DNA of 64,000 nt from an uncultured Candidatus Saccharibacteria bacterium (GCA_964468825.1 CAYXWO010000001.1:3234-67233), one strand, 5' to 3'. Positions 1 to 64,000 are shown, counted from the stretch's first letter. The notes: generated by a model not told the origin, from the letters alone. Translations and numbers: made by a program.

Positions 1-462
1 GTCATCAAGAGTTTGCTTTTCTTCGTCAGTAAGTTCATACGTACTCTTGTAGTTTTGGACTGGCTTTGCGAATGTGCTCATCCTGTCGTGTGCATGTAGG
101 GAAGATACGACGACACCGTTCCCTCTTTCATTAACAAAGGCAATTGAGAAGCTTTGGTTGGAACTATTAGTGTCGAATGCTTTGTAACGAACAGTCTGAG
201 TGTTACGAAGTGAGTGGGACACTTTTTCTTCTAAGATGAGCGCATGCTTTGAGATGAGCTCATTACGTTCTTCTATCTTTGTTATCCCGTCAACACAGCT
301 CCTAATCACTTCCTCAAGCGATGATGAAGTCTTACCTCTTGTGAAGCGATAGATCTTATGATGAAGGTACGCCGTGTAAAGGAGAAGCAGTATGAGTGAT
401 GTACCAAGCGGGATGGTAGGGTTCTCTATAATAAAGGTGAGAAAAGGGGAAAGGGTTTGCAT
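1..462 (-). CDS. sensor histidine kinase, N-terminal part (partial; runs off the window start)
   Basis: By-eye minus-strand translation from ATG at 462-460 is open to position 1. It has an N-terminal TM helix and an H-box-like 'VSHSLRNT' (cf. HisKA 'SHELRTP'). The track ORF 356..547(-) is an overlapping out-of-frame artefact. Confidence 0.4.
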   Translation of the reverse strand, partial: MQTLSPFLTFIIENPTIPLGTSLILLLLYTAYLHHKIYRFTRGKTSSSLEEVIRSCVDGITKIEERNELISKHALILEEKVSHSLRNTQTVRYKAFDTNSSNQSFSIAFVNERGNGVVVSSLHAHDRMSTFAKPVQNYKSTYELTDEEKQTLDD

Positions 463-550
463 AAACAAAGATAGGTGAAAATGAGTATAGCAGTGGAGTG
501 GTGATATGAGCCAGGGGAAAGACACCGCTGTAGCTAGGTCTACTCAATCC

Positions 551-578
551 TTGACAATAATCAATAAAATGTTATACT
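551..578 (+). promoter_or_regulatory. sigma70-like promoter (TTGACA-16nt-TATACT) of GC-rich cassette
   Basis: TTGACA at 551-556 and TATACT at 573-578, followed by GGAG and ATG at 618. Confidence 0.4.
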
Positions 579-617
579 ATTAAAACGGTCATGTGACCGT
601 GCATCTAGGAGAAATCC

Positions 618-788
618 ATGCGCTCCCGTTCCCCCTTCGTTGTTTCGGTTCCGTCCGTCGCGCAAGGCAGCAGCCATGGGCCGCCCTTCAGCAACATGAG
701 TGAAGCAAGCTACAACCCCCTGGGCGGCGCCCGCTGCGGCCTGGCCGATTTCAAGAAGACCTGCTGGAAGGCCGGCGCCCGCACCTGA
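618..788 (+). CDS. small hypothetical protein (56 aa), GC-rich foreign cassette
   Basis: ORF MRSRSPFVVSVPSVAQGSSHGPPFSNMSEASYNPLGGARCGLADFKKTCWKAGART, preceded by SD GGAG and a consensus promoter. It is below the 60-aa track cutoff. Confidence 0.3.
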   Translation: MRSRSPFVVSVPSVAQGSSHGPPFSNMSEASYNPLGGARCGLADFKKTCWKAGART

Positions 789-1161
789 ACGCGCGGCCGC
801 GGCCTGTCGGACTGGATGTCCAGAAAAACGCTTCGCTGCAACAATCTGTGAAGCGACCTCAGGACACCTTCCGACTACTCTCGGACCCCAGGCAAGTGTT
901 GCCTGCGGCCAACCAACCAAGGAGACTGAACACATGGTGCGATACCGCATCCGTCAGCTTTGCTGGCGATCCTCGATCGGCGCTCACCCGTGAGCCGCGA
1001 CGGTGCTAACAGGATGTCCTGTTAGCATTAACCAAAAAGGAGACAAATCCCCGAAGCCTTAAGCTTAGTCAGCGAGTAACATCGCCAAGACGGGGCTGAC
1101 AGGTTGGTAGCCACATTCGTCGTGAAAGCGACGAGGCCAAAAACAATACCCCCACGACGAA

Positions 1162-1190
1162 GGCCCGGAGAACCCGGGCCTTTTTTCTTT
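1162..1190 (+). terminator. rho-independent terminator (GGCCCGG-agaa-CCCGGGCC + T6)
   Basis: GC hairpin followed by a T-run. Confidence 0.6.
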
Positions 1191-1384
1191 TCCTGTATTA
1201 CGTAAACTGTAATATTTATTCATACTGTGCATAACTCTTGTTTTTTATAGAACGAAAATGATAGGCTTATGAATAGCAGGAGAAGGAGGAATCCAACTCA
1301 TGCCCGTGGAGATGAACGATCGGTTCACCTTACGGTGCATCGCTCTTTCGTTTTCAACTTCATCATTCTCACAGGAGACCCTCC

Positions 1385-1756
1385 ATGAAGAAACTGAGGC
1401 TTACCCTGGCAGCTTTCGCTGCCATCGCCCTGACCGGTACCGCTTTGGCCGCTTCAGCCGCAACGTTCGACGCCAAGACCGCGCCGCTCGCCGCCAACGC
1501 CAAGACCGCCGCGACGTTCACGCTGCATCCCTCCCTGTCCTCAACCGACTTCCAGGTGCTGTCCACCAAGGCCAAGAAGCCTTCCATGATCGCCGTGAAT
1601 GCAACGCCGTTCCCGTCGACCGTCGCCGACGGCGCACAAGACCTGGGCAAGATCGTCGCCAACGGTGGCACGCTGCAACTGCCGAACGGGCAAGTCCTGA
1701 TGAAGGCCTCCGACGCCGGCCGCGCTGGCTTGGCGCTCGGTCGCGCCGCAGGCTGA
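1385..1756 (+). CDS. small secreted protein (signal peptide), ~70% GC, foreign composition
   Basis: N-terminus MKKLRLTLAAFAAIALTGTALA-ASA looks like a signal peptide. SD AGGAGA sits 6 nt upstream. The 1300..1857 frame is Arg-rich and likely the wrong frame. Confidence 0.5.
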   Translation: MKKLRLTLAAFAAIALTGTALAASAATFDAKTAPLAANAKTAATFTLHPSLSSTDFQVLSTKAKKPSMIAVNATPFPSTVADGAQDLGKIVANGGTLQLPNGQVLMKASDAGRAGLALGRAAG

Positions 1757-1791
1757 CGCTGGGCAAGAATGGGCGTATGTCGCCCAACCAG

Positions 1792-1843
1792 CCGGATTCC
1801 AAACCCCTTCAACGGGAACGGAGTCCGGCTGTTTTGTTTTTCT
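1792..1843 (+). terminator. intrinsic terminator after secreted-protein ORF
   Basis: CCGGATTCC...GGAGTCCGG stem followed by a T-rich run. Confidence 0.45.
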
Positions 1844-1845
1844 GT

Positions 1846-1886
1846 ATTAACTATTAACCAGTAACTACTACCTAGTAACAGATCTC
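1846..1886 (+). promoter_or_regulatory. tandem heptad 'ATTAAC/AGTAAC-N' repeats upstream of TAGAGT-6nt-ATG
   Basis: ATTAACt ATTAACc AGTAACt ACTACCt AGTAAC. See finding. Confidence 0.35.
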
Positions 1887-1903
1887 CGTGTTAGAGTATT
1901 TTT

Positions 1904-3178
1904 ATGTTACAAAATCTTTTTAATAAGAAGCAGAAGAGAATCTATTTAGATAACGCAGGGGCAACTGAAATAGGAGAGCGCGCGAAGCGCGCTCTCCTCG
2001 AGGCTCTCGCAACATATGGAAACCCTTCTGGTATTCATAAGGAGGGGGCGGAGGCCAGTGTGCTTTTAGATAAAGCTCGCGCAATGTGTGCGACAGAGAT
2101 TAACGCACATGCATATGAGGTATATTTCGTGAGCTCAGGAACCGAGTCATGTAATTTAGCTATTCTTGGTACGTATTTCTCATTTTCTAAAAACGTAAAA
2201 CTTAAAACCGAAAACTCACCACTCCCTCATATCATTACCTCTTCTATTGAGCATCCTGCGATTCTCGAACCGATAAAAAGTCTAGAGAAAGAAGGAAAAA
2301 TCTCTGTCACATATTTACCTGTGTACGAAGATGGTATAGTCAAAGTGAGAGATGTTCGTGAAGCATTACGAGCAGAGACTATTTTAGTGAGTGTGATGTA
2401 TGCCAATAACGAAATAGGAACTATTCAGCCAGTAAAAGAAATTGGTCGTGCAATTGATGAGTGGAAAAAAGAAAATGAGAAGTCTTTCACAGAGTACCCA
2501 TACTTCCATACTGATGCATGTCAGGCAGCAAATTACTGTAACTTAGATGTGCTTCGTCTTAAGTGCCATCTCATGACAGTTAATAGTAGTAAGTGCTATG
2601 GTCCAAAAGGTTCAGCGCTTTTATATAAAAGAGAAGGAATAAGCCTTGACCCTGTCACATACGGTGGTGGGCAAGAGCGCACGCTCAGAAGTGGAACTGA
2701 GAATGTTTCAAGCGCATATGCGTTCGGTATCGCTTTAAAAGAGTCGCAGGAGATGAGAGAAAATGAAAGCGCGCGCTTACGCGCGCTTCGCGATGATGTA
2801 GTCAAAGATCTTAAGATTGCAATCCCAGAGATTATCTTCTACGGTGCGTTTGATGAGTATTCTAAGCTACCAGCTACCGCCTACAAGCTACATGCTGAAA
2901 AACGTCTCCCAAATAATATTAACTGTAGAGTTCCAGGCATCTCAAGCGAAGAGATGATTCTTCGGTTAGATGCGAAAGGTATAGCTGTCTCACACAAGAG
3001 TGCATGCGCTTCGATGGAGACTGACGGCAGTTATGTCCTTCAAGCTATTGGAACCACAGAAGATGAGGCGAAGGAAAATATTCGTATCAGTATGGGAAGG
3101 TCTACAGAAAGTAATGATATGAAGATACTTGTTGCAGCGATGAAGGAAATATCTGAGAAGTATAAGGTCATGAATTAG
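1904..3178 (+). CDS. cysteine desulfurase (class V aminotransferase, IscS/NifS family)
   Basis: Motifs SSGTES, HK..GPKG...LY, and PLP-fold layout. Confidence 0.85.
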   Translation: MLQNLFNKKQKRIYLDNAGATEIGERAKRALLEALATYGNPSGIHKEGAEASVLLDKARAMCATEINAHAYEVYFVSSGTESCNLAILGTYFSFSKNVKLKTENSPLPHIITSSIEHPAILEPIKSLEKEGKISVTYLPVYEDGIVKVRDVREALRAETILVSVMYANNEIGTIQPVKEIGRAIDEWKKENEKSFTEYPYFHTDACQAANYCNLDVLRLKCHLMTVNSSKCYGPKGSALLYKREGISLDPVTYGGGQERTLRSGTENVSSAYAFGIALKESQEMRENESARLRALRDDVVKDLKIAIPEIIFYGAFDEYSKLPATAYKLHAEKRLPNNINCRVPGISSEEMILRLDAKGIAVSHKSACASMETDGSYVLQAIGTTEDEAKENIRISMGRSTESNDMKILVAAMKEISEKYKVMN

Positions 3179-3213
3179 TTGTTAAGCCACGTTTGATTAT
3201 ATACTCCTACCAT

Positions 3214-3774
3214 ATGTATACAGCAAAAGTTTTTTCACATTTATTAGGTTTACCTGGACTAAGTGACGCACTCCTTAGCAATCACTTCACCCTCTATCAG
3301 GGGTATGTCACTAATACGAATAAGTTAGTTGAACAGATGAAGGTTATGGAACCGGGGACTCCAGAATACGCGGAACTTCATCGACGTTTTGGGTGGGAGT
3401 GGAATGGTATGAGACTACACGAGCTTTATTTTGAAAATATTGCTAAGCATGGAGTCGCACTCAGTGAGCGCACGCTTAAGCAGAAGATGGTTGCCACATG
3501 GGGAACCTATGAACAATGGGAAAAAGAATTCCGTGGAATAGCAGCTATGCGTGGTGTAGGGTGGGTGATACTTGCTCATGACAAGAAGGACGGGAAGCTT
3601 TTCAATGTTTGGGTTGCAGAGCATGATGGTGGGCATCTGGCAGGGCTTACACCAGTTCTCGTAATGGATGTATGGGAACATGCGTTCATGCTTGATTATG
3701 GTATCAAGCGCGCTGACTATATTAATACTTTCATGGGTGCTATTGATTGGCACGCTGCGGAGGAGAGAATCTAA
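3214..3774 (+). CDS. sodA: Fe/Mn superoxide dismutase family protein (divergent N-terminus)
   Basis: C-terminal DVWEHAFMLDYG...W motif and 'LHELYF' (His81 region). The segment carrying the first His ligand (EIHHTKHH) appears deleted. Start chosen at the second ATG, 8 nt after TATACT. Confidence 0.7.
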   Translation: MYTAKVFSHLLGLPGLSDALLSNHFTLYQGYVTNTNKLVEQMKVMEPGTPEYAELHRRFGWEWNGMRLHELYFENIAKHGVALSERTLKQKMVATWGTYEQWEKEFRGIAAMRGVGWVILAHDKKDGKLFNVWVAEHDGGHLAGLTPVLVMDVWEHAFMLDYGIKRADYINTFMGAIDWHAAEERI

Positions 3775-3812
3775 GGACGTGTTGTAGGACTTGCTTTAGA
3801 TACTTAGATAAG

Positions 3813-3848
3813 TAAAGAAAGCGGCGCCTACGGCGCCGCTTTCTTCAT
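3813..3848 (+). terminator. intrinsic terminator (AGCGGCGCC-tac-GGCGCCGCT)
   Basis: Perfect GC hairpin with flanking A/T runs. Confidence 0.6.
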
Positions 3849-3990
3849 GTTGACTTTCGCTCTCTATTTGTTAGAACTAATATATACCGTCCCGAAAGAA
3901 ATACCGCTTATCCACCACGACTGAAGTACCGAAAACTGCTACACTGTACATGTATTTGAAATATATGTTATTGGTTTTTTGTATGTATCA

Positions 3991-4022
3991 CTAATTACTA
4001 TTAACCATTAACTATTAACTGT
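3991..4022 (+). promoter_or_regulatory. tandem heptad 'ATTAAC-N' repeats upstream of clpB
   Basis: AATTACt ATTAACc ATTAACt ATTAACt. Confidence 0.35.
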
Positions 4023-4026
4023 ATTT

Positions 4027-6726
4027 ATGCCTCCGTTTAACAATTTTACAACCAAAGCAAAAGAGGTGATTCGTCGCGCCCATGAGCTTGCTATTGAGCG
4101 CGGGCAGAACCAAGTTAGCCCACTTCATTTGATGGGTGCACTTCTCACGCAAGAGGAGTCTCTTGTTCATGCGATACTTGAAAAACTTGAAGTTGACCTC
4201 ATTTTACTTACTGACACCGTGGTTGATGCAATTGAGGTGCCTGGTTCTTCTCAGACGATGAGTCCGTCATACCAGATGTATCTCACACCAGACCTCGCAA
4301 CAACTTTTGAAAATTCACTCAAGGTGGCGCAATCCTTCAGTGATGAGTTCGTGTCCACAGAACATCTTTTCCTGGCGCTCCTTGATTCTTCAGGACAGAT
4401 CCGAGAGATACTTTCTAGATTCCGTATCGACAAGGATCAGGCTTATCATATATTAGATGAGCTACGTACTCAGAACATTACTGAAGCAACTAGTCCAAAG
4501 AAAAATAAAGCTCTTCAGAAGTACACACGCAATTTCACAGATATGGCGCGTCAGGACAAGCTAGATCCAGTAATTGGTCGTGATACAGAAATCATGCGTC
4601 TCATGCAGATACTCTCTAGGCGTACCAAGAATAATCCGATACTTATCGGTGAAGCAGGAACTGGTAAGACTGCTGTAGTAGAAGGTCTTGCTATCCGTAT
4701 GGCAAAGGGTGATGTGCCAGAAAGTCTTAAAGGTAAAGAGCTCGTGTCTCTAGACCTCGGAATGCTTATTGCGGGGACAAAGTTTAGAGGAGAATTCGAA
4801 GAACGCCTAAAGGCTATCATGAAAGAGATTGAGCGCTCAGAAGGTGGCATTATTCTTTTTATTGATGAGATTCATACTATCGTAGGAGCAGGGGCAACAG
4901 AAGGCTCAGCTGACGCCGCGAACCTTCTTAAGCCCGCACTTTCTCGTGGAGAACTACGCGCGATTGGCGCAACTACTCTTAAAGAGTATCAGAAGCATAT
5001 CGAGAAGGACCCAGCGCTCGCTCGTCGTTTTCAGCCAGTGTTTGTTGAAGAACCGACAGAAGAAGACGCTCTCGCTATTTTAAGAGGACTCAAAGAAAAG
5101 TATGAACTCTTCCACGGTGTTCGTATTACAGATGACGCACTTGTCTCTGCTGTTAACCTCTCGACTCGTTATATTACTTCAAGATTCTTACCAGATAAGG
5201 CAATTGACTTAGTGGATGAAGCTGCGTCATCTCTTCGTATTGCTCTAGAGAACAAGCCTCCGATTCTTGAAGAGGCTCACCGAAGAATAATGCGTTTAGA
5301 AATTGAAAAGGAAGCCCTTTCAAAGGAACTTCTTAGTGCTGATGACAAGGATGACAAAGCAAACACTAAGGCGCGTATCAAGGTTATAGATGAAGAAATC
5401 GCTAACGTGAAAGAGAAGACCAGAGAGCTTGAACTCAAATGGAAGAATGAGAAGAAGACGCTTGCTGAGATTGGTGAGATAAAAAAGTCGCTCGAATCTT
5501 TGCGTACTGAAGCCGAGAATGCAGAGCTGCGCGCAGACCTTACCCGTGTAGCTGAAATTCGTTATGGTCAGATTCCGGAACTTACAAAAGAGTTGAACGA
5601 TAGACTCGAACGTCTTAAGAAGCTTCAAAAGACTCGTCGCATTCTTAAGGAAGAAGTAACAGAAGAAGACATAGCATCTGTAGTTGCTCGCTGGACGGGC
5701 ATCCCTGTGGTGAAGATGCTCGAAGAAGAGGAAGAGAAACTTTCACGCATGGAAGATGAGCTACAGAAGCGTGTAGTGAGTCAACGTGACGCAATCACTA
5801 AGATATCAGACGCAGTTCGTAGAAGCCGCGCTGGAATCAATGACCCAGATAGACCTATTGGATCGTTCATGTTTCTTGGTCCAACTGGCGTTGGTAAGAC
5901 TGAACTTACAAAGGCCCTTGCTTCGTTTATGTTTAACGATGAGAAGGCACTTATCAAAGTGGATATGAGTGAGTATATGGAGAAGCATTCAACGTCTAAA
6001 CTTATTGGCTCACCTCCTGGGTATGTTGGTCATGATGAGTCAGGGCAACTCACAGAAGCTGTGCGTCATAGGCCATATTCAGTTATTCTTTTTGATGAAG
6101 TGGAAAAAGCTCACCCGGAGGTATTTAATCTGCTTCTTCAGGTATTAGATGAAGGACGTCTCACAGATAGTAAGGGGCGTGTTGCTAACTTCAAGAATAC
6201 AGTTATCATTATGACCTCTAATATCGGAAGTCAGTATATCCAAAAGATGGAACAGATGGGCTTTAGTAATGTAGAAGTTGGTAATGAGTACGCACAGGTG
6301 AAAGACAAGGTGATGGATGCGGTCAAGGAATTCTTTAAGCCTGAGTTTCTAAATCGCCTCGATGAAACTATTGTCTTTGATGTTCTGACGAAAGATGAGA
6401 TAAAGAAAATTGTTGGTCTTCAGACAGAAATTCTCGCTAAACGTCTTCTTGAAAAAGAAATCACTTTAACTGTAAGCCCTGAGGCTGTGACCTTTATCGG
6501 AGAGAAGTCATTTGACCCTCATTATGGAGCTCGTCCGATTAAGAGATACATGCAGACAGCTATCTTAAACAAGATCGCGCAGCTCATGCTCTCTAAGAAG
6601 ATTACTAAAGGTGGGATAGCAGAGGTAACGCTAGATAAGAAAGGTGAGATAACTGTCGAAGCAAAGAAAGCAAAGAAGATTCCTAGTCCACTCACGAAAG
6701 AGGAGGTGGTGAAGGAGAGGAAGTAA
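4027..6726 (+). CDS. clpB: ATP-dependent chaperone ClpB
   Basis: Two AAA+ modules ([15 protein letters not shown]; [15 protein letters not shown]), a middle coiled-coil, and the Clp N-domain. Confidence 0.9.
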
Positions 6727-6766
6727 GTTACTAGACCTAGTTACTAGCTGTTAGTGAATATCAAAA

Positions 6767-6804
6767 CAAAAGAGCGGCGCCACAGGCGCCGCTCTTTTGT
6801 TTTG
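6767..6804. terminator. bidirectional intrinsic terminator (AGCGGCGCC-acag-GGCGCCGCT)
   Basis: Hairpin flanked by A-run and T-run. Same stem design as the terminator at 3813. Confidence 0.6.
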
Positions 6805-6834
6805 CCTATTTTTATGATAGAATTTTCTCTACTT

Positions 6835-6918
6835 GCGTCGGTGGTGGAGTGGTCAATCACAATAGACTGTAAATCTATCGCCCTTCGGGCTTCGCTGGTT
6901 CAAATCCAGCCCGGCGCA
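6835..6918 (+). tRNA. tRNA-Tyr (anticodon GTA), long variable arm
   Basis: Hand-folded cloverleaf: acceptor GCGTCGG/CCGGCGC, D-stem GTGG/TCAC, anticodon stem ATAGA/TCTAT with loop CTGTAAA, variable stem-loop, T-arm GCTGG-TTCAAAT-CCAGC. CCA is not encoded. Confidence 0.75.
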
Positions 6919-6921
6919 CAT

Positions 6922-6960
6922 AAAATTAAAAACATGGCCTCTTGCCATGTTTTTAATTTT
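6922..6960. terminator. perfect hairpin AAAATTAAAAACATGGC-ctctt-GCCATGTTTTTAATTTT
   Basis: 17-bp perfect inverted repeat immediately after the tRNA. Confidence 0.5.
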
Positions 6961-7122
6961 ACTTTGCTTCGGACTGGATTTGGACCGCGGCAGCAACCCG
7001 CGAAGAGCGGTTCTAGGGCAAAGCGAGAGGTTCTGTGACCAAGGTCTTGCCGAACATCGGTGAACGTAGTGAGGAGTAGAAACTGTGACCAAGTCCTACC
7101 CTCTACCTGCTATACTTCCTTC

Positions 7123-7662
7123 ATGATCAAATCTCTTATCTTAGCCGGTGGTTGCTTCTGGTGTGTTGAGCACGATCTCCGTGGCGCATTTGGCGTGCTT
7201 GAAGTACTCTCTGGTTATTCTGGAGGTAATTCCACTAATCCAACGTATGAAGAACATTTCGGACATCGCGAAGTAGTCCAGGTGTCATATGACGACACAA
7301 AGACTTCATACAAAAGACTGCTGCGGTATTTTATCGATCATATCGACCCAACAGACAGTGGTGGGCAGTTTGGTGACAGAGGGGATAGTTATAAAACTGC
7401 TATTTATTTTGAAAACGAAGAGGAAAAAAATAGTGCTCAAGAAGTAGTTAAAGAGTTAAACGATAGTCATGTTTATGACTCTCCAAGTATGATAGAAATT
7501 CTAGAACGAAAGCCATTTTATTCTGCAGAAGAGTATCATCAGAACTACGCCGAGAAGAACACGTCACATTATTATATGTACAGACAAGGGAGCGGTCGCG
7601 AAGGGTTCGTACAAAAGACCTGTCAGATTAGAGAGGAAAAGGGTATCGCCTGGAAGGAGTAG
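7123..7662 (+). CDS. msrA: peptide methionine sulfoxide reductase MsrA
   Basis: GGCFWC active-site motif. Start at the internal ATG, 6 nt after TATACT. Confidence 0.85.
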   Translation: MIKSLILAGGCFWCVEHDLRGAFGVLEVLSGYSGGNSTNPTYEEHFGHREVVQVSYDDTKTSYKRLLRYFIDHIDPTDSGGQFGDRGDSYKTAIYFENEEEKNSAQEVVKELNDSHVYDSPSMIEILERKPFYSAEEYHQNYAEKNTSHYYMYRQGSGREGFVQKTCQIREEKGIAWKE

Positions 7663-7724
7663 CAGGTCTTGCGAGTCAATTTAAGTAATGACCACGCGAA
7701 AAAGCTTCGCTTTTTCGCGTGGTA

Positions 7725-7757
7725 CACTAGTAACCATTAACGAGTAACTACAACTAT
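7725..7757 (+). promoter_or_regulatory. tandem heptad repeats AGTAACc ATTAACg AGTAACt
   Basis: Located upstream of the ORF at 7763. Confidence 0.3.
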
Positions 7758-7762
7758 TCTCC

Positions 7763-8308
7763 ATGCGTATCGCTGTAATCGGTCCACAAAATACAGGCAA
7801 GTCGACTTTTATTCAGGATTTTCTCAAGGAGTTTCCTCACTATGTTGCACTTGATAAAACATATCGAGATGTCGTTACAGAAGGTAACTTAGAAATAAAC
7901 CAGCAAACCACCACAGAAAGTCAAAAAGCAATCCGAGACTTTATGTTCGGTCAGTTGCGTCATAATACCGAGTACAATGTTATTTTCGATCGCTGCTTGA
8001 TAGACAACTTTGTTTATACATGTCTACAACATGAACAAGGCACTATCCCAAAGTGGTTCGTAGATGAGAGTGAGGCTATGATGCGGGACACACTTCAGAG
8101 CGTGGACTTGTATCTTTTTATTCCAACAGCTGTTTCAGTTCCGCTTGTTAACGATGAGCTTCGAGACATCGACACTTCATTTATTGATGCAACCAATACA
8201 CAGTTCTTAAGGATTCTATTTGAGCTCGTCCGCTCAAATAACATAACAGTAAAAGTTATATCTGGTTCTCGTAAAGAGAGAATAGAGCAAGTGAAGAAGC
8301 TCGTCTAA
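7763..8308 (+). CDS. P-loop ATPase/kinase (AAA_28, NadR-like kinase domain family)
   Basis: Walker A 'IAVIGPQNTGKSTF' plus a hydrophobic Walker B-like region. Confidence 0.5.
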   Translation: MRIAVIGPQNTGKSTFIQDFLKEFPHYVALDKTYRDVVTEGNLEINQQTTTESQKAIRDFMFGQLRHNTEYNVIFDRCLIDNFVYTCLQHEQGTIPKWFVDESEAMMRDTLQSVDLYLFIPTAVSVPLVNDELRDIDTSFIDATNTQFLRILFELVRSNNITVKVISGSRKERIEQVKKLV

Positions 8309-8313
8309 GTAAT

Positions 8314-8919
8314 ATGTATACAATAGGTATTGATGAAGTTGGCAGAGGTCCAATCGCTGGACCAGTCGTGGTATGCGCGTGTGCTATTAAGGACGCAGTA
8401 GATATTGTTAAGTATTTCCCAAAAGGAATTTTACGTGACAGTAAGAAACTTTCTCAAAAGCAACGCCTCACAATTCTCGAAGCAATAAAGTCTCACGTAG
8501 AAACAGGTGAGATACGTTTTGGAGTTGGCGAGGTGAGCGCAGAGAGAATTGACCAGATCGGGATTGTGCCTGCTATTAAGGAGGCGATGGGTCTTGCGCT
8601 CACTATACTTCACAGCGAAGGGGTATCTAACGACTCCTTTGTGTATCTCGATGGTTCGTTACATGCACCTGAGATGTACAAGCAAGAGACAGTTATAAAG
8701 GGGGATGAAAAGATTCCCCAGATTTCACTCGCGTCTATCTTCGCCAAGGGCTATAGAGACGACCTGATGGTGGAATTATCTAAGCAGTACCCCGGTTATG
8801 GTTTTGAATCCCATGTAGGGTACGGCACGGCTGCTCATTATGAGGCATTGAAAAATAAAGGCTTTTGCACACTTCATCGTAAAACATTTCTTAAAAACTT
8901 GATTTTCGAGGGTGATTAA
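8314..8919 (+). CDS. rnhB: ribonuclease HII
   Basis: IGIDEVGRGPIAGPVV signature. Confidence 0.85.
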   Translation: MYTIGIDEVGRGPIAGPVVVCACAIKDAVDIVKYFPKGILRDSKKLSQKQRLTILEAIKSHVETGEIRFGVGEVSAERIDQIGIVPAIKEAMGLALTILHSEGVSNDSFVYLDGSLHAPEMYKQETVIKGDEKIPQISLASIFAKGYRDDLMVELSKQYPGYGFESHVGYGTAAHYEALKNKGFCTLHRKTFLKNLIFEGD

Positions 8920-8993
8920 AGAAGTTGATAAGGCAGGTAGGTTTCGGTCTCTATTTGCTATACACTAGTTAGTATCAGTATAAAAAGTATTTT

Positions 8994-9377
8994 ATGGCAT
9001 CAATTTTCACACAGATAATAAACGGCGAAATACCTGGGTACAAAATTTATGAGGACGAATACGTTTGCGCAATCCTAGACATTAATCCAATTCAGAAAGG
9101 TCACGTACTTGTTATTCCAAAGCAAGAGGCTGATCAGCTCTTTGAACTTGATGAGATGATGTTTGATAAAATGATGCACCGCGTTAGGTACATGGCTCAA
9201 GTAATAAAAGGGAAGACAGATTGTAAACGCGTCTGCGTCTTCGTGGAAGGTTACGGAGTGCCACATGTTCATGTGCACCTTGTGCCAACTAACTCCCCAG
9301 CTGACTTTGACAAGTCTCTTGTCTACGCTGCCTCCAAGGAGGAATTAGAAGAGATGCAGCAGTTACTTAAGTCGTAA
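8994..9377 (+). CDS. HIT family (histidine triad) hydrolase
   Basis: HVHVHLVP triad motif. Confidence 0.8.
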   Translation: MASIFTQIINGEIPGYKIYEDEYVCAILDINPIQKGHVLVIPKQEADQLFELDEMMFDKMMHRVRYMAQVIKGKTDCKRVCVFVEGYGVPHVHVHLVPTNSPADFDKSLVYAASKEELEEMQQLLKS

Positions 9378-9395
9378 GGCTTACACCGCCTCGTT

Positions 9396-9749
9396 ATGAA
9401 TTTTATTATTATACGAACAATTGGAGTCCTAGCTGCCAGCTATGTTACTAAAGTCGGTGTACCACTTGCCTTTGGCACGTTTGCAATTTCTTTGAGCACC
9501 GCATGGGTTGCGCTTCTCGTGGCACTCGTACTTGCGGTTATTAACCATACGATTCGTCCGATTTTCATGCTCATCTCAATACCGGTCAACCTTCTCACTC
9601 TCGGACTTTTCTCTTTCGTTATTAACGGCCTCATGATACTTCTCGCAGATAAGATTGTTCCAGAGTTCTCTGTCCCGTCGCTTCTCATGGCTATCTACTT
9701 CTCGATAGTCCTTGCAGTTATTAACTGGGTATTACATTTTTTTGAGTAG
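9396..9749 (+). CDS. DUF360 / phage-holin-4-like membrane protein
   Basis: Three or four TM helices, with a pattern resembling the YvlD/holin_4_2 family. Confidence 0.5.
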   Translation: MNFIIIRTIGVLAASYVTKVGVPLAFGTFAISLSTAWVALLVALVLAVINHTIRPIFMLISIPVNLLTLGLFSFVINGLMILLADKIVPEFSVPSLLMAIYFSIVLAVINWVLHFFE

Positions 9750-9767
9750 GAGGGTATACTGGGCGAG

Positions 9768-9956
9768 CAGGCCGCTCTCGTGGTGTTCTGCGAAAAAACC
9801 AAGGCAACTTGCAACCTCTGCCACACCTTAGGCGAGGTATACATTCGGGTAGCGAGACCTCTCAGAATTTCTGATTGCGTCGACATACCGAAGGTTCTCA
9901 CTTCCAAGACAGACCAAGATCCTTCCCGAGGCCGCTCACGCGGCCTCTTTTTTATG
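9768..9956 (+). ncRNA. candidate GC-rich small RNA (unidentified) ending in an intrinsic terminator
   Basis: ~190 nt at ~58% GC with no ORF, starting after a TATACT hexamer at 9756-9761 and ending with GAGGCCGC-tcac-GCGGCCTC+T6. No match to SRP, tmRNA or RNase P consensus that I can verify by eye. Confidence 0.25.
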
Positions 9957-10015
9957 TAATTAGTAATGCAAAAGGGAGCACGAATGCTCCCTTTCTCACC
10001 ATTGGCCGTGAGACC

Positions 10016-10399
10016 TCAGTATTTGCGCGGACCGATGCGGTAGCACGCGATGTTTGCTACTAGATTCGCCACACCGAACGTCTTCGTCGCTTTGTTGAAG
10101 GCGAGATAGAGGAACGGCTGAAGAACTTCGGGCAGCTCATTGAAGTCCGTGGATGCCCAGTGATGACGGACCTCTTCGGTGACGTCGTCTGAATGGTTGA
10201 CCATGAAGCAATTCGTTTCCTCGAACCTGCAGGACTCAAGCACCGGGACCAGGTTCAGTACGCCGTCGATGACATCTCTGGTCTCTTCGAAAGTCATTTT
10301 GTACCAGAAGTCGTCATAGCCTTGGCCGTACCCGCAGAGGAATAAGACGTTTGGCAAGTACGAAGGGCTCATCGCCCTGGAGTTCATTGCGGTTGTCAT
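10016..10399 (-). CDS. hypothetical protein (127 aa), GC-rich foreign composition
   Basis: Complete ORF at ~55% GC, flanked by hairpin AAAGGGAGCA-cgaa-TGCTCCCTTT and an upstream -35/-10-like TTGACT/TAGTTT. Confidence 0.4.
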   Translation of the reverse strand: MTTAMNSRAMSPSYLPNVLFLCGYGQGYDDFWYKMTFEETRDVIDGVLNLVPVLESCRFEETNCFMVNHSDDVTEEVRHHWASTDFNELPEVLQPFLYLAFNKATKTFGVANLVANIACYRIGPRKY

Positions 10400-10689
10400 A
10401 GAGATCCATTTCTTTTCTGACGTGACGTGTCAGCCTGGCTCTAAACTATTCCAAGCTCAAGTAAAAGTCAAACGTCTAGACCCGCGTTCATAATGGAAAG
10501 AGATGAAGGAATATGTTAGAATTCGCGAATCAATAACTTCTAATTTATATTATTTATGTCACTCTCAATCGGCATGGAGCGAACACAAACCAACATTTCT
10601 TAAGTGTTGGAAATGAAAAACTTATACCGTTCCAGTTCAACATCAAGTTGCCTTTAAAATTAAATAGTTACGAGTAGGGGGGTAGGGCC

Positions 10690-11151
10690 ATGCTCTTTTC
10701 TAAGAAAACTCTTCAAAATATCCCTCACTGTTTCAAAGCGAGACCATTTTTAGAAATTGGTAATGTGCACTTTGATATACTTAGGATATACATGACAACA
10801 ATTAAGCAGAAAGTAGCACTAGAGAAACTAGTGGAAAACGGTGGTAACGTCACAAGAGCAATGATAGATGCTGGCTACTCAGAAGCAACAGCGAACAATC
10901 CCTCAAATTTGACTCATAGCGAGGGTTTTAGGTCTTTACTTAAGCAATATGGATTAGATGAAAGCTTAGTTGTTACGGCCCTTGTAGAGGATATTAAAGG
11001 TAAGCCATTGAATAGATCTAAGGAACTACTTCTTGCCTCAGAGATTTTAGGCATGAGAAAAAACGGAGCTCTCTCAATCAAAGTTCAAGATAATAAACCC
11101 GTAATTGTATATATGCCGCAGGTTCTCATCGAGAAGTTTCATCTTAATTAG
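10690..11151 (+). CDS. small-terminase-like HTH protein (Terminase_2 / SPP1 G1P-like 'AGYS' motif)
   Basis: 'LVENGGNVTRAMIDAGYSEATA' matches the TerS HTH (cf. SPP1 G1P 'LIDLNASRAAREAGYSPKTA'). Paralogous to the ORF at 19311-19826. Confidence 0.5.
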   Translation: MLFSKKTLQNIPHCFKARPFLEIGNVHFDILRIYMTTIKQKVALEKLVENGGNVTRAMIDAGYSEATANNPSNLTHSEGFRSLLKQYGLDESLVVTALVEDIKGKPLNRSKELLLASEILGMRKNGALSIKVQDNKPVIVYMPQVLIEKFHLN

Positions 11152-11300
11152 ACTCTTCTATTTTGATGTCTGTACACAGCATCCATAAGGCACAACAAAG
11201 CGTTTAACTCAGAGTAGGCTTTGTCGTTACTTATCTCAGTGCCATACTCTTGTCTGTAAATTTCCTTGTATCTCTCAATGTCTTTTTGAGCTATTTGCAT
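11148..11300 (-). CDS. small hypothetical ORF (50 aa), convergent with and stop-overlapping the TerS-like gene
   Basis: By-eye ORF MQIAQKDIERYKEIYRQEYGTEISNDKAYSELNALLCLMDAVYRHQNRRV. Below the track cutoff. Confidence 0.2.
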   Translation of the reverse strand: MQIAQKDIERYKEIYRQEYGTEISNDKAYSELNALLCLMDAVYRHQNRRV

Positions 11301-11376
11301 GTTATTTAAAAATTTATTATTTTGGCTATATTTTATGCTACTATATTAGAATCTAAAGACTCGTTTTAAAAGTAAA

Positions 11377-12789
11377 ATGACAAAAGAAGAAATAATTAAG
11401 AAGATAAAATACGGACTTGAAATAGCAAGTGAGCTTTCTGATCTTGAATTTAAAACAGCGACCAGCTCTATTCCAAATGATATCTGGCGAAGTATTTCAG
11501 CTTTTGCAAATCGAAGAGGTGGAGGCCTCATTGTCTTTGGAGTTGATGAGAGACAAAATGCAATCACTGGATGTGCAAATATTGATCAAATGCAAACAAA
11601 ACTCACAGAGATTTTTAATGACAAGATGAGTTTTATTTTGCGTCCTGAGTACCATGTAATCGATATTGATAATAAAACGATTCTTGCGGTAAATATTCCT
11701 GAGTGTCCAAAAGATTATATGCCTTGTTATTTTAAAAACGTAGGATTGCCCAACGGAGCATACATCAGAGAGGGGAATACGAGTAGAAAAATAACAGACA
11801 ACGAGTTTCGTACTTATGTTGCAACATCAAAAGAATTTCAATTTGATCTTTCCGAAGCCAGAGGGGCTAAGAGGGGTGATATTTCTGTAGATAAAGTCGA
11901 TGCGCTTTTACGGCAGAGTGAGTCTCAATTAAATAGGGGAGCTGATCACATTGTTAATGATTCTGTACTTGAAAATCTTGGAATAGTTTCTTTGTTCGAT
12001 GGTGAGTATAAGCCAACAATTGGGGGTTATTTAATTTTCGCAAAGGACATTCCTCAAAATAAAAGCCCTTATGATCGATATGCTGTGAGATGTATTCGTT
12101 ACATTGGTAGTGATCCTTCATCTGAGATAATTGATACTATTGATGTCGCCGGAACGCTTGATACTCAAATTGATGAAGCGTATAAATTTATCTTAAAAAA
12201 TATCTCTAAAAAAGCAGTCATTGTTGGAACTAAAAGAGTCGAGGGCTACGAGTATCCAGAGGCAGCTATTCGAGAACTTGTTGCTAATGCGGTTATACAT
12301 CGTGATTATAAAATTATTGAAACGTACACACAGATTAGAATTTTCCAGGATCGCATAGAAATTACTAATCCGGGATCGCTCCCGCCTGGAGTTAATGTTG
12401 ATAATCTTAAAGAAGCTCAGTTCAGTCGCAATTCAATGATTGCAGCAAGGTTGAAAGATATGAAATATCTTGAAGAGTACGGACGAGGTATTGATATTGT
12501 TGTTAAAAAAATGTCTGAATGGAGTTTGCCTTCACCTCTATTTAGAAATTCTGTAAACAGTTTTGAAGCGATACTCTTAGGTAATACTTATCAAGATATT
12601 AACGATAGACAAATAAAAATTATTGATGTTCTTTTGATTAAAGGTCGTTTGACTGCTGCTGACTGTTTGAAGATTCTAAAGGGAATACCTCGTGCGACAA
12701 TAAATGCAGATCTTAAAAAACTAAAAGACCTCGGTGTTATTGTCACAAAAGGTGCATCTGTGAACACGTATTACATGCTCGCTTTCTAG
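11377..12789 (+). CDS. Schlafen/AlbA_2 (divergent AAA) - HATPase_c_4 - wHTH protein ('RecG-like' transcriptional regulator family)
   Basis: N-terminal AlbA_2-like region, 'ELVANAVIHRDY' HATPase_c_4 motif, C-terminal HTH. Confidence 0.65.
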   Translation: MTKEEIIKKIKYGLEIASELSDLEFKTATSSIPNDIWRSISAFANRRGGGLIVFGVDERQNAITGCANIDQMQTKLTEIFNDKMSFILRPEYHVIDIDNKTILAVNIPECPKDYMPCYFKNVGLPNGAYIREGNTSRKITDNEFRTYVATSKEFQFDLSEARGAKRGDISVDKVDALLRQSESQLNRGADHIVNDSVLENLGIVSLFDGEYKPTIGGYLIFAKDIPQNKSPYDRYAVRCIRYIGSDPSSEIIDTIDVAGTLDTQIDEAYKFILKNISKKAVIVGTKRVEGYEYPEAAIRELVANAVIHRDYKIIETYTQIRIFQDRIEITNPGSLPPGVNVDNLKEAQFSRNSMIAARLKDMKYLEEYGRGIDIVVKKMSEWSLPSPLFRNSVNSFEAILLGNTYQDINDRQIKIIDVLLIKGRLTAADCLKILKGIPRATINADLKKLKDLGVIVTKGASVNTYYMLAF

Positions 12790-12993
12790 AAGCTTTTAGA
12801 AGCAATTTAAAAATGTATTGAAAACAAAGAGTTAATTATGCTTATTCTGGTCCTAATTATTTAGATGCGATTAGAAGCATTTCTTTCGGTCCAAAAATAA
12901 TCTAAAAAGTAAAAGGCACCCATTTAGGGTACCTCTCATGTCTAGTATTTACAGTTTACGCAACAGCGGTGCCTTAAATCAAATGGCAGGGAT

Positions 12994-13383
12994 TTAGATA
13001 ATTTCGATCAATTTAAGGAGTTCTTTCTCTCTTTCAGCTTTCAGTATTTGAGCACGCTTAGAAAGCTCTATGAGGGAGAATGGAGGTTTGACATTCATAT
13101 CCATTGTCTCCTTTGGTTTGCCTATTACTTGATTGAGGAGAAAAGCAGCGACTCTTGGGTCCGGTAATTGACGGTAGACAACCTTCTCTCCATTTTCATC
13201 CTCGGTCTCGTAGTAGGACCCTTTAGCAAGTTCAATCTGACCAGTCAAAATCGGCTCTAGTTCTTCAGCTATACGCGTAACAGCATATTTCCTCGCTTCC
13301 TCAGCTTTGATGCTTGCTAAGCCTCGTTTACGGCCCGCGCCAAGCCTTCTACCTCCTCGTGTCGTTGTTATCTCCATATCCAT
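12994..13383 (-). CDS. hypothetical protein with basic Gly/Arg-rich N-terminus (RGGRRLGAGRKRG)
   Basis: Complete ORF of host-like composition. The AT-hook-like N-terminus suggests DNA binding. Confidence 0.45.
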   Translation of the reverse strand: MDMEITTTRGGRRLGAGRKRGLASIKAEEARKYAVTRIAEELEPILTGQIELAKGSYYETEDENGEKVVYRQLPDPRVAAFLLNQVIGKPKETMDMNVKPPFSLIELSKRAQILKAEREKELLKLIEII

Positions 13384-13510
13384 ATTATATTACAAAATAA
13401 GGCGATTTTATAGCATAAAAGAATTGATTAAATCAAATAATCAAAATCTTTTAATTTAACAACATAAATAAATATTGCTATAATTTACCTTGATACATAA
13501 ATACTAAAAT

Positions 13511-13978
13511 ATGAAATTTGAGACCCCTAAATTTGAGACACCTAACTTTTTGAAAGAATTCACCATAAGTGAGGCACAGCAAGTGTCTGAGATTTTTAAA
13601 ACTAACCCACATGTTCGCTCTGTTAGTTTGATAGGAGCTGTAAAACAAACACAAAAAATGCACTCCCTGCGTTTTGTTATTGAAGTTGATAGTGATGAGT
13701 TGTTTCATAATTTCGCAGAAAGCTTTTCAAAAGAAAAAGGTGATGCAATTATTGCACCGGAGAGACGATTAGAAGCACTTTCACGCGTACTCGGAGACGA
13801 TTTACTATTTAAGATTGATGAGAGTTTTACTCATGATAAACATGCAGGAAATTTCATTGATGCAGTCATCGTTCCGCCAGGTTGGCAGTCAAAAATTGAC
13901 TTTGTTCAAAGCCGATTACCCTTTGACGATATAACGACAGCTGAACTTATTGATGCACTTAAACTGTCAGAATCATAA
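13511..13978 (+). CDS. hypothetical protein (155 aa); weak nucleotidyltransferase-like G[AS]...DxD pattern
   Basis: 'LIGAV...VIEVDSDE' only loosely resembles a minimal NTase motif. Confidence 0.4.
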   Translation: MKFETPKFETPNFLKEFTISEAQQVSEIFKTNPHVRSVSLIGAVKQTQKMHSLRFVIEVDSDELFHNFAESFSKEKGDAIIAPERRLEALSRVLGDDLLFKIDESFTHDKHAGNFIDAVIVPPGWQSKIDFVQSRLPFDDITTAELIDALKLSES

Positions 13979-14038
13979 TTAAGTGGAATTATTACCGAAC
14001 CTAGATTACCAATGCCTATTGACAAAACTATATAATGT

Positions 14039-14068
14039 GTGCTATAATAAAAAGAACAAAGCTCTTTA
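14039..14068 (+). promoter_or_regulatory. consensus sigma70 promoter TTGACA-18-TATAAT
   Basis: Perfect hexamers, then SD GGAGG and ATG at 14086. Confidence 0.4.
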
Positions 14069-14085
14069 ACTAACGGAGGTGTGTC

Positions 14086-14577
14086 ATGGAGGGAACTCCT
14101 TTGCTTATTTCGTATCTTAGCTTTTTCTTCCAAGCCTGGAAGAAAGCTTACAACCTCGGCTGGATATTTCACCGGATGGTGGAAGCTCACGGCATAGAGG
14201 TTGCGCTAGCCTTTTTTAAGGAGGCTGAAGCAGCAGGCTACCCACTGGTAGCGAAGGCTACTCGCGCGCACGCTGGTACTCCGTTCTTCTTGACGGTGGT
14301 CAACAAGAGGTTCTCTGATTGGGTGTTTGCAAAGACCCCAACAGAAGAAACTTTTGTGAAGAACGTTCTTGCGAACGCGCAAAGGCTTCAAGCCACAGAA
14401 GAGATGTGGGGTGCGGCCAGCAAGGAATGCGCAGAAGATCTGCGTCAACGTGGGTGGGAAGCACTTGATACCTTAGGTGGAAAGACCAAGGGGCTCAAGA
14501 TGAATCAGCTTCGCTACGATACTCGTGGGCGTAGGACCGGCAAGGGCGCACCAGAAAGAACCTGGGCAAAAAAATAA
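14086..14577 (+). CDS. hypothetical protein (163 aa), GC-rich cassette inside the island
   Basis: ~52% GC versus ~38% for neighbours, with its own promoter, SD and terminator. Confidence 0.45.
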   Translation: MEGTPLLISYLSFFFQAWKKAYNLGWIFHRMVEAHGIEVALAFFKEAEAAGYPLVAKATRAHAGTPFFLTVVNKRFSDWVFAKTPTEETFVKNVLANAQRLQATEEMWGAASKECAEDLRQRGWEALDTLGGKTKGLKMNQLRYDTRGRRTGKGAPERTWAKK

Positions 14578-14610
14578 GAAGATTGCAGTTTGCGCACTGC
14601 ATTCAGAGAA

Positions 14611-14638
14611 GTCGACCTGTCCCGGTCGGCTTTTTTTT
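14611..14638 (+). terminator. intrinsic terminator GTCGACC-tgtcc-CGGTCGGC+T8
   Basis: Hairpin followed by a T-run. Confidence 0.55.
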
Positions 14639-14677
14639 GTTACACTTTCAACATACTTAAGTTAAAATTATCTATCT

Positions 14678-17600
14678 ATGAACGACGAAGCACCTCGCCA
14701 CCCTTGGGGGTTTAGCGCTAACACAGAAAAGCCTCCAGTAGAATTAAGCGCTCTAGCTAAGGAGTGTGGTGTTTCTGAAAAGGAAATACGTGAAGTATTA
14801 ATAAAATTAGGATGTGCAAAGCCGGAGCGTAAAGATGTACTACGCCCGCGATCTGGTAAGCCTGCAATACGAAAATCGACCCTTACTTGCTTATCTGTAG
14901 ACGCAGAACAGGTGAGAAGATATTATAAAATCGAAAATGAATCCCCATCAGTAAATGAAAATGAAAAAGAGGTAACTCAAGATAACAAACCGCCTAAAAA
15001 CTGGCCTTCGCTCGGAAGATTAAGAATAAAATTGGGGCTTGAAAGAAGTGAAATTAGGTCTTGTCTTCATGAGGTGACACTATCTGGTTTGCGCTCTGGA
15101 TTAGCAAATACTCCATTTGGAGCTTTGGTGCAGAAAAGTACTTCAGAAATGACAGTTGAATATAATGGTGTCACTTATATTTCGCCAGAAGTTGCTGAAA
15201 GACTTACAGAGTTGTCTACAACAATTTTCAGAAAACGTGATGGAGGAAAGTATCTAGATGCTTCACAAGCAATTCAGGAGCTAGGACTCGCTGATGGTAA
15301 GCCAGAAGATGCGAATGAAAAATTAAAACAGGAAATAGACAATTTTCTACAAAAATATCCTTGGTTATCTAAGGAGATAGTTGAAAAAGCAGATATTGCT
15401 GGTGGTCCTGCTACAATATACTATTCAAGAGATTTGCTTTCTTTTATTCGTAAGATAAATGAAAGCGATAATAGCTTTGTGACTGCAACTGAAGATGTTC
15501 CGGAAGGGTATATATCTGAGCGAGACATAATAAACTCGTTAGAGCTATTTCCTTCTAAGTTAGAAGTACTTAAAAAGAAAGTTTTGACAGAAGTCACTCT
15601 AGAGAAACCTATTGTTGGACTTTTCAAGCCGGGGAGTAAAGCAAAAAAAATTGAATATTTTTATTCACCAGAGCTTTTTAAAAAAATTAGTGAACTAAAG
15701 ATTTTTGACGAATCTCTACGCGAAGAAACTCTCGACGAAAGTCAGGGAGAACTGATCGTATTTGATGTTGAAACAGAAACACCAGAAGGATATATTTCAA
15801 AAAGAGAGTGTATTTCTATACTGGACATAACCCCCGAAAAATTCGAGAGATTAGTCATGGAGGTGTCCCAGCATCATCCTGAATTTTCTCGCCCAACAGT
15901 AGCTATACCCAGAACAAATCGCTCATTGCGACCACGAATTTTTTATTCGCAAGAATTAATCAAAGCTATTTCTGAATTTAAGACAGCAAATGAAAAAGAC
16001 TCTCCAGTAGAAATAAAACAAGAGGCTATTCCAGAGGGTTATATATCTCTACTTGATTGCACTATTAGTTTAGGTATAAGCGCAAATAAAGTTCAACAGT
16101 TGGTAGATGAATGTCTTTATCTTCGACCAACACTAAAGCAAGAAGGGGTAATAAACAGAAGAAGAGGACAGTCTCGTGGCCTCAGTGTGTTTTACTCGCC
16201 TGAACTCGTGTCAGCAATAACTGAACTAAAACAAAAAAATGATAAACTTCAACGAGAAAAAATTGAAGATGCCCAGAGAATCCTAGAAGAAACAATAAAA
16301 TTAAAAGAAAGGCTAGCTTCTGTGCTCGATGATATAAGTCGAGGTTTGCCTGAAACCGCTCCCTTTAGGAGGGCTGTATCACTTTTCGGCGGAGCAAGAA
16401 CAATAGATCTTCTTAAAAAATTCTACCCCGAATTTGTAGAAATTCCAGCTCAATATATGCAAAAGGAGGTCGCTTCGTACTTAAGTGACTATATGGTTTC
16501 TCGTTCAGAAAATGTTATTGAAGACCTGGACGCAGCAGTACCCTTCCTTCATGAGAAAGTTTTTAGTGAGACCCTGTTTACTATCTTGAAAAATAACTGT
16601 GCGATCTACTATAGCAAAAAAAAGAGAGAGTCACGAGAGCGGACAGACCAGGAAATTCTAGATGAGTACTACTTAATATTGGAGCAAAAAGCTGAGTTAC
16701 TCAAGAGTAATGAACTTAGAGTGGTAGTTAAAGGCATTGAGGAATATATACAGTCATTACTTAATGATTTTCAAAAACCTGAAGCAATTGTCGATGAACT
16801 TAATGCTGGAAGAGAATTCCCTGACCTAAATCAAATTATTAATATCAAAGAGGTTGCAGATAATAGACATGTATTGATTGGAGATGAGATGGGAATGGGG
16901 AAAAGTGGGTCGGCTATTTTATCGAAAGAATACCTCGGAGTAAGTACCGCGATCGTCATTGCCCCAAGCAATGCAATTGATATGTGGAAAGAGTACTTAT
17001 CTGCTAACGTATCTCCATCTGGAAAGCAAGTCGGGTACTTTAAACCAGGGAAGGCACCTCGGGTTCTTGAAATTCAGAGTGTTGACGACTTAAGTAAAGC
17101 ACGAAGTCAGGAATACGATTATGTCCTTATATCTCACGATCGAATTAGTGAAGAACTAGCAACTAAATTAAGAGAGGTATCTTACGAGATGGTAATTGTT
17201 GATGAAGCGCATAAATTCAAAAATATTACTGGAGGCAAAAGATCTAACGCCTTGCTGGGCATGTTAGAGGATTGTGAAGATAGAGATACATACACAGTAC
17301 TCCTTTCGGGTACGCCAATTCCAAATAAAATTCGAGATATGGCTATAATTTTAAAATTATTATACCCAGACAGATTTGGGCATATGGATAACAACTTATT
17401 GGTTTCAAGTATTATTAGAGGAGATCTCACTGATTTGCGTGAGTTACTTCTATTAAGGACTCAGATGAAAAAACTATCTGAAAGTATTCAAATGCCGAAA
17501 AAAGAGGAACGGTTGGACTTTGTAACTTTATCTGAAGGAGAAAGGGAGCTTTATCAGGTAGTAATGGAAGATGATCAAATGAATTCCATGGAAAGGCTTT

Positions 17601-19261
17601 CTGCTTTACGTTTGTTTTGTTTAAACCCGAGGAAAGTCTTTCCAGATAGTAAGATGGTAGGTTCAAAAATTACTGAGGCAGAAAGTAGTATTGCTACTTT
17701 TTTTGAAACAAAAGATAAACTAGTTTTTTTTGTTAATGGGTATGTTTACGGAGTCATACGTGGCGAAAATTCAGTGTTATCTCAAATGAAAATGCCTGAA
17801 GGGGTTACGGTAAGAATTATTGATGGAGACACCTCACGAGAGGAGCGCCGTGAAATTGAACAAGAATTAAAATATACAAGTAATGGAAAGATTTTACTCG
17901 TGGTAAATGGTGGGGCCGCTGATGTTGCTGTCGATTTCTCTGCGGCAGAAGGGGTGCAATTTTACAATGAGCCTTGGACAAAATTTGATAAAATGCAACA
18001 GACATCGAGAGTTTATCGGCCAGGATTAAAACATGATATTGAAGTCGGAACATCGGTAACAAGGGGTTCTGTTGAGGAGGGGATGCATTATTATATTGAA
18101 ATGAAATACCGTGCCGTTGTAAAACTTCTTGAAGGGATACCTCTGTCAGAAATGGAAAAATCACTCCTTCTCCTAGATGAAAAGGCGTCAGATGTTGTTT
18201 CAGTTGATAAGGATTTTGGATTTGCTGAGGAGTGGCTCCAGACTCCGATGGGTAGACTTAACAGGTTTTCTAAAATGACGAAAGAAATCGGTGAAAAGGA
18301 ATTTGTTTCAAGATTTCTTCCAGAACATGGGGAGGCATACGCTTCTTTCTACGAAGAGTTGGAGACTCATAGTTTCGAAGCAAATACCGCTCGCTTTGTG
18401 GCTACTCTAATTGAAGAGTATCGAAAAGAAAAAGATCTTCCTGTTGATATAACTGTCTTGGATTTGGCATCTGGTCCAGAAATGTTACGAAAACGCATGC
18501 GAACTGAAACAAATGAAAATGTGTATAGCCTCGACATAAACCCAGAACACTTTAAAGGAAGAGGTGGTAAACAGGTGGTTGGAGGTCTTACTAAACTTCC
18601 ATTCCGTGATTCTTCAATAGACTATGTAAATTTATCTCACTCACTTCATTATTCGTCTTTTCGACCAGAAAAAGGAGATTATGAAAGACTGACTGTCTTA
18701 GCAGAGATTTCAAGAGTTCTTAAAGTTGGTGGCAGAGTCACGATTAATTTGGCGCATACTCAGAGCTTTAGAAGTCTGGAAAGGTTGGGTGAGATAGCAG
18801 ACGAAATGGGGCTAACAATCATCAATGCTAAAACTGGACTAGTTGTATCTGATAATAATTATATGTCACCATGTGTAACATTTGAAAAAGTAGAAGAGAT
18901 AGACCTGTCTTCGACATTGACTGAACTAAAATCTAGAAGAAGGTACACACTCTACGGATTACGTCTAGACACTCATCGGGCAACAAAAAAATTACATAGC
19001 ACTCAAAAAATCGCAAAGGATTTTTCTATCCATGGACAGACTATGGAAACGATTCTTAACAAGGAAGATATGGTTTTGCTAAGTGAACAAGAAGAAATAC
19101 AAAATGAGGGAGACAGACTTATAAAACAATATGGCGGAAGCGTAGCTTTGATTCCCAAAGAGGAAATTCAAGAACGAGGATTCTTACGCTACACTTCAGG
19201 TAATAAGAGCCGACTTGTAAAGAAAGGTAGTCATAGTAAGACCTTTATATATGTGAACTAA
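14678..19261 (+). CDS. giant multidomain protein: N-terminal tandem ~90-aa repeats + SNF2-family helicase + class I SAM-dependent methyltransferase
   Basis: SNF2 motifs GDEMGMGKS / IVDEAHKFKN / LLSGTPIPNK / QQTSRVYRPG. MTase motifs VLDLASGPE / LPFRDSSIDYV / LKVGGRVTI. Three clear 'PEGYIS...FYSPEL..I.ELK' repeats at aa ~275-520. Confidence 0.8.
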   Translation: MNDEAPRHPWGFSANTEKPPVELSALAKECGVSEKEIREVLIKLGCAKPERKDVLRPRSGKPAIRKSTLTCLSVDAEQVRRYYKIENESPSVNENEKEVTQDNKPPKNWPSLGRLRIKLGLERSEIRSCLHEVTLSGLRSGLANTPFGALVQKSTSEMTVEYNGVTYISPEVAERLTELSTTIFRKRDGGKYLDASQAIQELGLADGKPEDANEKLKQEIDNFLQKYPWLSKEIVEKADIAGGPATIYYSRDLLSFIRKINESDNSFVTATEDVPEGYISERDIINSLELFPSKLEVLKKKVLTEVTLEKPIVGLFKPGSKAKKIEYFYSPELFKKISELKIFDESLREETLDESQGELIVFDVETETPEGYISKRECISILDITPEKFERLVMEVSQHHPEFSRPTVAIPRTNRSLRPRIFYSQELIKAISEFKTANEKDSPVEIKQEAIPEGYISLLDCTISLGISANKVQQLVDECLYLRPTLKQEGVINRRRGQSRGLSVFYSPELVSAITELKQKNDKLQREKIEDAQRILEETIKLKERLASVLDDISRGLPETAPFRRAVSLFGGARTIDLLKKFYPEFVEIPAQYMQKEVASYLSDYMVSRSENVIEDLDAAVPFLHEKVFSETLFTILKNNCAIYYSKKKRESRERTDQEILDEYYLILEQKAELLKSNELRVVVKGIEEYIQSLLNDFQKPEAIVDELNAGREFPDLNQIINIKEVADNRHVLIGDEMGMGKSGSAILSKEYLGVSTAIVIAPSNAIDMWKEYLSANVSPSGKQVGYFKPGKAPRVLEIQSVDDLSKARSQEYDYVLISHDRISEELATKLREVSYEMVIVDEAHKFKNITGGKRSNALLGMLEDCEDRDTYTVLLSGTPIPNKIRDMAIILKLLYPDRFGHMDNNLLVSSIIRGDLTDLRELLLLRTQMKKLSESIQMPKKEERLDFVTLSEGERELYQVVMEDDQMNSMERLSALRLFCLNPRKVFPDSKMVGSKITEAESSIATFFETKDKLVFFVNGYVYGVIRGENSVLSQMKMPEGVTVRIIDGDTSREERREIEQELKYTSNGKILLVVNGGAADVAVDFSAAEGVQFYNEPWTKFDKMQQTSRVYRPGLKHDIEVGTSVTRGSVEEGMHYYIEMKYRAVVKLLEGIPLSEMEKSLLLLDEKASDVVSVDKDFGFAEEWLQTPMGRLNRFSKMTKEIGEKEFVSRFLPEHGEAYASFYEELETHSFEANTARFVATLIEEYRKEKDLPVDITVLDLASGPEMLRKRMRTETNENVYSLDINPEHFKGRGGKQVVGGLTKLPFRDSSIDYVNLSHSLHYSSFRPEKGDYERLTVLAEISRVLKVGGRVTINLAHTQSFRSLERLGEIADEMGLTIINAKTGLVVSDNNYMSPCVTFEKVEEIDLSSTLTELKSRRRYTLYGLRLDTHRATKKLHSTQKIAKDFSIHGQTMETILNKEDMVLLSEQEEIQNEGDRLIKQYGGSVALIPKEEIQERGFLRYTSGNKSRLVKKGSHSKTFIYVN
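15493..16245 (+). repeat. three (possibly four) diverged tandem ~250-285-nt intragenic repeats encoding 'PEGYIS' modules
   Basis: Repeat units start near 15500, 15783 and 16032 (ccgGAAGGgTATATatct / ccaGAAGGaTATATttca / ccaGAGGGtTATATatct). Confidence 0.5.
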
Positions 19262-19310
19262 AAAGAGGCCTTATAGATTGAATACCAAGAGAAGTATTTA
19301 CATCTACGAA

Positions 19311-19826
19311 CTATTTCTCAACTATAATTCTCATACCTGTTATAGGCTCTACGAAACGATTCGTCTGTTCAATTTTTGCAGTTGAGTAATTACCTTTTAG
19401 CTTATGGGCCATATCAAGAGCAGCTTTAATCGCTTGAGTGTCTGGCACAGCATAGAAGGCGAGTTTTGCATTCCCAGAGGGGCGAATCGAAATGACGTAA
19501 AGACCACAGGATTCGAGATGTTCTCGTATCTCAGTATCTTCAAGATTTTTATCAAAAGAGATATAGGTAATATGCTTTTGGTTAAATAGTCTCTTGTGTT
19601 GGTCCATGATGTACTCATTCGGAAGAAACTCTTCTAAAAGAGTGGTCCAGTTCTCAGAGCTTGTGAGCTTACTTGGTGTTTTAATCGTTGCTTCTGAGTA
19701 ACCTGCTGTACGCATAGCCATAGTCACAGACCCACCATTTTCCACTAAAGCTTTCATTGCCTTCCTCTGTTTCGTTGTAGCCTTTGCCTTAATGATTTTA
19801 ATTGACTTTGTATCACTATTTACCAT
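19311..19826 (-). CDS. small-terminase-like HTH protein (paralog of 10690-11151), inverted orientation
   Basis: 'ALVENGGSVTMAMRTAGYSEATIKTPSKLTSSE' is ~50% identical to the ORF A N-terminus over ~50 aa. Nucleotide identity is also visible (ttagtggaaaatggtgg vs ctagtggaaaacggtgg). Confidence 0.5.
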   Translation of the reverse strand: MVNSDTKSIKIIKAKATTKQRKAMKALVENGGSVTMAMRTAGYSEATIKTPSKLTSSENWTTLLEEFLPNEYIMDQHKRLFNQKHITYISFDKNLEDTEIREHLESCGLYVISIRPSGNAKLAFYAVPDTQAIKAALDMAHKLKGNYSTAKIEQTNRFVEPITGMRIIVEK

Positions 19827-19900
19827 ACTTTAATGGTATCAAATTATTATATGAATCGCACTTTTTGAAAAGGTCTTACCAGAGTGGTACAATTCTAGAT

Positions 19901-20893
19901 ATGGAAAAGGACCCTCTTCTCACGGCAAAACTTATCTACTTTTGTGAAAAAATTTTGGAGTCAAAGCGTGATGGGGACCAATTTACTTCTGTTAGCTATG
20001 CTCCGCTTCTTGGCATGACCAGAGATGAGGTTTCTGACTTGATTCATCTTCTTAAAACTAAAAAACTTGCAAAGTGGGAATATGTCATCAAAACAGTTCA
20101 AGACGATGAGGGGCGGGACGTTGAGGTTGATTTTGATTCGTTGAGTTTTAACAAACGAGGGATTAAGGAGTATGTGAAAAAATTAAAGAAAGGTCTTAAG
20201 GAAAGTCCCACTATTAAACGAGAAGAGTTGTTGCGAATCAGAGAGCAGGTCAACTCTATATTTAACAAGAAAGCATGTATGCGAGTGCTTGCTAAGTTTT
20301 ATTCTACGGATGATCTTTATATCTATTTTCACTATGATAAGTATGTTCTTGTAGACCTACTTCTGAGCCATGCATACTCGAATAAAGTGTCACTTGCAGA
20401 AGTGCTTGCTGAGTTCCTCAATCCCGTCTACTACAACCTTGGTGAAGAAGGAAAATCAGAGCAGTTATTTCACTTCATCGATAAAGTCTTTTCTTTATGT
20501 GCAACTGAAAAAGATTATAATGAGTGGCAAGAAAAAGCATCAAAGTATATTACCACTATACAAAAGAAAATGAGCTCAAAAAAGAATAGTCATAATGAGA
20601 TTGAAATCGTTGGTGGAAATGTTAATTTTAAAGATATCACAATGCCGATTGAGAGAGGCCATAAAAAGATGTTTATTGAGCTCAACAAAACTCCTCAGAT
20701 TAATAGAAATGGAAAACTATTTAAGCAAGGTGAAAAGGTCCATAGAAGTGTGTTGCAAAGCGTCGCATATCGAGATGAAGACTCATTCAGAGCAGCGCTA
20801 GCCAAACTTAGAACAAAACTTAGGGAATCTGGTCTCCCTGTTGAGATTGTGAATGATACTACTAATCACTATATGCTAACGATCAATTATTAA
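19901..20893 (+). CDS. putative transcriptional regulator with C-terminal OmpR/PhoB-type winged helix
   Basis: C-terminus 'ALAKLRTKLRESGLPVEIVNDTTNHYML' fits the trans_reg_C pattern (LRxKL...P..I.TVRGxGY). Start moved to the ATG at 19901 to avoid overlap with the divergent gene. Confidence 0.45.
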   Translation: MEKDPLLTAKLIYFCEKILESKRDGDQFTSVSYAPLLGMTRDEVSDLIHLLKTKKLAKWEYVIKTVQDDEGRDVEVDFDSLSFNKRGIKEYVKKLKKGLKESPTIKREELLRIREQVNSIFNKKACMRVLAKFYSTDDLYIYFHYDKYVLVDLLLSHAYSNKVSLAEVLAEFLNPVYYNLGEEGKSEQLFHFIDKVFSLCATEKDYNEWQEKASKYITTIQKKMSSKKNSHNEIEIVGGNVNFKDITMPIERGHKKMFIELNKTPQINRNGKLFKQGEKVHRSVLQSVAYRDEDSFRAALAKLRTKLRESGLPVEIVNDTTNHYMLTINY

Positions 20894-20998
20894 AGCGAGT
20901 AATTTGAGTAGTACCTAGTAGTACTATCAATGGTACTTATGACATTCTTTCCAGCTATATAGCTCAAAGCTATCCACAGAAAAGTATGTATATATACG

Positions 20999-21025
20999 AA
21001 AAAGCCTAATATCTAAGGCTTTTTC
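20999..21025. terminator. bidirectional hairpin AAAAAGCCT-aatatct-AAGGCTTTTT
   Basis: Perfect stem flanked by A and T runs. Confidence 0.55.
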
Positions 21026-21044
21026 TTTATGCGAAAGTCGTCCC

Positions 21045-21239
21045 ATGGACGATAAGAAAGCGCAAAAAGAAATCAAGGTGAGTTATCAGGAGGTATCTGA
21101 TGACCCGGAAGTAATCAATCAAAAAATTGAGGAGGCTTTTGATGCGCTATTTGAAATCGTCTATAAAAATTATTGGTTAGACATTCAAAACTATGGCACA
21201 ACAAAACAAAGACGAGATCTTGGCGAAGAAGCTGAGTGA
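21045..21239 (+). CDS. small hypothetical protein (64 aa), paralog of the next ORF
   Basis: Shares an 'h..YxK/N-YWL' motif with the ORF at 21193-21384. The two overlap by 47 nt in different frames. Confidence 0.3.
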   Translation: MDDKKAQKEIKVSYQEVSDDPEVINQKIEEAFDALFEIVYKNYWLDIQNYGTTKQRRDLGEEAE

Positions 21240-21384
21240 CGTATTGGCAAAGCATTACGAAAAGTATTGGTTAGCTGAAAAGAGAGGTAAGGTAAATTAT
21301 CAAGAGATAAACGATACGCTTGTGGTACATATCAAGCAAGTACTTACGTTTTACGAGAATAGTAAACGAGCCTATGGAAAATAA
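21193..21384 (+). CDS. small hypothetical protein (63 aa), translationally coupled to Prim-Pol gene
   Basis: Its stop overlaps the Prim-Pol ATG (tATGgaaaaTAA). Confidence 0.3.
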   Translation: MAQQNKDEILAKKLSDVLAKHYEKYWLAEKRGKVNYQEINDTLVVHIKQVLTFYENSKRAYGK

Positions 21385-23431
21385 ATTCAAAACGGCAGCA
21401 CTTAACTATCACAAGAAAGGGTTCTCGGTTATCCCGCTAAAGCCACAAAGTAAGATTCCAATGCTTACGCACTGGCAACAGTATTCAACTACAAAATCGA
21501 CAGTTGAGGAAATTGAAAAGTGGTGGACCGAGACACCGAATGCAAATATCGGGGTTGTATGTGGTCCAGCTGGTGGAAGATTTTTGTTCGTTGTCGATCA
21601 AGATGTGCTCAAAGACGAAAACAAGATTCCTATGCTGGATGAAAATGGAGACTTCAAGGAGCGTGGTGATATACGAGGTTGCCCTCCGACAGTTCTTCAA
21701 ACAAGTGGTAGTGGCGGCAAGCAGATGTTCTATTTTGCACCAAAGGGATATGAGGTTGGTAATCGTATTGGTGTACGCCGTCTTGTGGATGTGAAGGGAC
21801 TTAATGGTCAGGTGGTTGTACCACCATCAATTCATCCCAATGGGAAGGAGTACTCGTGGGATTGGGAAGACCTTGATCCAGCTAGCATAACCGAGTTTCC
21901 TAAAGAGGATCTAGACGCATTCTTGGGAGTGAGTAGTGACGGCAAAGATTCAGTTGATAAAGTTCTCGCTGGCGTTCCTGTAGGAGAAGGGAAAAGGCAT
22001 ATTGGCATCGCACAGGTCGCTGGATACTACTTGAGAAAAGCAAAGTCTCCCGCAGAAATAGATATGGCAAGAATAGCTGTCTATGCATGGGATAAGATAG
22101 TGAATAAGTCTCCTGAGCCAGAAATGGAGAGACGGAAGGAGATCGATAACGTGTTTGACGGTATTCTCAAACTAGAGCAAACAAAGAGAGGTAAGCAAAC
22201 TTCCTCATCAGGTAAAGCTGAAAAGAAATTCGTTGAGCCTAAGTTGTGGCAAATCAGTGATATCTTAACGACTGATTTCGGAGAGGAGGAGTGGGCAGTA
22301 GAAAATCTCATATCTAAGCAAGGTATCACAGCTCTTTCAGGAAATCCTGGCGACTTCAAAACATGGCTAACGATTCATACAGCGCTCTGTGTCGTCCGTA
22401 ACGTGCCGGTGTTCGGTAAGTTTAAAGTGACACAAGGCAATGTGCTCATTATAGATGAAGAGGACCATATCAGGTTACTTAAAAAGAGACTGGAGCTTCT
22501 TGGTGCCAAAGAGAGTGACGAAATTCATTATCTCTCTCAAGGTGGCATAAAAGTTGATAACGAAGATGTGCTTGAATTCATTCTTAGGATTATCGAGGAC
22601 AAGGATATTAAGCTCGTGATACTCGACTCACTTGTGAGAATTCATGATCAAGAAGAGAACGATGCGAGCGGTATGTCGACTGTGTTTAGCAACTTACAGA
22701 AATTTATCACCGCTGGGGCATCAATACTCTTTACTCATCATCATAGAAAGCAAACTGGGTTCGGTAGTAGCAATGCAGGGCAGAGCATGAGAGGTTCTTC
22801 GGATATATTGGCCGCTGTGGACTGTCACATTATGATTGAAAGAAAGCGTGAAGAGGAACACAGACTCATCATAAAGCAGACAAAGTTAAGACAAGCTGAG
22901 CTATTACCAGCGTTTGAACTCAGTGTCACTCAGGGTGAGCATGGTCCATCGGGTTTCGAGTATATCGGTGATTATGATGAGCGTAGAAATAAGGCTGAAG
23001 AGGTAGCTGAAGCAATCATACTATTGCTCTCAGACGGCATGAAGAATCGCTCAGAGTTGCAAGAAATACTTATTGATGAATACGGTAAGACGGTAATTGA
23101 TGATGGCATAAAAATCGCACAAGAGATGGAAAAGATTGAACGTGTACCGAAAGAAGAGATACCAAAGGCTGACAGGAAGAAGGCCTACTATAGAGTACCA
23201 GGAGTCACGAGTGCCCACATTCAAAATGATCTTCCTGTTTCCTTAACATATATAGATGACGGGAAGCAGGAAGATGAATACGCGTACTTAGTTGAAAGTG
23301 AAGGAGAGCTAAGTGTATGTTGTAAAGCTCCGATGTATGGAGGCGCCCAGTGTAGCGCATGTGGCGCAGATGGTAAGTTCTATACCGACGAGGAGATGGA
23401 GCAAAAGGTTCTTAACTTCCAGAATAGCTAG
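21374..23431 (+). CDS. replication protein: bifunctional primase-polymerase (Prim-Pol) N-domain + RepA/AAA_25-like ATPase + C-terminal Cys cluster
   Basis: 'GFSVIPL..K.P...W', 'ANIGVVCG', 'VVPPSIHPNGKEYSW', then a RecA-fold region (VLIIDEEDH, LVILDSL) and CC..C..C at the C-terminus. Confidence 0.7.
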   Translation: MENKFKTAALNYHKKGFSVIPLKPQSKIPMLTHWQQYSTTKSTVEEIEKWWTETPNANIGVVCGPAGGRFLFVVDQDVLKDENKIPMLDENGDFKERGDIRGCPPTVLQTSGSGGKQMFYFAPKGYEVGNRIGVRRLVDVKGLNGQVVVPPSIHPNGKEYSWDWEDLDPASITEFPKEDLDAFLGVSSDGKDSVDKVLAGVPVGEGKRHIGIAQVAGYYLRKAKSPAEIDMARIAVYAWDKIVNKSPEPEMERRKEIDNVFDGILKLEQTKRGKQTSSSGKAEKKFVEPKLWQISDILTTDFGEEEWAVENLISKQGITALSGNPGDFKTWLTIHTALCVVRNVPVFGKFKVTQGNVLIIDEEDHIRLLKKRLELLGAKESDEIHYLSQGGIKVDNEDVLEFILRIIEDKDIKLVILDSLVRIHDQEENDASGMSTVFSNLQKFITAGASILFTHHHRKQTGFGSSNAGQSMRGSSDILAAVDCHIMIERKREEEHRLIIKQTKLRQAELLPAFELSVTQGEHGPSGFEYIGDYDERRNKAEEVAEAIILLLSDGMKNRSELQEILIDEYGKTVIDDGIKIAQEMEKIERVPKEEIPKADRKKAYYRVPGVTSAHIQNDLPVSLTYIDDGKQEDEYAYLVESEGELSVCCKAPMYGGAQCSACGADGKFYTDEEMEQKVLNFQNS

Positions 23432-23453
23432 TTTATAAGGTGGATAATGCTTT

Positions 23454-23482
23454 TGACATTTAAGAACAATTATGAGTATAAT
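23454..23482 (+). promoter_or_regulatory. consensus promoter TTGACA-17-TATAAT, 6 nt before ATG (leaderless xis)
   Basis: Hexamers at 23454-59 and 23477-82. ATG at 23489. Confidence 0.5.
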
Positions 23483-23488
23483 TAATAT

Positions 23489-23701
23489 ATGGAATTTTAC
23501 ACAAGAAACGAGGTTGCGAAATACTTTAGAGTGCATGAGAGAACAATTGACCGCTGGATAGAGAGCGGTAGTTTGAAGGGGTATAAGTTTGGTGATGGTA
23601 AAACAGCTACGCTTCGTATACCAAAAGGAGAGGTCGAAAGGTTTTTAGAAGATCACAGAAGTGATAAAAAACAAGATGGAAAAAATAAATCAACAAAATA
23701 A
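23489..23701 (+). CDS. excisionase/Xis-family HTH DNA-binding protein (candidate RDF)
   Basis: 70 aa. 'NEVAKYFRVHERTIDRWIESG' is an HTH_17-like helix. Confidence 0.55.
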   Translation: MEFYTRNEVAKYFRVHERTIDRWIESGSLKGYKFGDGKTATLRIPKGEVERFLEDHRSDKKQDGKNKSTK

Positions 23702-25316
23702 ACTCATAGCAATATATGGGCGTGTCTCAACTTCCAATCAGGAAAATGAAGGGACCATTGAAACACAGCTCTCTGCAGTGAATGATCATGCAGAAAAGAA
23801 TGGCTATGTCATCGTGCAAAAATATATTGATGAAGGATGGAGCGGCGATAATATCGTAAGACCTGCGCTTGATCAGCTTCGCATGGATGCAAAGAAAAAG
23901 AATTGGGAAGCAGTTCTTATATATGATCCGGACAGACTTGCTAGACGTGCTGCGTGGCAAGAGGTTGTAACAGAGGAATTGCATGAGCTAGGTATCGACG
24001 TTCTTTATGTTACTGTACCACAAGCTAAGACTGATGAAGATAAAATCATGTCAAAAATGAGAGGTGTTTTTTCTGAATATGAAAGAATGAAGATCAAGGA
24101 AAGGTTTCGTCTAGGGAAGGTACGTAAGGCGCGAGAAGGTCATATCATTGCAACAGAGGCACCGTATGGATATACATTCATTACAAGGACGACTGAAAGG
24201 CAGGGGTACTATGAAATTAATGAAAAAGAATCTCTCGTCGTACAGAGTATCTTTTCTTGGGTGGGTAATGATGGCCTTACGCTTCGTGGCGTTGTGAGAA
24301 AACTTCAAGAGCTAGGTATTGCTCCGCGTAAAAGTAAGCGTGGTGTATGGAGTACGAGCACACTTAGTAATCTGCTCCGTAACAAAACATACATCGGCGA
24401 AGCTCACTATGGTGCCTCATATGCTGTGGTTCCAGAAAATCCACTTAAAGATGAGAAGTACAAGAAGATCAAGAAAACGAGCAGAAAAAGCAAACCTGAA
24501 AGCGAGTGGATAAAAATGGCATCACCGAAGATCATCGATGAAGAGCTATTTATAAAAGTCCAAGAACGACTCAAATCAAACTTTCAAGCATCAATGCGAA
24601 ATACTAAAAATGAATATCTACTGTCTCATAGAATTTGGTGTCCGTGTGGTTCACGAAGAGCAGGTGAAGGACCTCAACACGGCAAACATCTCTACTATAG
24701 ATGTACAAGTCGTGTAAAAAGCTTTCCAGTTCCTTCTAGCTGTGAAGAAAAGGGTTTAAATGCTAGAATAGTCGATACTGTGGTCTGGCAAAGAATGGTA
24801 GAACTGATGAGTTCACCTAAGCTTATGCTTAAAGAAGCTGAGCGCTGGACTAAAAGTAAAAACAAAACGATAACTGACTTTTCGGTTATCAATATAGAAG
24901 AAGCTAAGAAAGAAATTTCTAAACTCAAAGAGCAAGAAGACCGTTTTGCTAAGGCGTATGGCGCAGGACTCATTACACTTGATAAGTTAGGTGAGTACAC
25001 AGAATCTCTCAAGGAGAAAATTGCGTTACTAGATACTCAGATCACAAAGGCTTTAGACGAGCGGTCCAAAAGAAATGAAGCTCCGCTTCCTGAGATAAGT
25101 GACGTTAAGCAATTCTCTGAGGCAACATCGCACGTGCTCTCTAAGTTAAAGTTTGAGGAAAAGCAGGTAGTCGTTCGAAACACTATTACTAAAATTGTGG
25201 GCACAAGGTCGGAATTATCAATTTATGGTTTTATACCAGTAACATCAAACATCAATGTCTTCTCTCTCCATCGGCATCGTAGGTCTTCCAAACGTGGGCA
25301 AGTCTACACTATTTAA
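23676..25316 (+). CDS. large serine recombinase (integrase)
   Basis: Resolvase catalytic 'IAIYGRVSTSNQ', recombinase domain, Zn-ribbon 'CPCG...YYRCTS', coiled-coil. The last ~20 codons overlap the ychF start. Confidence 0.85.
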   Translation: MEKINQQNKLIAIYGRVSTSNQENEGTIETQLSAVNDHAEKNGYVIVQKYIDEGWSGDNIVRPALDQLRMDAKKKNWEAVLIYDPDRLARRAAWQEVVTEELHELGIDVLYVTVPQAKTDEDKIMSKMRGVFSEYERMKIKERFRLGKVRKAREGHIIATEAPYGYTFITRTTERQGYYEINEKESLVVQSIFSWVGNDGLTLRGVVRKLQELGIAPRKSKRGVWSTSTLSNLLRNKTYIGEAHYGASYAVVPENPLKDEKYKKIKKTSRKSKPESEWIKMASPKIIDEELFIKVQERLKSNFQASMRNTKNEYLLSHRIWCPCGSRRAGEGPQHGKHLYYRCTSRVKSFPVPSSCEEKGLNARIVDTVVWQRMVELMSSPKLMLKEAERWTKSKNKTITDFSVINIEEAKKEISKLKEQEDRFAKAYGAGLITLDKLGEYTESLKEKIALLDTQITKALDERSKRNEAPLPEISDVKQFSEATSHVLSKLKFEEKQVVVRNTITKIVGTRSELSIYGFIPVTSNINVFSLHRHRRSSKRGQVYTI

Positions 25317-26355
25317 TGCAATCACTAAAAAGAGTGTGCCTGCTGATAACTACCCATTCTGTACAATAGACCCTTCCGTTGGTGTGGTTCCCGTGCCCGA
25401 TCCTCGATTAGAAGTTCTTTCTAGAATTTCTAACTCAAAGAAAATTATCCCAGCTATTGTTGAGTTTGTGGATATTGCAGGGCTTGTAAAAGGAGCGTCA
25501 GAAGGGCAAGGTCTTGGGAATCAATTCCTTTCACACATTAGAGAGACTGACGCAATCGCAGAAGTCGTGCGTATCTATGAAAACGCAGACCTCATTCACG
25601 TAGAAGGTACAGTTGACCCACTTCGTGATATCGAGATTATTAATATGGAACTCATCTTGGCTGACATGCAGACCGTGGAGAAGCGCATGCAGACGATAGG
25701 ACGAGATGTTAAGCGAGGGGATAAGGATGCAATTAAGTTACAAGAGATGCTTGAGCGCCTCAAGGTCCAGTTGGAATCTGAGAAGCTTGCTAACAGGCTT
25801 TCATTTACAGAAGACGAGCTTAGGCTTGTGAAAGAACTGCACCTCATCACCATGAAACCGTTTCTTTATGTTCTCAACAAGCAGCACGGAGGGAAGAATC
25901 TCGACGAGATGAATGATGAGAGATTCATCAAACTCATTGCATATTTTAGAGAGAACAAATTTAATTACGTGATAGTGGACGCAAAGATTGAAGACGAGCT
26001 GAAAGAATTCGAAGGAGAAGAGAAGGAGATGATGCGTAAGGAGCTTGGCGCACATGATAACGGAGTAGACGGTCTTATTAAGGAGGGCTACAACCTTCTT
26101 GGACTAGAAACATATCTTACAACAGGGGAGATGGAGACACGTGCGTGGACTGTGAAGCGTGGATCATCTGCGCCTCGTGCTGCCGCTGCAATTCACTCTG
26201 ACTTCGAACAGAAGTTTATCCGAGCAGAAGTCGTCGCATATGAAGATCTTGTGGAGGCAGGCAGCTTCGCACAAGCGAAAGAAAAGGGGAAGCTTCGAAC
26301 TGAAGGGAAAGAATATATTGTTAGAGATGGAGATGTCATTGAATTTAGAATTTGA
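25255..26355 (+). CDS. ychF: ribosome-binding ATPase YchF
   Basis: 'IGIVGLPNVGKSTLFNAIT' and a C-terminal TGS domain. Confidence 0.85.
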   Translation: MSSLSIGIVGLPNVGKSTLFNAITKKSVPADNYPFCTIDPSVGVVPVPDPRLEVLSRISNSKKIIPAIVEFVDIAGLVKGASEGQGLGNQFLSHIRETDAIAEVVRIYENADLIHVEGTVDPLRDIEIINMELILADMQTVEKRMQTIGRDVKRGDKDAIKLQEMLERLKVQLESEKLANRLSFTEDELRLVKELHLITMKPFLYVLNKQHGGKNLDEMNDERFIKLIAYFRENKFNYVIVDAKIEDELKEFEGEEKEMMRKELGAHDNGVDGLIKEGYNLLGLETYLTTGEMETRAWTVKRGSSAPRAAAAIHSDFEQKFIRAEVVAYEDLVEAGSFAQAKEKGKLRTEGKEYIVRDGDVIEFRI

Positions 26356-26535
26356 CAAGGGCGACCGAAGGTCGTTCCCTTTTCAAATTTCAAATTCTAA
26401 GTTCGATGATGTAAATACTTCCCCCTCAAAGAGAAGTTTTTACATAGATAACTTGCGTATCATCCTTACGGTCTTTTATTTAACTAGTTAAGTGATTGAC
26501 AGAAGGGGGGGGTTTTGTTGTTTAATATGAACATT

Positions 26536-26647
26536 CTCGGAGTCGGCTTATGTTGAAGGCCAGCTGCACGCAGTTGCCAGGGGTAGCCCTTGGGGGAACC
26601 TTGCTGAGATCTCGGGCGCGTTGCGAAAGTGACGCGCCCATTTTTTG
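26536..26647 (+). ncRNA. candidate GC-rich small transcript with intrinsic terminator (or 43-aa peptide ORF 26550-26681)
   Basis: TTGACA at 26496 and TAATAT at 26524, then a GC-rich ~100 nt ending in GGGCGCGT-tgcgaaagtg-ACGCGCCC+T6. Confidence 0.2.
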
Positions 26648-26717
26648 TCTCAGCTTTATCTTAACCTTTGTTTTGAAATAAATTCCCTTCAGGTATAGTA
26701 ATAACTAATAACCCTTC

Positions 26718-27299
26718 ATGATAAACAAAGATCTAGAGCTAAAAGACGAGGTTATCGCGAAGAATGTGTGTCTCGGAGATAAAGACGCGTATGGTGTACT
26801 TGTAGAACGCTATGAAGGGAAGCTCTCGAGATATATCAGAAGATTCACGCAGGTTAGCGATGATGCTACTGATATTCTCCAAGTTATTTTTATAAAAGCG
26901 TACACGAATCTTCGAGGCTTTGATACCAACCGCTCATTTAACTCCTGGATATACCGTATCGCTCACAACGAGTGTGTTAATTATTTAAAAAAGAGAAGTG
27001 GAGAGAAGGTGTCGTTTATAGATTTTGACACAATACTACCCCACCTCTTCGCAGACGAAGAGTCTCACACACTGGCCGAGAAAGAGGAGACCAAGAAACT
27101 GTTAGAGTCTTCCCTAAGTGGTATCTCCTCCAAGTATCGAGAAATACTTATCCTTTATTATTATGATGACCTTTCCTACGAGGAAATAGGAGAGGTTCTC
27201 CAGATACCAACATCAACAGTTGGCGTGAGAATAAAGAGGGGGAAAGAAGCTTTACATAAAATATTACTAGACAAAAAGTATCACCATGACAGATCTTAA
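26718..27299 (+). CDS. ECF-type RNA polymerase sigma factor
   Basis: Sigma-70 region 2 ('WIYRIAHNECVNYLKKR') and region 4 HTH ('SYEEIGEVLQIPTSTVGVRIKRG'). Confidence 0.8.
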   Translation: MINKDLELKDEVIAKNVCLGDKDAYGVLVERYEGKLSRYIRRFTQVSDDATDILQVIFIKAYTNLRGFDTNRSFNSWIYRIAHNECVNYLKKRSGEKVSFIDFDTILPHLFADEESHTLAEKEETKKLLESSLSGISSKYREILILYYYDDLSYEEIGEVLQIPTSTVGVRIKRGKEALHKILLDKKYHHDRS

Positions 27300-28062
27300 A
27301 GACAAAATAATTCAAACGCTCTCAAGCGGAGAGATAAAGATGATACCAAAGTGGCGGCTTGTTCTCTATTCTCTAGCAGCCATCCTCTCAGCGCTCTTCC
27401 TCTTCTTGATTGTTGTCTTCTCATTCAGCTTTATCTTTTTCGTCCTGTCGAGGTACGGCTTCATGTATCTTCCGATGTTTGGATTCATGACTACACTCCA
27501 CATGTTAAGTGCAATCCCTCTCCTTCTCTTGCTCTGCACTGTTGCGCTGTTATTTATAATCGAACTCATTTCTCGCAGATATGCGTTTAGTTTTAGGAAG
27601 CCCCTTATCATCACACTTCTAGTTATTACTTCGTCCGCTGTTTTGCTTAGTTTCCTTGTGAGTATTACACCGATGCACGAATATATGCGCGATTACGCTA
27701 GGGAGCATAATATTACGCTTGTCTCAAAGGCGTATAAGAGACCGATTCCACTAGACGATAGACGAGAAATGACGGTCCTTAGAGGAACTGTAATAACAGC
27801 CTCTTCTAGTTTTGTTACTGTCCGTCTTTTCGATGGGGTTGAGGTGATAGCGTATGCTAGTACTACACTAGGAGCACTTGTTCTCCCAGTGGAAAACACA
27901 GATGTTCTCTTGTTCGGTAATTTTGTAAACGGTAATTTTGAAATTACTGAAATAAAGAATGCGCCGAGAATTCCCTTTGAAAAAAGAAAAAGAGAAACAG
28001 AGCGTGCTGATATGAAAAGACTTCCACCAGAAGATGAAATAAATATGTTCAGACAGAGGTAG
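27286..28062 (+). CDS. multi-pass membrane protein, candidate anti-sigma factor (overlaps sigma gene by ATGA)
   Basis: Translationally coupled to the ECF sigma gene. Four or five TM helices. Confidence 0.35.
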   Translation: MTDLKDKIIQTLSSGEIKMIPKWRLVLYSLAAILSALFLFLIVVFSFSFIFFVLSRYGFMYLPMFGFMTTLHMLSAIPLLLLLCTVALLFIIELISRRYAFSFRKPLIITLLVITSSAVLLSFLVSITPMHEYMRDYAREHNITLVSKAYKRPIPLDDRREMTVLRGTVITASSSFVTVRLFDGVEVIAYASTTLGALVLPVENTDVLLFGNFVNGNFEITEIKNAPRIPFEKRKRETERADMKRLPPEDEINMFRQR

Positions 28063-28138
28063 TAATAAGCAAGAAGGGAGAGAATAACATTCGCGCGAAC
28101 TCCCTTCTTATTGAACTCTAACTACGAAGTACATACAT

Positions 28139-28582
28139 ATGAAAAGAACACTAACAAAAAGAGCGCTCCTAGGAGTCGCAACGATTGCAGCAGCCGGAGC
28201 TCTCTCCGCCTCTGCGCTCGGGATGGGGGGAATGATGGGTAATCTCTCAGCAGATGAACTAGCTTCTCGCCACACACAAATGTTTCAAGAGCAAGCTACG
28301 CTTATTGGCGCATCAGTTGATGAAGTGAAGGCTGCTTGGGCAGATGGTAAAAGCATTTCCGTTCTTGCAAAAGAGAAGGGTGTAACTGAAGAGCAGCTTC
28401 AAGCTAAGCTAAAAGCACAGCGTGAAGCTAAGATGAAGACACAGCTACAGAATCTCGTGGCTAAGGGTGTTATCACTCAGGCGCAGGCTGATAAGCGTCT
28501 CACCACAATGCAGACCAAAGCTGTTACCGTAAAAGAAGGCAAGCGCGGCGGTCATGGCATGAAGGGCTTCCTCGGCTTCTAG
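28139..28582 (+). CDS. secreted DUF2680-like protein (YckD-like repeats)
   Basis: Signal peptide and repeated 'VITQAQADKRL' helical motifs. Confidence 0.45.
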   Translation: MKRTLTKRALLGVATIAAAGALSASALGMGGMMGNLSADELASRHTQMFQEQATLIGASVDEVKAAWADGKSISVLAKEKGVTEEQLQAKLKAQREAKMKTQLQNLVAKGVITQAQADKRLTTMQTKAVTVKEGKRGGHGMKGFLGF

Positions 28583-28623
28583 CTCCCTACACAAAACACA
28601 CCATACATACAATCTATCTTCAA

Positions 28624-28655
28624 AAACACCGGAGGGGCTCCGGTGTTTTTGTTTT
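28624..28655 (+). terminator. intrinsic terminator CACCGGAGGGGCTCCGGTG+T
   Basis: Hairpin followed by a T-run. Confidence 0.55.
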
Positions 28656-28716
28656 GCAAAGTTATGAATAAAAAGTTAGAGTGGTCTAGTTCAAAACATT
28701 AAGGAGGTTCTTTGTT

Positions 28717-29340
28717 ATGTCACCAGTAGAAATCCTTTTTCTCGTCCTCGCGGCGTTTTCTGCTTGGATAATTTACACCGTGGTCATTGTGCCACTTGTA
28801 TCACTCAGCAAGAAGATTGCGGATAGCTCCGTTATCAATAACGCAGTTCTGTCGCTTGTGTCCTTCCAATGGAAGTTCGTAGAAGAGATTGAAGAAGAGC
28901 TCTTCTCATCCGTTGACGAAAGGGTGCAGCACACGCTTCGCAGGGTCCTTGGCGAGCACTTTGAAGACAAGAAGTACCGGGTGAGCCTGACTATTCAGAT
29001 GCTCAACGTGCTGATTGTAGGCGGGGTATGCCAGCATAGACAGCTTGCGTATACGCGGAGATCGCTCAAGGAGTGCCCTCATTTCTTCACGAGCTTGCCT
29101 GGCTGGCGGAGACTCACTTGTGAAGAAGAGCTCTCCGAGATATCTTCTTGTGGGGACGAAGAGATAATTAACGTCACTACGAGAATTGGCTTTGGCGGAG
29201 CTGAGATAGTAGTCGTTATGCCGGTCCAAGCGCAGGACTACGGCCCATCTCTTTTCCAGGTCAAAAAAATTCCAGGAGGAGAAAGGGTTCCGCCGAGAGA
29301 AAACGAACAGACGCAGGGGCTAAGCCTCAGCCCCACCTGA
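28717..29340 (+). CDS. hypothetical membrane-anchored protein (207 aa), ~50% GC, strong SD
   Basis: N-terminal TM helix. AAGGAGG SD, unlike host genes. Confidence 0.45.
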   Translation: MSPVEILFLVLAAFSAWIIYTVVIVPLVSLSKKIADSSVINNAVLSLVSFQWKFVEEIEEELFSSVDERVQHTLRRVLGEHFEDKKYRVSLTIQMLNVLIVGGVCQHRQLAYTRRSLKECPHFFTSLPGWRRLTCEEELSEISSCGDEEIINVTTRIGFGGAEIVVVMPVQAQDYGPSLFQVKKIPGGERVPPRENEQTQGLSLSPT

Positions 29341-29387
29341 ACTTTAGAGTCGGTTGACTTTGAGGTAATCTCTCTCCGTCTCCTTCA

Positions 29388-29421
29388 AAGCGCGCAGCAC
29401 TGCTGCGCGCTTTTGTTTTGC
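29388..29421 (+). terminator. intrinsic terminator AAAGCGCGCAGCA-ctg-CTGCGCGCTTTT
   Basis: Hairpin followed by a T-run. Confidence 0.6.
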
Positions 29422-29498
29422 AAAAAGCGTAAGAGGATGTAGTATCTCTACAGGTTCACGTAGGTCGTGGAAAATCATATAGGAAAGGGGTCATACCC

Positions 29499-29732
29499 AT
29501 GACAATACTCTTATGCCAACAACCGCATTGTGCGGGCCCCGACGGCGAGTGCACTTGGGCGTCGGTTTGCCCGAACAAGGTGGGTGAAGCCACTGACCCC
29601 GGAACACTTCCGGTTGTGATGCCGGCGCACATCTGCTTATTTCCCAACTGCCTGGATCGTGCCACTGTCTGCGAACATGGCGTGACATGCACGCTGTGGC
29701 CAAGCAAGCAGTCAGCGGGGCGTGGACAGTAA
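29499..29732 (+). CDS. small Cys-rich protein (77 aa, 8 Cys), ~62% GC
   Basis: Sequence MTILLCQQPHCAGPDGECTWASVCPNK... with a downstream AACGCCA...TGGCGTT terminator. Confidence 0.4.
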   Translation: MTILLCQQPHCAGPDGECTWASVCPNKVGEATDPGTLPVVMPAHICLFPNCLDRATVCEHGVTCTLWPSKQSAGRGQ

Positions 29733-29834
29733 AAACCCGTCGCCGACTGGCACGAGAGAACGCCACTGACAATGGCGTTTTCATTTTGTAAAAATTATCT
29801 AGAATCTCAGACTTCTTTTTGTTATAATCAGAAA

Positions 29835-31775
29835 ATGTCTACACAACCTTTAACTGTTAATCAAATCAGGTCCAAGTTCCTTTCCTACATGCAGTCGAAA
29901 GGTCACGCCGTTGTACCGTCTGCGTCCCTAGTACCTGAGAATGACCCGACCACGCTCTTCACAGGTTCTGGCATGCAGCCGATGCTTCCATATCTTCTCG
30001 GACAGCCTCACCCGCTTGGGAAGCGCATAGCAGACTCCCAGAAGTCATTCCGCTCACAAGACATTGAAGAAGTGGGAGATAACCGTCACACGACATTTTT
30101 TGAAATGCTCGGTAATTGGTCATTCGGTGATTACTTTAAGGAAGAACAAATTATGTGGATGTTTGATTTCTTTGTTAAGGAGTACAAACTCGATCTTCGT
30201 AATTTCTATATTTCTTGTTTTGCGGGAAACGAATCTCTCGGGGTGTCGAGGGACACATTCTCAGCTGAACTTTGGCAGGAACTTTTTAAGAGTCATGGCC
30301 TGATGGTTGGTATTGGAGAAGACCCAGAAAGAGATGGTATCAGGGTAATAGATGATGTTAAGGATCATATTTTTTATTATCCAGAAAAAAAGAATTGGTG
30401 GTCGCGCACTGGTGTGCCAGCTAATATGCCCGAAGGAGAACCAGGAGGACCAGACTCTGAGATGTTTTATGATTTTGATCCAGACCTTTCAAAGAGTATT
30501 CATAAGAACAGTAAGTGGGCTTCAGATATTTGTCACCCGAATTGTGATTGTGGTCGCTTCATGGAAATTGGAAACAACGTGTTCATGCAGTACAAAAAAA
30601 CTACCAATGGTTTTGAAGAACTTCCTCAGATGAATGTGGACCATGGATCAGGTCTTGAGCGTTGGGTTGCTGCTATTAGAAATGACGCTGATATGTTCAA
30701 CATTGATGTGTTCGATAAGGCTCGTGAAGTTCTTAAGACCATATCGGGGGTGGCTTATGTGTCTGACGTTGCGGTTACGTATACTGACCTAAAGAACCCA
30801 ACTTTTGCATATCGTGTTGTGCTTGATCACGTGCGAGCGGCCACCATGCTTATTGGTGATGAGGTTTTACCAGGTAACAAGGACCAGATGTACTTCGTAC
30901 GTCGTCTTATCCGCCGAGCAGTGAGATACGCGAGGAACATGGGTATTCATGAAAACTTTGCTGCAAAAGTTGCGACAACCTTCATTGAATATTATAAAGA
31001 GGAGTACAACAACCTAGAACAAAAGAAAGAAATGATTCTTTCTGAAATAGATAAAGAAGAAACAAAGTTCCGTGTGACCCTCGAAAAGGGGATTAAGCAG
31101 TTTGAAAAAATTGCCCACAAAGATATTTCTGGTGTCGAAGCCTTTGATCTTCTTCAGTCATACGGTTTTCCAATTGAACTAACAGAAGAACTGGCTCTTG
31201 AGAGAGGAATTACAGTAGACCGTGTAGAGTTTGACGAAGAGAAGAAGAGACATTCAGAAGAATCTCGCACAGCATCCGCCGGCAAGTTTAAAGGTGGTCT
31301 CGGTGGTGATGGAGAAATGGAAGTGAAGTTCCATACAGCGACGCATCTTCTTCATGAAGCACTTCGTAAAGTGCTCGGTGACCATGTTCTGCAGAAAGGA
31401 TCTAACATCACAGCAGAGCGGCTACGGTTCGACTTTTCTCATGGTGAGAAAATGACAGATGAACAGAAGGTAGAAGTCGAGAAGATTGTGAACGATGTTA
31501 TCGCACAAGATTTGCCTGTGCATCGTGAGGAGGTGAGATATGATGAGGCGCGTGCTCGTGGTGCAATCGGTGTCTTTGATAACAAGTACACTGACAAAGT
31601 ATCTATTTATACTGTTGGGGCAGAAACAGGAAAACGTGGAGAAGCTAATCTTTTCTCAATGGAATTCTGTGGTGGCCCACATGTTGAACACACAGGAGTG
31701 CTAGGAAAATTTAAGATAGCAAAAGAAGAGGCGGTATCTGCTGGAGTGAGACGTATTAAGGCGGTTCTTGAGTAA
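29835..31775 (+). CDS. alaS: alanine--tRNA ligase (short form lacking C-Ala domain)
   Basis: 'RHTTFFEMLGNWSFGDYFK' catalytic motif and editing-domain HxxxH-like region. 647 aa. Confidence 0.85.
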   Translation: MSTQPLTVNQIRSKFLSYMQSKGHAVVPSASLVPENDPTTLFTGSGMQPMLPYLLGQPHPLGKRIADSQKSFRSQDIEEVGDNRHTTFFEMLGNWSFGDYFKEEQIMWMFDFFVKEYKLDLRNFYISCFAGNESLGVSRDTFSAELWQELFKSHGLMVGIGEDPERDGIRVIDDVKDHIFYYPEKKNWWSRTGVPANMPEGEPGGPDSEMFYDFDPDLSKSIHKNSKWASDICHPNCDCGRFMEIGNNVFMQYKKTTNGFEELPQMNVDHGSGLERWVAAIRNDADMFNIDVFDKAREVLKTISGVAYVSDVAVTYTDLKNPTFAYRVVLDHVRAATMLIGDEVLPGNKDQMYFVRRLIRRAVRYARNMGIHENFAAKVATTFIEYYKEEYNNLEQKKEMILSEIDKEETKFRVTLEKGIKQFEKIAHKDISGVEAFDLLQSYGFPIELTEELALERGITVDRVEFDEEKKRHSEESRTASAGKFKGGLGGDGEMEVKFHTATHLLHEALRKVLGDHVLQKGSNITAERLRFDFSHGEKMTDEQKVEVEKIVNDVIAQDLPVHREEVRYDEARARGAIGVFDNKYTDKVSIYTVGAETGKRGEANLFSMEFCGGPHVEHTGVLGKFKIAKEEAVSAGVRRIKAVLE

Positions 31776-31783
31776 GAAGAAAT

Positions 31784-31820
31784 ACAAAAGAGCGAGGCCG
31801 AGGCTTCGCTCTTTTGTATT
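31784..31820 (+). terminator. intrinsic terminator
   Basis: AGAGCGAGGCC-gag-GCTTCGCTCT followed by a T-run. Confidence 0.55.
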
Positions 31821-31823
31821 TCC

Positions 31824-31856
31824 ACTAGTAACTAGTAACCAGTAACTATATACTGG
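31824..31856 (+). promoter_or_regulatory. tandem heptad repeats AGTAACt AGTAACc AGTAACt + TATACT-6nt-ATG
   Basis: Located upstream of the ORF at 31861. Confidence 0.35.
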
Positions 31857-31860
31857 TCGT

Positions 31861-32250
31861 ATGAATCAAGACGCGTTTCTCACTGTAGCTGTAGGAGACA
31901 CCTCGACACTCATCAATTACATTGTTGATGGGCATATTATCGTGTCTCATATACACCCATTCGGGTACAAGCATATTGAAGCAGAGGAGATGAATATTAC
32001 CGCGGGGTCAAAATTCATGGATGGGATTTTATATACGTACGAATTTATTTCTTTACATGACAGAGTGCCAACCGAAGTACGTCTCATAGCAAAACGTTAT
32101 GCAACGTGGATAGGTGAAGTCATTGAGAAGACTTCTTATTCACAGTTCTATACTAATGGAGTTCCGGTCAGTGTTACACTAGAAGGGATTAAGGACGTTC
32201 CTCTGTCATATGCAAGACATTCGCAAACCATACACTCGTTCAAGGTCTAG
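31861..32250 (+). CDS. hypothetical protein (129 aa)
   Basis: Complete ORF of host composition, with TATACT 6 nt before its ATG. Confidence 0.4.
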   Translation: MNQDAFLTVAVGDTSTLINYIVDGHIIVSHIHPFGYKHIEAEEMNITAGSKFMDGILYTYEFISLHDRVPTEVRLIAKRYATWIGEVIEKTSYSQFYTNGVPVSVTLEGIKDVPLSYARHSQTIHSFKV

Positions 32251-33610
32251 CGAAGACCTTTCCGCTCGCCTCGAGCGCTTTCATGATGGCCGAAATCGCG
32301 ACACTCGTGGATACCAAGATGAGGAGCCTGTTCGTATTCCTGTAAGAGGTGGCAGAATGCAAGGAGGGGTGACAAGAGACAGACGTGAAGATGTTGAAGA
32401 AGATGTAGATTGGCAAAATGAAGAACCGTACAGTCCTAGGATGAGAGATGTTCAATCACGTGTGCGAGCGAGGAGACAGAGACCACGAGCATCGTCAGTG
32501 ATGTTTGGACTGGGCCTGGCAGCTTTCGTCGTAGCGGTTGCTCTCTACACCTACGCTTTCAATAGTGCAACCATTACAGTTGTTCCAAAGTACAAAGATG
32601 TTCAAGATTTTAGTCGCGTCATCACATTTACTAAAGAAGGGGATACAACAAACTCAGTACCGTTCCTTACAGAGACAGTTTCTCTTTCAAAATCAAAAGT
32701 CCTCACTCGTTCTGAATCTCGAAAAGTAGAGACTAAGGCATCTGGCAGGGTGACCATCTATAACAACTTCGACGACGAACCACAGAGACTTATTAAAAAT
32801 ACTCGTTTTGAGTCAGCGACTGGCAAGATATACAGAATTAATGACTCTGTAGTTGTTCCAGGTAAAAGTGGCAGCACACCAGGTGAAGTGGAAGTTACTC
32901 TTTATGCCGACAGTACCGGCGCTGACTACAACATGGCGTCTTCTGACTTTACTATTCCCGGCTTTAAAGGAACCCCTAGGTATGACGGATTCTATGCTAA
33001 GTCTAAGGCTGCGTTTACTGGAGGGTCATCAGGCACTAAGTCGCTCGTCTCGCTTGCTGATATTAACTCAGCAAAAGATTCCCTTGCTCTTGAGTTAGAA
33101 AAAGACATCAAAGAGGAGCTTAAGAAGATAGTGAAAGAAGGTTATGTAACCATGGTTGATGCGACACAGGTCGTTTATGAGGACAACCAGGAAGAGCTAT
33201 CTAATGGCGATGGTGATATGTATAAGGTGACAGCAACTGGGTATGTGATGTTGGCACAGTCTTCTCGATTGGCTGAGACGATTGCTTCATCGGTAGTCGG
33301 GTATGATAAGGCGCCAGTACGACTCGGGTATGCGGAGACGTTAAGTTTTGTGAGGAGGGATTCTTCCCCAGTTGTTAACGCAACGTCACTCCCGTTACTT
33401 GTCGAAGGTATCCCTAGGGTTATTTGGGTTGTAGATAAAGAGGCAATCAGAACAATGGTTACAGGGAAAGACACAGACGAGTTCAAAACCCTCATGAAGT
33501 CGATTCTTTCAATTGAAAGCGCAGAGATTCGCTTCTCTCCTATGTGGCTCTCTCGTTTTCCAAGTGATGTAGAAAAGGTCTCAGTAGAAGAATCTCTTCC
33601 TAAACGTTGA
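32210..33610 (+). CDS. hypothetical membrane-anchored protein (466 aa)
   Basis: Arg/Asp-rich cytoplasmic N-terminus, one TM helix, large extracytoplasmic domain. Confidence 0.45.
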   Translation: MQDIRKPYTRSRSSEDLSARLERFHDGRNRDTRGYQDEEPVRIPVRGGRMQGGVTRDRREDVEEDVDWQNEEPYSPRMRDVQSRVRARRQRPRASSVMFGLGLAAFVVAVALYTYAFNSATITVVPKYKDVQDFSRVITFTKEGDTTNSVPFLTETVSLSKSKVLTRSESRKVETKASGRVTIYNNFDDEPQRLIKNTRFESATGKIYRINDSVVVPGKSGSTPGEVEVTLYADSTGADYNMASSDFTIPGFKGTPRYDGFYAKSKAAFTGGSSGTKSLVSLADINSAKDSLALELEKDIKEELKKIVKEGYVTMVDATQVVYEDNQEELSNGDGDMYKVTATGYVMLAQSSRLAETIASSVVGYDKAPVRLGYAETLSFVRRDSSPVVNATSLPLLVEGIPRVIWVVDKEAIRTMVTGKDTDEFKTLMKSILSIESAEIRFSPMWLSRFPSDVEKVSVEESLPKR

Positions 33611-33651
33611 TTTTGAAGGATAATTTTGCTACACTCTTAGTCTTGCCTTAT

Positions 33652-33879
33652 ATGGATGAAAAAGAAAACCAAGAAGATGAAATCGAGACCATTGAAGGGC
33701 GCGTCATAGAGGCGCTCCCAAGCACTCTCTTTAGGATTGAAACATCCAAGGGCCAAAGCCTTATATCATATCTAGGTGGACGTATGCGTGTTCACAAGAT
33801 TAAGGTTCTCGTAGGAGATAGGGTAGTAGTACAGGTTGACCCTTACGGAGGAAAAGGGAGAATCATTAAGAGGTTATAA
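33652..33879 (+). CDS. infA: translation initiation factor IF-1
   Basis: S1-like 'GRMRVHKIKVLVGDRVVVQVDPYGGKGRII'. Confidence 0.8.
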   Translation: MDEKENQEDEIETIEGRVIEALPSTLFRIETSKGQSLISYLGGRMRVHKIKVLVGDRVVVQVDPYGGKGRIIKRL

Positions 33880-34025
33880 ATAGTTAGGAGGTAGCAGTTG
33901 TGAGTTAGGAGATGAATACTCTAAAGAATTCTAGAGTTTAGTTCTAACCCTTAACTGTTAGCTCCTAACCCTGACAATGTTTGCATTATTTATCAAGTTA
34001 TAGTATAATTGGACCCATATTTTTC

Positions 34026-34139
34026 ATGAAAGTACGATCATCAGTAAAGAAGATTTGCTCAAGTTGCCAAATGCTCAAACGCGGTGGCGTCCTTCGTGTT
34101 ATTTGTAGTAATCCTAAGCACAAGCAAGCCCAAGGGTAA
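34026..34139 (+). CDS. rpmJ: 50S ribosomal protein L36
   Basis: By-eye translation [37 protein letters not shown]. Not in the track (<60 aa). Confidence 0.8.
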
Positions 34140-34172
34140 GTTTTAGTTTAATCATATTCGAAATCATTATTT

Positions 34173-34553
34173 ATGCGTATCTCAGGTATTACACTCCCAG
34201 AAAACAAAAGACTAGAAATAGCTCTTACTGCTGTGTTTGGTGTTGGACGTTCTCGAGCTATGAAGATTATCGAGAAGCTAGCACTTGACCCAGGAATGAA
34301 GACTACAGAGCTCACAGGAGACCAGGAGAACCTTATCCGTCGCGAAATTGAATCTTTCAAGACCGAAGGTGACCTACGTCGCGATGTTCAGCAGAACATC
34401 AAGCGTCTTAAGGATATCAAGAGTTACCGTGGAACTCGCCACGTGAAGCATCTTCCTGCTCGTGGACAGAGGACAAAAACTAACAGCCGTACAGTCCGTG
34501 GTAACAAGCGTGTCACTATGGGAAGCGGTCGTCGTAAGGTTGAGAAGACCTAA
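34173..34553 (+). CDS. rpsM: 30S ribosomal protein S13
   Basis: Conserved S13 N-terminus MRISGI.LP.NK. Confidence 0.9.
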   Translation: MRISGITLPENKRLEIALTAVFGVGRSRAMKIIEKLALDPGMKTTELTGDQENLIRREIESFKTEGDLRRDVQQNIKRLKDIKSYRGTRHVKHLPARGQRTKTNSRTVRGNKRVTMGSGRRKVEKT

Positions 34554-34577
34554 AATATAATTTAGTAATATACACCT

Positions 34578-35012
34578 ATGGGAAAGAAACGTATTGTAAA
34601 AAAGAATAGCTCTGGTGTTGATAGCGCGCTTAAGGCTCGCTCACTCGCTAAGGCAGTAAAGAAGAAGATTGTTGAAGGTACTCTCTTTGTTGAGTCATCT
34701 TACAACAACACTCGTCTATCTCTATGTGACAAGACAGGTAATGTTTTGGCATGGTCATCATCCGGCGCTCTTGGATTCAAGGGGGCTAAGAAGGGTACAC
34801 CTTTTGCTGCTTCTAAGATCGGTGAGTTGATCGGAGAGAAGGCTCAGCAGATCGGAGTAAAGGAAGTTAACGTTATCGTTAAGGGAGTTGGTTCAGGAAG
34901 AGAGTCAGCTATCAGAGCTTTCTCTGCGTTTGGTGTTGAGATAATGTCTATCGTAGACAAGACACCAGTTCCTCACAATGGACCTAAGCCTCGTAAGCCA
35001 CGTCACGTCTAG
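34578..35012 (+). CDS. rpsK: 30S ribosomal protein S11
   Basis: S11 family sequence. Confidence 0.9.
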   Translation: MGKKRIVKKNSSGVDSALKARSLAKAVKKKIVEGTLFVESSYNNTRLSLCDKTGNVLAWSSSGALGFKGAKKGTPFAASKIGELIGEKAQQIGVKEVNVIVKGVGSGRESAIRAFSAFGVEIMSIVDKTPVPHNGPKPRKPRHV

Positions 35013-35031
35013 TAATTATTTAATAAACAGT

Positions 35032-35652
35032 ATGCCAAGAATAACTTGTAAAATTTGCCGAAGACTAGGAGAAAGCGTTTGTGGACGTGAGAAGTGTGCT
35101 TATAAGAAGCGCCCATATGCTCCCGGAAAGCTCGACAGCGAAAGAAAGCACCGCTCTAACGTTTCTGAATACGGTGAACAGCTCCGCGCTAAGCAAAAGA
35201 TGAGACATACATACGGTCTTACTGAAAAGCAGTTCGAGAAGTACGTAAAGCTCGCAACAAAAGCTCATGAAACAGGAGAAGGGTCAGCTACACCTGCGCT
35301 TAAGCTCTACAGAGAACTAGAATCTCGTCTAGATAACATCGCTTTCCGTTCTGGTTTCGCTAACACAAGAGCGCTTGCTCGTCAGATTGTTTCTCATGGT
35401 CATGTGACTGTGAATGGTCGTAGGATAACAGTTGCTTCTCACCAGGTGAGTATTGGAGATGTCGTAGCTATCCGTGAGGGTAGTAAGACTAGTAAACTCT
35501 TTACTACTCTTGAAGAGAGGTTGACCTCAGCTGCGCCAACATACACATTCGCAGCTAACCCTAAGGCATTATCAATTGAAGTTAAGGAGACACCTAGAGA
35601 AGTTGAGCCAATATTCGACACTCAGAAGGTACTCGAATATTACTCTCGCTAA
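35032..35652 (+). CDS. rpsD: 30S ribosomal protein S4
   Basis: Zn-ribbon N-terminus CKICRRLG..CGREKC and S4 domain. Start at the internal ATG. Confidence 0.85.
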   Translation: MPRITCKICRRLGESVCGREKCAYKKRPYAPGKLDSERKHRSNVSEYGEQLRAKQKMRHTYGLTEKQFEKYVKLATKAHETGEGSATPALKLYRELESRLDNIAFRSGFANTRALARQIVSHGHVTVNGRRITVASHQVSIGDVVAIREGSKTSKLFTTLEERLTSAAPTYTFAANPKALSIEVKETPREVEPIFDTQKVLEYYSR

Positions 35653-35798
35653 GGTTTTTGCTTGAAGTGTAAGCGTTTTCCACTAGCATACACTTGCACT
35701 TTTCGCAAATCTGGGTTAGAATAATACAACTTTGTTCCAAAAGTGCAAAGTGCGCGTCACTTATCAAGCTTAAATACTAGTCTAACTTTTTATTCTAT

Positions 35799-36758
35799 AT
35801 GTCTTCACATTCTATCATTTTGCCATCAAAGCCGAAGATCATTAAAGAGGATGCTGCGTTTGGTGTCTACGAAATCGATGGTCTTTACCCTGGGTATGGA
35901 CATACATTAGGTAATTCACTACGTCGTATCATCTTGTCATCTATCCCTGGAGCGTCTATTACTGCGCTTTCAATAGACGGTGTAAAGCACGAGTTCTCTA
36001 CAATTGATGGAATTAAAGAAGATGTGATCTCTATCATTCTTAATCTAAAGAAGACACGTTTTAAGCTACACGGAGACGACGCACAGAAGGCTACTCTTCA
36101 TATCAAGGGTGCTAAGACAATTACAGCTAAAGATATCTCACTTCCTTCACAGTTAGAAGTGATGAACACCGATCAGTATATTTGTGAGTCGACTACTAAG
36201 GATCTTGATATAGCTATTGAGATTACAGTAGAGAAGGGTCTTGGATATGTCCCTCGTGAGATTCTCCAGAAGGAGAAGGCAGACATTGGAACTATTTTCC
36301 TCGACGCCTCATTTACACCAATTCGTCGCGCTTCATACGAAGTAGAGAATATGCGTGTAGGTGACAGAACTGATCACAATAGACTACGAGTGACTATCGA
36401 GACTGATGGAACTATCTCTCCACATGACGCTCTTGAGTCATCTATTCAGACCATGATTACACAGCTACAGTCTATCGTTGGATTCCGTGAGACTGTAATT
36501 GATTATCCTAAGGATGTAACTGAAGCTCCGGTTGCGCAGATAAGTGAAGACGACACAGATGCTTCTAAGGTGAAGATTGAAGACCTTGGGCTCTCTACTC
36601 GTACAGAAAACGCTCTCGTGTCAGCAGGTGTTCGTACAGCTGGTGGCCTTGCTCGCAAGACACAGGAAGACCTATTGGCAGTTGACGGTCTCGGAGAAAA
36701 GGGGATTTCTGAAATCAAGAAGGCACTAGGAGATCTAGGACTAGAGCTTAAAGCTTAA
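35799..36758 (+). CDS. rpoA: DNA-directed RNA polymerase subunit alpha
   Basis: NTD and CTD of RpoA. Confidence 0.9.
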   Translation: MSSHSIILPSKPKIIKEDAAFGVYEIDGLYPGYGHTLGNSLRRIILSSIPGASITALSIDGVKHEFSTIDGIKEDVISIILNLKKTRFKLHGDDAQKATLHIKGAKTITAKDISLPSQLEVMNTDQYICESTTKDLDIAIEITVEKGLGYVPREILQKEKADIGTIFLDASFTPIRRASYEVENMRVGDRTDHNRLRVTIETDGTISPHDALESSIQTMITQLQSIVGFRETVIDYPKDVTEAPVAQISEDDTDASKVKIEDLGLSTRTENALVSAGVRTAGGLARKTQEDLLAVDGLGEKGISEIKKALGDLGLELKA

Positions 36759-36793
36759 GTATCATTAATAAGGAAGAAATTAGTTAACGGCGT

Positions 36794-37147
36794 ATGAAAC
36801 ATCACAATGCAAAGAGAAAATTCGGAAGAGAGAAGAACGAGCGTAAGGCGTTTATTCGTTCACTCATGATTAACCTTATCAGACACGGTTCAATCGAAAC
36901 TACTTTAGCTCGCGCTAAGGAAATTAGACCGCTTGTCGAGAAGCTTGTCACTCTTTCTAAAGAAGACACTGTTACACGTCGTCGTTTAATTATGTCTCGT
37001 CTTCTTAATCAGGACATTGAAGTAGGGAAGCTCTTTTCAGAGTACGCGCCGAAGTATAAGGAAGTTAACGGGGGTTACTTGAGAATTCTCAAGCTTCACA
37101 CCCGCCTTTCTGACGGTGCTGAGAAGGCTGTAATAGAATTCGTTTAA
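36794..37147 (+). CDS. rplQ: 50S ribosomal protein L17
   Basis: L17 family sequence. Confidence 0.9.
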   Translation: MKHHNAKRKFGREKNERKAFIRSLMINLIRHGSIETTLARAKEIRPLVEKLVTLSKEDTVTRRRLIMSRLLNQDIEVGKLFSEYAPKYKEVNGGYLRILKLHTRLSDGAEKAVIEFV

Positions 37148-37165
37148 TAAAATAATAACTATCGT

Positions 37166-37513
37166 ATGAAGAATCACGTAATTGACGCAACAGGAAAGCC
37201 ATTAGGAAGACTCGCTTCAGAAGTAGCTGCTCTTCTTAATGCAAAAGATAGTGTTACTTTTGTTAAGAATGTTGCAGCTCCTATGACAGTCACTGTAGAG
37301 AATGCTAGTAAGGTGAAGGTAACAGGTAACAAAATGAATGAAAGTGTACATAAGTCATATTCTGGTTACCCAGGAGGTCTTAAGGAGCGTCCACTTAAGT
37401 ATGTGGTAGAGAATAAGGGTTATAGCGAGCTCATCAAGCACGCTGTTATGGGCATGCTTCCAAAGAACAGACTTCAGGATGTTCGCATCAAAAATTTAAT
37501 TATTAAAGACTAA
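37166..37513 (+). CDS. rplM: 50S ribosomal protein L13
   Basis: L13 family sequence. Confidence 0.85.
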   Translation: MKNHVIDATGKPLGRLASEVAALLNAKDSVTFVKNVAAPMTVTVENASKVKVTGNKMNESVHKSYSGYPGGLKERPLKYVVENKGYSELIKHAVMGMLPKNRLQDVRIKNLIIKD

Positions 37514-37523
37514 CTAAAGGACT

Positions 37524-37931
37524 ATGTCAGTAGATACAAAGAATCGTTATATAGAAGCAGTAGGACGCCGCAAGACTGCGACTGCAAGAGTTCGTGTTAC
37601 TCCTTCAACTAAGCCGTCATTTACTGTAAATGATAAGGATGTCAAAGAGTACTTCGTAACAAGTGATCTACAGTCAATTGCGCAAGAGGCTATCTCAAAG
37701 TCAGAGATTGGTGAGAAGTTCCAGGTAACTGTGCAGGTTGTTGGGGGTGGTATCCACGCTCAAGCGGAGGCTGTACGTCACGGACTCTCACGAACTCTTG
37801 TTCTTCGTGATGAACAGGTTAAGAATGTTCTTAAGAAGCTTGGTTTTCTAAAGCGTGACCCTCGTCAGGTTGAACGTAAGAAGTTCGGACTTAAGAAGGC
37901 TCGTAAGGCTCCAACTTGGTCAAAGCGTTAA
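37524..37931 (+). CDS. rpsI: 30S ribosomal protein S9
   Basis: C-terminus ...KKARKAPTWSKR. Confidence 0.9.
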   Translation: MSVDTKNRYIEAVGRRKTATARVRVTPSTKPSFTVNDKDVKEYFVTSDLQSIAQEAISKSEIGEKFQVTVQVVGGGIHAQAEAVRHGLSRTLVLRDEQVKNVLKKLGFLKRDPRQVERKKFGLKKARKAPTWSKR

Positions 37932-37955
37932 TCCGTCTTCCCTTTTTTACAATGC

Positions 37956-37985
37956 AAAAAGCTCCCTCTTGGGAGCTTTTTGTTT
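37956..37985. terminator. bidirectional terminator AAAAAGCTCCC-tctt-GGGAGCTTTTT
   Basis: Perfect hairpin between convergent rpsI and pyk. Confidence 0.6.
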
Positions 37986-38018
37986 AGCTGCTACTGCTGG
38001 CGACATCAAGAGAATTTA

Positions 38019-39074
38019 TCAACTGGTGTGTATTCCAAAGAGCGCGTACTTACTTTTGTTTTCTGTATACTCATGTATAGCTTGGTCAAGTGTAGTGACA
38101 GCCTCTACTGGGTGTTTACCAATAGTTGTTTCATCGGACAACATGAGAAATGTTGCACCATCAACTAAAGCCTCTATAGCATCGGTCATTTCTGCACGGG
38201 TTGGGATGGGTGACTCTTTCATGGAGGTTAGTATTTGTGTTGCAACAATCACAGGAGTATCCTTGCTTTTTGCTACGAGACAGAGTTCCTTTTGTGTTAA
38301 TGGTATTTTAACAGCAGGTATTTCAACACCCAAATCTCCACGCGCAAACATGACTATGTCAGATACTTCCAGGATGGTGTCTATGTTATGGAGGGCTAGC
38401 TTTGTCTCAATTTTAGAAATTATTTTCGCCTGAGACCCTAGCTCATCTAAGATTCTTCTAAGGGCAAGTATGTCCTCTTTTGTTCTTACAAAAGAAAGAG
38501 CAACAGCATCTACTTGCATGGAAGAGAGACAACCTTTCAGGTCTGTCATATCTTTTTCGGTTATTGTGTCTATAGGTATGAGGGCATCAGGAATATTAAC
38601 ACCCTTATGTCCCTCTAGCACCCCGCCTCGCACCACTTCACAGAGAGCACCATCGTCTTTTACCTCAAGGACGTTAAGTTCCATCTCTCCATCGTGAAGG
38701 AAGATAGACATGGAAGGCAATAGGTATTTGTGTATTTGCGGAACGTCAATTGCAAGAGACTCTTTAGTGCAAAGCATAGATTCACTTTTTATAAACACCT
38801 GTTCTCCCTTAATCAAGTCGAGTGATTCATTTTCAACTGCACAGACACGCATTTTTGGGCCCCTCAGGTCGATAAAAAAATTGATGTGCTTGTTCATCTC
38901 TTTGGCGACGGTGAGAATCCTTGCCTGCCTATTTTTATGCTCTTCATGGTTACCATGGCTCATATTAAATCGAAACCAAGACACATTCATAGAAATCAGT
39001 TGTTGCAGAGTTTCCTCGTTATCTAAGCTTGGTCCTGCTGTCACTATGATTGAGGGGGTTGTAAGTATGCTCAT
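38019..39074 (-). CDS. pyk: pyruvate kinase (barrel domain only, no C-terminal regulatory domain)
   Basis: 'FRFNMSHGNHEEH', 'IDLRGPKMR', 'MFARGDLGVEIP'. Confidence 0.75.
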   Translation of the reverse strand: MSILTTPSIIVTAGPSLDNEETLQQLISMNVSWFRFNMSHGNHEEHKNRQARILTVAKEMNKHINFFIDLRGPKMRVCAVENESLDLIKGEQVFIKSESMLCTKESLAIDVPQIHKYLLPSMSIFLHDGEMELNVLEVKDDGALCEVVRGGVLEGHKGVNIPDALIPIDTITEKDMTDLKGCLSSMQVDAVALSFVRTKEDILALRRILDELGSQAKIISKIETKLALHNIDTILEVSDIVMFARGDLGVEIPAVKIPLTQKELCLVAKSKDTPVIVATQILTSMKESPIPTRAEMTDAIEALVDGATFLMLSDETTIGKHPVEAVTTLDQAIHEYTENKSKYALFGIHTS

Positions 39075-39091
39075 ACTATATATGTGTCTGA

Positions 39092-40747
39092 CTAAAAATG
39101 TGTATCAAAATATACAGAAGGTGTTTCTTTCGTTTCTTTGTGAAGACACTTACCTTCCTCATCTATATCGTAGATAATCACACCCCCGAACATCATCTCG
39201 ACGTTTTGTATCTCATCGTCATTAATACTTTCTATATACTTTATAAGAGCGCGAAGTGCGTTTCCATGTGAGACGACAAGAATGTTTTCTCCAAGTTTCA
39301 GACGAGGGAGGATCTCGTTAACATAGTAAGGAACTATCCTTTCGTATACGTTACGTAATGTTTCTCCGTTTGGTATTGCGACATCCCAACCTCTTCGTGT
39401 CTGTTCGAAAAGTTCTTCACCAAGAATATCTTTCATTTCATGTTTGTTTTTACCCGTATAGTCGCCGTAATCACGCTCGTTTAGTGCCGCATCCCTTGTT
39501 ATTGGTACAACAGGCTGCTGTATTGTGCCAAGAATGGATGACAGCGTCTCCATGGTTCTAATTTGAAGGGATGCATAGGCTCTGTGAATTGTCATAGATC
39601 GAATAGCTTCCCCTAAGAGTCTTGCATCTTCAAAACCTTTCAGACTGAGCTTCGCATCTCTCGTTCCAGTCCAGATACCTTTCTCATTCCACTCAGATTC
39701 TGTGTGCCGCACTAGAAGAAGTTTACCTGTTGACACACTTGCTGCATGGGCTTCGTTCACGGTAACTCCTCCCAAGAAAGAAACTATATTTTCTCTGGTT
39801 GTGGCGTTAATTCTTTCTACTGCTTCCTTAGTATTATACGCAATATGTGGTGTCAAAATAACTCGCGGATGAGCTAGCAGTGAATTTATGAAGAATGATT
39901 CTTCAAGAAGTTGATGGGGTTCCCGGTAAGTGACGTCAGTAATTTTGCAGCGCTCTTTAAGTAGTCCTTCACCTTCAACGACATCCAATGCGCACGCTGC
40001 TACTTTGTTAGTATCAAGCGCAACGATAAGTGCTTTAGTATCAATCAGTTCGCCGCGCGCAGTGTTAATAATATAAACACCGGTCTTCATGAGAGAGAAC
40101 ATTTCGTTCCCAAGAAGGTGGTGATTCTCTTTTGTGAGTGGACTATGGAGAGTGATAACATCTGATCTCTTACAAAGTTCCTCCAGTGTTGTGTACTGGA
40201 ATCCGATAGTTACAGCAGCTTCTCTGTCTTCATGTGGATCAAAAGCGATGACGTCCATCCCGAACCCTTTGGCAATTTCTATTACATGTTTACCAATTTT
40301 CCCCGTACCAATTACTCCCAGTGTCTTTTTGTTAAGGTCTATGCCTCGTATCATCGAAGGTTCCACACAGACATTCTCTTTCACTGATTTTATAGTTTCT
40401 GGGATCATTCTACTAAGGCTAAGTAAGAGCGAAAAAGCATACTCAGCAACAGTGTGTTCGCCGTAACTAGGAACAACTACTACCGGAATGCCGCGTTCTT
40501 TTGCTCTTGTCATGTCCACGTTATTAAACCCAGCTGACCTGCAACTGATGAGCTTGAGTGAGGGCATCTTCTCTATGAAGCTTCCAGGAAGATTACTCGA
40601 GACAAAGATAGATACTATATCTGCATCCTGATGTAGATTATTTTCGTTAATTGATTCTGAATAAAAAGTGCATTCATGGTTTTCTAAAGAAGGGAGGAGG
40701 TGCTCTTTGTCGCCTTCATGTATATCGTAAAAATAGATTTTTGCCAT
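39092..40747 (-). CDS. fusion protein: D-isomer-specific 2-hydroxyacid dehydrogenase (N) + 2,3-BPG-dependent phosphoglycerate mutase GpmA (C)
   Basis: N-terminal NAD-binding 'GVIGTGKIGKHV'. C-terminal 'LLLVRHTESEWNEKGIWTGTRD...NERDYGDYTG...RRGWDVAIP' aligns closely with E. coli GpmA. Confidence 0.7.
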   Translation of the reverse strand: MAKIYFYDIHEGDKEHLLPSLENHECTFYSESINENNLHQDADIVSIFVSSNLPGSFIEKMPSLKLISCRSAGFNNVDMTRAKERGIPVVVVPSYGEHTVAEYAFSLLLSLSRMIPETIKSVKENVCVEPSMIRGIDLNKKTLGVIGTGKIGKHVIEIAKGFGMDVIAFDPHEDREAAVTIGFQYTTLEELCKRSDVITLHSPLTKENHHLLGNEMFSLMKTGVYIINTARGELIDTKALIVALDTNKVAACALDVVEGEGLLKERCKITDVTYREPHQLLEESFFINSLLAHPRVILTPHIAYNTKEAVERINATTRENIVSFLGGVTVNEAHAASVSTGKLLLVRHTESEWNEKGIWTGTRDAKLSLKGFEDARLLGEAIRSMTIHRAYASLQIRTMETLSSILGTIQQPVVPITRDAALNERDYGDYTGKNKHEMKDILGEELFEQTRRGWDVAIPNGETLRNVYERIVPYYVNEILPRLKLGENILVVSHGNALRALIKYIESINDDEIQNVEMMFGGVIIYDIDEEGKCLHKETKETPSVYFDTHF

Positions 40748-40811
40748 ATGTATCTTTGTAGTGTAACACTTTTTTATAAAGGCTTTGAGGATATCTGTTA
40801 TACTTTCTTAC

Positions 40812-42086
40812 ATGAAGATACAGCGTCTTACGCCCCGCATGATATTAGATTCTCGAGGCTACCCCACAGTTGAAGTCGATTGTGTTTTAGAGAACGGATG
40901 CCTTGGTAGGGCAAGCGTCCCCTCAGGAGCATCCACCGGTTCCCATGAGGCAGTGGAGCTGCGTGATGGTGAGCGGGAATACAACGGTAACGGTATGAAA
41001 AAGGTTATCACTAACATACAGGGGCCAATTACAAGACTACTGGTCGGCAAAGATATCGTTTCTCAGAGAGATTTAGACTCGCTTCTCATAAAGTTGGATG
41101 GCACTGAAAACAAGGCGAATCTAGGCGCAAACGCGATGCTTGCTGTATCACTCGCGTATGCCAAGGCGTGTGCTCTTGATAAAAAGGTGCCGCTGTACAA
41201 GCATTTACGTGAGATATATGTTTGGTCAAAAGAGCCAAGGGTTCCAGTGCCACTTATTAATGTTTTGAATGGAGGAAAGCATGCGAGCTCCTCAACGGAT
41301 ATTCAAGAGTGGATGATTGTTCCACTTAGAGCCAAGTCTTTTGCTCAAGCATTAGAGCAATCAGCAGAGGTTTTTTACGCATTAAGAGACATTATGAAAA
41401 AAAGAGGGTCTTCTGCAGTTGGCGATGAAGGGGGGTTCCCTATTTCAAACGTCACATCTAATCGCGACGCTCTCACTATTTTGACAGAGGCGGTCAGTAA
41501 GACTGATCTTGTTTTAGGAGAGGATATTGGATTTGCTCTAGACGTTGCTGCTAGTGAGTTCTACTCTGACGGAGTTTATTCTTTACAAAGAGACCAAAAG
41601 TCACTTTCTGAGAGAGAGATGATCTTGTATCTACAAGAGCTCGTCCGTGACTACCCAATTGTCTCTATCGAAGATGGGTTATCTGAAGATGCTTGGGGTG
41701 GTTGGCAAGAGTTAACCAAAGTTCTAGGCGGAGCCATCCAGCTTGTAGGTGACGACCTCTTCGTTACCAATACACACTATATACAAAGAGGTGGGGACGA
41801 AGGTGTTGCAAACGCAGTTCTTATTAAACCAAATCAAATAGGAACCCTCTCAGAAACTGTTGACGCAATAGAGTTAGCACATAAACTAGGGAAGCGGGCG
41901 ATTGTGTCTCATCGGTCAGGTGAGACAGAAGATACAACTATCGCGCATCTCGCTGTCGCCTCTGGGTGTGGACAGATTAAGACTGGGTCACTTTCTCGTT
42001 CAGAAAGACTGACAAAATATAATGAGCTTATAAGGATTACCGAGGATGGGGTTCCTTATGCCTCAAAAATAGCCTATAAAAAATAG
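40812..42086 (+). CDS. eno: enolase
   Basis: 'ILDSRGYPTVEVD' and 'SHRSGETED' motifs. Confidence 0.9.
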   Translation: MKIQRLTPRMILDSRGYPTVEVDCVLENGCLGRASVPSGASTGSHEAVELRDGEREYNGNGMKKVITNIQGPITRLLVGKDIVSQRDLDSLLIKLDGTENKANLGANAMLAVSLAYAKACALDKKVPLYKHLREIYVWSKEPRVPVPLINVLNGGKHASSSTDIQEWMIVPLRAKSFAQALEQSAEVFYALRDIMKKRGSSAVGDEGGFPISNVTSNRDALTILTEAVSKTDLVLGEDIGFALDVAASEFYSDGVYSLQRDQKSLSEREMILYLQELVRDYPIVSIEDGLSEDAWGGWQELTKVLGGAIQLVGDDLFVTNTHYIQRGGDEGVANAVLIKPNQIGTLSETVDAIELAHKLGKRAIVSHRSGETEDTTIAHLAVASGCGQIKTGSLSRSERLTKYNELIRITEDGVPYASKIAYKK

Positions 42087-42111
42087 GCTTATTTTGGCTT
42101 ATCAAAGCCAC

Positions 42112-42139
42112 TTGACATATTGCTCAGTCTAGATTATAA
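42112..42139 (+). promoter_or_regulatory. promoter TTGACA-16-TATAAA upstream of grpE-dnaK-dnaJ
   Basis: Near-consensus hexamers. No CIRCE, HAIR or CtsR box recognisable nearby. Confidence 0.4.
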
Positions 42140-42256
42140 AAATATGGTACGATAGGTATTCCAGGCAATACAGATTACGACAGAAATACTGAAATGATAC
42201 AAGAAATAGATAATAATTATTGAAGTAAGAATAGTATTTAGTTTCTTTTACAACCT

Positions 42257-42853
42257 ATGAATGAAGATTACAAAGAAGAACATCTAGAAAACGAAGTGAT
42301 AGACAATGAAGAAGTAACTTTTGAAGAGGTAAACGATGAAGGAGAGATTGATGCTAAGGCAACAATCAAAAAACTTAAAGACAAGCTCAAAAAGCTTGAA
42401 GCAGAAAAGCAAGAATACTTAGATCTAAGTCAGAGGACGAGAGCTGACTATGCTAACTTTAAAAAAGAAGTAGAAGCATCTCGAATATCCGACAGGAAGT
42501 TCGCAGCTAAGCGTCTCATCGAAGATTTGCTCCCAACACTAGACTCCTATGACATGGCGAAAGGAAATAAGGAGGCCTGGGAAAAGGTGGACCAGAACTG
42601 GAGAGTTGGCATCGAATATATATTCGGACAATTACGCACAGTACTTGAAAACCAAGGTGTAGTACAGTTCGGTGCGGTCGGAGATGTGTTTGATCCTAAT
42701 CTCCATGAGAGTATGGAAATGGTCTCAGTCGCAGACGAAAAAGTAAATGACAAGATAGTAAAAGTCTTACAGAGTGGTTATAAGATGAATGAGATGATAT
42801 TAAGACCAGCACGGGTACACACAGGTCGTTACGAGGTAACTACTAAAGAATAA
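42257..42853 (+). CDS. grpE: nucleotide exchange factor GrpE
   Basis: GrpE signature region (ADYANFKKE..., LLPTLDSYDMA). Confidence 0.85.
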   Translation: MNEDYKEEHLENEVIDNEEVTFEEVNDEGEIDAKATIKKLKDKLKKLEAEKQEYLDLSQRTRADYANFKKEVEASRISDRKFAAKRLIEDLLPTLDSYDMAKGNKEAWEKVDQNWRVGIEYIFGQLRTVLENQGVVQFGAVGDVFDPNLHESMEMVSVADEKVNDKIVKVLQSGYKMNEMILRPARVHTGRYEVTTKE

Positions 42854-42878
42854 CTATTAACTAGCAACTATTTATACT
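42848..42878 (+). promoter_or_regulatory. heptad repeats ATAACt ATTAACt AGCAACt upstream of dnaK
   Basis: Same motif family. Confidence 0.3.
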
Positions 42879-44762
42879 ATGGCAAAAATAATTGGAATTG
42901 ACTTAGGAACAACTAACTCAGCTGTCGCAATCATCGAAGCGGGACAGCCAAAGATAATCGAAAACATTGAAGGCAATCGCACGACACCCTCAATTGTCTC
43001 AGTGAATAAGAATGGCGAACGATCTGTTGGACAGATTGCTAAACGTCAGGCAGTAACTAACCCTGAGAATACTGTGTACGGCGTGAAGCGTTTTATGGGG
43101 CACTCTTTTGCAGACAAGGAGGTGCAGACAGATATTCCTCGTGTCGCATACAAGATAAAGTCTAGTGACAATGGAGGTGTGCTTATCACTCTTGGGGGCA
43201 AGGACTCCCGCCCAGAGGAGATATCTGCTATGATTCTTCAGAAAATAAAAGCTGATGTTGAAGCAAAAACTGGTGAGCCTGTTACTCAGGCAGTGATAAC
43301 TGTTCCTGCATACTTTAACGATACACAGCGTCAAGCTACAGTGGATGCAGGTAAGATTGCCGGACTCGAAGTGATGCGTATTATCCCGGAACCAACAGCT
43401 GCAGCTCTCGCATACGGGTTTAATTCTCAAAAGAATGAGAAGATTGCGGTGTATGACTTCGGCGGAGGGACATTTGATATCTCTATCCTTGAAGTGGGCG
43501 ACGGCGTCGTGGAAGTGAAATCAGTAGATGGAGACTCTCATCTAGGTGGACGCGATATTGATCAGAAGTTCGTAGAGTATATAGCGAACGAATTCAAGAA
43601 GGATCAGGGGATTGATGTTTCCAAGGACCCCCTTGCTCTTCAGAGGTTAGATGAGGCCGCTGAGAAGGCGAAACACGAACTTTCTACCCAGATGGAGACG
43701 GAGATTAACATTCCGTTTATTACCTCAGGAGCTGACGGTCCTAAGCACTTACTCATTAAGGTGACACGTGCGAAGCTAGAAGAGATTGCAAAGGAATTCG
43801 TAGATCGTTCAATTGAAATCACAAAGAGAGCAATTGACAATTCTCCGTTTAAAAAAGAAGAGATTCACGAAATCATTATGGTTGGTGGACAGACACGTAT
43901 GCCGATGATTGTAGAAGCTGTTAAGGCGCTCTTTGGTAAGGAGCCTAACAGATCTATTAACCCAGACGAGGTGGTAGCCCTTGGTGCAGCTGTTCAAGCG
44001 GGGGTACTACAAGGAGATGTAAAGGATGTGCTCCTCCTAGATGTGATTCCTCTTTCTCTTGGTATTGAGACCATGGGTGGCGTCGCTACTAAACTTGTTG
44101 AAAAGAACATGACTATTCCTACATCAAAGTCACAGATATTTTCTACCGCAGCAGATAATCAGACATCTGTAGAAATTCACATTACTCAAGGTGAGCGTGG
44201 CATGGCATCTGATAACAAGTCTCTCGGAAGATTCATCCTAGACGGTATTCCACCAGCTCCGCGCGGGGTTCCTCAGGTAGAAGTTACTTTTGACGTGGAT
44301 GCTAACGGCATCCTCCAGGTAAAAGCTAAGGACAAGACCTCAGGTAAGGAGCAGTCTATTCGTATCGAAGCTTCATCAGGACTAAGTGATGAAGATATCA
44401 AGCGTATGCAGCAAGATGCAGAGGCGCATGCTGAAGAGGATGCGAAGAAGAAAGAATTAGCAGAAGAGAAAAACATGGCAGACGCTCTTACCCATACAGC
44501 TGAGAAGGCACTTCGCGATGCAGAAGGGAAGATTGGTGATGATGTTAAGAAGGATGTCGAGGAAAAGATAGCGGCACTTAAGACTGCGCGCGGCTCAGAC
44601 GATAAGGATACTATCAAGTCCGCATCCCAGGCACTCTCTGACGCAATGATGAAGATAGGTGAAGCTATGAAGACTGCTAACGATAATGCTACTCAAGGCG
44701 CCGATGCAGAAGCTGGAAAGGCAGGCGACGAGGCACCAAAGACCGAAGGAGAAACAAAATAA
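42879..44762 (+). CDS. dnaK: chaperone DnaK (Hsp70)
   Basis: Hsp70 signatures [18 protein letters not shown]. Confidence 0.95.
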
Positions 44763-44790
44763 TTAACTTGTGCTAGAATAACTTCTACCT

Positions 44791-45867
44791 ATGGCAAAAG
44801 ACTACTATACACTTCTTGGGGTAGAGAAAGGGGCTAGTAAAGACGATATTAAAAAAGCTTTTTACAAGCTTGCTGCTAAGTATCACCCTGATAAGAAAGG
44901 AGGAGACGAAGCAAAGTTCAAAGAAATTAACGAAGCATATCAGACTCTCTCTGACGAAAAGAAACGAAAGGAATACGATACCTATGGTCAAACCTTTAAT
45001 GGCGCTGGACCACAAGGGGGTGGATTTGGTGGTTTCGGAGGCTTTAATCATGGAGACTTTTCTGACATGCAGTTTGATTTCGGAGACTTGGGTGATATCT
45101 TCGGTGACATGTTCGGTGGCTTCGGAGGTTCACGTCAAAAACGAGGTCGTGATATCTCACTTGAACTTGACGTACCATTTACGGAGGCAATCTTTGGAAC
45201 GGAACGCAATGTGTTAATTTCCAAGGTGTCTGCTTGCGTCACTTGTAATGCAACTGGTGCTCGTCCGGGGACCAAGAAAAAAACATGTACAACATGTAAT
45301 GGTCAAGGTAAAGTGCGTGATGTGAAGAAGACATTCATGGGAAGCTTCCAGACCGTAAAGACTTGTGATGTATGTAACGGACAAGGACAGGTTCCAGAAG
45401 AGAAGTGTAACGACTGTCGTGGTGCAGGTGTGGTTAACAAACGTGAAGAGATTAACATCGCAATACCAGCAGGTATTTCAAACGGTGAAATGATTCGAAT
45501 GTCAGGAATGGGAGAGGCTGTTCAAGGTGGTGTTACAGGTGATCTTTATGTAAAAGTGAATGTTATCACACACAAGCTATGGAAGCGTGAAGGTAATGAT
45601 CTCGTTATTACTCACGAGATAAAACTGACTGACGCACTTCTTGGGGCTAAGCATTCAGTCGACGGGCTTGACGGCAGTATTGATGTAGAAATTATCCCAG
45701 GTGCGACACACGGCGAGACCCTTCGGGTTAAGGGTCGTGGGGTTCCTCATGTCCATGAGAAGGGTAGACGAGGGGATGTACTCGTAAAGCTCTCAATTGC
45801 CATGCCTAAGAAGCTCTCGCGAAAAGCACTCGCTTTTGTGGAGGGGCTGAAGGAAGAGGGTCTATAA
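44791..45867 (+). CDS. dnaJ: chaperone DnaJ
   Basis: J-domain HPD, G/F region, four CxxCxGxG zinc-finger repeats. Confidence 0.9.
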   Translation: MAKDYYTLLGVEKGASKDDIKKAFYKLAAKYHPDKKGGDEAKFKEINEAYQTLSDEKKRKEYDTYGQTFNGAGPQGGGFGGFGGFNHGDFSDMQFDFGDLGDIFGDMFGGFGGSRQKRGRDISLELDVPFTEAIFGTERNVLISKVSACVTCNATGARPGTKKKTCTTCNGQGKVRDVKKTFMGSFQTVKTCDVCNGQGQVPEEKCNDCRGAGVVNKREEINIAIPAGISNGEMIRMSGMGEAVQGGVTGDLYVKVNVITHKLWKREGNDLVITHEIKLTDALLGAKHSVDGLDGSIDVEIIPGATHGETLRVKGRGVPHVHEKGRRGDVLVKLSIAMPKKLSRKALAFVEGLKEEGL

Positions 45868-46002
45868 GAGGTAGATGTTAGATTCTAGATGAAACAAAAA
45901 GAAAAGCGCGACCTTCGGTCGCGCTTTTCTTTTACTTTCTCTCAACTCTCTAGTAGTATTGTTTATATCTAAGGCTGTTCTTTATACAAGAAGGGGGTAA
46001 CA

Positions 46003-46599
46003 ATGACACCGGAAGTCGAACATCTACTAGCGAGATGCGGGCTATCATCTCAAGTCGAAGAGTGTGTGAATGACATACTTTCAAGGGCTCCAAGTGAGCT
46101 CACTAATCGACTGATGGCTGCCCTGCGTGAAGTTCAGGGCAGCTCAGTACTGTTCCCTCGGCTCGAAAGGGGCAGGTGGTATGTGGTGGCGCCTGCGACT
46201 TTAGCTGACCCGCCTCGTTGTCTTCTGGGTGAGGTGTTTATCAACGGCGTCGTCACCTTCCCGGACCTTGAGCACCCACCTGCAAGCTGCTCAAAGAAAG
46301 AAAGGGAGGAGTTCGACAAACTTTATGCCAACACATTTCTGGAAAAGTTACAACAGATCCAGAATTATGCGACAGCTCTTGCTCGTGCACACGAACTGAG
46401 TGAGGCAGGGAATGAAATGTTGGCACACGCTAAAGACTTTCTCGTGCTCAGTATCTATCACGCGGAGAGGAACCATGACACAAGCGGGAGCGCAGATAGG
46501 AGAGATGAACTTGCTCCGCATATTGAGAAAATGAAAAGCTGCCTCTCCGCGCTTCGAGCAGAGCAAAAGAGACGGCACGAAGAAAAAGGCTCCCAGTGA
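46003..46599 (+). CDS. hypothetical protein (198 aa), GC-rich (~57%) foreign cassette
   Basis: Own SD (AAGAAGGGGG) and terminator GGCTCCCAGTGAGCC+T7. Flanked by a host-type terminator upstream. Confidence 0.45.
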   Translation: MTPEVEHLLARCGLSSQVEECVNDILSRAPSELTNRLMAALREVQGSSVLFPRLERGRWYVVAPATLADPPRCLLGEVFINGVVTFPDLEHPPASCSKKEREEFDKLYANTFLEKLQQIQNYATALARAHELSEAGNEMLAHAKDFLVLSIYHAERNHDTSGSADRRDELAPHIEKMKSCLSALRAEQKRRHEEKGSQ

Positions 46600-46694
46600 G
46601 CCTTTTTTTGTTGTAAGTACGCATTCTTTAATGACGTCTTTCCTTTTCTACTTAAAAGAGTAGAATACGTATATTTATAGGTAATTAAGAAAGT

Positions 46695-48104
46695 ATGATA
46701 CTTATTATTTCTATAGTTTTTTATGCAGTTGTTATGTTAGCAGTAGGACTCTACGCATCTCGTAAGGTTAAGACTTCTACTGACTATGCGCTTGCTGGGA
46801 GATCTCTTCCTTTTTATATGGCCCTCGCCACCGTGTTTGCAACATGGTTTGGAAGTGAATCTATTTTAGGAACATCTACCAAGTTCGCAGAAGGAGGATT
46901 CTCCAACACCATCGAAGACCCGTTTGGATTCGCACTCTGTCTTATCATTATTGGTATTTTCTTTAACCGAAAATTATACGGTCTGAACTTCTTAACCATA
47001 GGGGATTACTTCAAGCATAGATACAATAATCTAATTGCGGTATTTCTCTCGCTTGTGATTATTGTAAGTTACTTTGGATGGGTTGCGGCACAGTTCTTAG
47101 CACTCGGTCTCGTTATCTCAACTATTTTTGCTGGTGTATCACTTCCTGTGGCTATTTTAATTTCAGCTGTAGTTGTTGTGCTCTATACATACTTTGGGGG
47201 GATGTATTCTGTGGCGACGCTTGATACAATTCAATCTGCTGTTATAGTAATTGGGCTTTCTGTTATAGCATTCTTCGTAGTTGGTGAGGTTGGAGGGTTC
47301 TCTTCACTCATTAATCAAACACCAGAGAGCTACTTTACTCTAACCCCAGGAATGAAGGGGTCAGGAATAGACTGGCTCATCTTTTTAACAGCGCTTATGA
47401 CGGCTGCGTTTGGGAGTATCCCACAGCAAGACGTTTACCAAAGGGCCATGAGTGCCAAAAGTGCTGCCGTATCTATGTGGGCGTCGGTAATTGGAGGTGT
47501 TCTATACCTCTCTATTGTAATGCTTCCTATTACTATCGCTACGGCAGCTAAGATTTTATATCCAGAGATAGCTGCAAATGATGTTGCGAATTTGCTCCTT
47601 CGTACCGTGCAAGAACACACCCCACTCCCGCTACAGATTCTTTTCTTTGGTGCTCTTATTTCTGCGATTGTGTCGACAGCGTCCGGTGCACTCTTAGCTC
47701 CTGGAACGTTACTTGCTGAAAATATCGTGAAGCCATTTTATAAAAATATTCATGACGGACTTAGGTTAAAAGTAATAAGAGTTGCGGTTGTTCTCGTTGC
47801 GTTCGTAGCGGTCCTCTTGGCGCTTAAAGATGATGTGCGTATTTATGAGTTAGTAATTAGCGCATACACGATAACTCTAGTTGCTGGTTTTATTCCTCTT
47901 GTGTTTGGGCTCTATACAAAATGGGCGAATGAATTCGGCGCCTTCTTCGCGGTGATATCCGGGATACTGTTTTGGCAGGTCGCATCATTTTCTGAGACAG
48001 AGATACCTGCGGCATTCATTGGTTTCTGTGCATCGCTTATAGCAATTATTGTTGGTTCATATGTTGGAAATCGTCTAGATAAGACACAAAGAGTCACACG
48101 TTAA
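46695..48104 (+). CDS. sodium:solute symporter family transporter
   Basis: 13 TM helices. The N-terminal 'DYALAGRSLP' motif is typical of the SSS family. Confidence 0.75.
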   Translation: MILIISIVFYAVVMLAVGLYASRKVKTSTDYALAGRSLPFYMALATVFATWFGSESILGTSTKFAEGGFSNTIEDPFGFALCLIIIGIFFNRKLYGLNFLTIGDYFKHRYNNLIAVFLSLVIIVSYFGWVAAQFLALGLVISTIFAGVSLPVAILISAVVVVLYTYFGGMYSVATLDTIQSAVIVIGLSVIAFFVVGEVGGFSSLINQTPESYFTLTPGMKGSGIDWLIFLTALMTAAFGSIPQQDVYQRAMSAKSAAVSMWASVIGGVLYLSIVMLPITIATAAKILYPEIAANDVANLLLRTVQEHTPLPLQILFFGALISAIVSTASGALLAPGTLLAENIVKPFYKNIHDGLRLKVIRVAVVLVAFVAVLLALKDDVRIYELVISAYTITLVAGFIPLVFGLYTKWANEFGAFFAVISGILFWQVASFSETEIPAAFIGFCASLIAIIVGSYVGNRLDKTQRVTR

Positions 48105-48129
48105 TTGTTTTCGAAAAGAACAAGGGGTT

Positions 48130-48882
48130 GTGCTAGAATGGAGGTATATGGAACTATTATCATTACCACTTCTAACAATTGTATTTGCTTTGATTATTTC
48201 TGGTTTACGCGTTGTTGACCAGTATGAACGCGCTATCGTACTTACGCTAGGTAAGTTCACTTCGATGCGAAGCGCTGGTCTTACGTGGATATTCCCAGGG
48301 ATTCAGAGAATGATAAAAGTGGACATGCGTATACGAACTGTAGATATTCCTCAGCAGGAAGTGATAACTAAAGATAACGTACCTCTTAACATCAATGCTG
48401 TGGTGTACTATCAGATCGAGGATGCAGAAAAGGCTATCCTTAATATTCAAGACTACCCAACTGCTGTTGCTGATTTTTCTCAGGTTGCGCTGTGTGACGT
48501 TGTTGGAGGATTCGAACTAGATAATGTTCTCTCTGAACGAGAGGTAATAGCAGATAGAATAAAAATAATAGTTGATAAGACAACAGAAAGTTGGGGAATT
48601 AATATTACCGCAATTAAGCTCCAAGATATTGAGCTCCCTGATGACATGAAGCGCATTATGGCAAAGCAGGCAGAAAGTGAAAGAGAGAGGCGCTCTGTAA
48701 TTATTAGAGCAGAAGGAGAGCTCGAGGCATCTAAGAAGCTTGCAGAGGCAGCTAAGGTGCTAGCTGAGACAAATGGAGGTCTCGCCATGCGTACGCTTCA
48801 AACAATTGAAAAGTCTAGCAATAATACCGTGTGGGCAATACCAACAGAAATACTACAAGGCTTTGCTAACTTTAAGAAATAA
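48130..48882 (+). CDS. SPFH/band-7 (stomatin-like) membrane protein
   Basis: N-terminal TM helix plus SPFH domain and coiled-coil. Confidence 0.75.
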   Translation: MLEWRYMELLSLPLLTIVFALIISGLRVVDQYERAIVLTLGKFTSMRSAGLTWIFPGIQRMIKVDMRIRTVDIPQQEVITKDNVPLNINAVVYYQIEDAEKAILNIQDYPTAVADFSQVALCDVVGGFELDNVLSEREVIADRIKIIVDKTTESWGINITAIKLQDIELPDDMKRIMAKQAESERERRSVIIRAEGELEASKKLAEAAKVLAETNGGLAMRTLQTIEKSSNNTVWAIPTEILQGFANFKK

Positions 48883-48884
48883 CT

Positions 48885-49862
48885 ATGTCACAAAAAGTTC
48901 TCCTTTCAGGAATCCAGGCAACAGGGAAGTTGCATTTCGGTAATTACTTTGGCGCGATGAAGCAGAATATTGACCTTGCTAATAGTGGCGACTATGAAGC
49001 GTATATTTTTATCGCTGATTATCATGCTCTCACTACGGTGAAGGATAAGAATGCACTCCGTGAAAGCGCGCTTGAAATTGCTGCTGCGTATATCGCGTGT
49101 GGGCTCGACCTCACTAAGGCTACACTTTTCCGTCAGTCATCTGTTCCTGAGCATACAGAACTTGCGTGGGTATTTAATAACGTGGTAACTATGCCATACC
49201 TTATGCGTGCACACGCGTTTAAAGATCATGAGGCGAAAGATAAAGAGGTGAATCTCGGTCTCTTCGATTACCCAGTTCTTATGGCGGCGGATATTCTTAT
49301 GTATCAGGCTGATGTTGTGCCTGTTGGACAAGACCAGAAGCAGCATGTGGAGTATGCTCGTGATATCGCAGGATTCTACAATCGTGCCTGGAGTGTCGAG
49401 CAGTTCAAGCTTCCGAAAGACATGATTCTCGAATCCGTAGCAACCATCCCAGGGGTTGATGGTGCAAAGATGAGTAAGAGCAAAGGGAATGTTATCTCAC
49501 TTTTTGGAACAGACGATGAGGTAAAGAAGGCTGTGATGGGTATCGTCACAGATTCAGCTCGTCCAGAAGATAAGAAGAATGCAGACGAAAATAATATTTT
49601 TAATATTCATAAGCATTTCTTAGACGAGGCGGGTCAAGCATCCCTTCGTGCAAAGTTTGAAAACGGTGGATACGGCTACAAGGACGCAAAGGAAGAGTTG
49701 CTTGCAACTATTATGAACTGGAGAGAAGGGAAGAAAGAAAGATTTGATGAACTCATGAGTAATCCTGGTCAGATTGTCGCAATCTTAGAAGAAGGCGGTA
49801 AAAAGGCGAGAGCAAAAGCAGAGGTGACAATGTCTCAAGTGAGAGAACAGGTTGGGCTATAA
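48885..49862 (+). CDS. trpS: tryptophan--tRNA ligase
   Basis: 'SGIQATGKLHFGNY' (HIGH-like) and 'KMSKS'. Confidence 0.9.
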   Translation: MSQKVLLSGIQATGKLHFGNYFGAMKQNIDLANSGDYEAYIFIADYHALTTVKDKNALRESALEIAAAYIACGLDLTKATLFRQSSVPEHTELAWVFNNVVTMPYLMRAHAFKDHEAKDKEVNLGLFDYPVLMAADILMYQADVVPVGQDQKQHVEYARDIAGFYNRAWSVEQFKLPKDMILESVATIPGVDGAKMSKSKGNVISLFGTDDEVKKAVMGIVTDSARPEDKKNADENNIFNIHKHFLDEAGQASLRAKFENGGYGYKDAKEELLATIMNWREGKKERFDELMSNPGQIVAILEEGGKKARAKAEVTMSQVREQVGL

Positions 49863-49866
49863 ATTG

Positions 49867-49896
49867 AAAAGCGCAGCCGAGGCCGCGCTTTTGCAG
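49867..49896. terminator. bidirectional terminator AAAAGCGCAGCC-gag-GCCGCGCTTTT
   Basis: Hairpin shared by convergent genes. Confidence 0.55.
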
Positions 49897-49917
49897 ATAA
49901 GGTCTTTGTGTGCATTT

Positions 49918-50400
49918 TTACTGAAGCTTTTGCTGCTCATTTAGCCTTCGGCGCCGTCTTGACCTTGTGAAGTCTTGAGCCAGAGAAAACCAGCCAATCG
50001 GAATGTCATCCTTGTCTTCGTAGAGGGAAGCTGGTACAACCTCAAACGAGTCACACAAGGTTTCCAGTACCTCTGCTTCAGAGTGATGTAAAAGCACCAC
50101 TCGCTCCTTCATTAGTACTGACCCTCGTCCAATCATCATCATGAGGAGCGACGAGAAGATGTCAGAAAATGCTTCAGTCTCATTGGCCACTATATCTGCT
50201 TCTTGATGGATGAGAATGAACCCACAGCAATCCAGTATTTCAGAAGCCTTCATATGTGAGCCGTAGAAGTCCTTCACAGAAACTGGAAGGGCAGTGCTCG
50301 ATGCCTCTTCAAGCGCTCTGCTCATTCTATCCAAAAAAATTGGATTGGCGTAAGCGACAACTACGATCTCTAAAGAACCTGTCATTCTCGAAATGTTCAC
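49918..50400 (-). CDS. hypothetical protein (~160 aa; GTG start after AGGAGG)
   Basis: The track ORF uses a TTG start at 50439. The GTG at 50400 with AGGAGG 5 nt upstream is the better start. ~47% GC. Confidence 0.4.
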   Translation of the reverse strand: MNISRMTGSLEIVVVAYANPIFLDRMSRALEEASSTALPVSVKDFYGSHMKASEILDCCGFILIHQEADIVANETEAFSDIFSSLLMMMIGRGSVLMKERVVLLHHSEAEVLETLCDSFEVVPASLYEDKDDIPIGWFSLAQDFTRSRRRRRLNEQQKLQ

Positions 50401-50471
50401 GGGGACCTCCTGTGTTTTGAGTTTAGCGTATGCTACCAAAAATATACCTTTTTTGCTATAATAAAATTTCT

Positions 50472-51887
50472 ATGCGTACGTATATTAAAGATATTTCTTC
50501 ATCTGTGGGTCAGGAGGTTGTTGTAAAAGCCTGGGTTGACGTCCGTCGCGATCAAGGCAAAATGGTCTTTTTGGACCTTCGTGATGTGACTGGGAAGGTT
50601 CAGGGAGTGGTGCTTCCTAACCATGCAGAAGCACTCGAAGTAGCTCAAAAGCTTCGTACCGAGTGGGTTGTCGAGGTGAAAGCTCAGGTGAACAAGCGAC
50701 CAGACAGAAACATTAAGGCAGGTATCTTAAATGGAGATATGGAACTAGAAGTCCTCTCTATCGCAGTTCTGAATGAAGCGACAACGCCAGCTTTTGATAT
50801 CTCAACTGATGGTCATGAAATAGGCGAAGAGGTGAGACTAGAGAAGAAGTACCTCGACCTTCGTCGCGCCCGACTCCAGAGAAACATACAGATGCGTCAC
50901 AAGGTGATTAAGCTCGTTCGTGATGAGCTCGATACGCAAAACTTTTTTGAAATCGAAACGCCACTTCTCACTAACCCGACACCAGAAGGCTCACGTTCGT
51001 ACCTCGTACCATCTCGCCTTTGGCAAGGATCTTTCTATGCGCTCCCTCAGTCCCCTCAACAGTATAAGCAGCTTCTCATGTCATCAGGTTTTGAGAGATA
51101 TTTCCAGATTGCTAAATGTATGCGTGATGAGGACACTCGTGGTGATCGTCAGCCTGAGTTCACTCAGATGGACATGGAAATGAGTTTCGTGGAAAGAGAA
51201 GATGTAATGAAGGTGAACGAAGATCTGCTAGTAAAGATTGTTACGACACTTTTCCCTGAGAAAAAGATACAAGAGACACCTTTCCCTCGTTTTACCTACA
51301 AGGAAGTCATGGAGAAATACAACTCCGACAAGCCTGACATCAGAGAAGACAAGAATGACCCTAACTTACTTGCATTTTGTTGGGTGACAGACTTTCCTGC
51401 TTTTGAAAAGACCGGGGAGGATAACGTGGATGACACAGGCGCGTGGACATTTACCCATAACCCATTCACCGGAGTTTTAAATGACTACAAGAACGATCTT
51501 CTTGAAAAGAAAAATATCGAGAATATTATTTCTACACAATATGACATCGCACTTAATGGGTATGAGATCGGTGGAGGGGGCATTAGACTTCATGACCCGG
51601 TAGCACTACGCCGTGTATTTGAAATCATGGGATACTCTGAAGAGAGAATTAATCAGAACTTCGGCCACATGCTAGAAGCGCTCGGCTCAGGTACTCCACC
51701 ACACGGTGGTATCGCTTGGGGTCTTGATCGCCTCCTTATGATTCTGCTTAACGAGCCTAATATTCGTGAAGTAATGGCGTTCCCAAAGACAGGGGAAGGG
51801 AGAGATTTACTCATGCAGGCCCCGTCGCCGGCTGCTCCAAAGGTGCTCCGTGAGCTTGGTATAGAAGTTAAAAATAAGGGTAAATAA
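50472..51887 (+). CDS. aspS: aspartate--tRNA ligase (short, GAD-insertion-less form)
   Basis: OB-fold N-domain and class II motifs 'FQIAKCMRDEDTRGDRQPEFTQMDMEMSF'. Confidence 0.85.
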   Translation: MRTYIKDISSSVGQEVVVKAWVDVRRDQGKMVFLDLRDVTGKVQGVVLPNHAEALEVAQKLRTEWVVEVKAQVNKRPDRNIKAGILNGDMELEVLSIAVLNEATTPAFDISTDGHEIGEEVRLEKKYLDLRRARLQRNIQMRHKVIKLVRDELDTQNFFEIETPLLTNPTPEGSRSYLVPSRLWQGSFYALPQSPQQYKQLLMSSGFERYFQIAKCMRDEDTRGDRQPEFTQMDMEMSFVEREDVMKVNEDLLVKIVTTLFPEKKIQETPFPRFTYKEVMEKYNSDKPDIREDKNDPNLLAFCWVTDFPAFEKTGEDNVDDTGAWTFTHNPFTGVLNDYKNDLLEKKNIENIISTQYDIALNGYEIGGGGIRLHDPVALRRVFEIMGYSEERINQNFGHMLEALGSGTPPHGGIAWGLDRLLMILLNEPNIREVMAFPKTGEGRDLLMQAPSPAAPKVLRELGIEVKNKGK

Positions 51888-51922
51888 AAGCGAGCTAAGT
51901 CCTAAAGGGGTTTGCGTCGTAG

Positions 51923-51950
51923 TTGACTTTGCATGCATTAGTGGTATAAT
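51923..51950 (+). promoter_or_regulatory. near-consensus promoter TTGACT-16-TATAAT of GC-rich cassette
   Basis: Hexamers at 51923-28 and 51945-50, then SD AGGAGA and ATG at 52002. Confidence 0.4.
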
Positions 51951-52001
51951 AATAACACTGCCGTTTTGGCATTGTTGTTGTTTACATAGGAGACAGGTTC
52001 A

Positions 52002-52400
52002 ATGAAAAAATGGTTCCTTAATCATTTTCGGCTGGTGGCCGCTGCAGCATTCTTTTGCCTTGCGGGTTGGGCCGGGAAACAGGCCTTGGCACAGACATCG
52101 TCTGACCAGGGTGATCGCCCCCGTGTGATGAAGTTCACTTACGTCAAGAGCAAAGAGTCATGCATCGATGTTTTTACTCGTCTTGACGAGAAAGTGAGCA
52201 TCTCAGACTGCATCAAGGCAGCAGAACGCGTCGGGATCGACGTGATGTGGTATCGTCCAGATATCACCAAACCACCGACCTACATCCTCAACATCCATCC
52301 TGGTGACAAGGTTGGCGTATATGTGGATGGGGACAAAAAGACCATGATCATTTTTCCGAGGGAGCATGTTCGCAATCTGTCGCATCCTATTGCTCAGTGA
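52002..52400 (+). CDS. small secreted/lipoprotein-like protein (132 aa), GC-rich (~55%) cassette
   Basis: Signal peptide MKKWFLNHFRLVAAAAFFCLAGWAG, with its own promoter and terminator. Confidence 0.45.
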   Translation: MKKWFLNHFRLVAAAAFFCLAGWAGKQALAQTSSDQGDRPRVMKFTYVKSKESCIDVFTRLDEKVSISDCIKAAERVGIDVMWYRPDITKPPTYILNIHPGDKVGVYVDGDKKTMIIFPREHVRNLSHPIAQ

Positions 52401-52411
52401 GTTGGGTGCGG

Positions 52412-52452
52412 TAGATAGCCCGTTTACGCGATGCGTAATCGGGCTATCTTTT
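52412..52452 (+). terminator. intrinsic terminator GATAGCCCG...CGGGCTATC+T
   Basis: 9-bp stem followed by TTTTTAT. Confidence 0.55.
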
Positions 52453-52473
52453 TATATGCTATAGTGAATATAC

Positions 52474-53580
52474 ATGAAGAAATTACTAATTACCGCTCTG
52501 CTACTCAGCTCTTTTGAGTTCGCTTTCGCTGCCGCTCCATTTGTGAAGGCGGCATGGATCCCGTATTGGAGAAAAGACGACGGCGCAAGTACAACCCTTG
52601 CGAACCTCTCATCTTTTACAGAAATTAGCCCATTTTCTTATGAAGTGACAAGCACCGGCTCTCTTAAAGATGCTTCGAAGATTCGCGAGGAGCCTTGGGC
52701 TAGTCTCTTAAAAGATGCTCAGAAGAGGGGGATAAAAGTATACCCTTCCATCCTCTGGATTGACCGCGAAGCTATGGAGAAAATTTTGAATAATAAGACT
52801 GAGCGCAAGTATCATATAGAAGAAATAGTTTCGGAAGTTGTCTATCATAAGTTTGACGGTATTGATATTGACTATGAAGGTAAAAGCGCAGAAACAAGAG
52901 AAGGGTTCTCTGCGTTTTTAAAAGAGCTTAGTGCTGCATTAAAGAAGAATAACAAGAAGCTCATTTGTACGATCGAAGCACGTACACCAGTTGATTCTAG
53001 GTACCTAAAAGTAACTAAGGAACTCTTGGCGAGAATAGAATATTCAAATGATTTTAAAGTAATAGGGAAAGTGTGTGATCAAGTTAGGCTGATGACCTAC
53101 GATCAGATTGACGGGGACGTTGTCCTTAGTAATACCTATAAGCACCAGCTATATCGCCCTGTTGCAGACATTGCCTGGGTCAAGAAAGTGCTCACGCTAG
53201 CCTTGAGAGATATCCCAGCGAGTAGGATAGTTGTTGGAGTCGCAACATACGGGTATAAGTATGAATATACACAGACCTCAAGCGGAATAACCTATCGTCG
53301 TATAGGTTCTATGAACTACAAGTATGCTGATGAGCTAGCAAAATCGATAGGCATTACACCTACAAGAAATAAAGCAGGGGAGCTTGAGTTTTCATACTCG
53401 ACCACGACAGACCTGAGCAACAAAACATCAGGTACTCTTAAGAACTACTATGTTACCTATTCTGACTCTGGAGCTATACAGGAGAAGATACGAATCGCTA
53501 AGCTGTATAAGCTTGGTGGCGTTGCCATTTTTAAGATAGACGGAGCCCAAGACCCGAAGATTTTTGAAGTCATTAAGTAA
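52474..53580 (+). CDS. secreted glycoside hydrolase family 18 (chitinase/YdhD-like)
   Basis: Signal peptide and 'FDGIDIDYEG' (DxDxE catalytic motif). Confidence 0.7.
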   Translation: MKKLLITALLLSSFEFAFAAAPFVKAAWIPYWRKDDGASTTLANLSSFTEISPFSYEVTSTGSLKDASKIREEPWASLLKDAQKRGIKVYPSILWIDREAMEKILNNKTERKYHIEEIVSEVVYHKFDGIDIDYEGKSAETREGFSAFLKELSAALKKNNKKLICTIEARTPVDSRYLKVTKELLARIEYSNDFKVIGKVCDQVRLMTYDQIDGDVVLSNTYKHQLYRPVADIAWVKKVLTLALRDIPASRIVVGVATYGYKYEYTQTSSGITYRRIGSMNYKYADELAKSIGITPTRNKAGELEFSYSTTTDLSNKTSGTLKNYYVTYSDSGAIQEKIRIAKLYKLGGVAIFKIDGAQDPKIFEVIK

Positions 53581-53627
53581 ACATTTAACGAAGGTGAAGG
53601 GGATAAAAAATAAAAGGGTGTTGAGAT

Positions 53628-53683
53628 ACTAACCACTCAACTATTAACTAGCAACTAGTAGCCACTAACTATATACTGTTCCC
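53628..53683 (+). promoter_or_regulatory. heptad repeats ATTAACt AGCAACt AGTAGCc ACTAACt + TATACT-6nt-ATG (scpA)
   Basis: Same motif family. Confidence 0.35.
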
Positions 53684-54403
53684 ATGGAATTTACTGTTAA
53701 ATTAGAACGATTCGAAGGGCCGTATACCAAGCTTCTTGAGCTCATTGAAGGGAGAAAACTTTCAATCACTGAGATTTCTCTTGTCACTGTAGCGGATGAT
53801 TATATTGCTTACATTAAGACACTAGACCAGAAGAATTTAGTGGATATATCTCAGTTTATTGTCGTAGCGTCAACTCTCATGCTTATGAAAGCAAAGTCTC
53901 TTCTACCTGGCCTTGTTTATACAGAGGAAGAGGAGAAACAGGTAGAAGATTTAGAGCGAAAGCTTGAGCTATATTCACTTCTAACAGAGGCTCAAAGACA
54001 TACGAAAGATATTTTTAATAAGTCACCTCTTTTTACTAGACCGTATAGACAGCAGAAAGAAGTAACTGTTTTTGTTCCAGATGAACGTGTTACTAAAGAG
54101 TTGTTGGAGTCGATAGCATCTATGACTATTATGACTTTTATCGAACCAAAGTCGCTGGTAAAGGTGGCGGTTGAAAAGGCTCTACGTATGGAAAACATTA
54201 TTGAGTCTCTACTTCTAAGAGTGCAGGGAGCCCAAAATATTAGTCTAAAAAGTCTGGCTGACGGTGCGTCTACAATCGAGGAAAGAAAGAAGCTACTTAT
54301 TGTTAATTTTATCGCAATTCTTGAGCTGCTAAGGTCAGGTACTCTCGTTGCTAGCCAAGAAGGTGCAGGGGACATTATGATTTCTTCCGTAACCTCTCAG
54401 TAA
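53684..54403 (+). CDS. scpA: segregation and condensation protein A
   Basis: ScpA family N-terminus (kleisin). Confidence 0.8.
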   Translation: MEFTVKLERFEGPYTKLLELIEGRKLSITEISLVTVADDYIAYIKTLDQKNLVDISQFIVVASTLMLMKAKSLLPGLVYTEEEEKQVEDLERKLELYSLLTEAQRHTKDIFNKSPLFTRPYRQQKEVTVFVPDERVTKELLESIASMTIMTFIEPKSLVKVAVEKALRMENIIESLLLRVQGAQNISLKSLADGASTIEERKKLLIVNFIAILELLRSGTLVASQEGAGDIMISSVTSQ

Positions 54404-54427
54404 GATGGTACACTCTCACTACGTACT

Positions 54428-54934
54428 ATGTTAGAAAAAATAAGCACAATACTTTACCTTTCAGGAGACCCAATTACTATCACTAAGATGGCAGAACTTA
54501 CAGGTGCTTTGCCTGATGAAGTTGTGAGCACCCTTCCTGAGCTCAAGGAAAGATTAGAAGTAATTGGTCTTACTCTTATTATTACCGAAAGGGATATTTC
54601 GATTGTAACGAAGCCTGAACTTGCACCACTCGTTGAGTTATTTAGAAAAGATGAACTTAAGGGAGATCTAACACCAGCTACGCTACAGGTGCTTACCTTG
54701 GTTGCTTATTTAGGCTCTGTAACACGTGAACAGATTTCGTATATCAGAGGTGTGCAATCAGCGCAATCTATAAGAACTCTCTTGGTGAGAGGTCTTATCA
54801 CAAAGTCAGGAGAGGTGTGTTCACTAAGCGTAGAGGCACTACAAATGCTCGGTGTCACGTCAAAAGAAGAATTACCAGATTACCAAAGAATTTCTAGTGA
54901 ATTCTTAAAGAGACTGTCTACGAAAGAAGAATGA
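54428..54934 (+). CDS. scpB: segregation and condensation protein B
   Basis: Tandem winged-helix ScpB pattern. Confidence 0.8.
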   Translation: MLEKISTILYLSGDPITITKMAELTGALPDEVVSTLPELKERLEVIGLTLIITERDISIVTKPELAPLVELFRKDELKGDLTPATLQVLTLVAYLGSVTREQISYIRGVQSAQSIRTLLVRGLITKSGEVCSLSVEALQMLGVTSKEELPDYQRISSEFLKRLSTKEE

Positions 54935-55902
54935 GAAGGAAAAAGACATTACGACATATCAAGAACGTAAAGGTTGTTACGCCACATCTAAACACATCTG
55001 CACTTTTGGCAAGTCTTTTTTTATTGGCTGTAGTTATATTTCATCAACCTCTAGAAGATGGTTTACTGCATTCTGGTGTTAAGGAAGAAGAGAGAGCTAA
55101 CAATACTCCTTTATTTTTTGATAAAAAATCATTCGAAGGTGTGCAGCTGCAAGCTAAGGCATATGTTGTTTACGATGTTGTTGGTAAAGAAGTGATAGCG
55201 TCAAACAATCAAGAAGAGAGACTGCCCTTGGCGAGTATAACAAAAGTAATGACAGCACTTACAGCTCTTTCTCTGTTACAAGATCAGGAGGATGTTTTTG
55301 CTATAAACTCATCGATGGTTGAGGATGGCTATGACCTCGGCCTCAAGAAGGACCAAAGGTGGCATCTGACAGAGCTACTCAAGTATATGCTCATCTTTTC
55401 TTCTAACGACGCGGCGCTCGCCATAGCTGCACACTATGGAGGCCAGGCTTTTTTTGTTAAGGCGATGAATGATCTCTCGAGCTCGTACGGTCTAACTGCG
55501 ACTTTTACCGACCCTGCAGGAAGAGATGAACGAGGAGAAATTGGAGGAATGGGCACTGTGCTAGATGCTGCGAGACTCTTCATTTTGGCTAAAACTACTG
55601 CACCAGACCTACTCGATGCCACCACTAAGAAGAGACAGAGCATTTATCCACTTTCAGGTAAATTGACGGGTATACCTAACACCAATCAATCAATAGAAAC
55701 ACTTCCTGGTGCAGAGGGGTCAAAGACAGGGTATACAGATTTGGCAGGGGGCAATCTCGGGGTTGTGGTTGATATCTCTATTGGACGCCCAGTCGTACTG
55801 GTTGTCCTTGGGTCAACCCGAGAAGGTCGTTTTGATGATATTGACATATTATATAAAACGTTGCAGCGCAGCATGCTCTCTGTCCCCACTGTAAGCCAGT
55901 AG
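54931..55902 (+). CDS. D-alanyl-D-alanine carboxypeptidase (peptidase S11)
   Basis: SITK (SxxK), SSND (SxN), KTG motifs. Confidence 0.75.
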   Translation: MRRKKTLRHIKNVKVVTPHLNTSALLASLFLLAVVIFHQPLEDGLLHSGVKEEERANNTPLFFDKKSFEGVQLQAKAYVVYDVVGKEVIASNNQEERLPLASITKVMTALTALSLLQDQEDVFAINSSMVEDGYDLGLKKDQRWHLTELLKYMLIFSSNDAALAIAAHYGGQAFFVKAMNDLSSSYGLTATFTDPAGRDERGEIGGMGTVLDAARLFILAKTTAPDLLDATTKKRQSIYPLSGKLTGIPNTNQSIETLPGAEGSKTGYTDLAGGNLGVVVDISIGRPVVLVVLGSTREGRFDDIDILYKTLQRSMLSVPTVSQ

Positions 55903-55924
55903 CTGTGATATACTAAGGCTTATT

Positions 55925-56995
55925 ATGCTTGCACTAGACCCATTTAAAGTACTTCTGCCTGCTGTACTCTCATTTATTATTGGAGTTATTATCGCTCCAG
56001 CTATTGGCCGCTTCCTCGCCCATCACCAGCTCTGGAAAAAGAAAAACGTTTCAAAAACTATAGACGGAAAGGATGCTACTATCACTGCATCACTTCATAA
56101 TGATGAAAAATCTCCTGTCCCGAGATTAGGAGGAGTGGTAGTGTGGGGCTCTGTCTTTGCGACAGCGCTGTTACTTTGGTCTATATCAAAAGTTTACCCA
56201 ACTGTTTTTACAGAAAAACTTGATTTCATATCTCGTAATCAGACATGGCTTCCGCTTTTTGCGATGCTCGTCGGGGCACTCGTCGGAGGACTAGATGATC
56301 TTCTTGTTGTTGAAGCTTTTGGTAGCAAGCTTAACTCGTACATCGGTGGCGGGCTATCCTTTCCAGTAAGATTACTAGCCGTTTCCTCTCTCGGGCTTTT
56401 TGCTGGATGGTGGTTCTACTTTAAGCTTGGTGTAGATTCTGTACATATACCTTTTTATGGAGACTTCCAAATGGGGGGACTACTTTTTATTCTCTTTTTT
56501 ATCATTGTAACCCTCGCCACGTTTTCAACTGGTGTTATAGATGGGGTAGATGGGCTTTCTGGTGGTGTGATGTCTGCTGTATTCACAGCTTACGGGATGA
56601 TCGCTTATCTTCACGGACAGGTGGACATAGCTACATTATGCTTTGTTATTGTCGGAGGTATTATGGCTTTCCTTTGGTTTAACATTCCTCCTGCGATGTT
56701 CTATCTCACAGAGACCGGAATGTTAGCTCTTTCTCTTTCACTTTCGGTGATAGCGTTCTTGACTGACGCTGTTATGTATTTACCTATTATCGCTTTCCCA
56801 CTTCTTGTCACAACGGCCTCAGTTATCTTGCAGCTCTTTTGGAAAAAGGTTTTCAAGAGAAAATTATTCTTAGTTGCTCCGCTACATCATCACTTTCAGG
56901 CTAAAGGTTGGCCAGCGTACAAGGTGGCGATGAGATACTGGATTGTATCTTATATGTGTGCAATGCTTGGTGTTATTACAGTACTCATTAGCTAG
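55925..56995 (+). CDS. mraY: phospho-N-acetylmuramoyl-pentapeptide transferase
   Basis: 'GGLDDLLVV' and 'VAPLHHHFQAKGW'. Confidence 0.9.
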   Translation: MLALDPFKVLLPAVLSFIIGVIIAPAIGRFLAHHQLWKKKNVSKTIDGKDATITASLHNDEKSPVPRLGGVVVWGSVFATALLLWSISKVYPTVFTEKLDFISRNQTWLPLFAMLVGALVGGLDDLLVVEAFGSKLNSYIGGGLSFPVRLLAVSSLGLFAGWWFYFKLGVDSVHIPFYGDFQMGGLLFILFFIIVTLATFSTGVIDGVDGLSGGVMSAVFTAYGMIAYLHGQVDIATLCFVIVGGIMAFLWFNIPPAMFYLTETGMLALSLSLSVIAFLTDAVMYLPIIAFPLLVTTASVILQLFWKKVFKRKLFLVAPLHHHFQAKGWPAYKVAMRYWIVSYMCAMLGVITVLIS

Positions 56996-57000
56996 TTTGT

Positions 57001-58101
57001 ATGTTTGAAAGAGTCGACAAACCTCTCCTAATCAGCATTATATTGTTACTTTTAAGTGGACTTGTTTTTTTTGGTTCTGCAGCGCTTGGTGTGCTTGCAG
57101 TCAACGAAGTAAAATTTTTCGCAGTAGTTAAGACACAGCTCATTTATGCTGTAGTTGTGGGAGGCGCGGCGATATGTTTAGGTGCACTTATTCCATATCA
57201 CTTCTATAAACGATATGCATATTTTCTTTTTGGTGGGGCGCTTTTTCTAACGTCACTTGTTTTCGTTCCAGGTCTTTCTCGCTATCATGGGGGGGCTCAT
57301 AGATGGATAGATATTGGGTCTTTTTCATTACAACCGAGTGAAGCTCTTAAGTTCGGGTTTGTTTTAGTGATTGCCTTCTGGTGTGCAAAATATCGTAATG
57401 AGTTCAAAGATTGGAGATACGGCTTATTACCGTACTTTATTGGAGCAACACTGGTGACTATCATTTTACTTGCTCAACCTGATTTTGGTACTTATTTGGT
57501 TATTATGGGGGCATCATTTATCACATTCTTCGTTGGAGGAGCAAGGAAAAAACACATTCAGATTTTGGTCGCAGCTGGGCTTCTTGGGTTCGTTATCCTA
57601 GTCTCAATGAGACCATATATGCTGGAGCGTATCAAAACATTTGTGAGCGCAACACACGACCCTCAAGGCTCGTCTTGGCAGGTTAATCAGTCACTTATAG
57701 CATTAGGAGGAGGTGGTCTCACGGGACGAGGTTTGGGACAAAGTGTGCAAAAGTTCAACTATCTTCCTGAGCCAATCGGAGATTCGGTTTTTGCTGTCAT
57801 CGGTGAGGAGCTTGGGTTTTTAGGTGCACTCTACCTCATATTTCTTTATGGTATAGTAAGTGTTAGGGGGTATTTCATAGCAAAGAATGCAGGAGATCAA
57901 TTCGGTCGCCTTTTAGCTACTGGGATTGTTTCAATTCTCCTTATTCAAACGACTCTGAACATTGGTTCGATGCTCGGGATGTTGCCACTCACTGGTGTTC
58001 CTCTACCTCTCGTTTCCCACGGTGGTACAGCGCTCGTGGCAGCTCTCTTTGAGCTGGGTGTGCTTCTTAATATATCTAAAACTTCCTCAAATTATTTATG
58101 A
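57001..58101 (+). CDS. ftsW: SEDS-family peptidoglycan polymerase FtsW/RodA
   Basis: Ten TM helices and a conserved C-terminal 'PLPLVSHGGTA'. Confidence 0.8.
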   Translation: MFERVDKPLLISIILLLLSGLVFFGSAALGVLAVNEVKFFAVVKTQLIYAVVVGGAAICLGALIPYHFYKRYAYFLFGGALFLTSLVFVPGLSRYHGGAHRWIDIGSFSLQPSEALKFGFVLVIAFWCAKYRNEFKDWRYGLLPYFIGATLVTIILLAQPDFGTYLVIMGASFITFFVGGARKKHIQILVAAGLLGFVILVSMRPYMLERIKTFVSATHDPQGSSWQVNQSLIALGGGGLTGRGLGQSVQKFNYLPEPIGDSVFAVIGEELGFLGALYLIFLYGIVSVRGYFIAKNAGDQFGRLLATGIVSILLIQTTLNIGSMLGMLPLTGVPLPLVSHGGTALVAALFELGVLLNISKTSSNYL

Positions 58102-59204
58102 AAATAGTCTTAACAGGAGCAGGTGGAGGGCATTTTTATCCGCTTATTGCGGTTGCACTTCGTATTAAAAAAGAAGCATTCATTCAAAAGCTCGTCCAGC
58201 CTGATTTTTATTTTTTTTCAGATAAGCCCTATGATGAGGAGTCACTTTTTGAAATCGAATGTAAGTTTATTCCTATCCCAGCTGGGAAGTTAAGGTTGTA
58301 CCCTTCAGTTCAAACTATTGGAGATATAGTTAAAACAGTATGGGGGTGTGTTGTAGCTATCACTAAACTCTACTCAATATACCCTGATGTCGTCTTTGCT
58401 AAAGGCGGATACGCCAGCTTCCCAACACTTTTTGCTGCTCGTCTTCTTTCGATTCCAGTTATTGTGCATGAGAGTGACACAGTCCCAGGGAGGACTACTA
58501 AATGGGCAGGCAAGTTCGCAGAAAGGATTGCTCTGTCATACCCAGAGGCAGCACCTTTTTATCCTACAGAGAGAGTTGCTCTAACTGGCCAGCCTATACG
58601 AGACACACTTCTGCCAGAAGAAGATTTTACGAGAAATTATGTGAAAAAAGATAGACCTGTCATTCTCGTTTTTGGGGGCTCTCAGGGTAGTCAGCGAATC
58701 AATGATGCTCTCCTTTCCATACTTCCAACGCTTCTTAACTCTTACGATATTGTTCACCAGACTGGAACAGAAAATCTTGAGACAGTGAAGGAAGCCACTA
58801 AGTCGATTCTTGCCGAACATCAGTATAAGGATAGGTATTACGCAGAAGGTTTTATAGATGTTTCACTTTTCTACCCTAAGGTTGATCTCGTAGTTACTAG
58901 AGCCGGTTCTTCGATGTTTGAGATGGTTGAGTGGAGGTTACCAATGATTGTAATACCAATACCAGAAACCATCAGCAGAGACCAAAGAACCAACGCGTAC
59001 ACGATGGCGGGGTATGGAGTAGCATCTGTGATTGAGGAGGTGAACCTAGGCCCAAATATTTTGGTAGCAACTATTTCAAGAATATTAGACGACGAGAAAG
59101 AGTATATGAACATGGTTCGTCATGAAGAGAAGGTACACAGCTCTCGTGGTGCCGCCACTGTTATCGCTCGAGAAATTATTAGAATAGGGCTTAGTCACTT
59201 ATAA
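58098..59204 (+). CDS. murG: UDP-GlcNAc:lipid I GlcNAc transferase MurG
   Basis: N-terminal 'LTGAGGGHFYPLIAVA'. Overlaps ftsW by 4 nt. Confidence 0.85.
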   Translation: MKIVLTGAGGGHFYPLIAVALRIKKEAFIQKLVQPDFYFFSDKPYDEESLFEIECKFIPIPAGKLRLYPSVQTIGDIVKTVWGCVVAITKLYSIYPDVVFAKGGYASFPTLFAARLLSIPVIVHESDTVPGRTTKWAGKFAERIALSYPEAAPFYPTERVALTGQPIRDTLLPEEDFTRNYVKKDRPVILVFGGSQGSQRINDALLSILPTLLNSYDIVHQTGTENLETVKEATKSILAEHQYKDRYYAEGFIDVSLFYPKVDLVVTRAGSSMFEMVEWRLPMIVIPIPETISRDQRTNAYTMAGYGVASVIEEVNLGPNILVATISRILDDEKEYMNMVRHEEKVHSSRGAATVIAREIIRIGLSHL

Positions 59205-59214
59205 TAGAATAACT

Positions 59215-60531
59215 ATGTCAACTCCAATTGTTACAAGATTCGCCCCTTCACCAACAGGACTTCTTCATATGGGGAATTATAGAACAGCGGTTTTTGCTTA
59301 TCTCTATGCCAGAAGGATGGGAGGTAAATTTATAGTGCGCATAGAAGATACAGACAGAGAGCGTAGCAAAGAAGAGTATAAAGATAACATTTTGGAGTCC
59401 CTATCTTGGCTTGGGCTTAACTACGATGAGCTCTTTATTCAGAGCGAACATGTAGATACGCATAGAAAGTATTTAGAACAACTCATTGCCCAAGACGATG
59501 CGTATATCTCAAAAGAAGAAGCAAAAGATGGTAGCGGTGTTATGAGGGAACTTGTTCGATTTAGAAACAGGGGAGAAGTAGTTATCTTTGACGACCTTGT
59601 TCGTGGGAGAATTGAAACAGACACAACTGACTTAGGAGATTTTGTTATTGCTAAATCGCTATCTGAGCCGCTCTTTCATTTGGCTGTGGTTGTCGATGAT
59701 CATGAAGAGGGGGTTACTCATGTTATTCGCGGAGAGGATCATATCGCCAATACCCCGAGACAGATTCTTATAGCTAGAGCTCTCAACTTTCAGATACCAC
59801 TATACGCACACTTACCACTTGTTTTAGCGGAAGACAGAACCAAGCTTTCTAAACGAAAAGGAGCTCTTCCTGTTACTACATACCGCGACCAAGGATATCT
59901 TCCTGAGACCTTGCTTAATTTTATGGCGTTTACTGGCTGGAATCCAGGAGGTGAACAAGAAATTTACTCACTAGAAGAGCTTGTTTCTATTTTTGATCTT
60001 TCTAGGATTCATAAAGGTGGGGCTATCTTTAACAAAGAAAAACTTGCCTGGATGAACAAGGAACATATGCGTAGACAAGGCAAAGAAGATCAGAATAGAA
60101 TGATTGCTCCATTCTTTTCAGGTTATGATGCAGAGATTTTGCAAAAAATAATTCCTAGTATTATCGACAGAATCTCTGCCTACGGAGAGCTTTCTACAGT
60201 AGAAGAAACTGAGTTTCGATTCTTTAGAGATCGCCCGACACTTGTCGCCGAAAAGATCTTGTGGAAGAACGGCAGTAAAGAAGATGCTGTAAAACATTTA
60301 ACTGCGGTGGCCGAGCTTATTTTATACTCCGATTATTCCTCTCCAGAGGCCATTAAAGAAAGTATTATGCCATACGCTGAAGAACATGGTAAAGGTGACG
60401 TGCTTTGGCCGCTACGTATGACACTTTCTGGGCAGGAGAAGTCAGTTGACCCGTTCACAATTTGCTACGTGCTTGGATACGACGAAACAAAGGCTCGTAT
60501 TCGAGCGGCACTTCTCCTTTTAGAGTCCTGA
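59215..60531 (+). CDS. gltX: glutamate--tRNA ligase
   Basis: 'PSPTGLLHMGN' and 'KLSKRKG'. Confidence 0.9.
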   Translation: MSTPIVTRFAPSPTGLLHMGNYRTAVFAYLYARRMGGKFIVRIEDTDRERSKEEYKDNILESLSWLGLNYDELFIQSEHVDTHRKYLEQLIAQDDAYISKEEAKDGSGVMRELVRFRNRGEVVIFDDLVRGRIETDTTDLGDFVIAKSLSEPLFHLAVVVDDHEEGVTHVIRGEDHIANTPRQILIARALNFQIPLYAHLPLVLAEDRTKLSKRKGALPVTTYRDQGYLPETLLNFMAFTGWNPGGEQEIYSLEELVSIFDLSRIHKGGAIFNKEKLAWMNKEHMRRQGKEDQNRMIAPFFSGYDAEILQKIIPSIIDRISAYGELSTVEETEFRFFRDRPTLVAEKILWKNGSKEDAVKHLTAVAELILYSDYSSPEAIKESIMPYAEEHGKGDVLWPLRMTLSGQEKSVDPFTICYVLGYDETKARIRAALLLLES

Positions 60532-60548
60532 TCAGGGCCTACTTACTT

Positions 60549-61841
60549 ATGTCTCGACGCTCTTTATCTTTATTTCTACTCCTTCTATGCATTCTCTCTG
60601 TCCAGATAACAAGAGATGTTCCACATGCTCTTGGTCAATCTGCAGATCAGTTAAAAAGCGACCTAGACTCACTCTCACAAAAAATTGATGCACTTGATGC
60701 AGAGATTAAGGCATATAATAAAAAAATATCAGAGACCCAAGGAGAAGCAAAGACCTTAAAGCAGGCCTTAGCTAACCTAGAATATAAGAGGTCACTTCTT
60801 CTTAAAGAAATCAGTTCTACGAAGTTGAAAATCACGAAAGCAGAACAGAATATCTACTTTACCGAGAGTAAAATAAACACAACAGAACTAACTCTTGATA
60901 AAAACAAGACTGCTCTCGCTGAGTCACTTCGTTCATTAGATTACGGTGACACCAAAATACCTGAGTTCGTAAAAGTTTTAGCTCCGAATGCAAAGTTCTC
61001 AGACGCATTAGATTTTTCTAGAAGAAATAGTGAGGTTACAACTGCTATTAACGAGAAAGTTCAGGCATTAGTTGATACAAAACTAAGTTTGTCTGTTCAG
61101 AAAGCATCTTATGAGCAGCACAAGTCTACGCTACTTCAGTTAAACAGTAAGCTTACAGATCAAAAAGAGTTGGTGGACGAGACTTCAAAAGATAAAGCAA
61201 GATTGCTTAGAGAAACACAAAACAAGGAATCTGCATATCAAAAACTACTAGCGGATCGTAAGGTAAAGAAAAATCAACTAGAGTCTGAGATGTTGGATGT
61301 CGAAGCTAAGCTCAAGACCATAGTGGATGCTACCAAGCTTCCAAAGTACGGTAAAGGTATCCTTAAGTATCCGGTTGATAAGGTCGTGATTACTCAGTAC
61401 TTTGGCAATACGCCGTTTTCAAGTAAGAATCCTCAGGTCTACAATGGTTCAGGCCACAACGGACTTGATTTCGGTATTCCTACTGGTACACCTATTCTCT
61501 CGGCAGAAAGTGGGAGAGTAATCGGCGTGGGGGATACAGACGCTTCTTGCAATGGTGTGTCGTACGGTAAGTGGGTCCTCGTGAAGCACAACAATGGCCT
61601 CTCCACACTCTATGCTCATCTCTCTGTGATACAAGCCAAGGAAGGGGATTCTGTGACCGCAAGACAGAAGATTGGGCTCTCGGGTAATACTGGGTATAGC
61701 ACCGGCCCACACCTACACTTCACTGTTTATGCTTCAGACGCAGTAGAGGTTACTAATTATAGAAGTAAGGTCTGTGGTACCAATATGAGGATGCCTATCG
61801 CGCCACGAGCCGGGTATCTTAACCCACTCAGTTATTTGTAA
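60549..61841 (+). CDS. M23 family metallopeptidase with N-terminal coiled-coil (EnvC-like)
   Basis: 'HNGLDFGIPTGTPI' and 'GNTGYSTGPHLHF'. Signal peptide at the chosen start. Confidence 0.75.
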   Translation: MSRRSLSLFLLLLCILSVQITRDVPHALGQSADQLKSDLDSLSQKIDALDAEIKAYNKKISETQGEAKTLKQALANLEYKRSLLLKEISSTKLKITKAEQNIYFTESKINTTELTLDKNKTALAESLRSLDYGDTKIPEFVKVLAPNAKFSDALDFSRRNSEVTTAINEKVQALVDTKLSLSVQKASYEQHKSTLLQLNSKLTDQKELVDETSKDKARLLRETQNKESAYQKLLADRKVKKNQLESEMLDVEAKLKTIVDATKLPKYGKGILKYPVDKVVITQYFGNTPFSSKNPQVYNGSGHNGLDFGIPTGTPILSAESGRVIGVGDTDASCNGVSYGKWVLVKHNNGLSTLYAHLSVIQAKEGDSVTARQKIGLSGNTGYSTGPHLHFTVYASDAVEVTNYRSKVCGTNMRMPIAPRAGYLNPLSYL

Positions 61842-61856
61842 TATACTATTAACCAT

Positions 61857-61958
61857 ATGATGACTTTTACTATTCCAGCTTTTACACTCCTCATGTTCTC
61901 AGCATTCCTTGGAGGAATGGTCTTTGGGATTTGGATGTTGCTTAATAAGATTAAATAA
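61857..61958 (+). CDS. small hydrophobic peptide (33 aa), hypothetical
   Basis: MMTFTIPAFTLLMFSAFLGGMVFGIWMLLNKIK is a single TM helix. TATACT sits 9 nt upstream. Confidence 0.2.
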   Translation: MMTFTIPAFTLLMFSAFLGGMVFGIWMLLNKIK

Positions 61959-61983
61959 AAAGAGATTCATTAAAAACTAACTT

Positions 61984-62027
61984 TGTATAAATAAAATCAG
62001 CCCTCTCGAGCAGATTTTATTTATACA
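61984..62027. repeat. 15-bp perfect inverted repeat hairpin TGTATAAATAAAATC-N14-GATTTTATTTATACA (bidirectional terminator)
   Basis: Exact reverse complements. The loop contains CTCGAG. Confidence 0.6.
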
Positions 62028-62036
62028 CACCAGAAT

Positions 62037-62189
62037 TTACCTGTCAGCGTCAGTATCTAACTGAACTAACTTGTTATAGACTTTTTCTAATACAAGGTCA
62101 AGGTCGTTGCGCATATGCTGGCCGTCTGAGCCACTAGCGTATGCTTTAACAATTTCAACAGCACTGGTAAGGCAACCGTTTTTTGTCAT
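62037..62189 (-). CDS. small hypothetical protein (50 aa)
   Basis: By-eye ORF MTKNGCLTSAVEIVKAYASGSDGQHMRNDLDLVLEKVYNKLVQLDTDADR, divergent from the ORF at 62362. Confidence 0.25.
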   Translation of the reverse strand: MTKNGCLTSAVEIVKAYASGSDGQHMRNDLDLVLEKVYNKLVQLDTDADR

Positions 62190-62361
62190 TATATTCTTGG
62201 ATTGTTGGTGGGGCGTACGACTGTTCCCAACATTATTTTAATGTGCCCCATATAGTTAATATGAAGAAACCTATTAGGGACACGTTAAATTAGCTAAGCC
62301 GTACAATGGTAAGTATGGCGCTTAAATAATAAAAGGGCAAGGACTTGGGGGAACGTTATAT

Positions 62362-62592
62362 ATGAAAAGGACCAGTTTGCGGAAATCCACAAAAAAGAGT
62401 AGTGTAAGAAAATCTAAAAGGTATACTAAAGATATGTCTAAAATAGCTAATCTCAGAAAAATCCCAAAGTCTTCCTCAGGTAAATCAGAAGTAATTTCCG
62501 CTTCTGAATTGATTAATTTTTTTAATCAGAAAGGACTCGCTTCATTAAGCGGAGCTATAAAAGATGCTCAAGCTTTTCCTTCGTCTAAGTAA
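62362..62592 (+). CDS. small Lys/Ser-rich basic protein (76 aa)
   Basis: pI clearly basic (KRTSLRKSTKKSSVRKSKRYTK...). Its stop is 2 nt before the next ATG. Confidence 0.35.
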   Translation: MKRTSLRKSTKKSSVRKSKRYTKDMSKIANLRKIPKSSSGKSEVISASELINFFNQKGLASLSGAIKDAQAFPSSK

Positions 62593-62594
62593 AA

Positions 62595-63119
62595 ATGATA
62601 TTAGAGAATCTGTTGCGTAGACTTTCAGCAGTTTCTCTCCTAATGGATCACGCAAGAGCAGCAGGGTTAAGCACTTCACAAAAATCAATATATAACAGAT
62701 CTATTATATATTTATTATGCACTGTCGCCGAAGGTTTTACTTTTGAAGTTGTGAAAGCACACTCAGCTAAAAATTTGCACATCATTGGCACAAAAAAAGA
62801 GTTTGTACAGAAATACTCAGTACCAAAAGGAGTATTAGATGCGACAAGAGACTCTTTTCTTTGTGAAAAAGTTACAACAAAGACTTCTCTCTTTGATAAG
62901 GGTGTTACATTTGGTGAGATGCTTATGTACTTAAAGAATAAAAAAGTATTAGCAGAGCCAGAGTACTTACTTATAGACTGGATTAGAGAGGAAAGAAATA
63001 AAATACACGTCCAAGGACTAACAGAGCCTGATACCGGGTTTACATTCAAGAAAATTAAAAAAATATCAAAAGGTATAAAACTACTGACATCTAAATTAAG
63101 ACTAATTTGGGGAGTTTAA
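62595..63119 (+). CDS. hypothetical protein (174 aa) with possible HEPN-like R-x6-H motif
   Basis: 'IREERNKIH' near the C-terminus. Otherwise unassignable. Confidence 0.4.
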   Translation: MILENLLRRLSAVSLLMDHARAAGLSTSQKSIYNRSIIYLLCTVAEGFTFEVVKAHSAKNLHIIGTKKEFVQKYSVPKGVLDATRDSFLCEKVTTKTSLFDKGVTFGEMLMYLKNKKVLAEPEYLLIDWIREERNKIHVQGLTEPDTGFTFKKIKKISKGIKLLTSKLRLIWGV

Positions 63120-63168
63120 GTTTACCCAAAACCAGACAGACAGCAGAGTAGGGGGGGAAGCCCCTGTT

Positions 63169-63401
63169 GCCTACCTAACTTTGTAGAGAAGAAGTACAAA
63201 GGCCACCCGTCTTCGACCTCGGATGGCCCTGTATTTTAGTTTAGAGTCGAGTCATGATTTTGTATAACAAAATCAGACTGACTACATCTAGTAGTGTCAT
63301 ACTGTTTTCTTGGCAAACACAATGGCAATTTCCAAGACATAGGACAGGTCACAACTCCTGTCCCAGAAATAAGTATACGCTTCTCTACAAAGTTAGGTAG
63401 G
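63169..63401. repeat. pair of 19-22-bp perfect inverted repeats (CCTACCTAACTTTGTAGAG / CTCTACAAAGTTAGGTAGG) flanking ~195 bp: MITE-like element or long-stem structured RNA
   Basis: Exact reverse complements at 63170-63188 and 63383-63401. The interior has a 9-13-bp hairpin (TGATTTTGT-ataa-ACAAAATCA) and GACAGG-tcacaact-CCTGTC. Confidence 0.4.
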
Positions 63402-64000
63402 TATAGAGCTCTTCCGGACTATATAGTCGTAAAAGATATATTGTGCGACATTAAGTATATACAGAAACCCCCTACAATAACCATAGATTTCAAGCGCTTA
63501 AACAATGTCTCTTATGTGTCCGTTAGCTGGCTACACTTCGACACTTGAGAAGTCTTGAGTCTCCCCACACCCTGGTCAAGATTAATCTACGTACTAGATA
63601 TTTACTTTTATTGATCATCTGAAACTCAAGGTTCCGTGTACTTCTTCTACCATAACACATCAAATTGGCCTCAGTACGCCTCCTGGGCCCTTTTAGAGGC
63701 CATAGCATCTCTATATAAGAGAGTGCTGAGTAAGTATCTCTACACGAGTCTACGTAGATCCTTTATTCTATAAAGTATCTAGAGGCTGGCGTAGTTCTTT
63801 GTCAGTTTACTTTTCATTTCTATTCAGTATCTCTTACTTCAACTTCACCTACTTGAATGGCTGCAGTTATCTATTACGAGAGACTGTTAGGTTAATTGAG
63901 TGTTAGCGGTATTAAGTATTCTGATTGGTTTATTCCTCAGAAGGATAAACAGTGTCTCAAAACCTAAATCTGTTAAAGCCTTTTAATATTAAATACTTTT

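What the first reader, a model, noticed from the sequence alone, without database searches (positions are those of the whole stretch)
14678..19261. 1527-aa protein fusing 3-4 tandem ~90-aa 'PEGYIS' repeats, an SNF2 helicase and a class-I (Methyltransf_11-like) SAM methyltransferase
Seen in sequence: one uninterrupted 4.6-kb ORF.
- aa ~270-520: three clear tandem repeats, each beginning PEGYIS(E/K/L) and ending (I/V)FYS(P/Q)EL(F/I/V)..I(S/T)E(L/F)K. Degenerate copies lie further N-terminal. The nucleotide repeats (~250-285 nt period) are still recognisable.
- aa ~730-1150: a complete SNF2/RAD54 helicase core (GDEMGMGKS, IVDEAHKFKN, LLSGTPIPNK, QQTSRVYRPG).
- aa ~1230-1380: motifs I to post-I/IV of a class-I SAM MTase (VLDLASGPE ... 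VYSLDIN ... LPFRDSSIDYV ... LKVGGRVTI). No DPPY/NPPF motif is present. That is, it resembles small-molecule/RNA-type MTases rather than canonical DNA amino-MTases.

Established knowledge: SNF2 helicase plus DNA-MTase giants occur in DISARM (DrmD/DrmMI) and as anti-restriction proteins of phages and ICEs (P1 DarB-like).

Inference: a helicase fused to a non-DNA-type MTase and a repeat array, carried as cargo of a mobile element, may be a novel defence or counter-defence effector. The repeats could be DNA- or protein-binding modules.
Basis: partly seen in the sequence, partly recalled or inferred. Interest (0 to 1): 0.85.

Follow-up and report, generated by a model that had tools for sequence, protein, structure and literature searches.

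The report
DNA-binding repeats, SNF2 motor, RRP8-like methyltransferase
A 1527-residue protein on a 14.7-kb integrated element of a candidate-phyla-radiation bacterium joins DNA-binding repeats, a DNA-translocating motor and an RNA-type methyltransferase, and it belongs to a large family that no paper or family library searched here describes.

Summary
ORF 14678-19261 (+) encodes 1527 aa with three clear tandem repeats, a complete SNF2 core and a class-I SAM methyltransferase that has no DPPY-type motif.

Tools added five points:
- **Repeats.** They model as MerR/excisionase-type winged helix-turn-helix domains and match no Pfam family.
- **Methyltransferase.** Its nearest solved relative, by sequence profile and by fold, is human nucleomethylin/RRP8, an rRNA m1A enzyme. 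RNA base N-methylases such as METTL6 and Bud23 rank high among many generic class-I enzymes.
- **Family size.** The protein is not a singleton. At least 138 clusters (50% identity) share a pre-helicase domain, SNF2, this methyltransferase and a C-terminal domain. Their N-terminal repeat arrays vary widely. Named members are CPR bacteria plus one DPANN archaeon.
- **Mobile-element cargo.** A close relative has an empty site. The 14.7-kb serine-recombinase/PrimPol element sits in the first codons of ychF.
- **Partner gene.** In eight other loci the gene is paired with a ~100-135-aa protein that resembles methylpurine-DNA glycosylase below threshold. The window lacks this partner.

Best reading, at moderate confidence: a DNA-tracking base methyltransferase used in genome conflict. 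The substrate and the defence role are untested. Nothing equivalent was found in the literature library or in phage, plasmid or viral collections.

The parts
14678..19261 (+). Whole ORF, 1527 aa plus stop codon
   Evidence: identical to P0001
14678..15487 (+). N-terminal region, aa 1-270. It may hold degenerate repeat copies, but detection is only marginal.
   Evidence: aa 214-263, 6.1 bits, about the 99th percentile of shuffles; weak hits at aa 24-59 and 213-258
15500..15694 (+). Repeat 1, aa 275-339 (PEGYISE...FYSPEL)
   Evidence: repeat HMM, E 1e-7
15782..15976 (+). Repeat 2, aa 369-433. This is the copy that was modelled: a winged helix-turn-helix.
16031..16225 (+). Repeat 3, aa 452-516
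   Evidence: HMM E 2.7e-7
16280..16822 (+). Conserved pre-helicase domain, aa 535-715. It matches no known family.
   Evidence: present in 97 of 99 long family representatives; no Pfam hit; no PDB hit
16823..18157 (+). SWI2/SNF2 ATPase core, aa 716-1160
   Evidence: Pfam; PDB phmmer hits to ISWI, SMARCA5, CHD1L, Ino80 and SsoRad54 at 1e-13 to 1e-16; motifs
18215..18892 (+). Helical extension plus class-I SAM methyltransferase, aa 1180-1405, nucleomethylin/RRP8-like
18893..19258 (+). Family-specific C-terminal domain, aa 1406-1527, modelled with confidence alongside the methyltransferase
   Evidence: conserved across the family; model; no family match
10568..10575 (.). attL core ATCGGCAT. The displaced original ychF start (ATG at 10556) lies just before it.
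25270..25277 (.). attR core ATCGGCAT. The element supplies a new ychF start (ATG at 25255).
10576..25269 (.). The 14.7-kb integrated element that carries the gene
   Evidence: empty site in relative L093; G+C about 38-41% against 42-45% in the flanks
23661..25316 (+). Large serine recombinase of the element
   Evidence: Pfam Resolvase, Recombinase and Zn_ribbon_recom; phrog_95 integrase, 1.9e-92
21320..23431 (+). PrimPol-AAA_25 replication protein of the element
11377..12789 (+). Schlafen AlbA_2 / HATPase_c_4 protein of the element. It is not linked to the family elsewhere.

Best explanation
The ORF encodes a modular, DNA-tracking methyltransferase from a large family that no paper or family library searched here describes. 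The named members of that family are almost all candidate-phyla-radiation (CPR) bacteria.

Proposed mechanism:
1. The N-terminal array of MerR/excisionase-type winged-HTH units tethers the protein to double-stranded DNA through several weak contacts. The window protein has three clear units and possibly more.
2. The SNF2 core uses ATP to translocate along the duplex or distort it.
3. This presents bases to the C-terminal nucleomethylin/RRP8-like methyltransferase. That enzyme, packed with a family-specific C-terminal domain, methylates a ring nitrogen of a nucleobase (m1A, m3C or m7G-type chemistry) rather than an exocyclic amine.
4. The mark serves in genome conflict, either labelling DNA or damaging it. 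In many chromosomal loci a small methylpurine-glycosylase-like partner would read or excise the mark. In this window the enzyme travels alone as cargo of a 14.7-kb serine-recombinase/PrimPol element inserted in ychF.

Shown: the ORF, the domain order, the fold affinities, the family and its variable N-termini, the island and its junctions, and the partner-gene linkage in relatives.

Inferred: DNA as substrate, the atom that is methylated, and the conflict role.
For: - **Architecture and intact catalytic motifs:**
- **Motor:** the SNF2 core is closest to dsDNA translocases (ISWI, CHD1L, Ino80, SsoRad54).
- **Family:** 348 hits, 138 at E<=1e-30. The module almost always lies at the C-terminus of 1100-2600-aa proteins. 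Of 99 long representatives, 98 have the SNF2 core and 97 the pre-helicase domain. The N-terminal region is 14-1653 aa long. 42 of 99 carry 1-12 copies of this repeat, and at least four of the others examined carry different repeat arrays.
- **Faster N-terminal evolution:** 48-50% identity to P0002 in the N-terminal part against 77.5% in SNF2. This is typical of specificity modules in conflict systems.
- **Partner gene:** directly adjacent in L002, L005, L006, L084 and L087, and in 3 of 3 look-ups that started from the partner. It matches Pfam Pur_DNA_glyco below threshold in co-linear pieces. hhalign against human AAG gives P 0.013 over 107 co-linear columns.
- **Mobile or defence-like surroundings in some loci:** this island, a type III R-M system beside P0010, and a recombinase fragment beside P0003.
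Against: - No substrate evidence exists. Every characterised close relative of the methyltransferase acts on RNA, not DNA.
- No nuclease or other effector is fused, and the window has no partner gene.
- Several relatives lie among housekeeping genes with no sign of an island. That also fits a cellular, non-conflict role.
- PADLOC and NCBIfam defence models match only the generic SNF2 core, far below their cut-offs.
- The glycosylase similarity of the partner is below threshold. Profile searches of PDB sequences found nothing.
- No cognate DNA repeat array for the HTH units was found in the island.
Confidence: 0.4

Rival explanations
1. The enzyme is directed at RNA or ribonucleoprotein. The RRP8-like domain methylates rRNA or tRNA (for example m1A). 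The SNF2 module works like RapA on RNA polymerase or remodels a nucleoprotein complex. The HTH array would place the enzyme at transcribed loci such as rDNA.
For: - The nearest relative of the methyltransferase is an RNA base methylase (RRP8/nucleomethylin), and METTL6, Bud23 and a Trm112-partnered putative methylase also score well.
- Relatives show weak Methyltransf_8 and mRNA-cap methyltransferase hits.
- One relative lies directly downstream of the S13-S11-S4-rpoA-L17-L13-S9 operon on the same strand.
- There is a faint RapA match (E 0.006).
- Several loci are in housekeeping neighbourhoods.
Against: - Only four family loci turned up in a pattern-limited scan of 185,579 species genomes, and this copy is carried on a mobile element.
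- N-terminal arrays of different repeat types and widely varying copy number are unusual for a housekeeping RNA enzyme.
- The SNF2 core resembles dsDNA translocases.
- A methylpurine-DNA-glycosylase-like partner points to DNA.
Confidence: 0.2
2. It is a DarB-like polyvalent or anti-restriction protein. The mobile element would make it to protect its own incoming or replicating DNA from host restriction, by translocation-coupled methylation.
For: - SNF2 plus methyltransferase in one polypeptide on a mobile element.
- The best PHROG match is phrog_62, a large 'DNA helicase' family.
- A relative has a faint LPD11 hit (E 0.034).
- The methylase-helicase dyad is described in PMC5512222.
Against: - The described dyad has a DarB-type adenine methylase N-terminal to SNF2, plus LPD36. 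Here the order is reversed and the methyltransferase is of another class.
- The methyltransferase-plus-C-terminal module has no homologue in 50,697 phage records or 72,556 plasmid records. IMG/VR pattern scans found only generic SNF2 relatives.
- The element has no virion or conjugation genes.
- Several relatives examined are in chromosomal housekeeping neighbourhoods.
Confidence: 0.1
3. It is a nucleoid-organising or element-maintenance factor. The HTH array would bind many sites, like a centromere-binding or chromosome-anchoring protein. The SNF2 motor would remodel nucleoid proteins. The methyltransferase would modify a protein such as HU, or would only sense SAM.
For: - The best structural matches of the repeat are partition and anchoring DNA binders: ParA2 and P1 ParA N-termini, pSK1 Par and RacA.
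- Nucleomethylin is chromatin-associated, and SAMTOR, a SAM sensor, is among the fold matches.
- An HU gene lies next to one relative.
Against: - The SAM-binding motifs and a set of residues around the methyltransferase are invariant across the family, which argues for catalysis.
- No ParA/ParB-type partner is present, and no iteron or centromere-like repeats were found in the island.
Confidence: 0.1

Closest known systems
Nucleomethylin / RRP8 (Pfam Methyltransf_8; PDB 2zfu), eukaryotic rRNA m1A methyltransferase
   Different: - Identity is only 16-17%.
- Pfam Methyltransf_8 stays below its cut-off in relatives and does not hit the window protein.
- RRP8 is not fused to a helicase or to HTH arrays.
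- The family here has its own helical N-terminal extension and a 120-aa C-terminal domain.
DarB-type methylase-helicase dyad of polyvalent proteins (phage P1 DarB; Iyer et al. 2017, PMC5512222)
   Same: An SNF2 ATPase and a methyltransferase lie in one large polypeptide linked to mobile DNA. The idea of translocation-coupled methylation is shared.
   Different: - The dyad places an N6-adenine DNA methylase N-terminal to SNF2, with LPD36. Here the methyltransferase is C-terminal, RRP8-like and lacks a DPPY-type motif.
- No relatives were found in phage or plasmid collections.
DISARM DrmD, Zorya ZorD, Dpd DpdE (SNF2 helicases of defence systems)
   Same: They share the SNF2 core (PADLOC E 1e-19 to 1e-10).
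   Different: - Matches cover only the helicase and score far below the family cut-offs (50.9 bits against 950 for DrmD).
- None of the partner genes of those systems is in the island.
MerR / excisionase (HTH_17) winged helix-turn-helix domains, including ParA N-terminal, pSK1 Par and RacA DNA-binding domains
   Different: - No sequence-family match was found.
- The unit occurs as tandem arrays of up to 12 copies with its own signature, PEGW...HPEWF...YSPEL.

Membership tests
SWI2/SNF2 ATPases | Two RecA-like lobes with motifs I (GxGKT/S), II (DEAH), III (SGTP) and VI (Q..R..R.G), and a Pfam SNF2-rel_dom score above the gathering cut-off | tested here: met
   77 bits against a cut-off of 24.9; Helicase_C 30.6 against 23.5; motifs at aa 735, 842, 877 and 1107; PDB relatives
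Class-I SAM methyltransferases (Methyltransf_11) | Rossmann-like fold with motif I (D/ExGxGxG-like), an acidic post-I residue, and a Pfam score above the cut-off | tested here: met
   39.2 bits against 21.2; LDLASGPE at 1261 and SLDIN at 1284; D98, G102 and D122 of the module are invariant in 31 family sequences; model pLDDT 89.9
RRP8 / nucleomethylin (Methyltransf_8) | Sequence membership: PF05148 above its cut-off of 27 bits | tested here: not met
   No hit for the window protein. Relatives score 17.9-25.5 bits, below the cut-off.
RRP8 / nucleomethylin (Methyltransf_8) | Closest structural and profile relative among solved structures | tested here: met
   2zfu is the top hit
RRP8 / nucleomethylin (Methyltransf_8) | N1-adenine methylation of large-subunit rRNA | not testable with these tools
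   This needs biochemistry.
DNA amino-methyltransferases (N6A/N4C) | Catalytic (D/N/S)PP(Y/F/W) motif IV, in any permutation | tested here: not met
   The motif is absent from the whole protein. It occurs in 1 of 99 family C-termini. No N6_Mtase or N6_N4_Mtase Pfam hit.
DarB-like polyvalent methylase-helicase dyad | A DarB-type adenine methylase N-terminal to SNF2, with LPD36, in a phage-virion or conjugative context | tested here: not met
   Domain order and methyltransferase class differ. No LPD36 hit. No phage or plasmid homologues. The element has no virion or T4SS genes.
DISARM (DrmD) / Zorya (ZorD) | A full-length match to the system's helicase, plus its partner genes nearby (DrmA/B/C/M or ZorA/B/C) | tested here: not met
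   Only partial matches to the core. No partner genes in the island.
MerR/excisionase-type winged HTH (repeat unit) | Fold: beta-alpha-alpha-wing-alpha, with DNA-binding relatives as the top matches | tested here: met
MerR/excisionase-type winged HTH (repeat unit) | Sequence-family membership (Pfam MerR, HTH_17 or similar) | tested here: not met
   No Pfam hit in aa 1-700 at E<=1. The only hit in a relative is a weak HTH_11 match.
Integrative element with a large serine recombinase | A Resolvase + Recombinase + Zn-ribbon recombinase at one end, an empty site in a relative, and a short shared att core | tested here: met
Methylpurine-DNA glycosylase (Pur_DNA_glyco), for the small partner found in relatives and absent from the window | PF02245 above its cut-off, with the catalytic Glu-x-Tyr motif | tested here: inconclusive
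   - Sub-threshold, co-linear Pfam hits: E 7.9e-4, 9.9e-4 and 0.063.
- hhalign P 0.013.
- BLASTP of the archaeal intermediate against human AAG, E 1e-3.
- PDB profile searches were negative.
- The E.Y motif is present in many members but not in all.

The most novel reading that the evidence does not exclude
The family is a new kind of nucleic-acid conflict system. An SNF2 motor, aimed by interchangeable winged-HTH arrays, drives an RRP8-like enzyme to place N-methylpurine or N-methylpyrimidine 'lesion-type' marks (m1A, m3A, m7G or m3C) on DNA. A miniaturised methylpurine-glycosylase-like partner then reads or excises those marks. This would amount to restriction, or self-marking, by programmed base damage. 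The window's copy would be a partner-less version captured by a mobile element of a CPR bacterium.
Probability: 0.2. Interest if true: 0.9.

Novelty: new variant of a known kind. Interest (0 to 1): 0.72.

Why it matters
Helicase-methyltransferase fusions are known tools of phage-host and plasmid-host conflict, but all characterised ones use DNA amino-methyltransferases.

This family differs in three ways:
- It pairs a chromatin-remodeller-type motor with a methyltransferase whose nearest relatives methylate ring nitrogens of RNA bases.
- It carries N-terminal DNA-binding arrays that differ in repeat type and vary widely in copy number.
- It is often paired with a glycosylase-like partner.

Its named members are CPR bacteria plus one DPANN archaeon, lineages with tiny genomes whose defence and epigenetic repertoire is poorly known.

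If the enzyme acts on DNA, it would define a new chemistry for marking or damaging DNA. If it acts on RNA, it would be a prokaryotic RRP8 relative coupled to a motor. Either outcome can now be tested with a defined protein, a defined partner and a defined mobile element. The analysis also supplies four domain families that Pfam did not detect: the repeat, the pre-helicase domain, the C-terminal domain and the small partner.

Tried and rejected
- **Nucleotide tandem repeat.** TRF and repeat search found none with a 250-285-nt period.
- **Named defence systems.** PADLOC and NCBIfam matched only the SNF2 core, so DISARM, Zorya, Dpd and Hma were rejected.
- **Word-indexed protein search.** It gave only 3 family members and understated the family. 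The exhaustive profile search gave 348.
- **Phage, plasmid and viral searches.** There was no match to the methyltransferase-plus-C-terminal module. A scan with the whole protein found only generic SNF2 relatives.
- **Co-occurrence with Schlafen-like and TerS-like genes.** It was not seen in other loci.
- **L003 downstream gene.** It is not homologous to window ORF 19802-20893.
- **Iterons or binding-site arrays in the island.** Nothing convincing was found.
- **Pre-helicase domain against PDB sequences.** No hit.
- **Small partner against PDB profiles.** No hit.
- **Rfam on the whole window.** Only tRNA-Tyr.
- **AFDB fold library.** Not available.
- **Literature.** No paper describing this architecture was found.

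Full report
**1. The observation**

Window 14678-19261 (+) is a single ATG-initiated ORF of 1527 aa. The identical protein exists in the public collection (P0001).

- **SNF2 core.** Pfam places SNF2-rel_dom at aa 720-974 (77 bits) and Helicase_C at aa 1012-1116. Helicase motifs I, II, III and VI are intact.
- **Methyltransferase.** Methyltransf_11 covers aa 1261-1355 (39.2 bits), above its curated cut-off. The SAM-binding motifs are intact.
- **No amino-methyltransferase motif.** No (D/N/S)PP(Y/F/W/H) motif occurs anywhere in the protein.
- **Repeats.** Three tandem repeats are real. A profile built from the repeats of relatives detects aa 275-339, 369-433 and 452-516 at E 1e-7, 1.6e-17 and 2.7e-7.

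Two minor claims fail or are weak. The repeats cannot be detected as tandem DNA repeats; only a 27-nt PEGYIS-coding match remains. The further N-terminal 'degenerate copies' are at the edge of significance.

**2. What the parts are**

*SNF2 core.* It is closest to bona fide dsDNA translocases: ISWI/SMARCA5, CHD1L, Ino80 and SsoRad54, at 1e-13 to 1e-16.

*Methyltransferase.* A profile of 31 family sequences covering aa 1165-1527 finds the methyltransferase domain of human nucleomethylin/RRP8 (2zfu) as its best solved relative, at E 1.9e-6. The AlphaFold model of this segment is confident (pLDDT 89.9, pTM 0.88).
- Foldseek also ranks 2zfu first and METTL6 (m3C in tRNA) second. Further down, among many generic class-I methyltransferases and the SAM sensor SAMTOR, are a putative methyltransferase partnered with Trm112 and Bud23 (m7G in 18S rRNA).
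- RRP8 is the m1A methylase of large-subunit rRNA (PMC3553958, listed).

The methyltransferase is therefore of the ring-nitrogen, RNA-base type.

*Domains with no match.* The last 120 residues form a confidently modelled, family-specific domain next to the methyltransferase. A 180-aa helical pre-helicase domain (aa 535-715) is also conserved and matches nothing.

**3. It is a family, not an oddity**

The word-indexed search found only three members. An exhaustive profile search with the methyltransferase-plus-C-terminal module found 348 proteins at E<=1e-3 and 138 at E<=1e-30 among 50%-identity representatives. The module almost always lies at the extreme C-terminus of proteins of 1100-2600 aa.

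- Of 99 long representatives, 98 contain the SNF2 core and 97 the pre-helicase domain.
- The region before the pre-helicase domain varies from 14 to 1653 aa.
- 42 of 99 carry 1-12 copies of the same repeat, with consensus PEGW..(13)..I..(7)..HPEWF..(12)..YSPEL.
- Four of the repeat-negative members that were read (P0008, P0014, P0030, P0046) carry unrelated N-terminal repeat arrays, and Pfam finds no N-terminal match in the five scanned.
- Between the window protein and its 62%-identical relative P0002, the N-terminal part is 48-50% identical and SNF2 is 77.5% identical.

Named sources are Paceibacterota or Patescibacteria MAGs. One distant, repeat-less homologue comes from a Micrarchaeota MAG.

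NCBIfam, PADLOC and PHROGs have no specific model. One source names a member 'UbiE methylase / superfamily II helicase'. No paper in the searchable library describes the architecture.

**4. Host and mobile element**

The window's short AlaRS is 78-79% identical to proteins named Candidatus Pacebacteria or Paceibacterota, so the host is a CPR bacterium.

A relative with 95%-identical AlaRS (L093) has the same gene order, RNase HII, HIT, holin-like and two small ORFs followed by ychF, but without the island. BLASTN aligns L093 1-2514 to window 8045-10575, and L093 2498-3686 to window 25261-26456.

The junctions share the core ATCGGCAT, at 10568-10575 and 25270-25277. The element replaces the first codons of ychF and supplies a new ATG at 25255.

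The 14.7-kb element encodes:
- a large serine recombinase (23661-25316);
- an HTH_17 protein (called on the identical contig L001);
- a PrimPol-AAA_25 replication protein (21320-23431);
- a Schlafen-AlbA_2/HATPase_c_4 protein (11377-12789);
- a 153-aa protein with a faint match to a terminase small subunit;
- several orphan ORFs.

'Cargo of a mobile element' is thus demonstrated for this copy.

**5. Context elsewhere**

None of the 11 other loci examined has a Schlafen-like gene near its homologue. Only L087 has a Terminase_2 gene, 9 kb away.

Several loci are plainly chromosomal:
- between aspS and a type III R-M system (L084);
- among HU, RNase Y, truB and infB (L088);
- directly after the S13 to S9 ribosomal-protein/rpoA operon (L090);
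- after EPSP synthase (L091).

A different linkage emerged. A 100-135-aa protein lies immediately next to the big gene in L002, L005, L006, L084 and L087. All three look-ups that started from that small protein found the big gene adjacent. Its 42 detectable homologues are all unannotated, and the few that carry an organism name are Patescibacteria.

This partner resembles methylpurine-DNA glycosylase below the usual thresholds:
- Pfam PF02245 hits at E 9.9e-4 and 0.063 cover different but co-linear pieces of the model.
- hhalign against human AAG gives P 0.013 over 107 co-linear columns. The AAG sequence used was verified as identical to PDB 1f4r.
- An archaeal ORF (L007:5907-6467) lies 3 kb upstream of the archaeal homologue. 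It matches PF02245 at E 7.9e-4 and human AAG at E 1e-3, and it matches the partner profile at E 0.0099.
- Profile searches of PDB sequences were negative.

The similarity is therefore suggestive, not established. The window contains no copy of this partner.

**6. Mechanism**

The anatomy argues for an enzyme that works on DNA: multivalent DNA-binding modules, a dsDNA translocase and an intact methyltransferase. The methyltransferase's relatives argue for ring-nitrogen methylation.

Four features are what one expects of a conflict system:
- N-terminal arrays that evolve faster than the core, differ in repeat type and vary widely in copy number;
- few family loci in a pattern-limited scan of one genome per species (four);
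- presence on a mobile element in this window;
- presence beside an R-M system in another locus.

The glycosylase-like partner fits a product that is an N-methylated base in DNA.

I therefore favour a DNA-tracking base methyltransferase used for marking or damaging DNA in genome conflict (confidence 0.4). The rivals are:
- an RNA or RNP-directed enzyme (0.2);
- a DarB-like anti-restriction protein (0.1), disfavoured by the reversed domain order, the different methyltransferase class and the absence from phage, plasmid and viral collections;
- a nucleoid, maintenance or protein-methylation role (0.1).

The remaining probability is for something not considered here.

**7. Verdict**

The points 'novel', 'non-DNA-type methyltransferase', 'DNA-binding repeats' and 'island cargo' hold. 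The defence or counter-defence role and the supposed linkage to neighbouring island genes are not shown.

The protein is a new variant of the helicase-methyltransferase theme and a member of a sizeable family for which no description was found. If the product is a lesion-type DNA methylation that a glycosylase-like partner reads, it would be categorically new.

Noticed in passing
window 10556-10575 and 25255-25277: The element integrated inside the first codons of ychF, at a shared core ATCGGCAT. It supplies a replacement 5' end: MSLSIGIVG becomes MSSLSIGIVG. The old start codon remains at 10556.
   Followed up: yes
L002:7073-7366(-), L005:5111-5416(-), L006:7453-7908, L084:9559-9903, L087:14629-15024(-), L090:8001-8384, L091:8001-8342, L092:6047-6454: A conserved 100-135-aa protein lies directly beside the SNF2-methyltransferase gene in eight loci. 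It resembles methylpurine-DNA glycosylase below threshold. The window has no copy.
   Followed up: partly
L007:5907-6467 and L007:12565-13395: In the Micrarchaeota locus, an MPG-like ORF lies 3 kb upstream of the repeat-less homologue. A 276-aa ORF made of four tandem repeats of about 47 aa lies directly downstream, as if the repeat array were a separate gene.
   Followed up: partly
window 14019-14048: A perfect sigma-70-type promoter match (TTGACA, 18 nt, TATAAT, with an upstream TG) lies ahead of orphan ORF 14086-14577, which is followed by the big gene after 100 nt. The two may form one operon. The total count of promoter-like sites in the region is not above chance.
   Followed up: no
window 13511-13978; L003:4802-5245: This 155-aa orphan ORF has a 48%-identical homologue directly downstream of the closest relative, P0002. 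The linkage to the big gene is kept although the order differs. No family match was found.
   Followed up: partly
P0014, P0030, P0046, P0008 (relatives): These family members carry other N-terminal tandem arrays with no Pfam match: ~95-aa 'GiYtD.eG..W...YF...LY' units, ~100-aa Trp-rich units, and 'SSEQY..W..LPEW..W..FLG' units.
   Followed up: partly
L006:16180-16812, L084:15004-15579, L092:14405-end: LexA-like S24 peptidase genes lie 1-3 kb downstream of the big gene in three loci. L006 and L092 share a similar layout (an LTD-domain gene, then lexA), so they may not be independent.
   Followed up: no
window 9760-9990: A G+C-rich stretch of about 230 nt that looks structured lies after the holin-like gene and ends in a terminator-like hairpin. 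It falls within the block that aligns to relative L093 at 89% identity, and it has no Rfam match.
   Followed up: partly
window 29772-31775: The alanyl-tRNA synthetase ORF is short (667 aa as listed; the deposited protein is 646 aa) and matches the short-form model PRK01584 (595 positions), not the ~850-aa bacterial alaS model. Its closest named homologues identify the host as a Paceibacteria-type CPR bacterium.
   Followed up: yes
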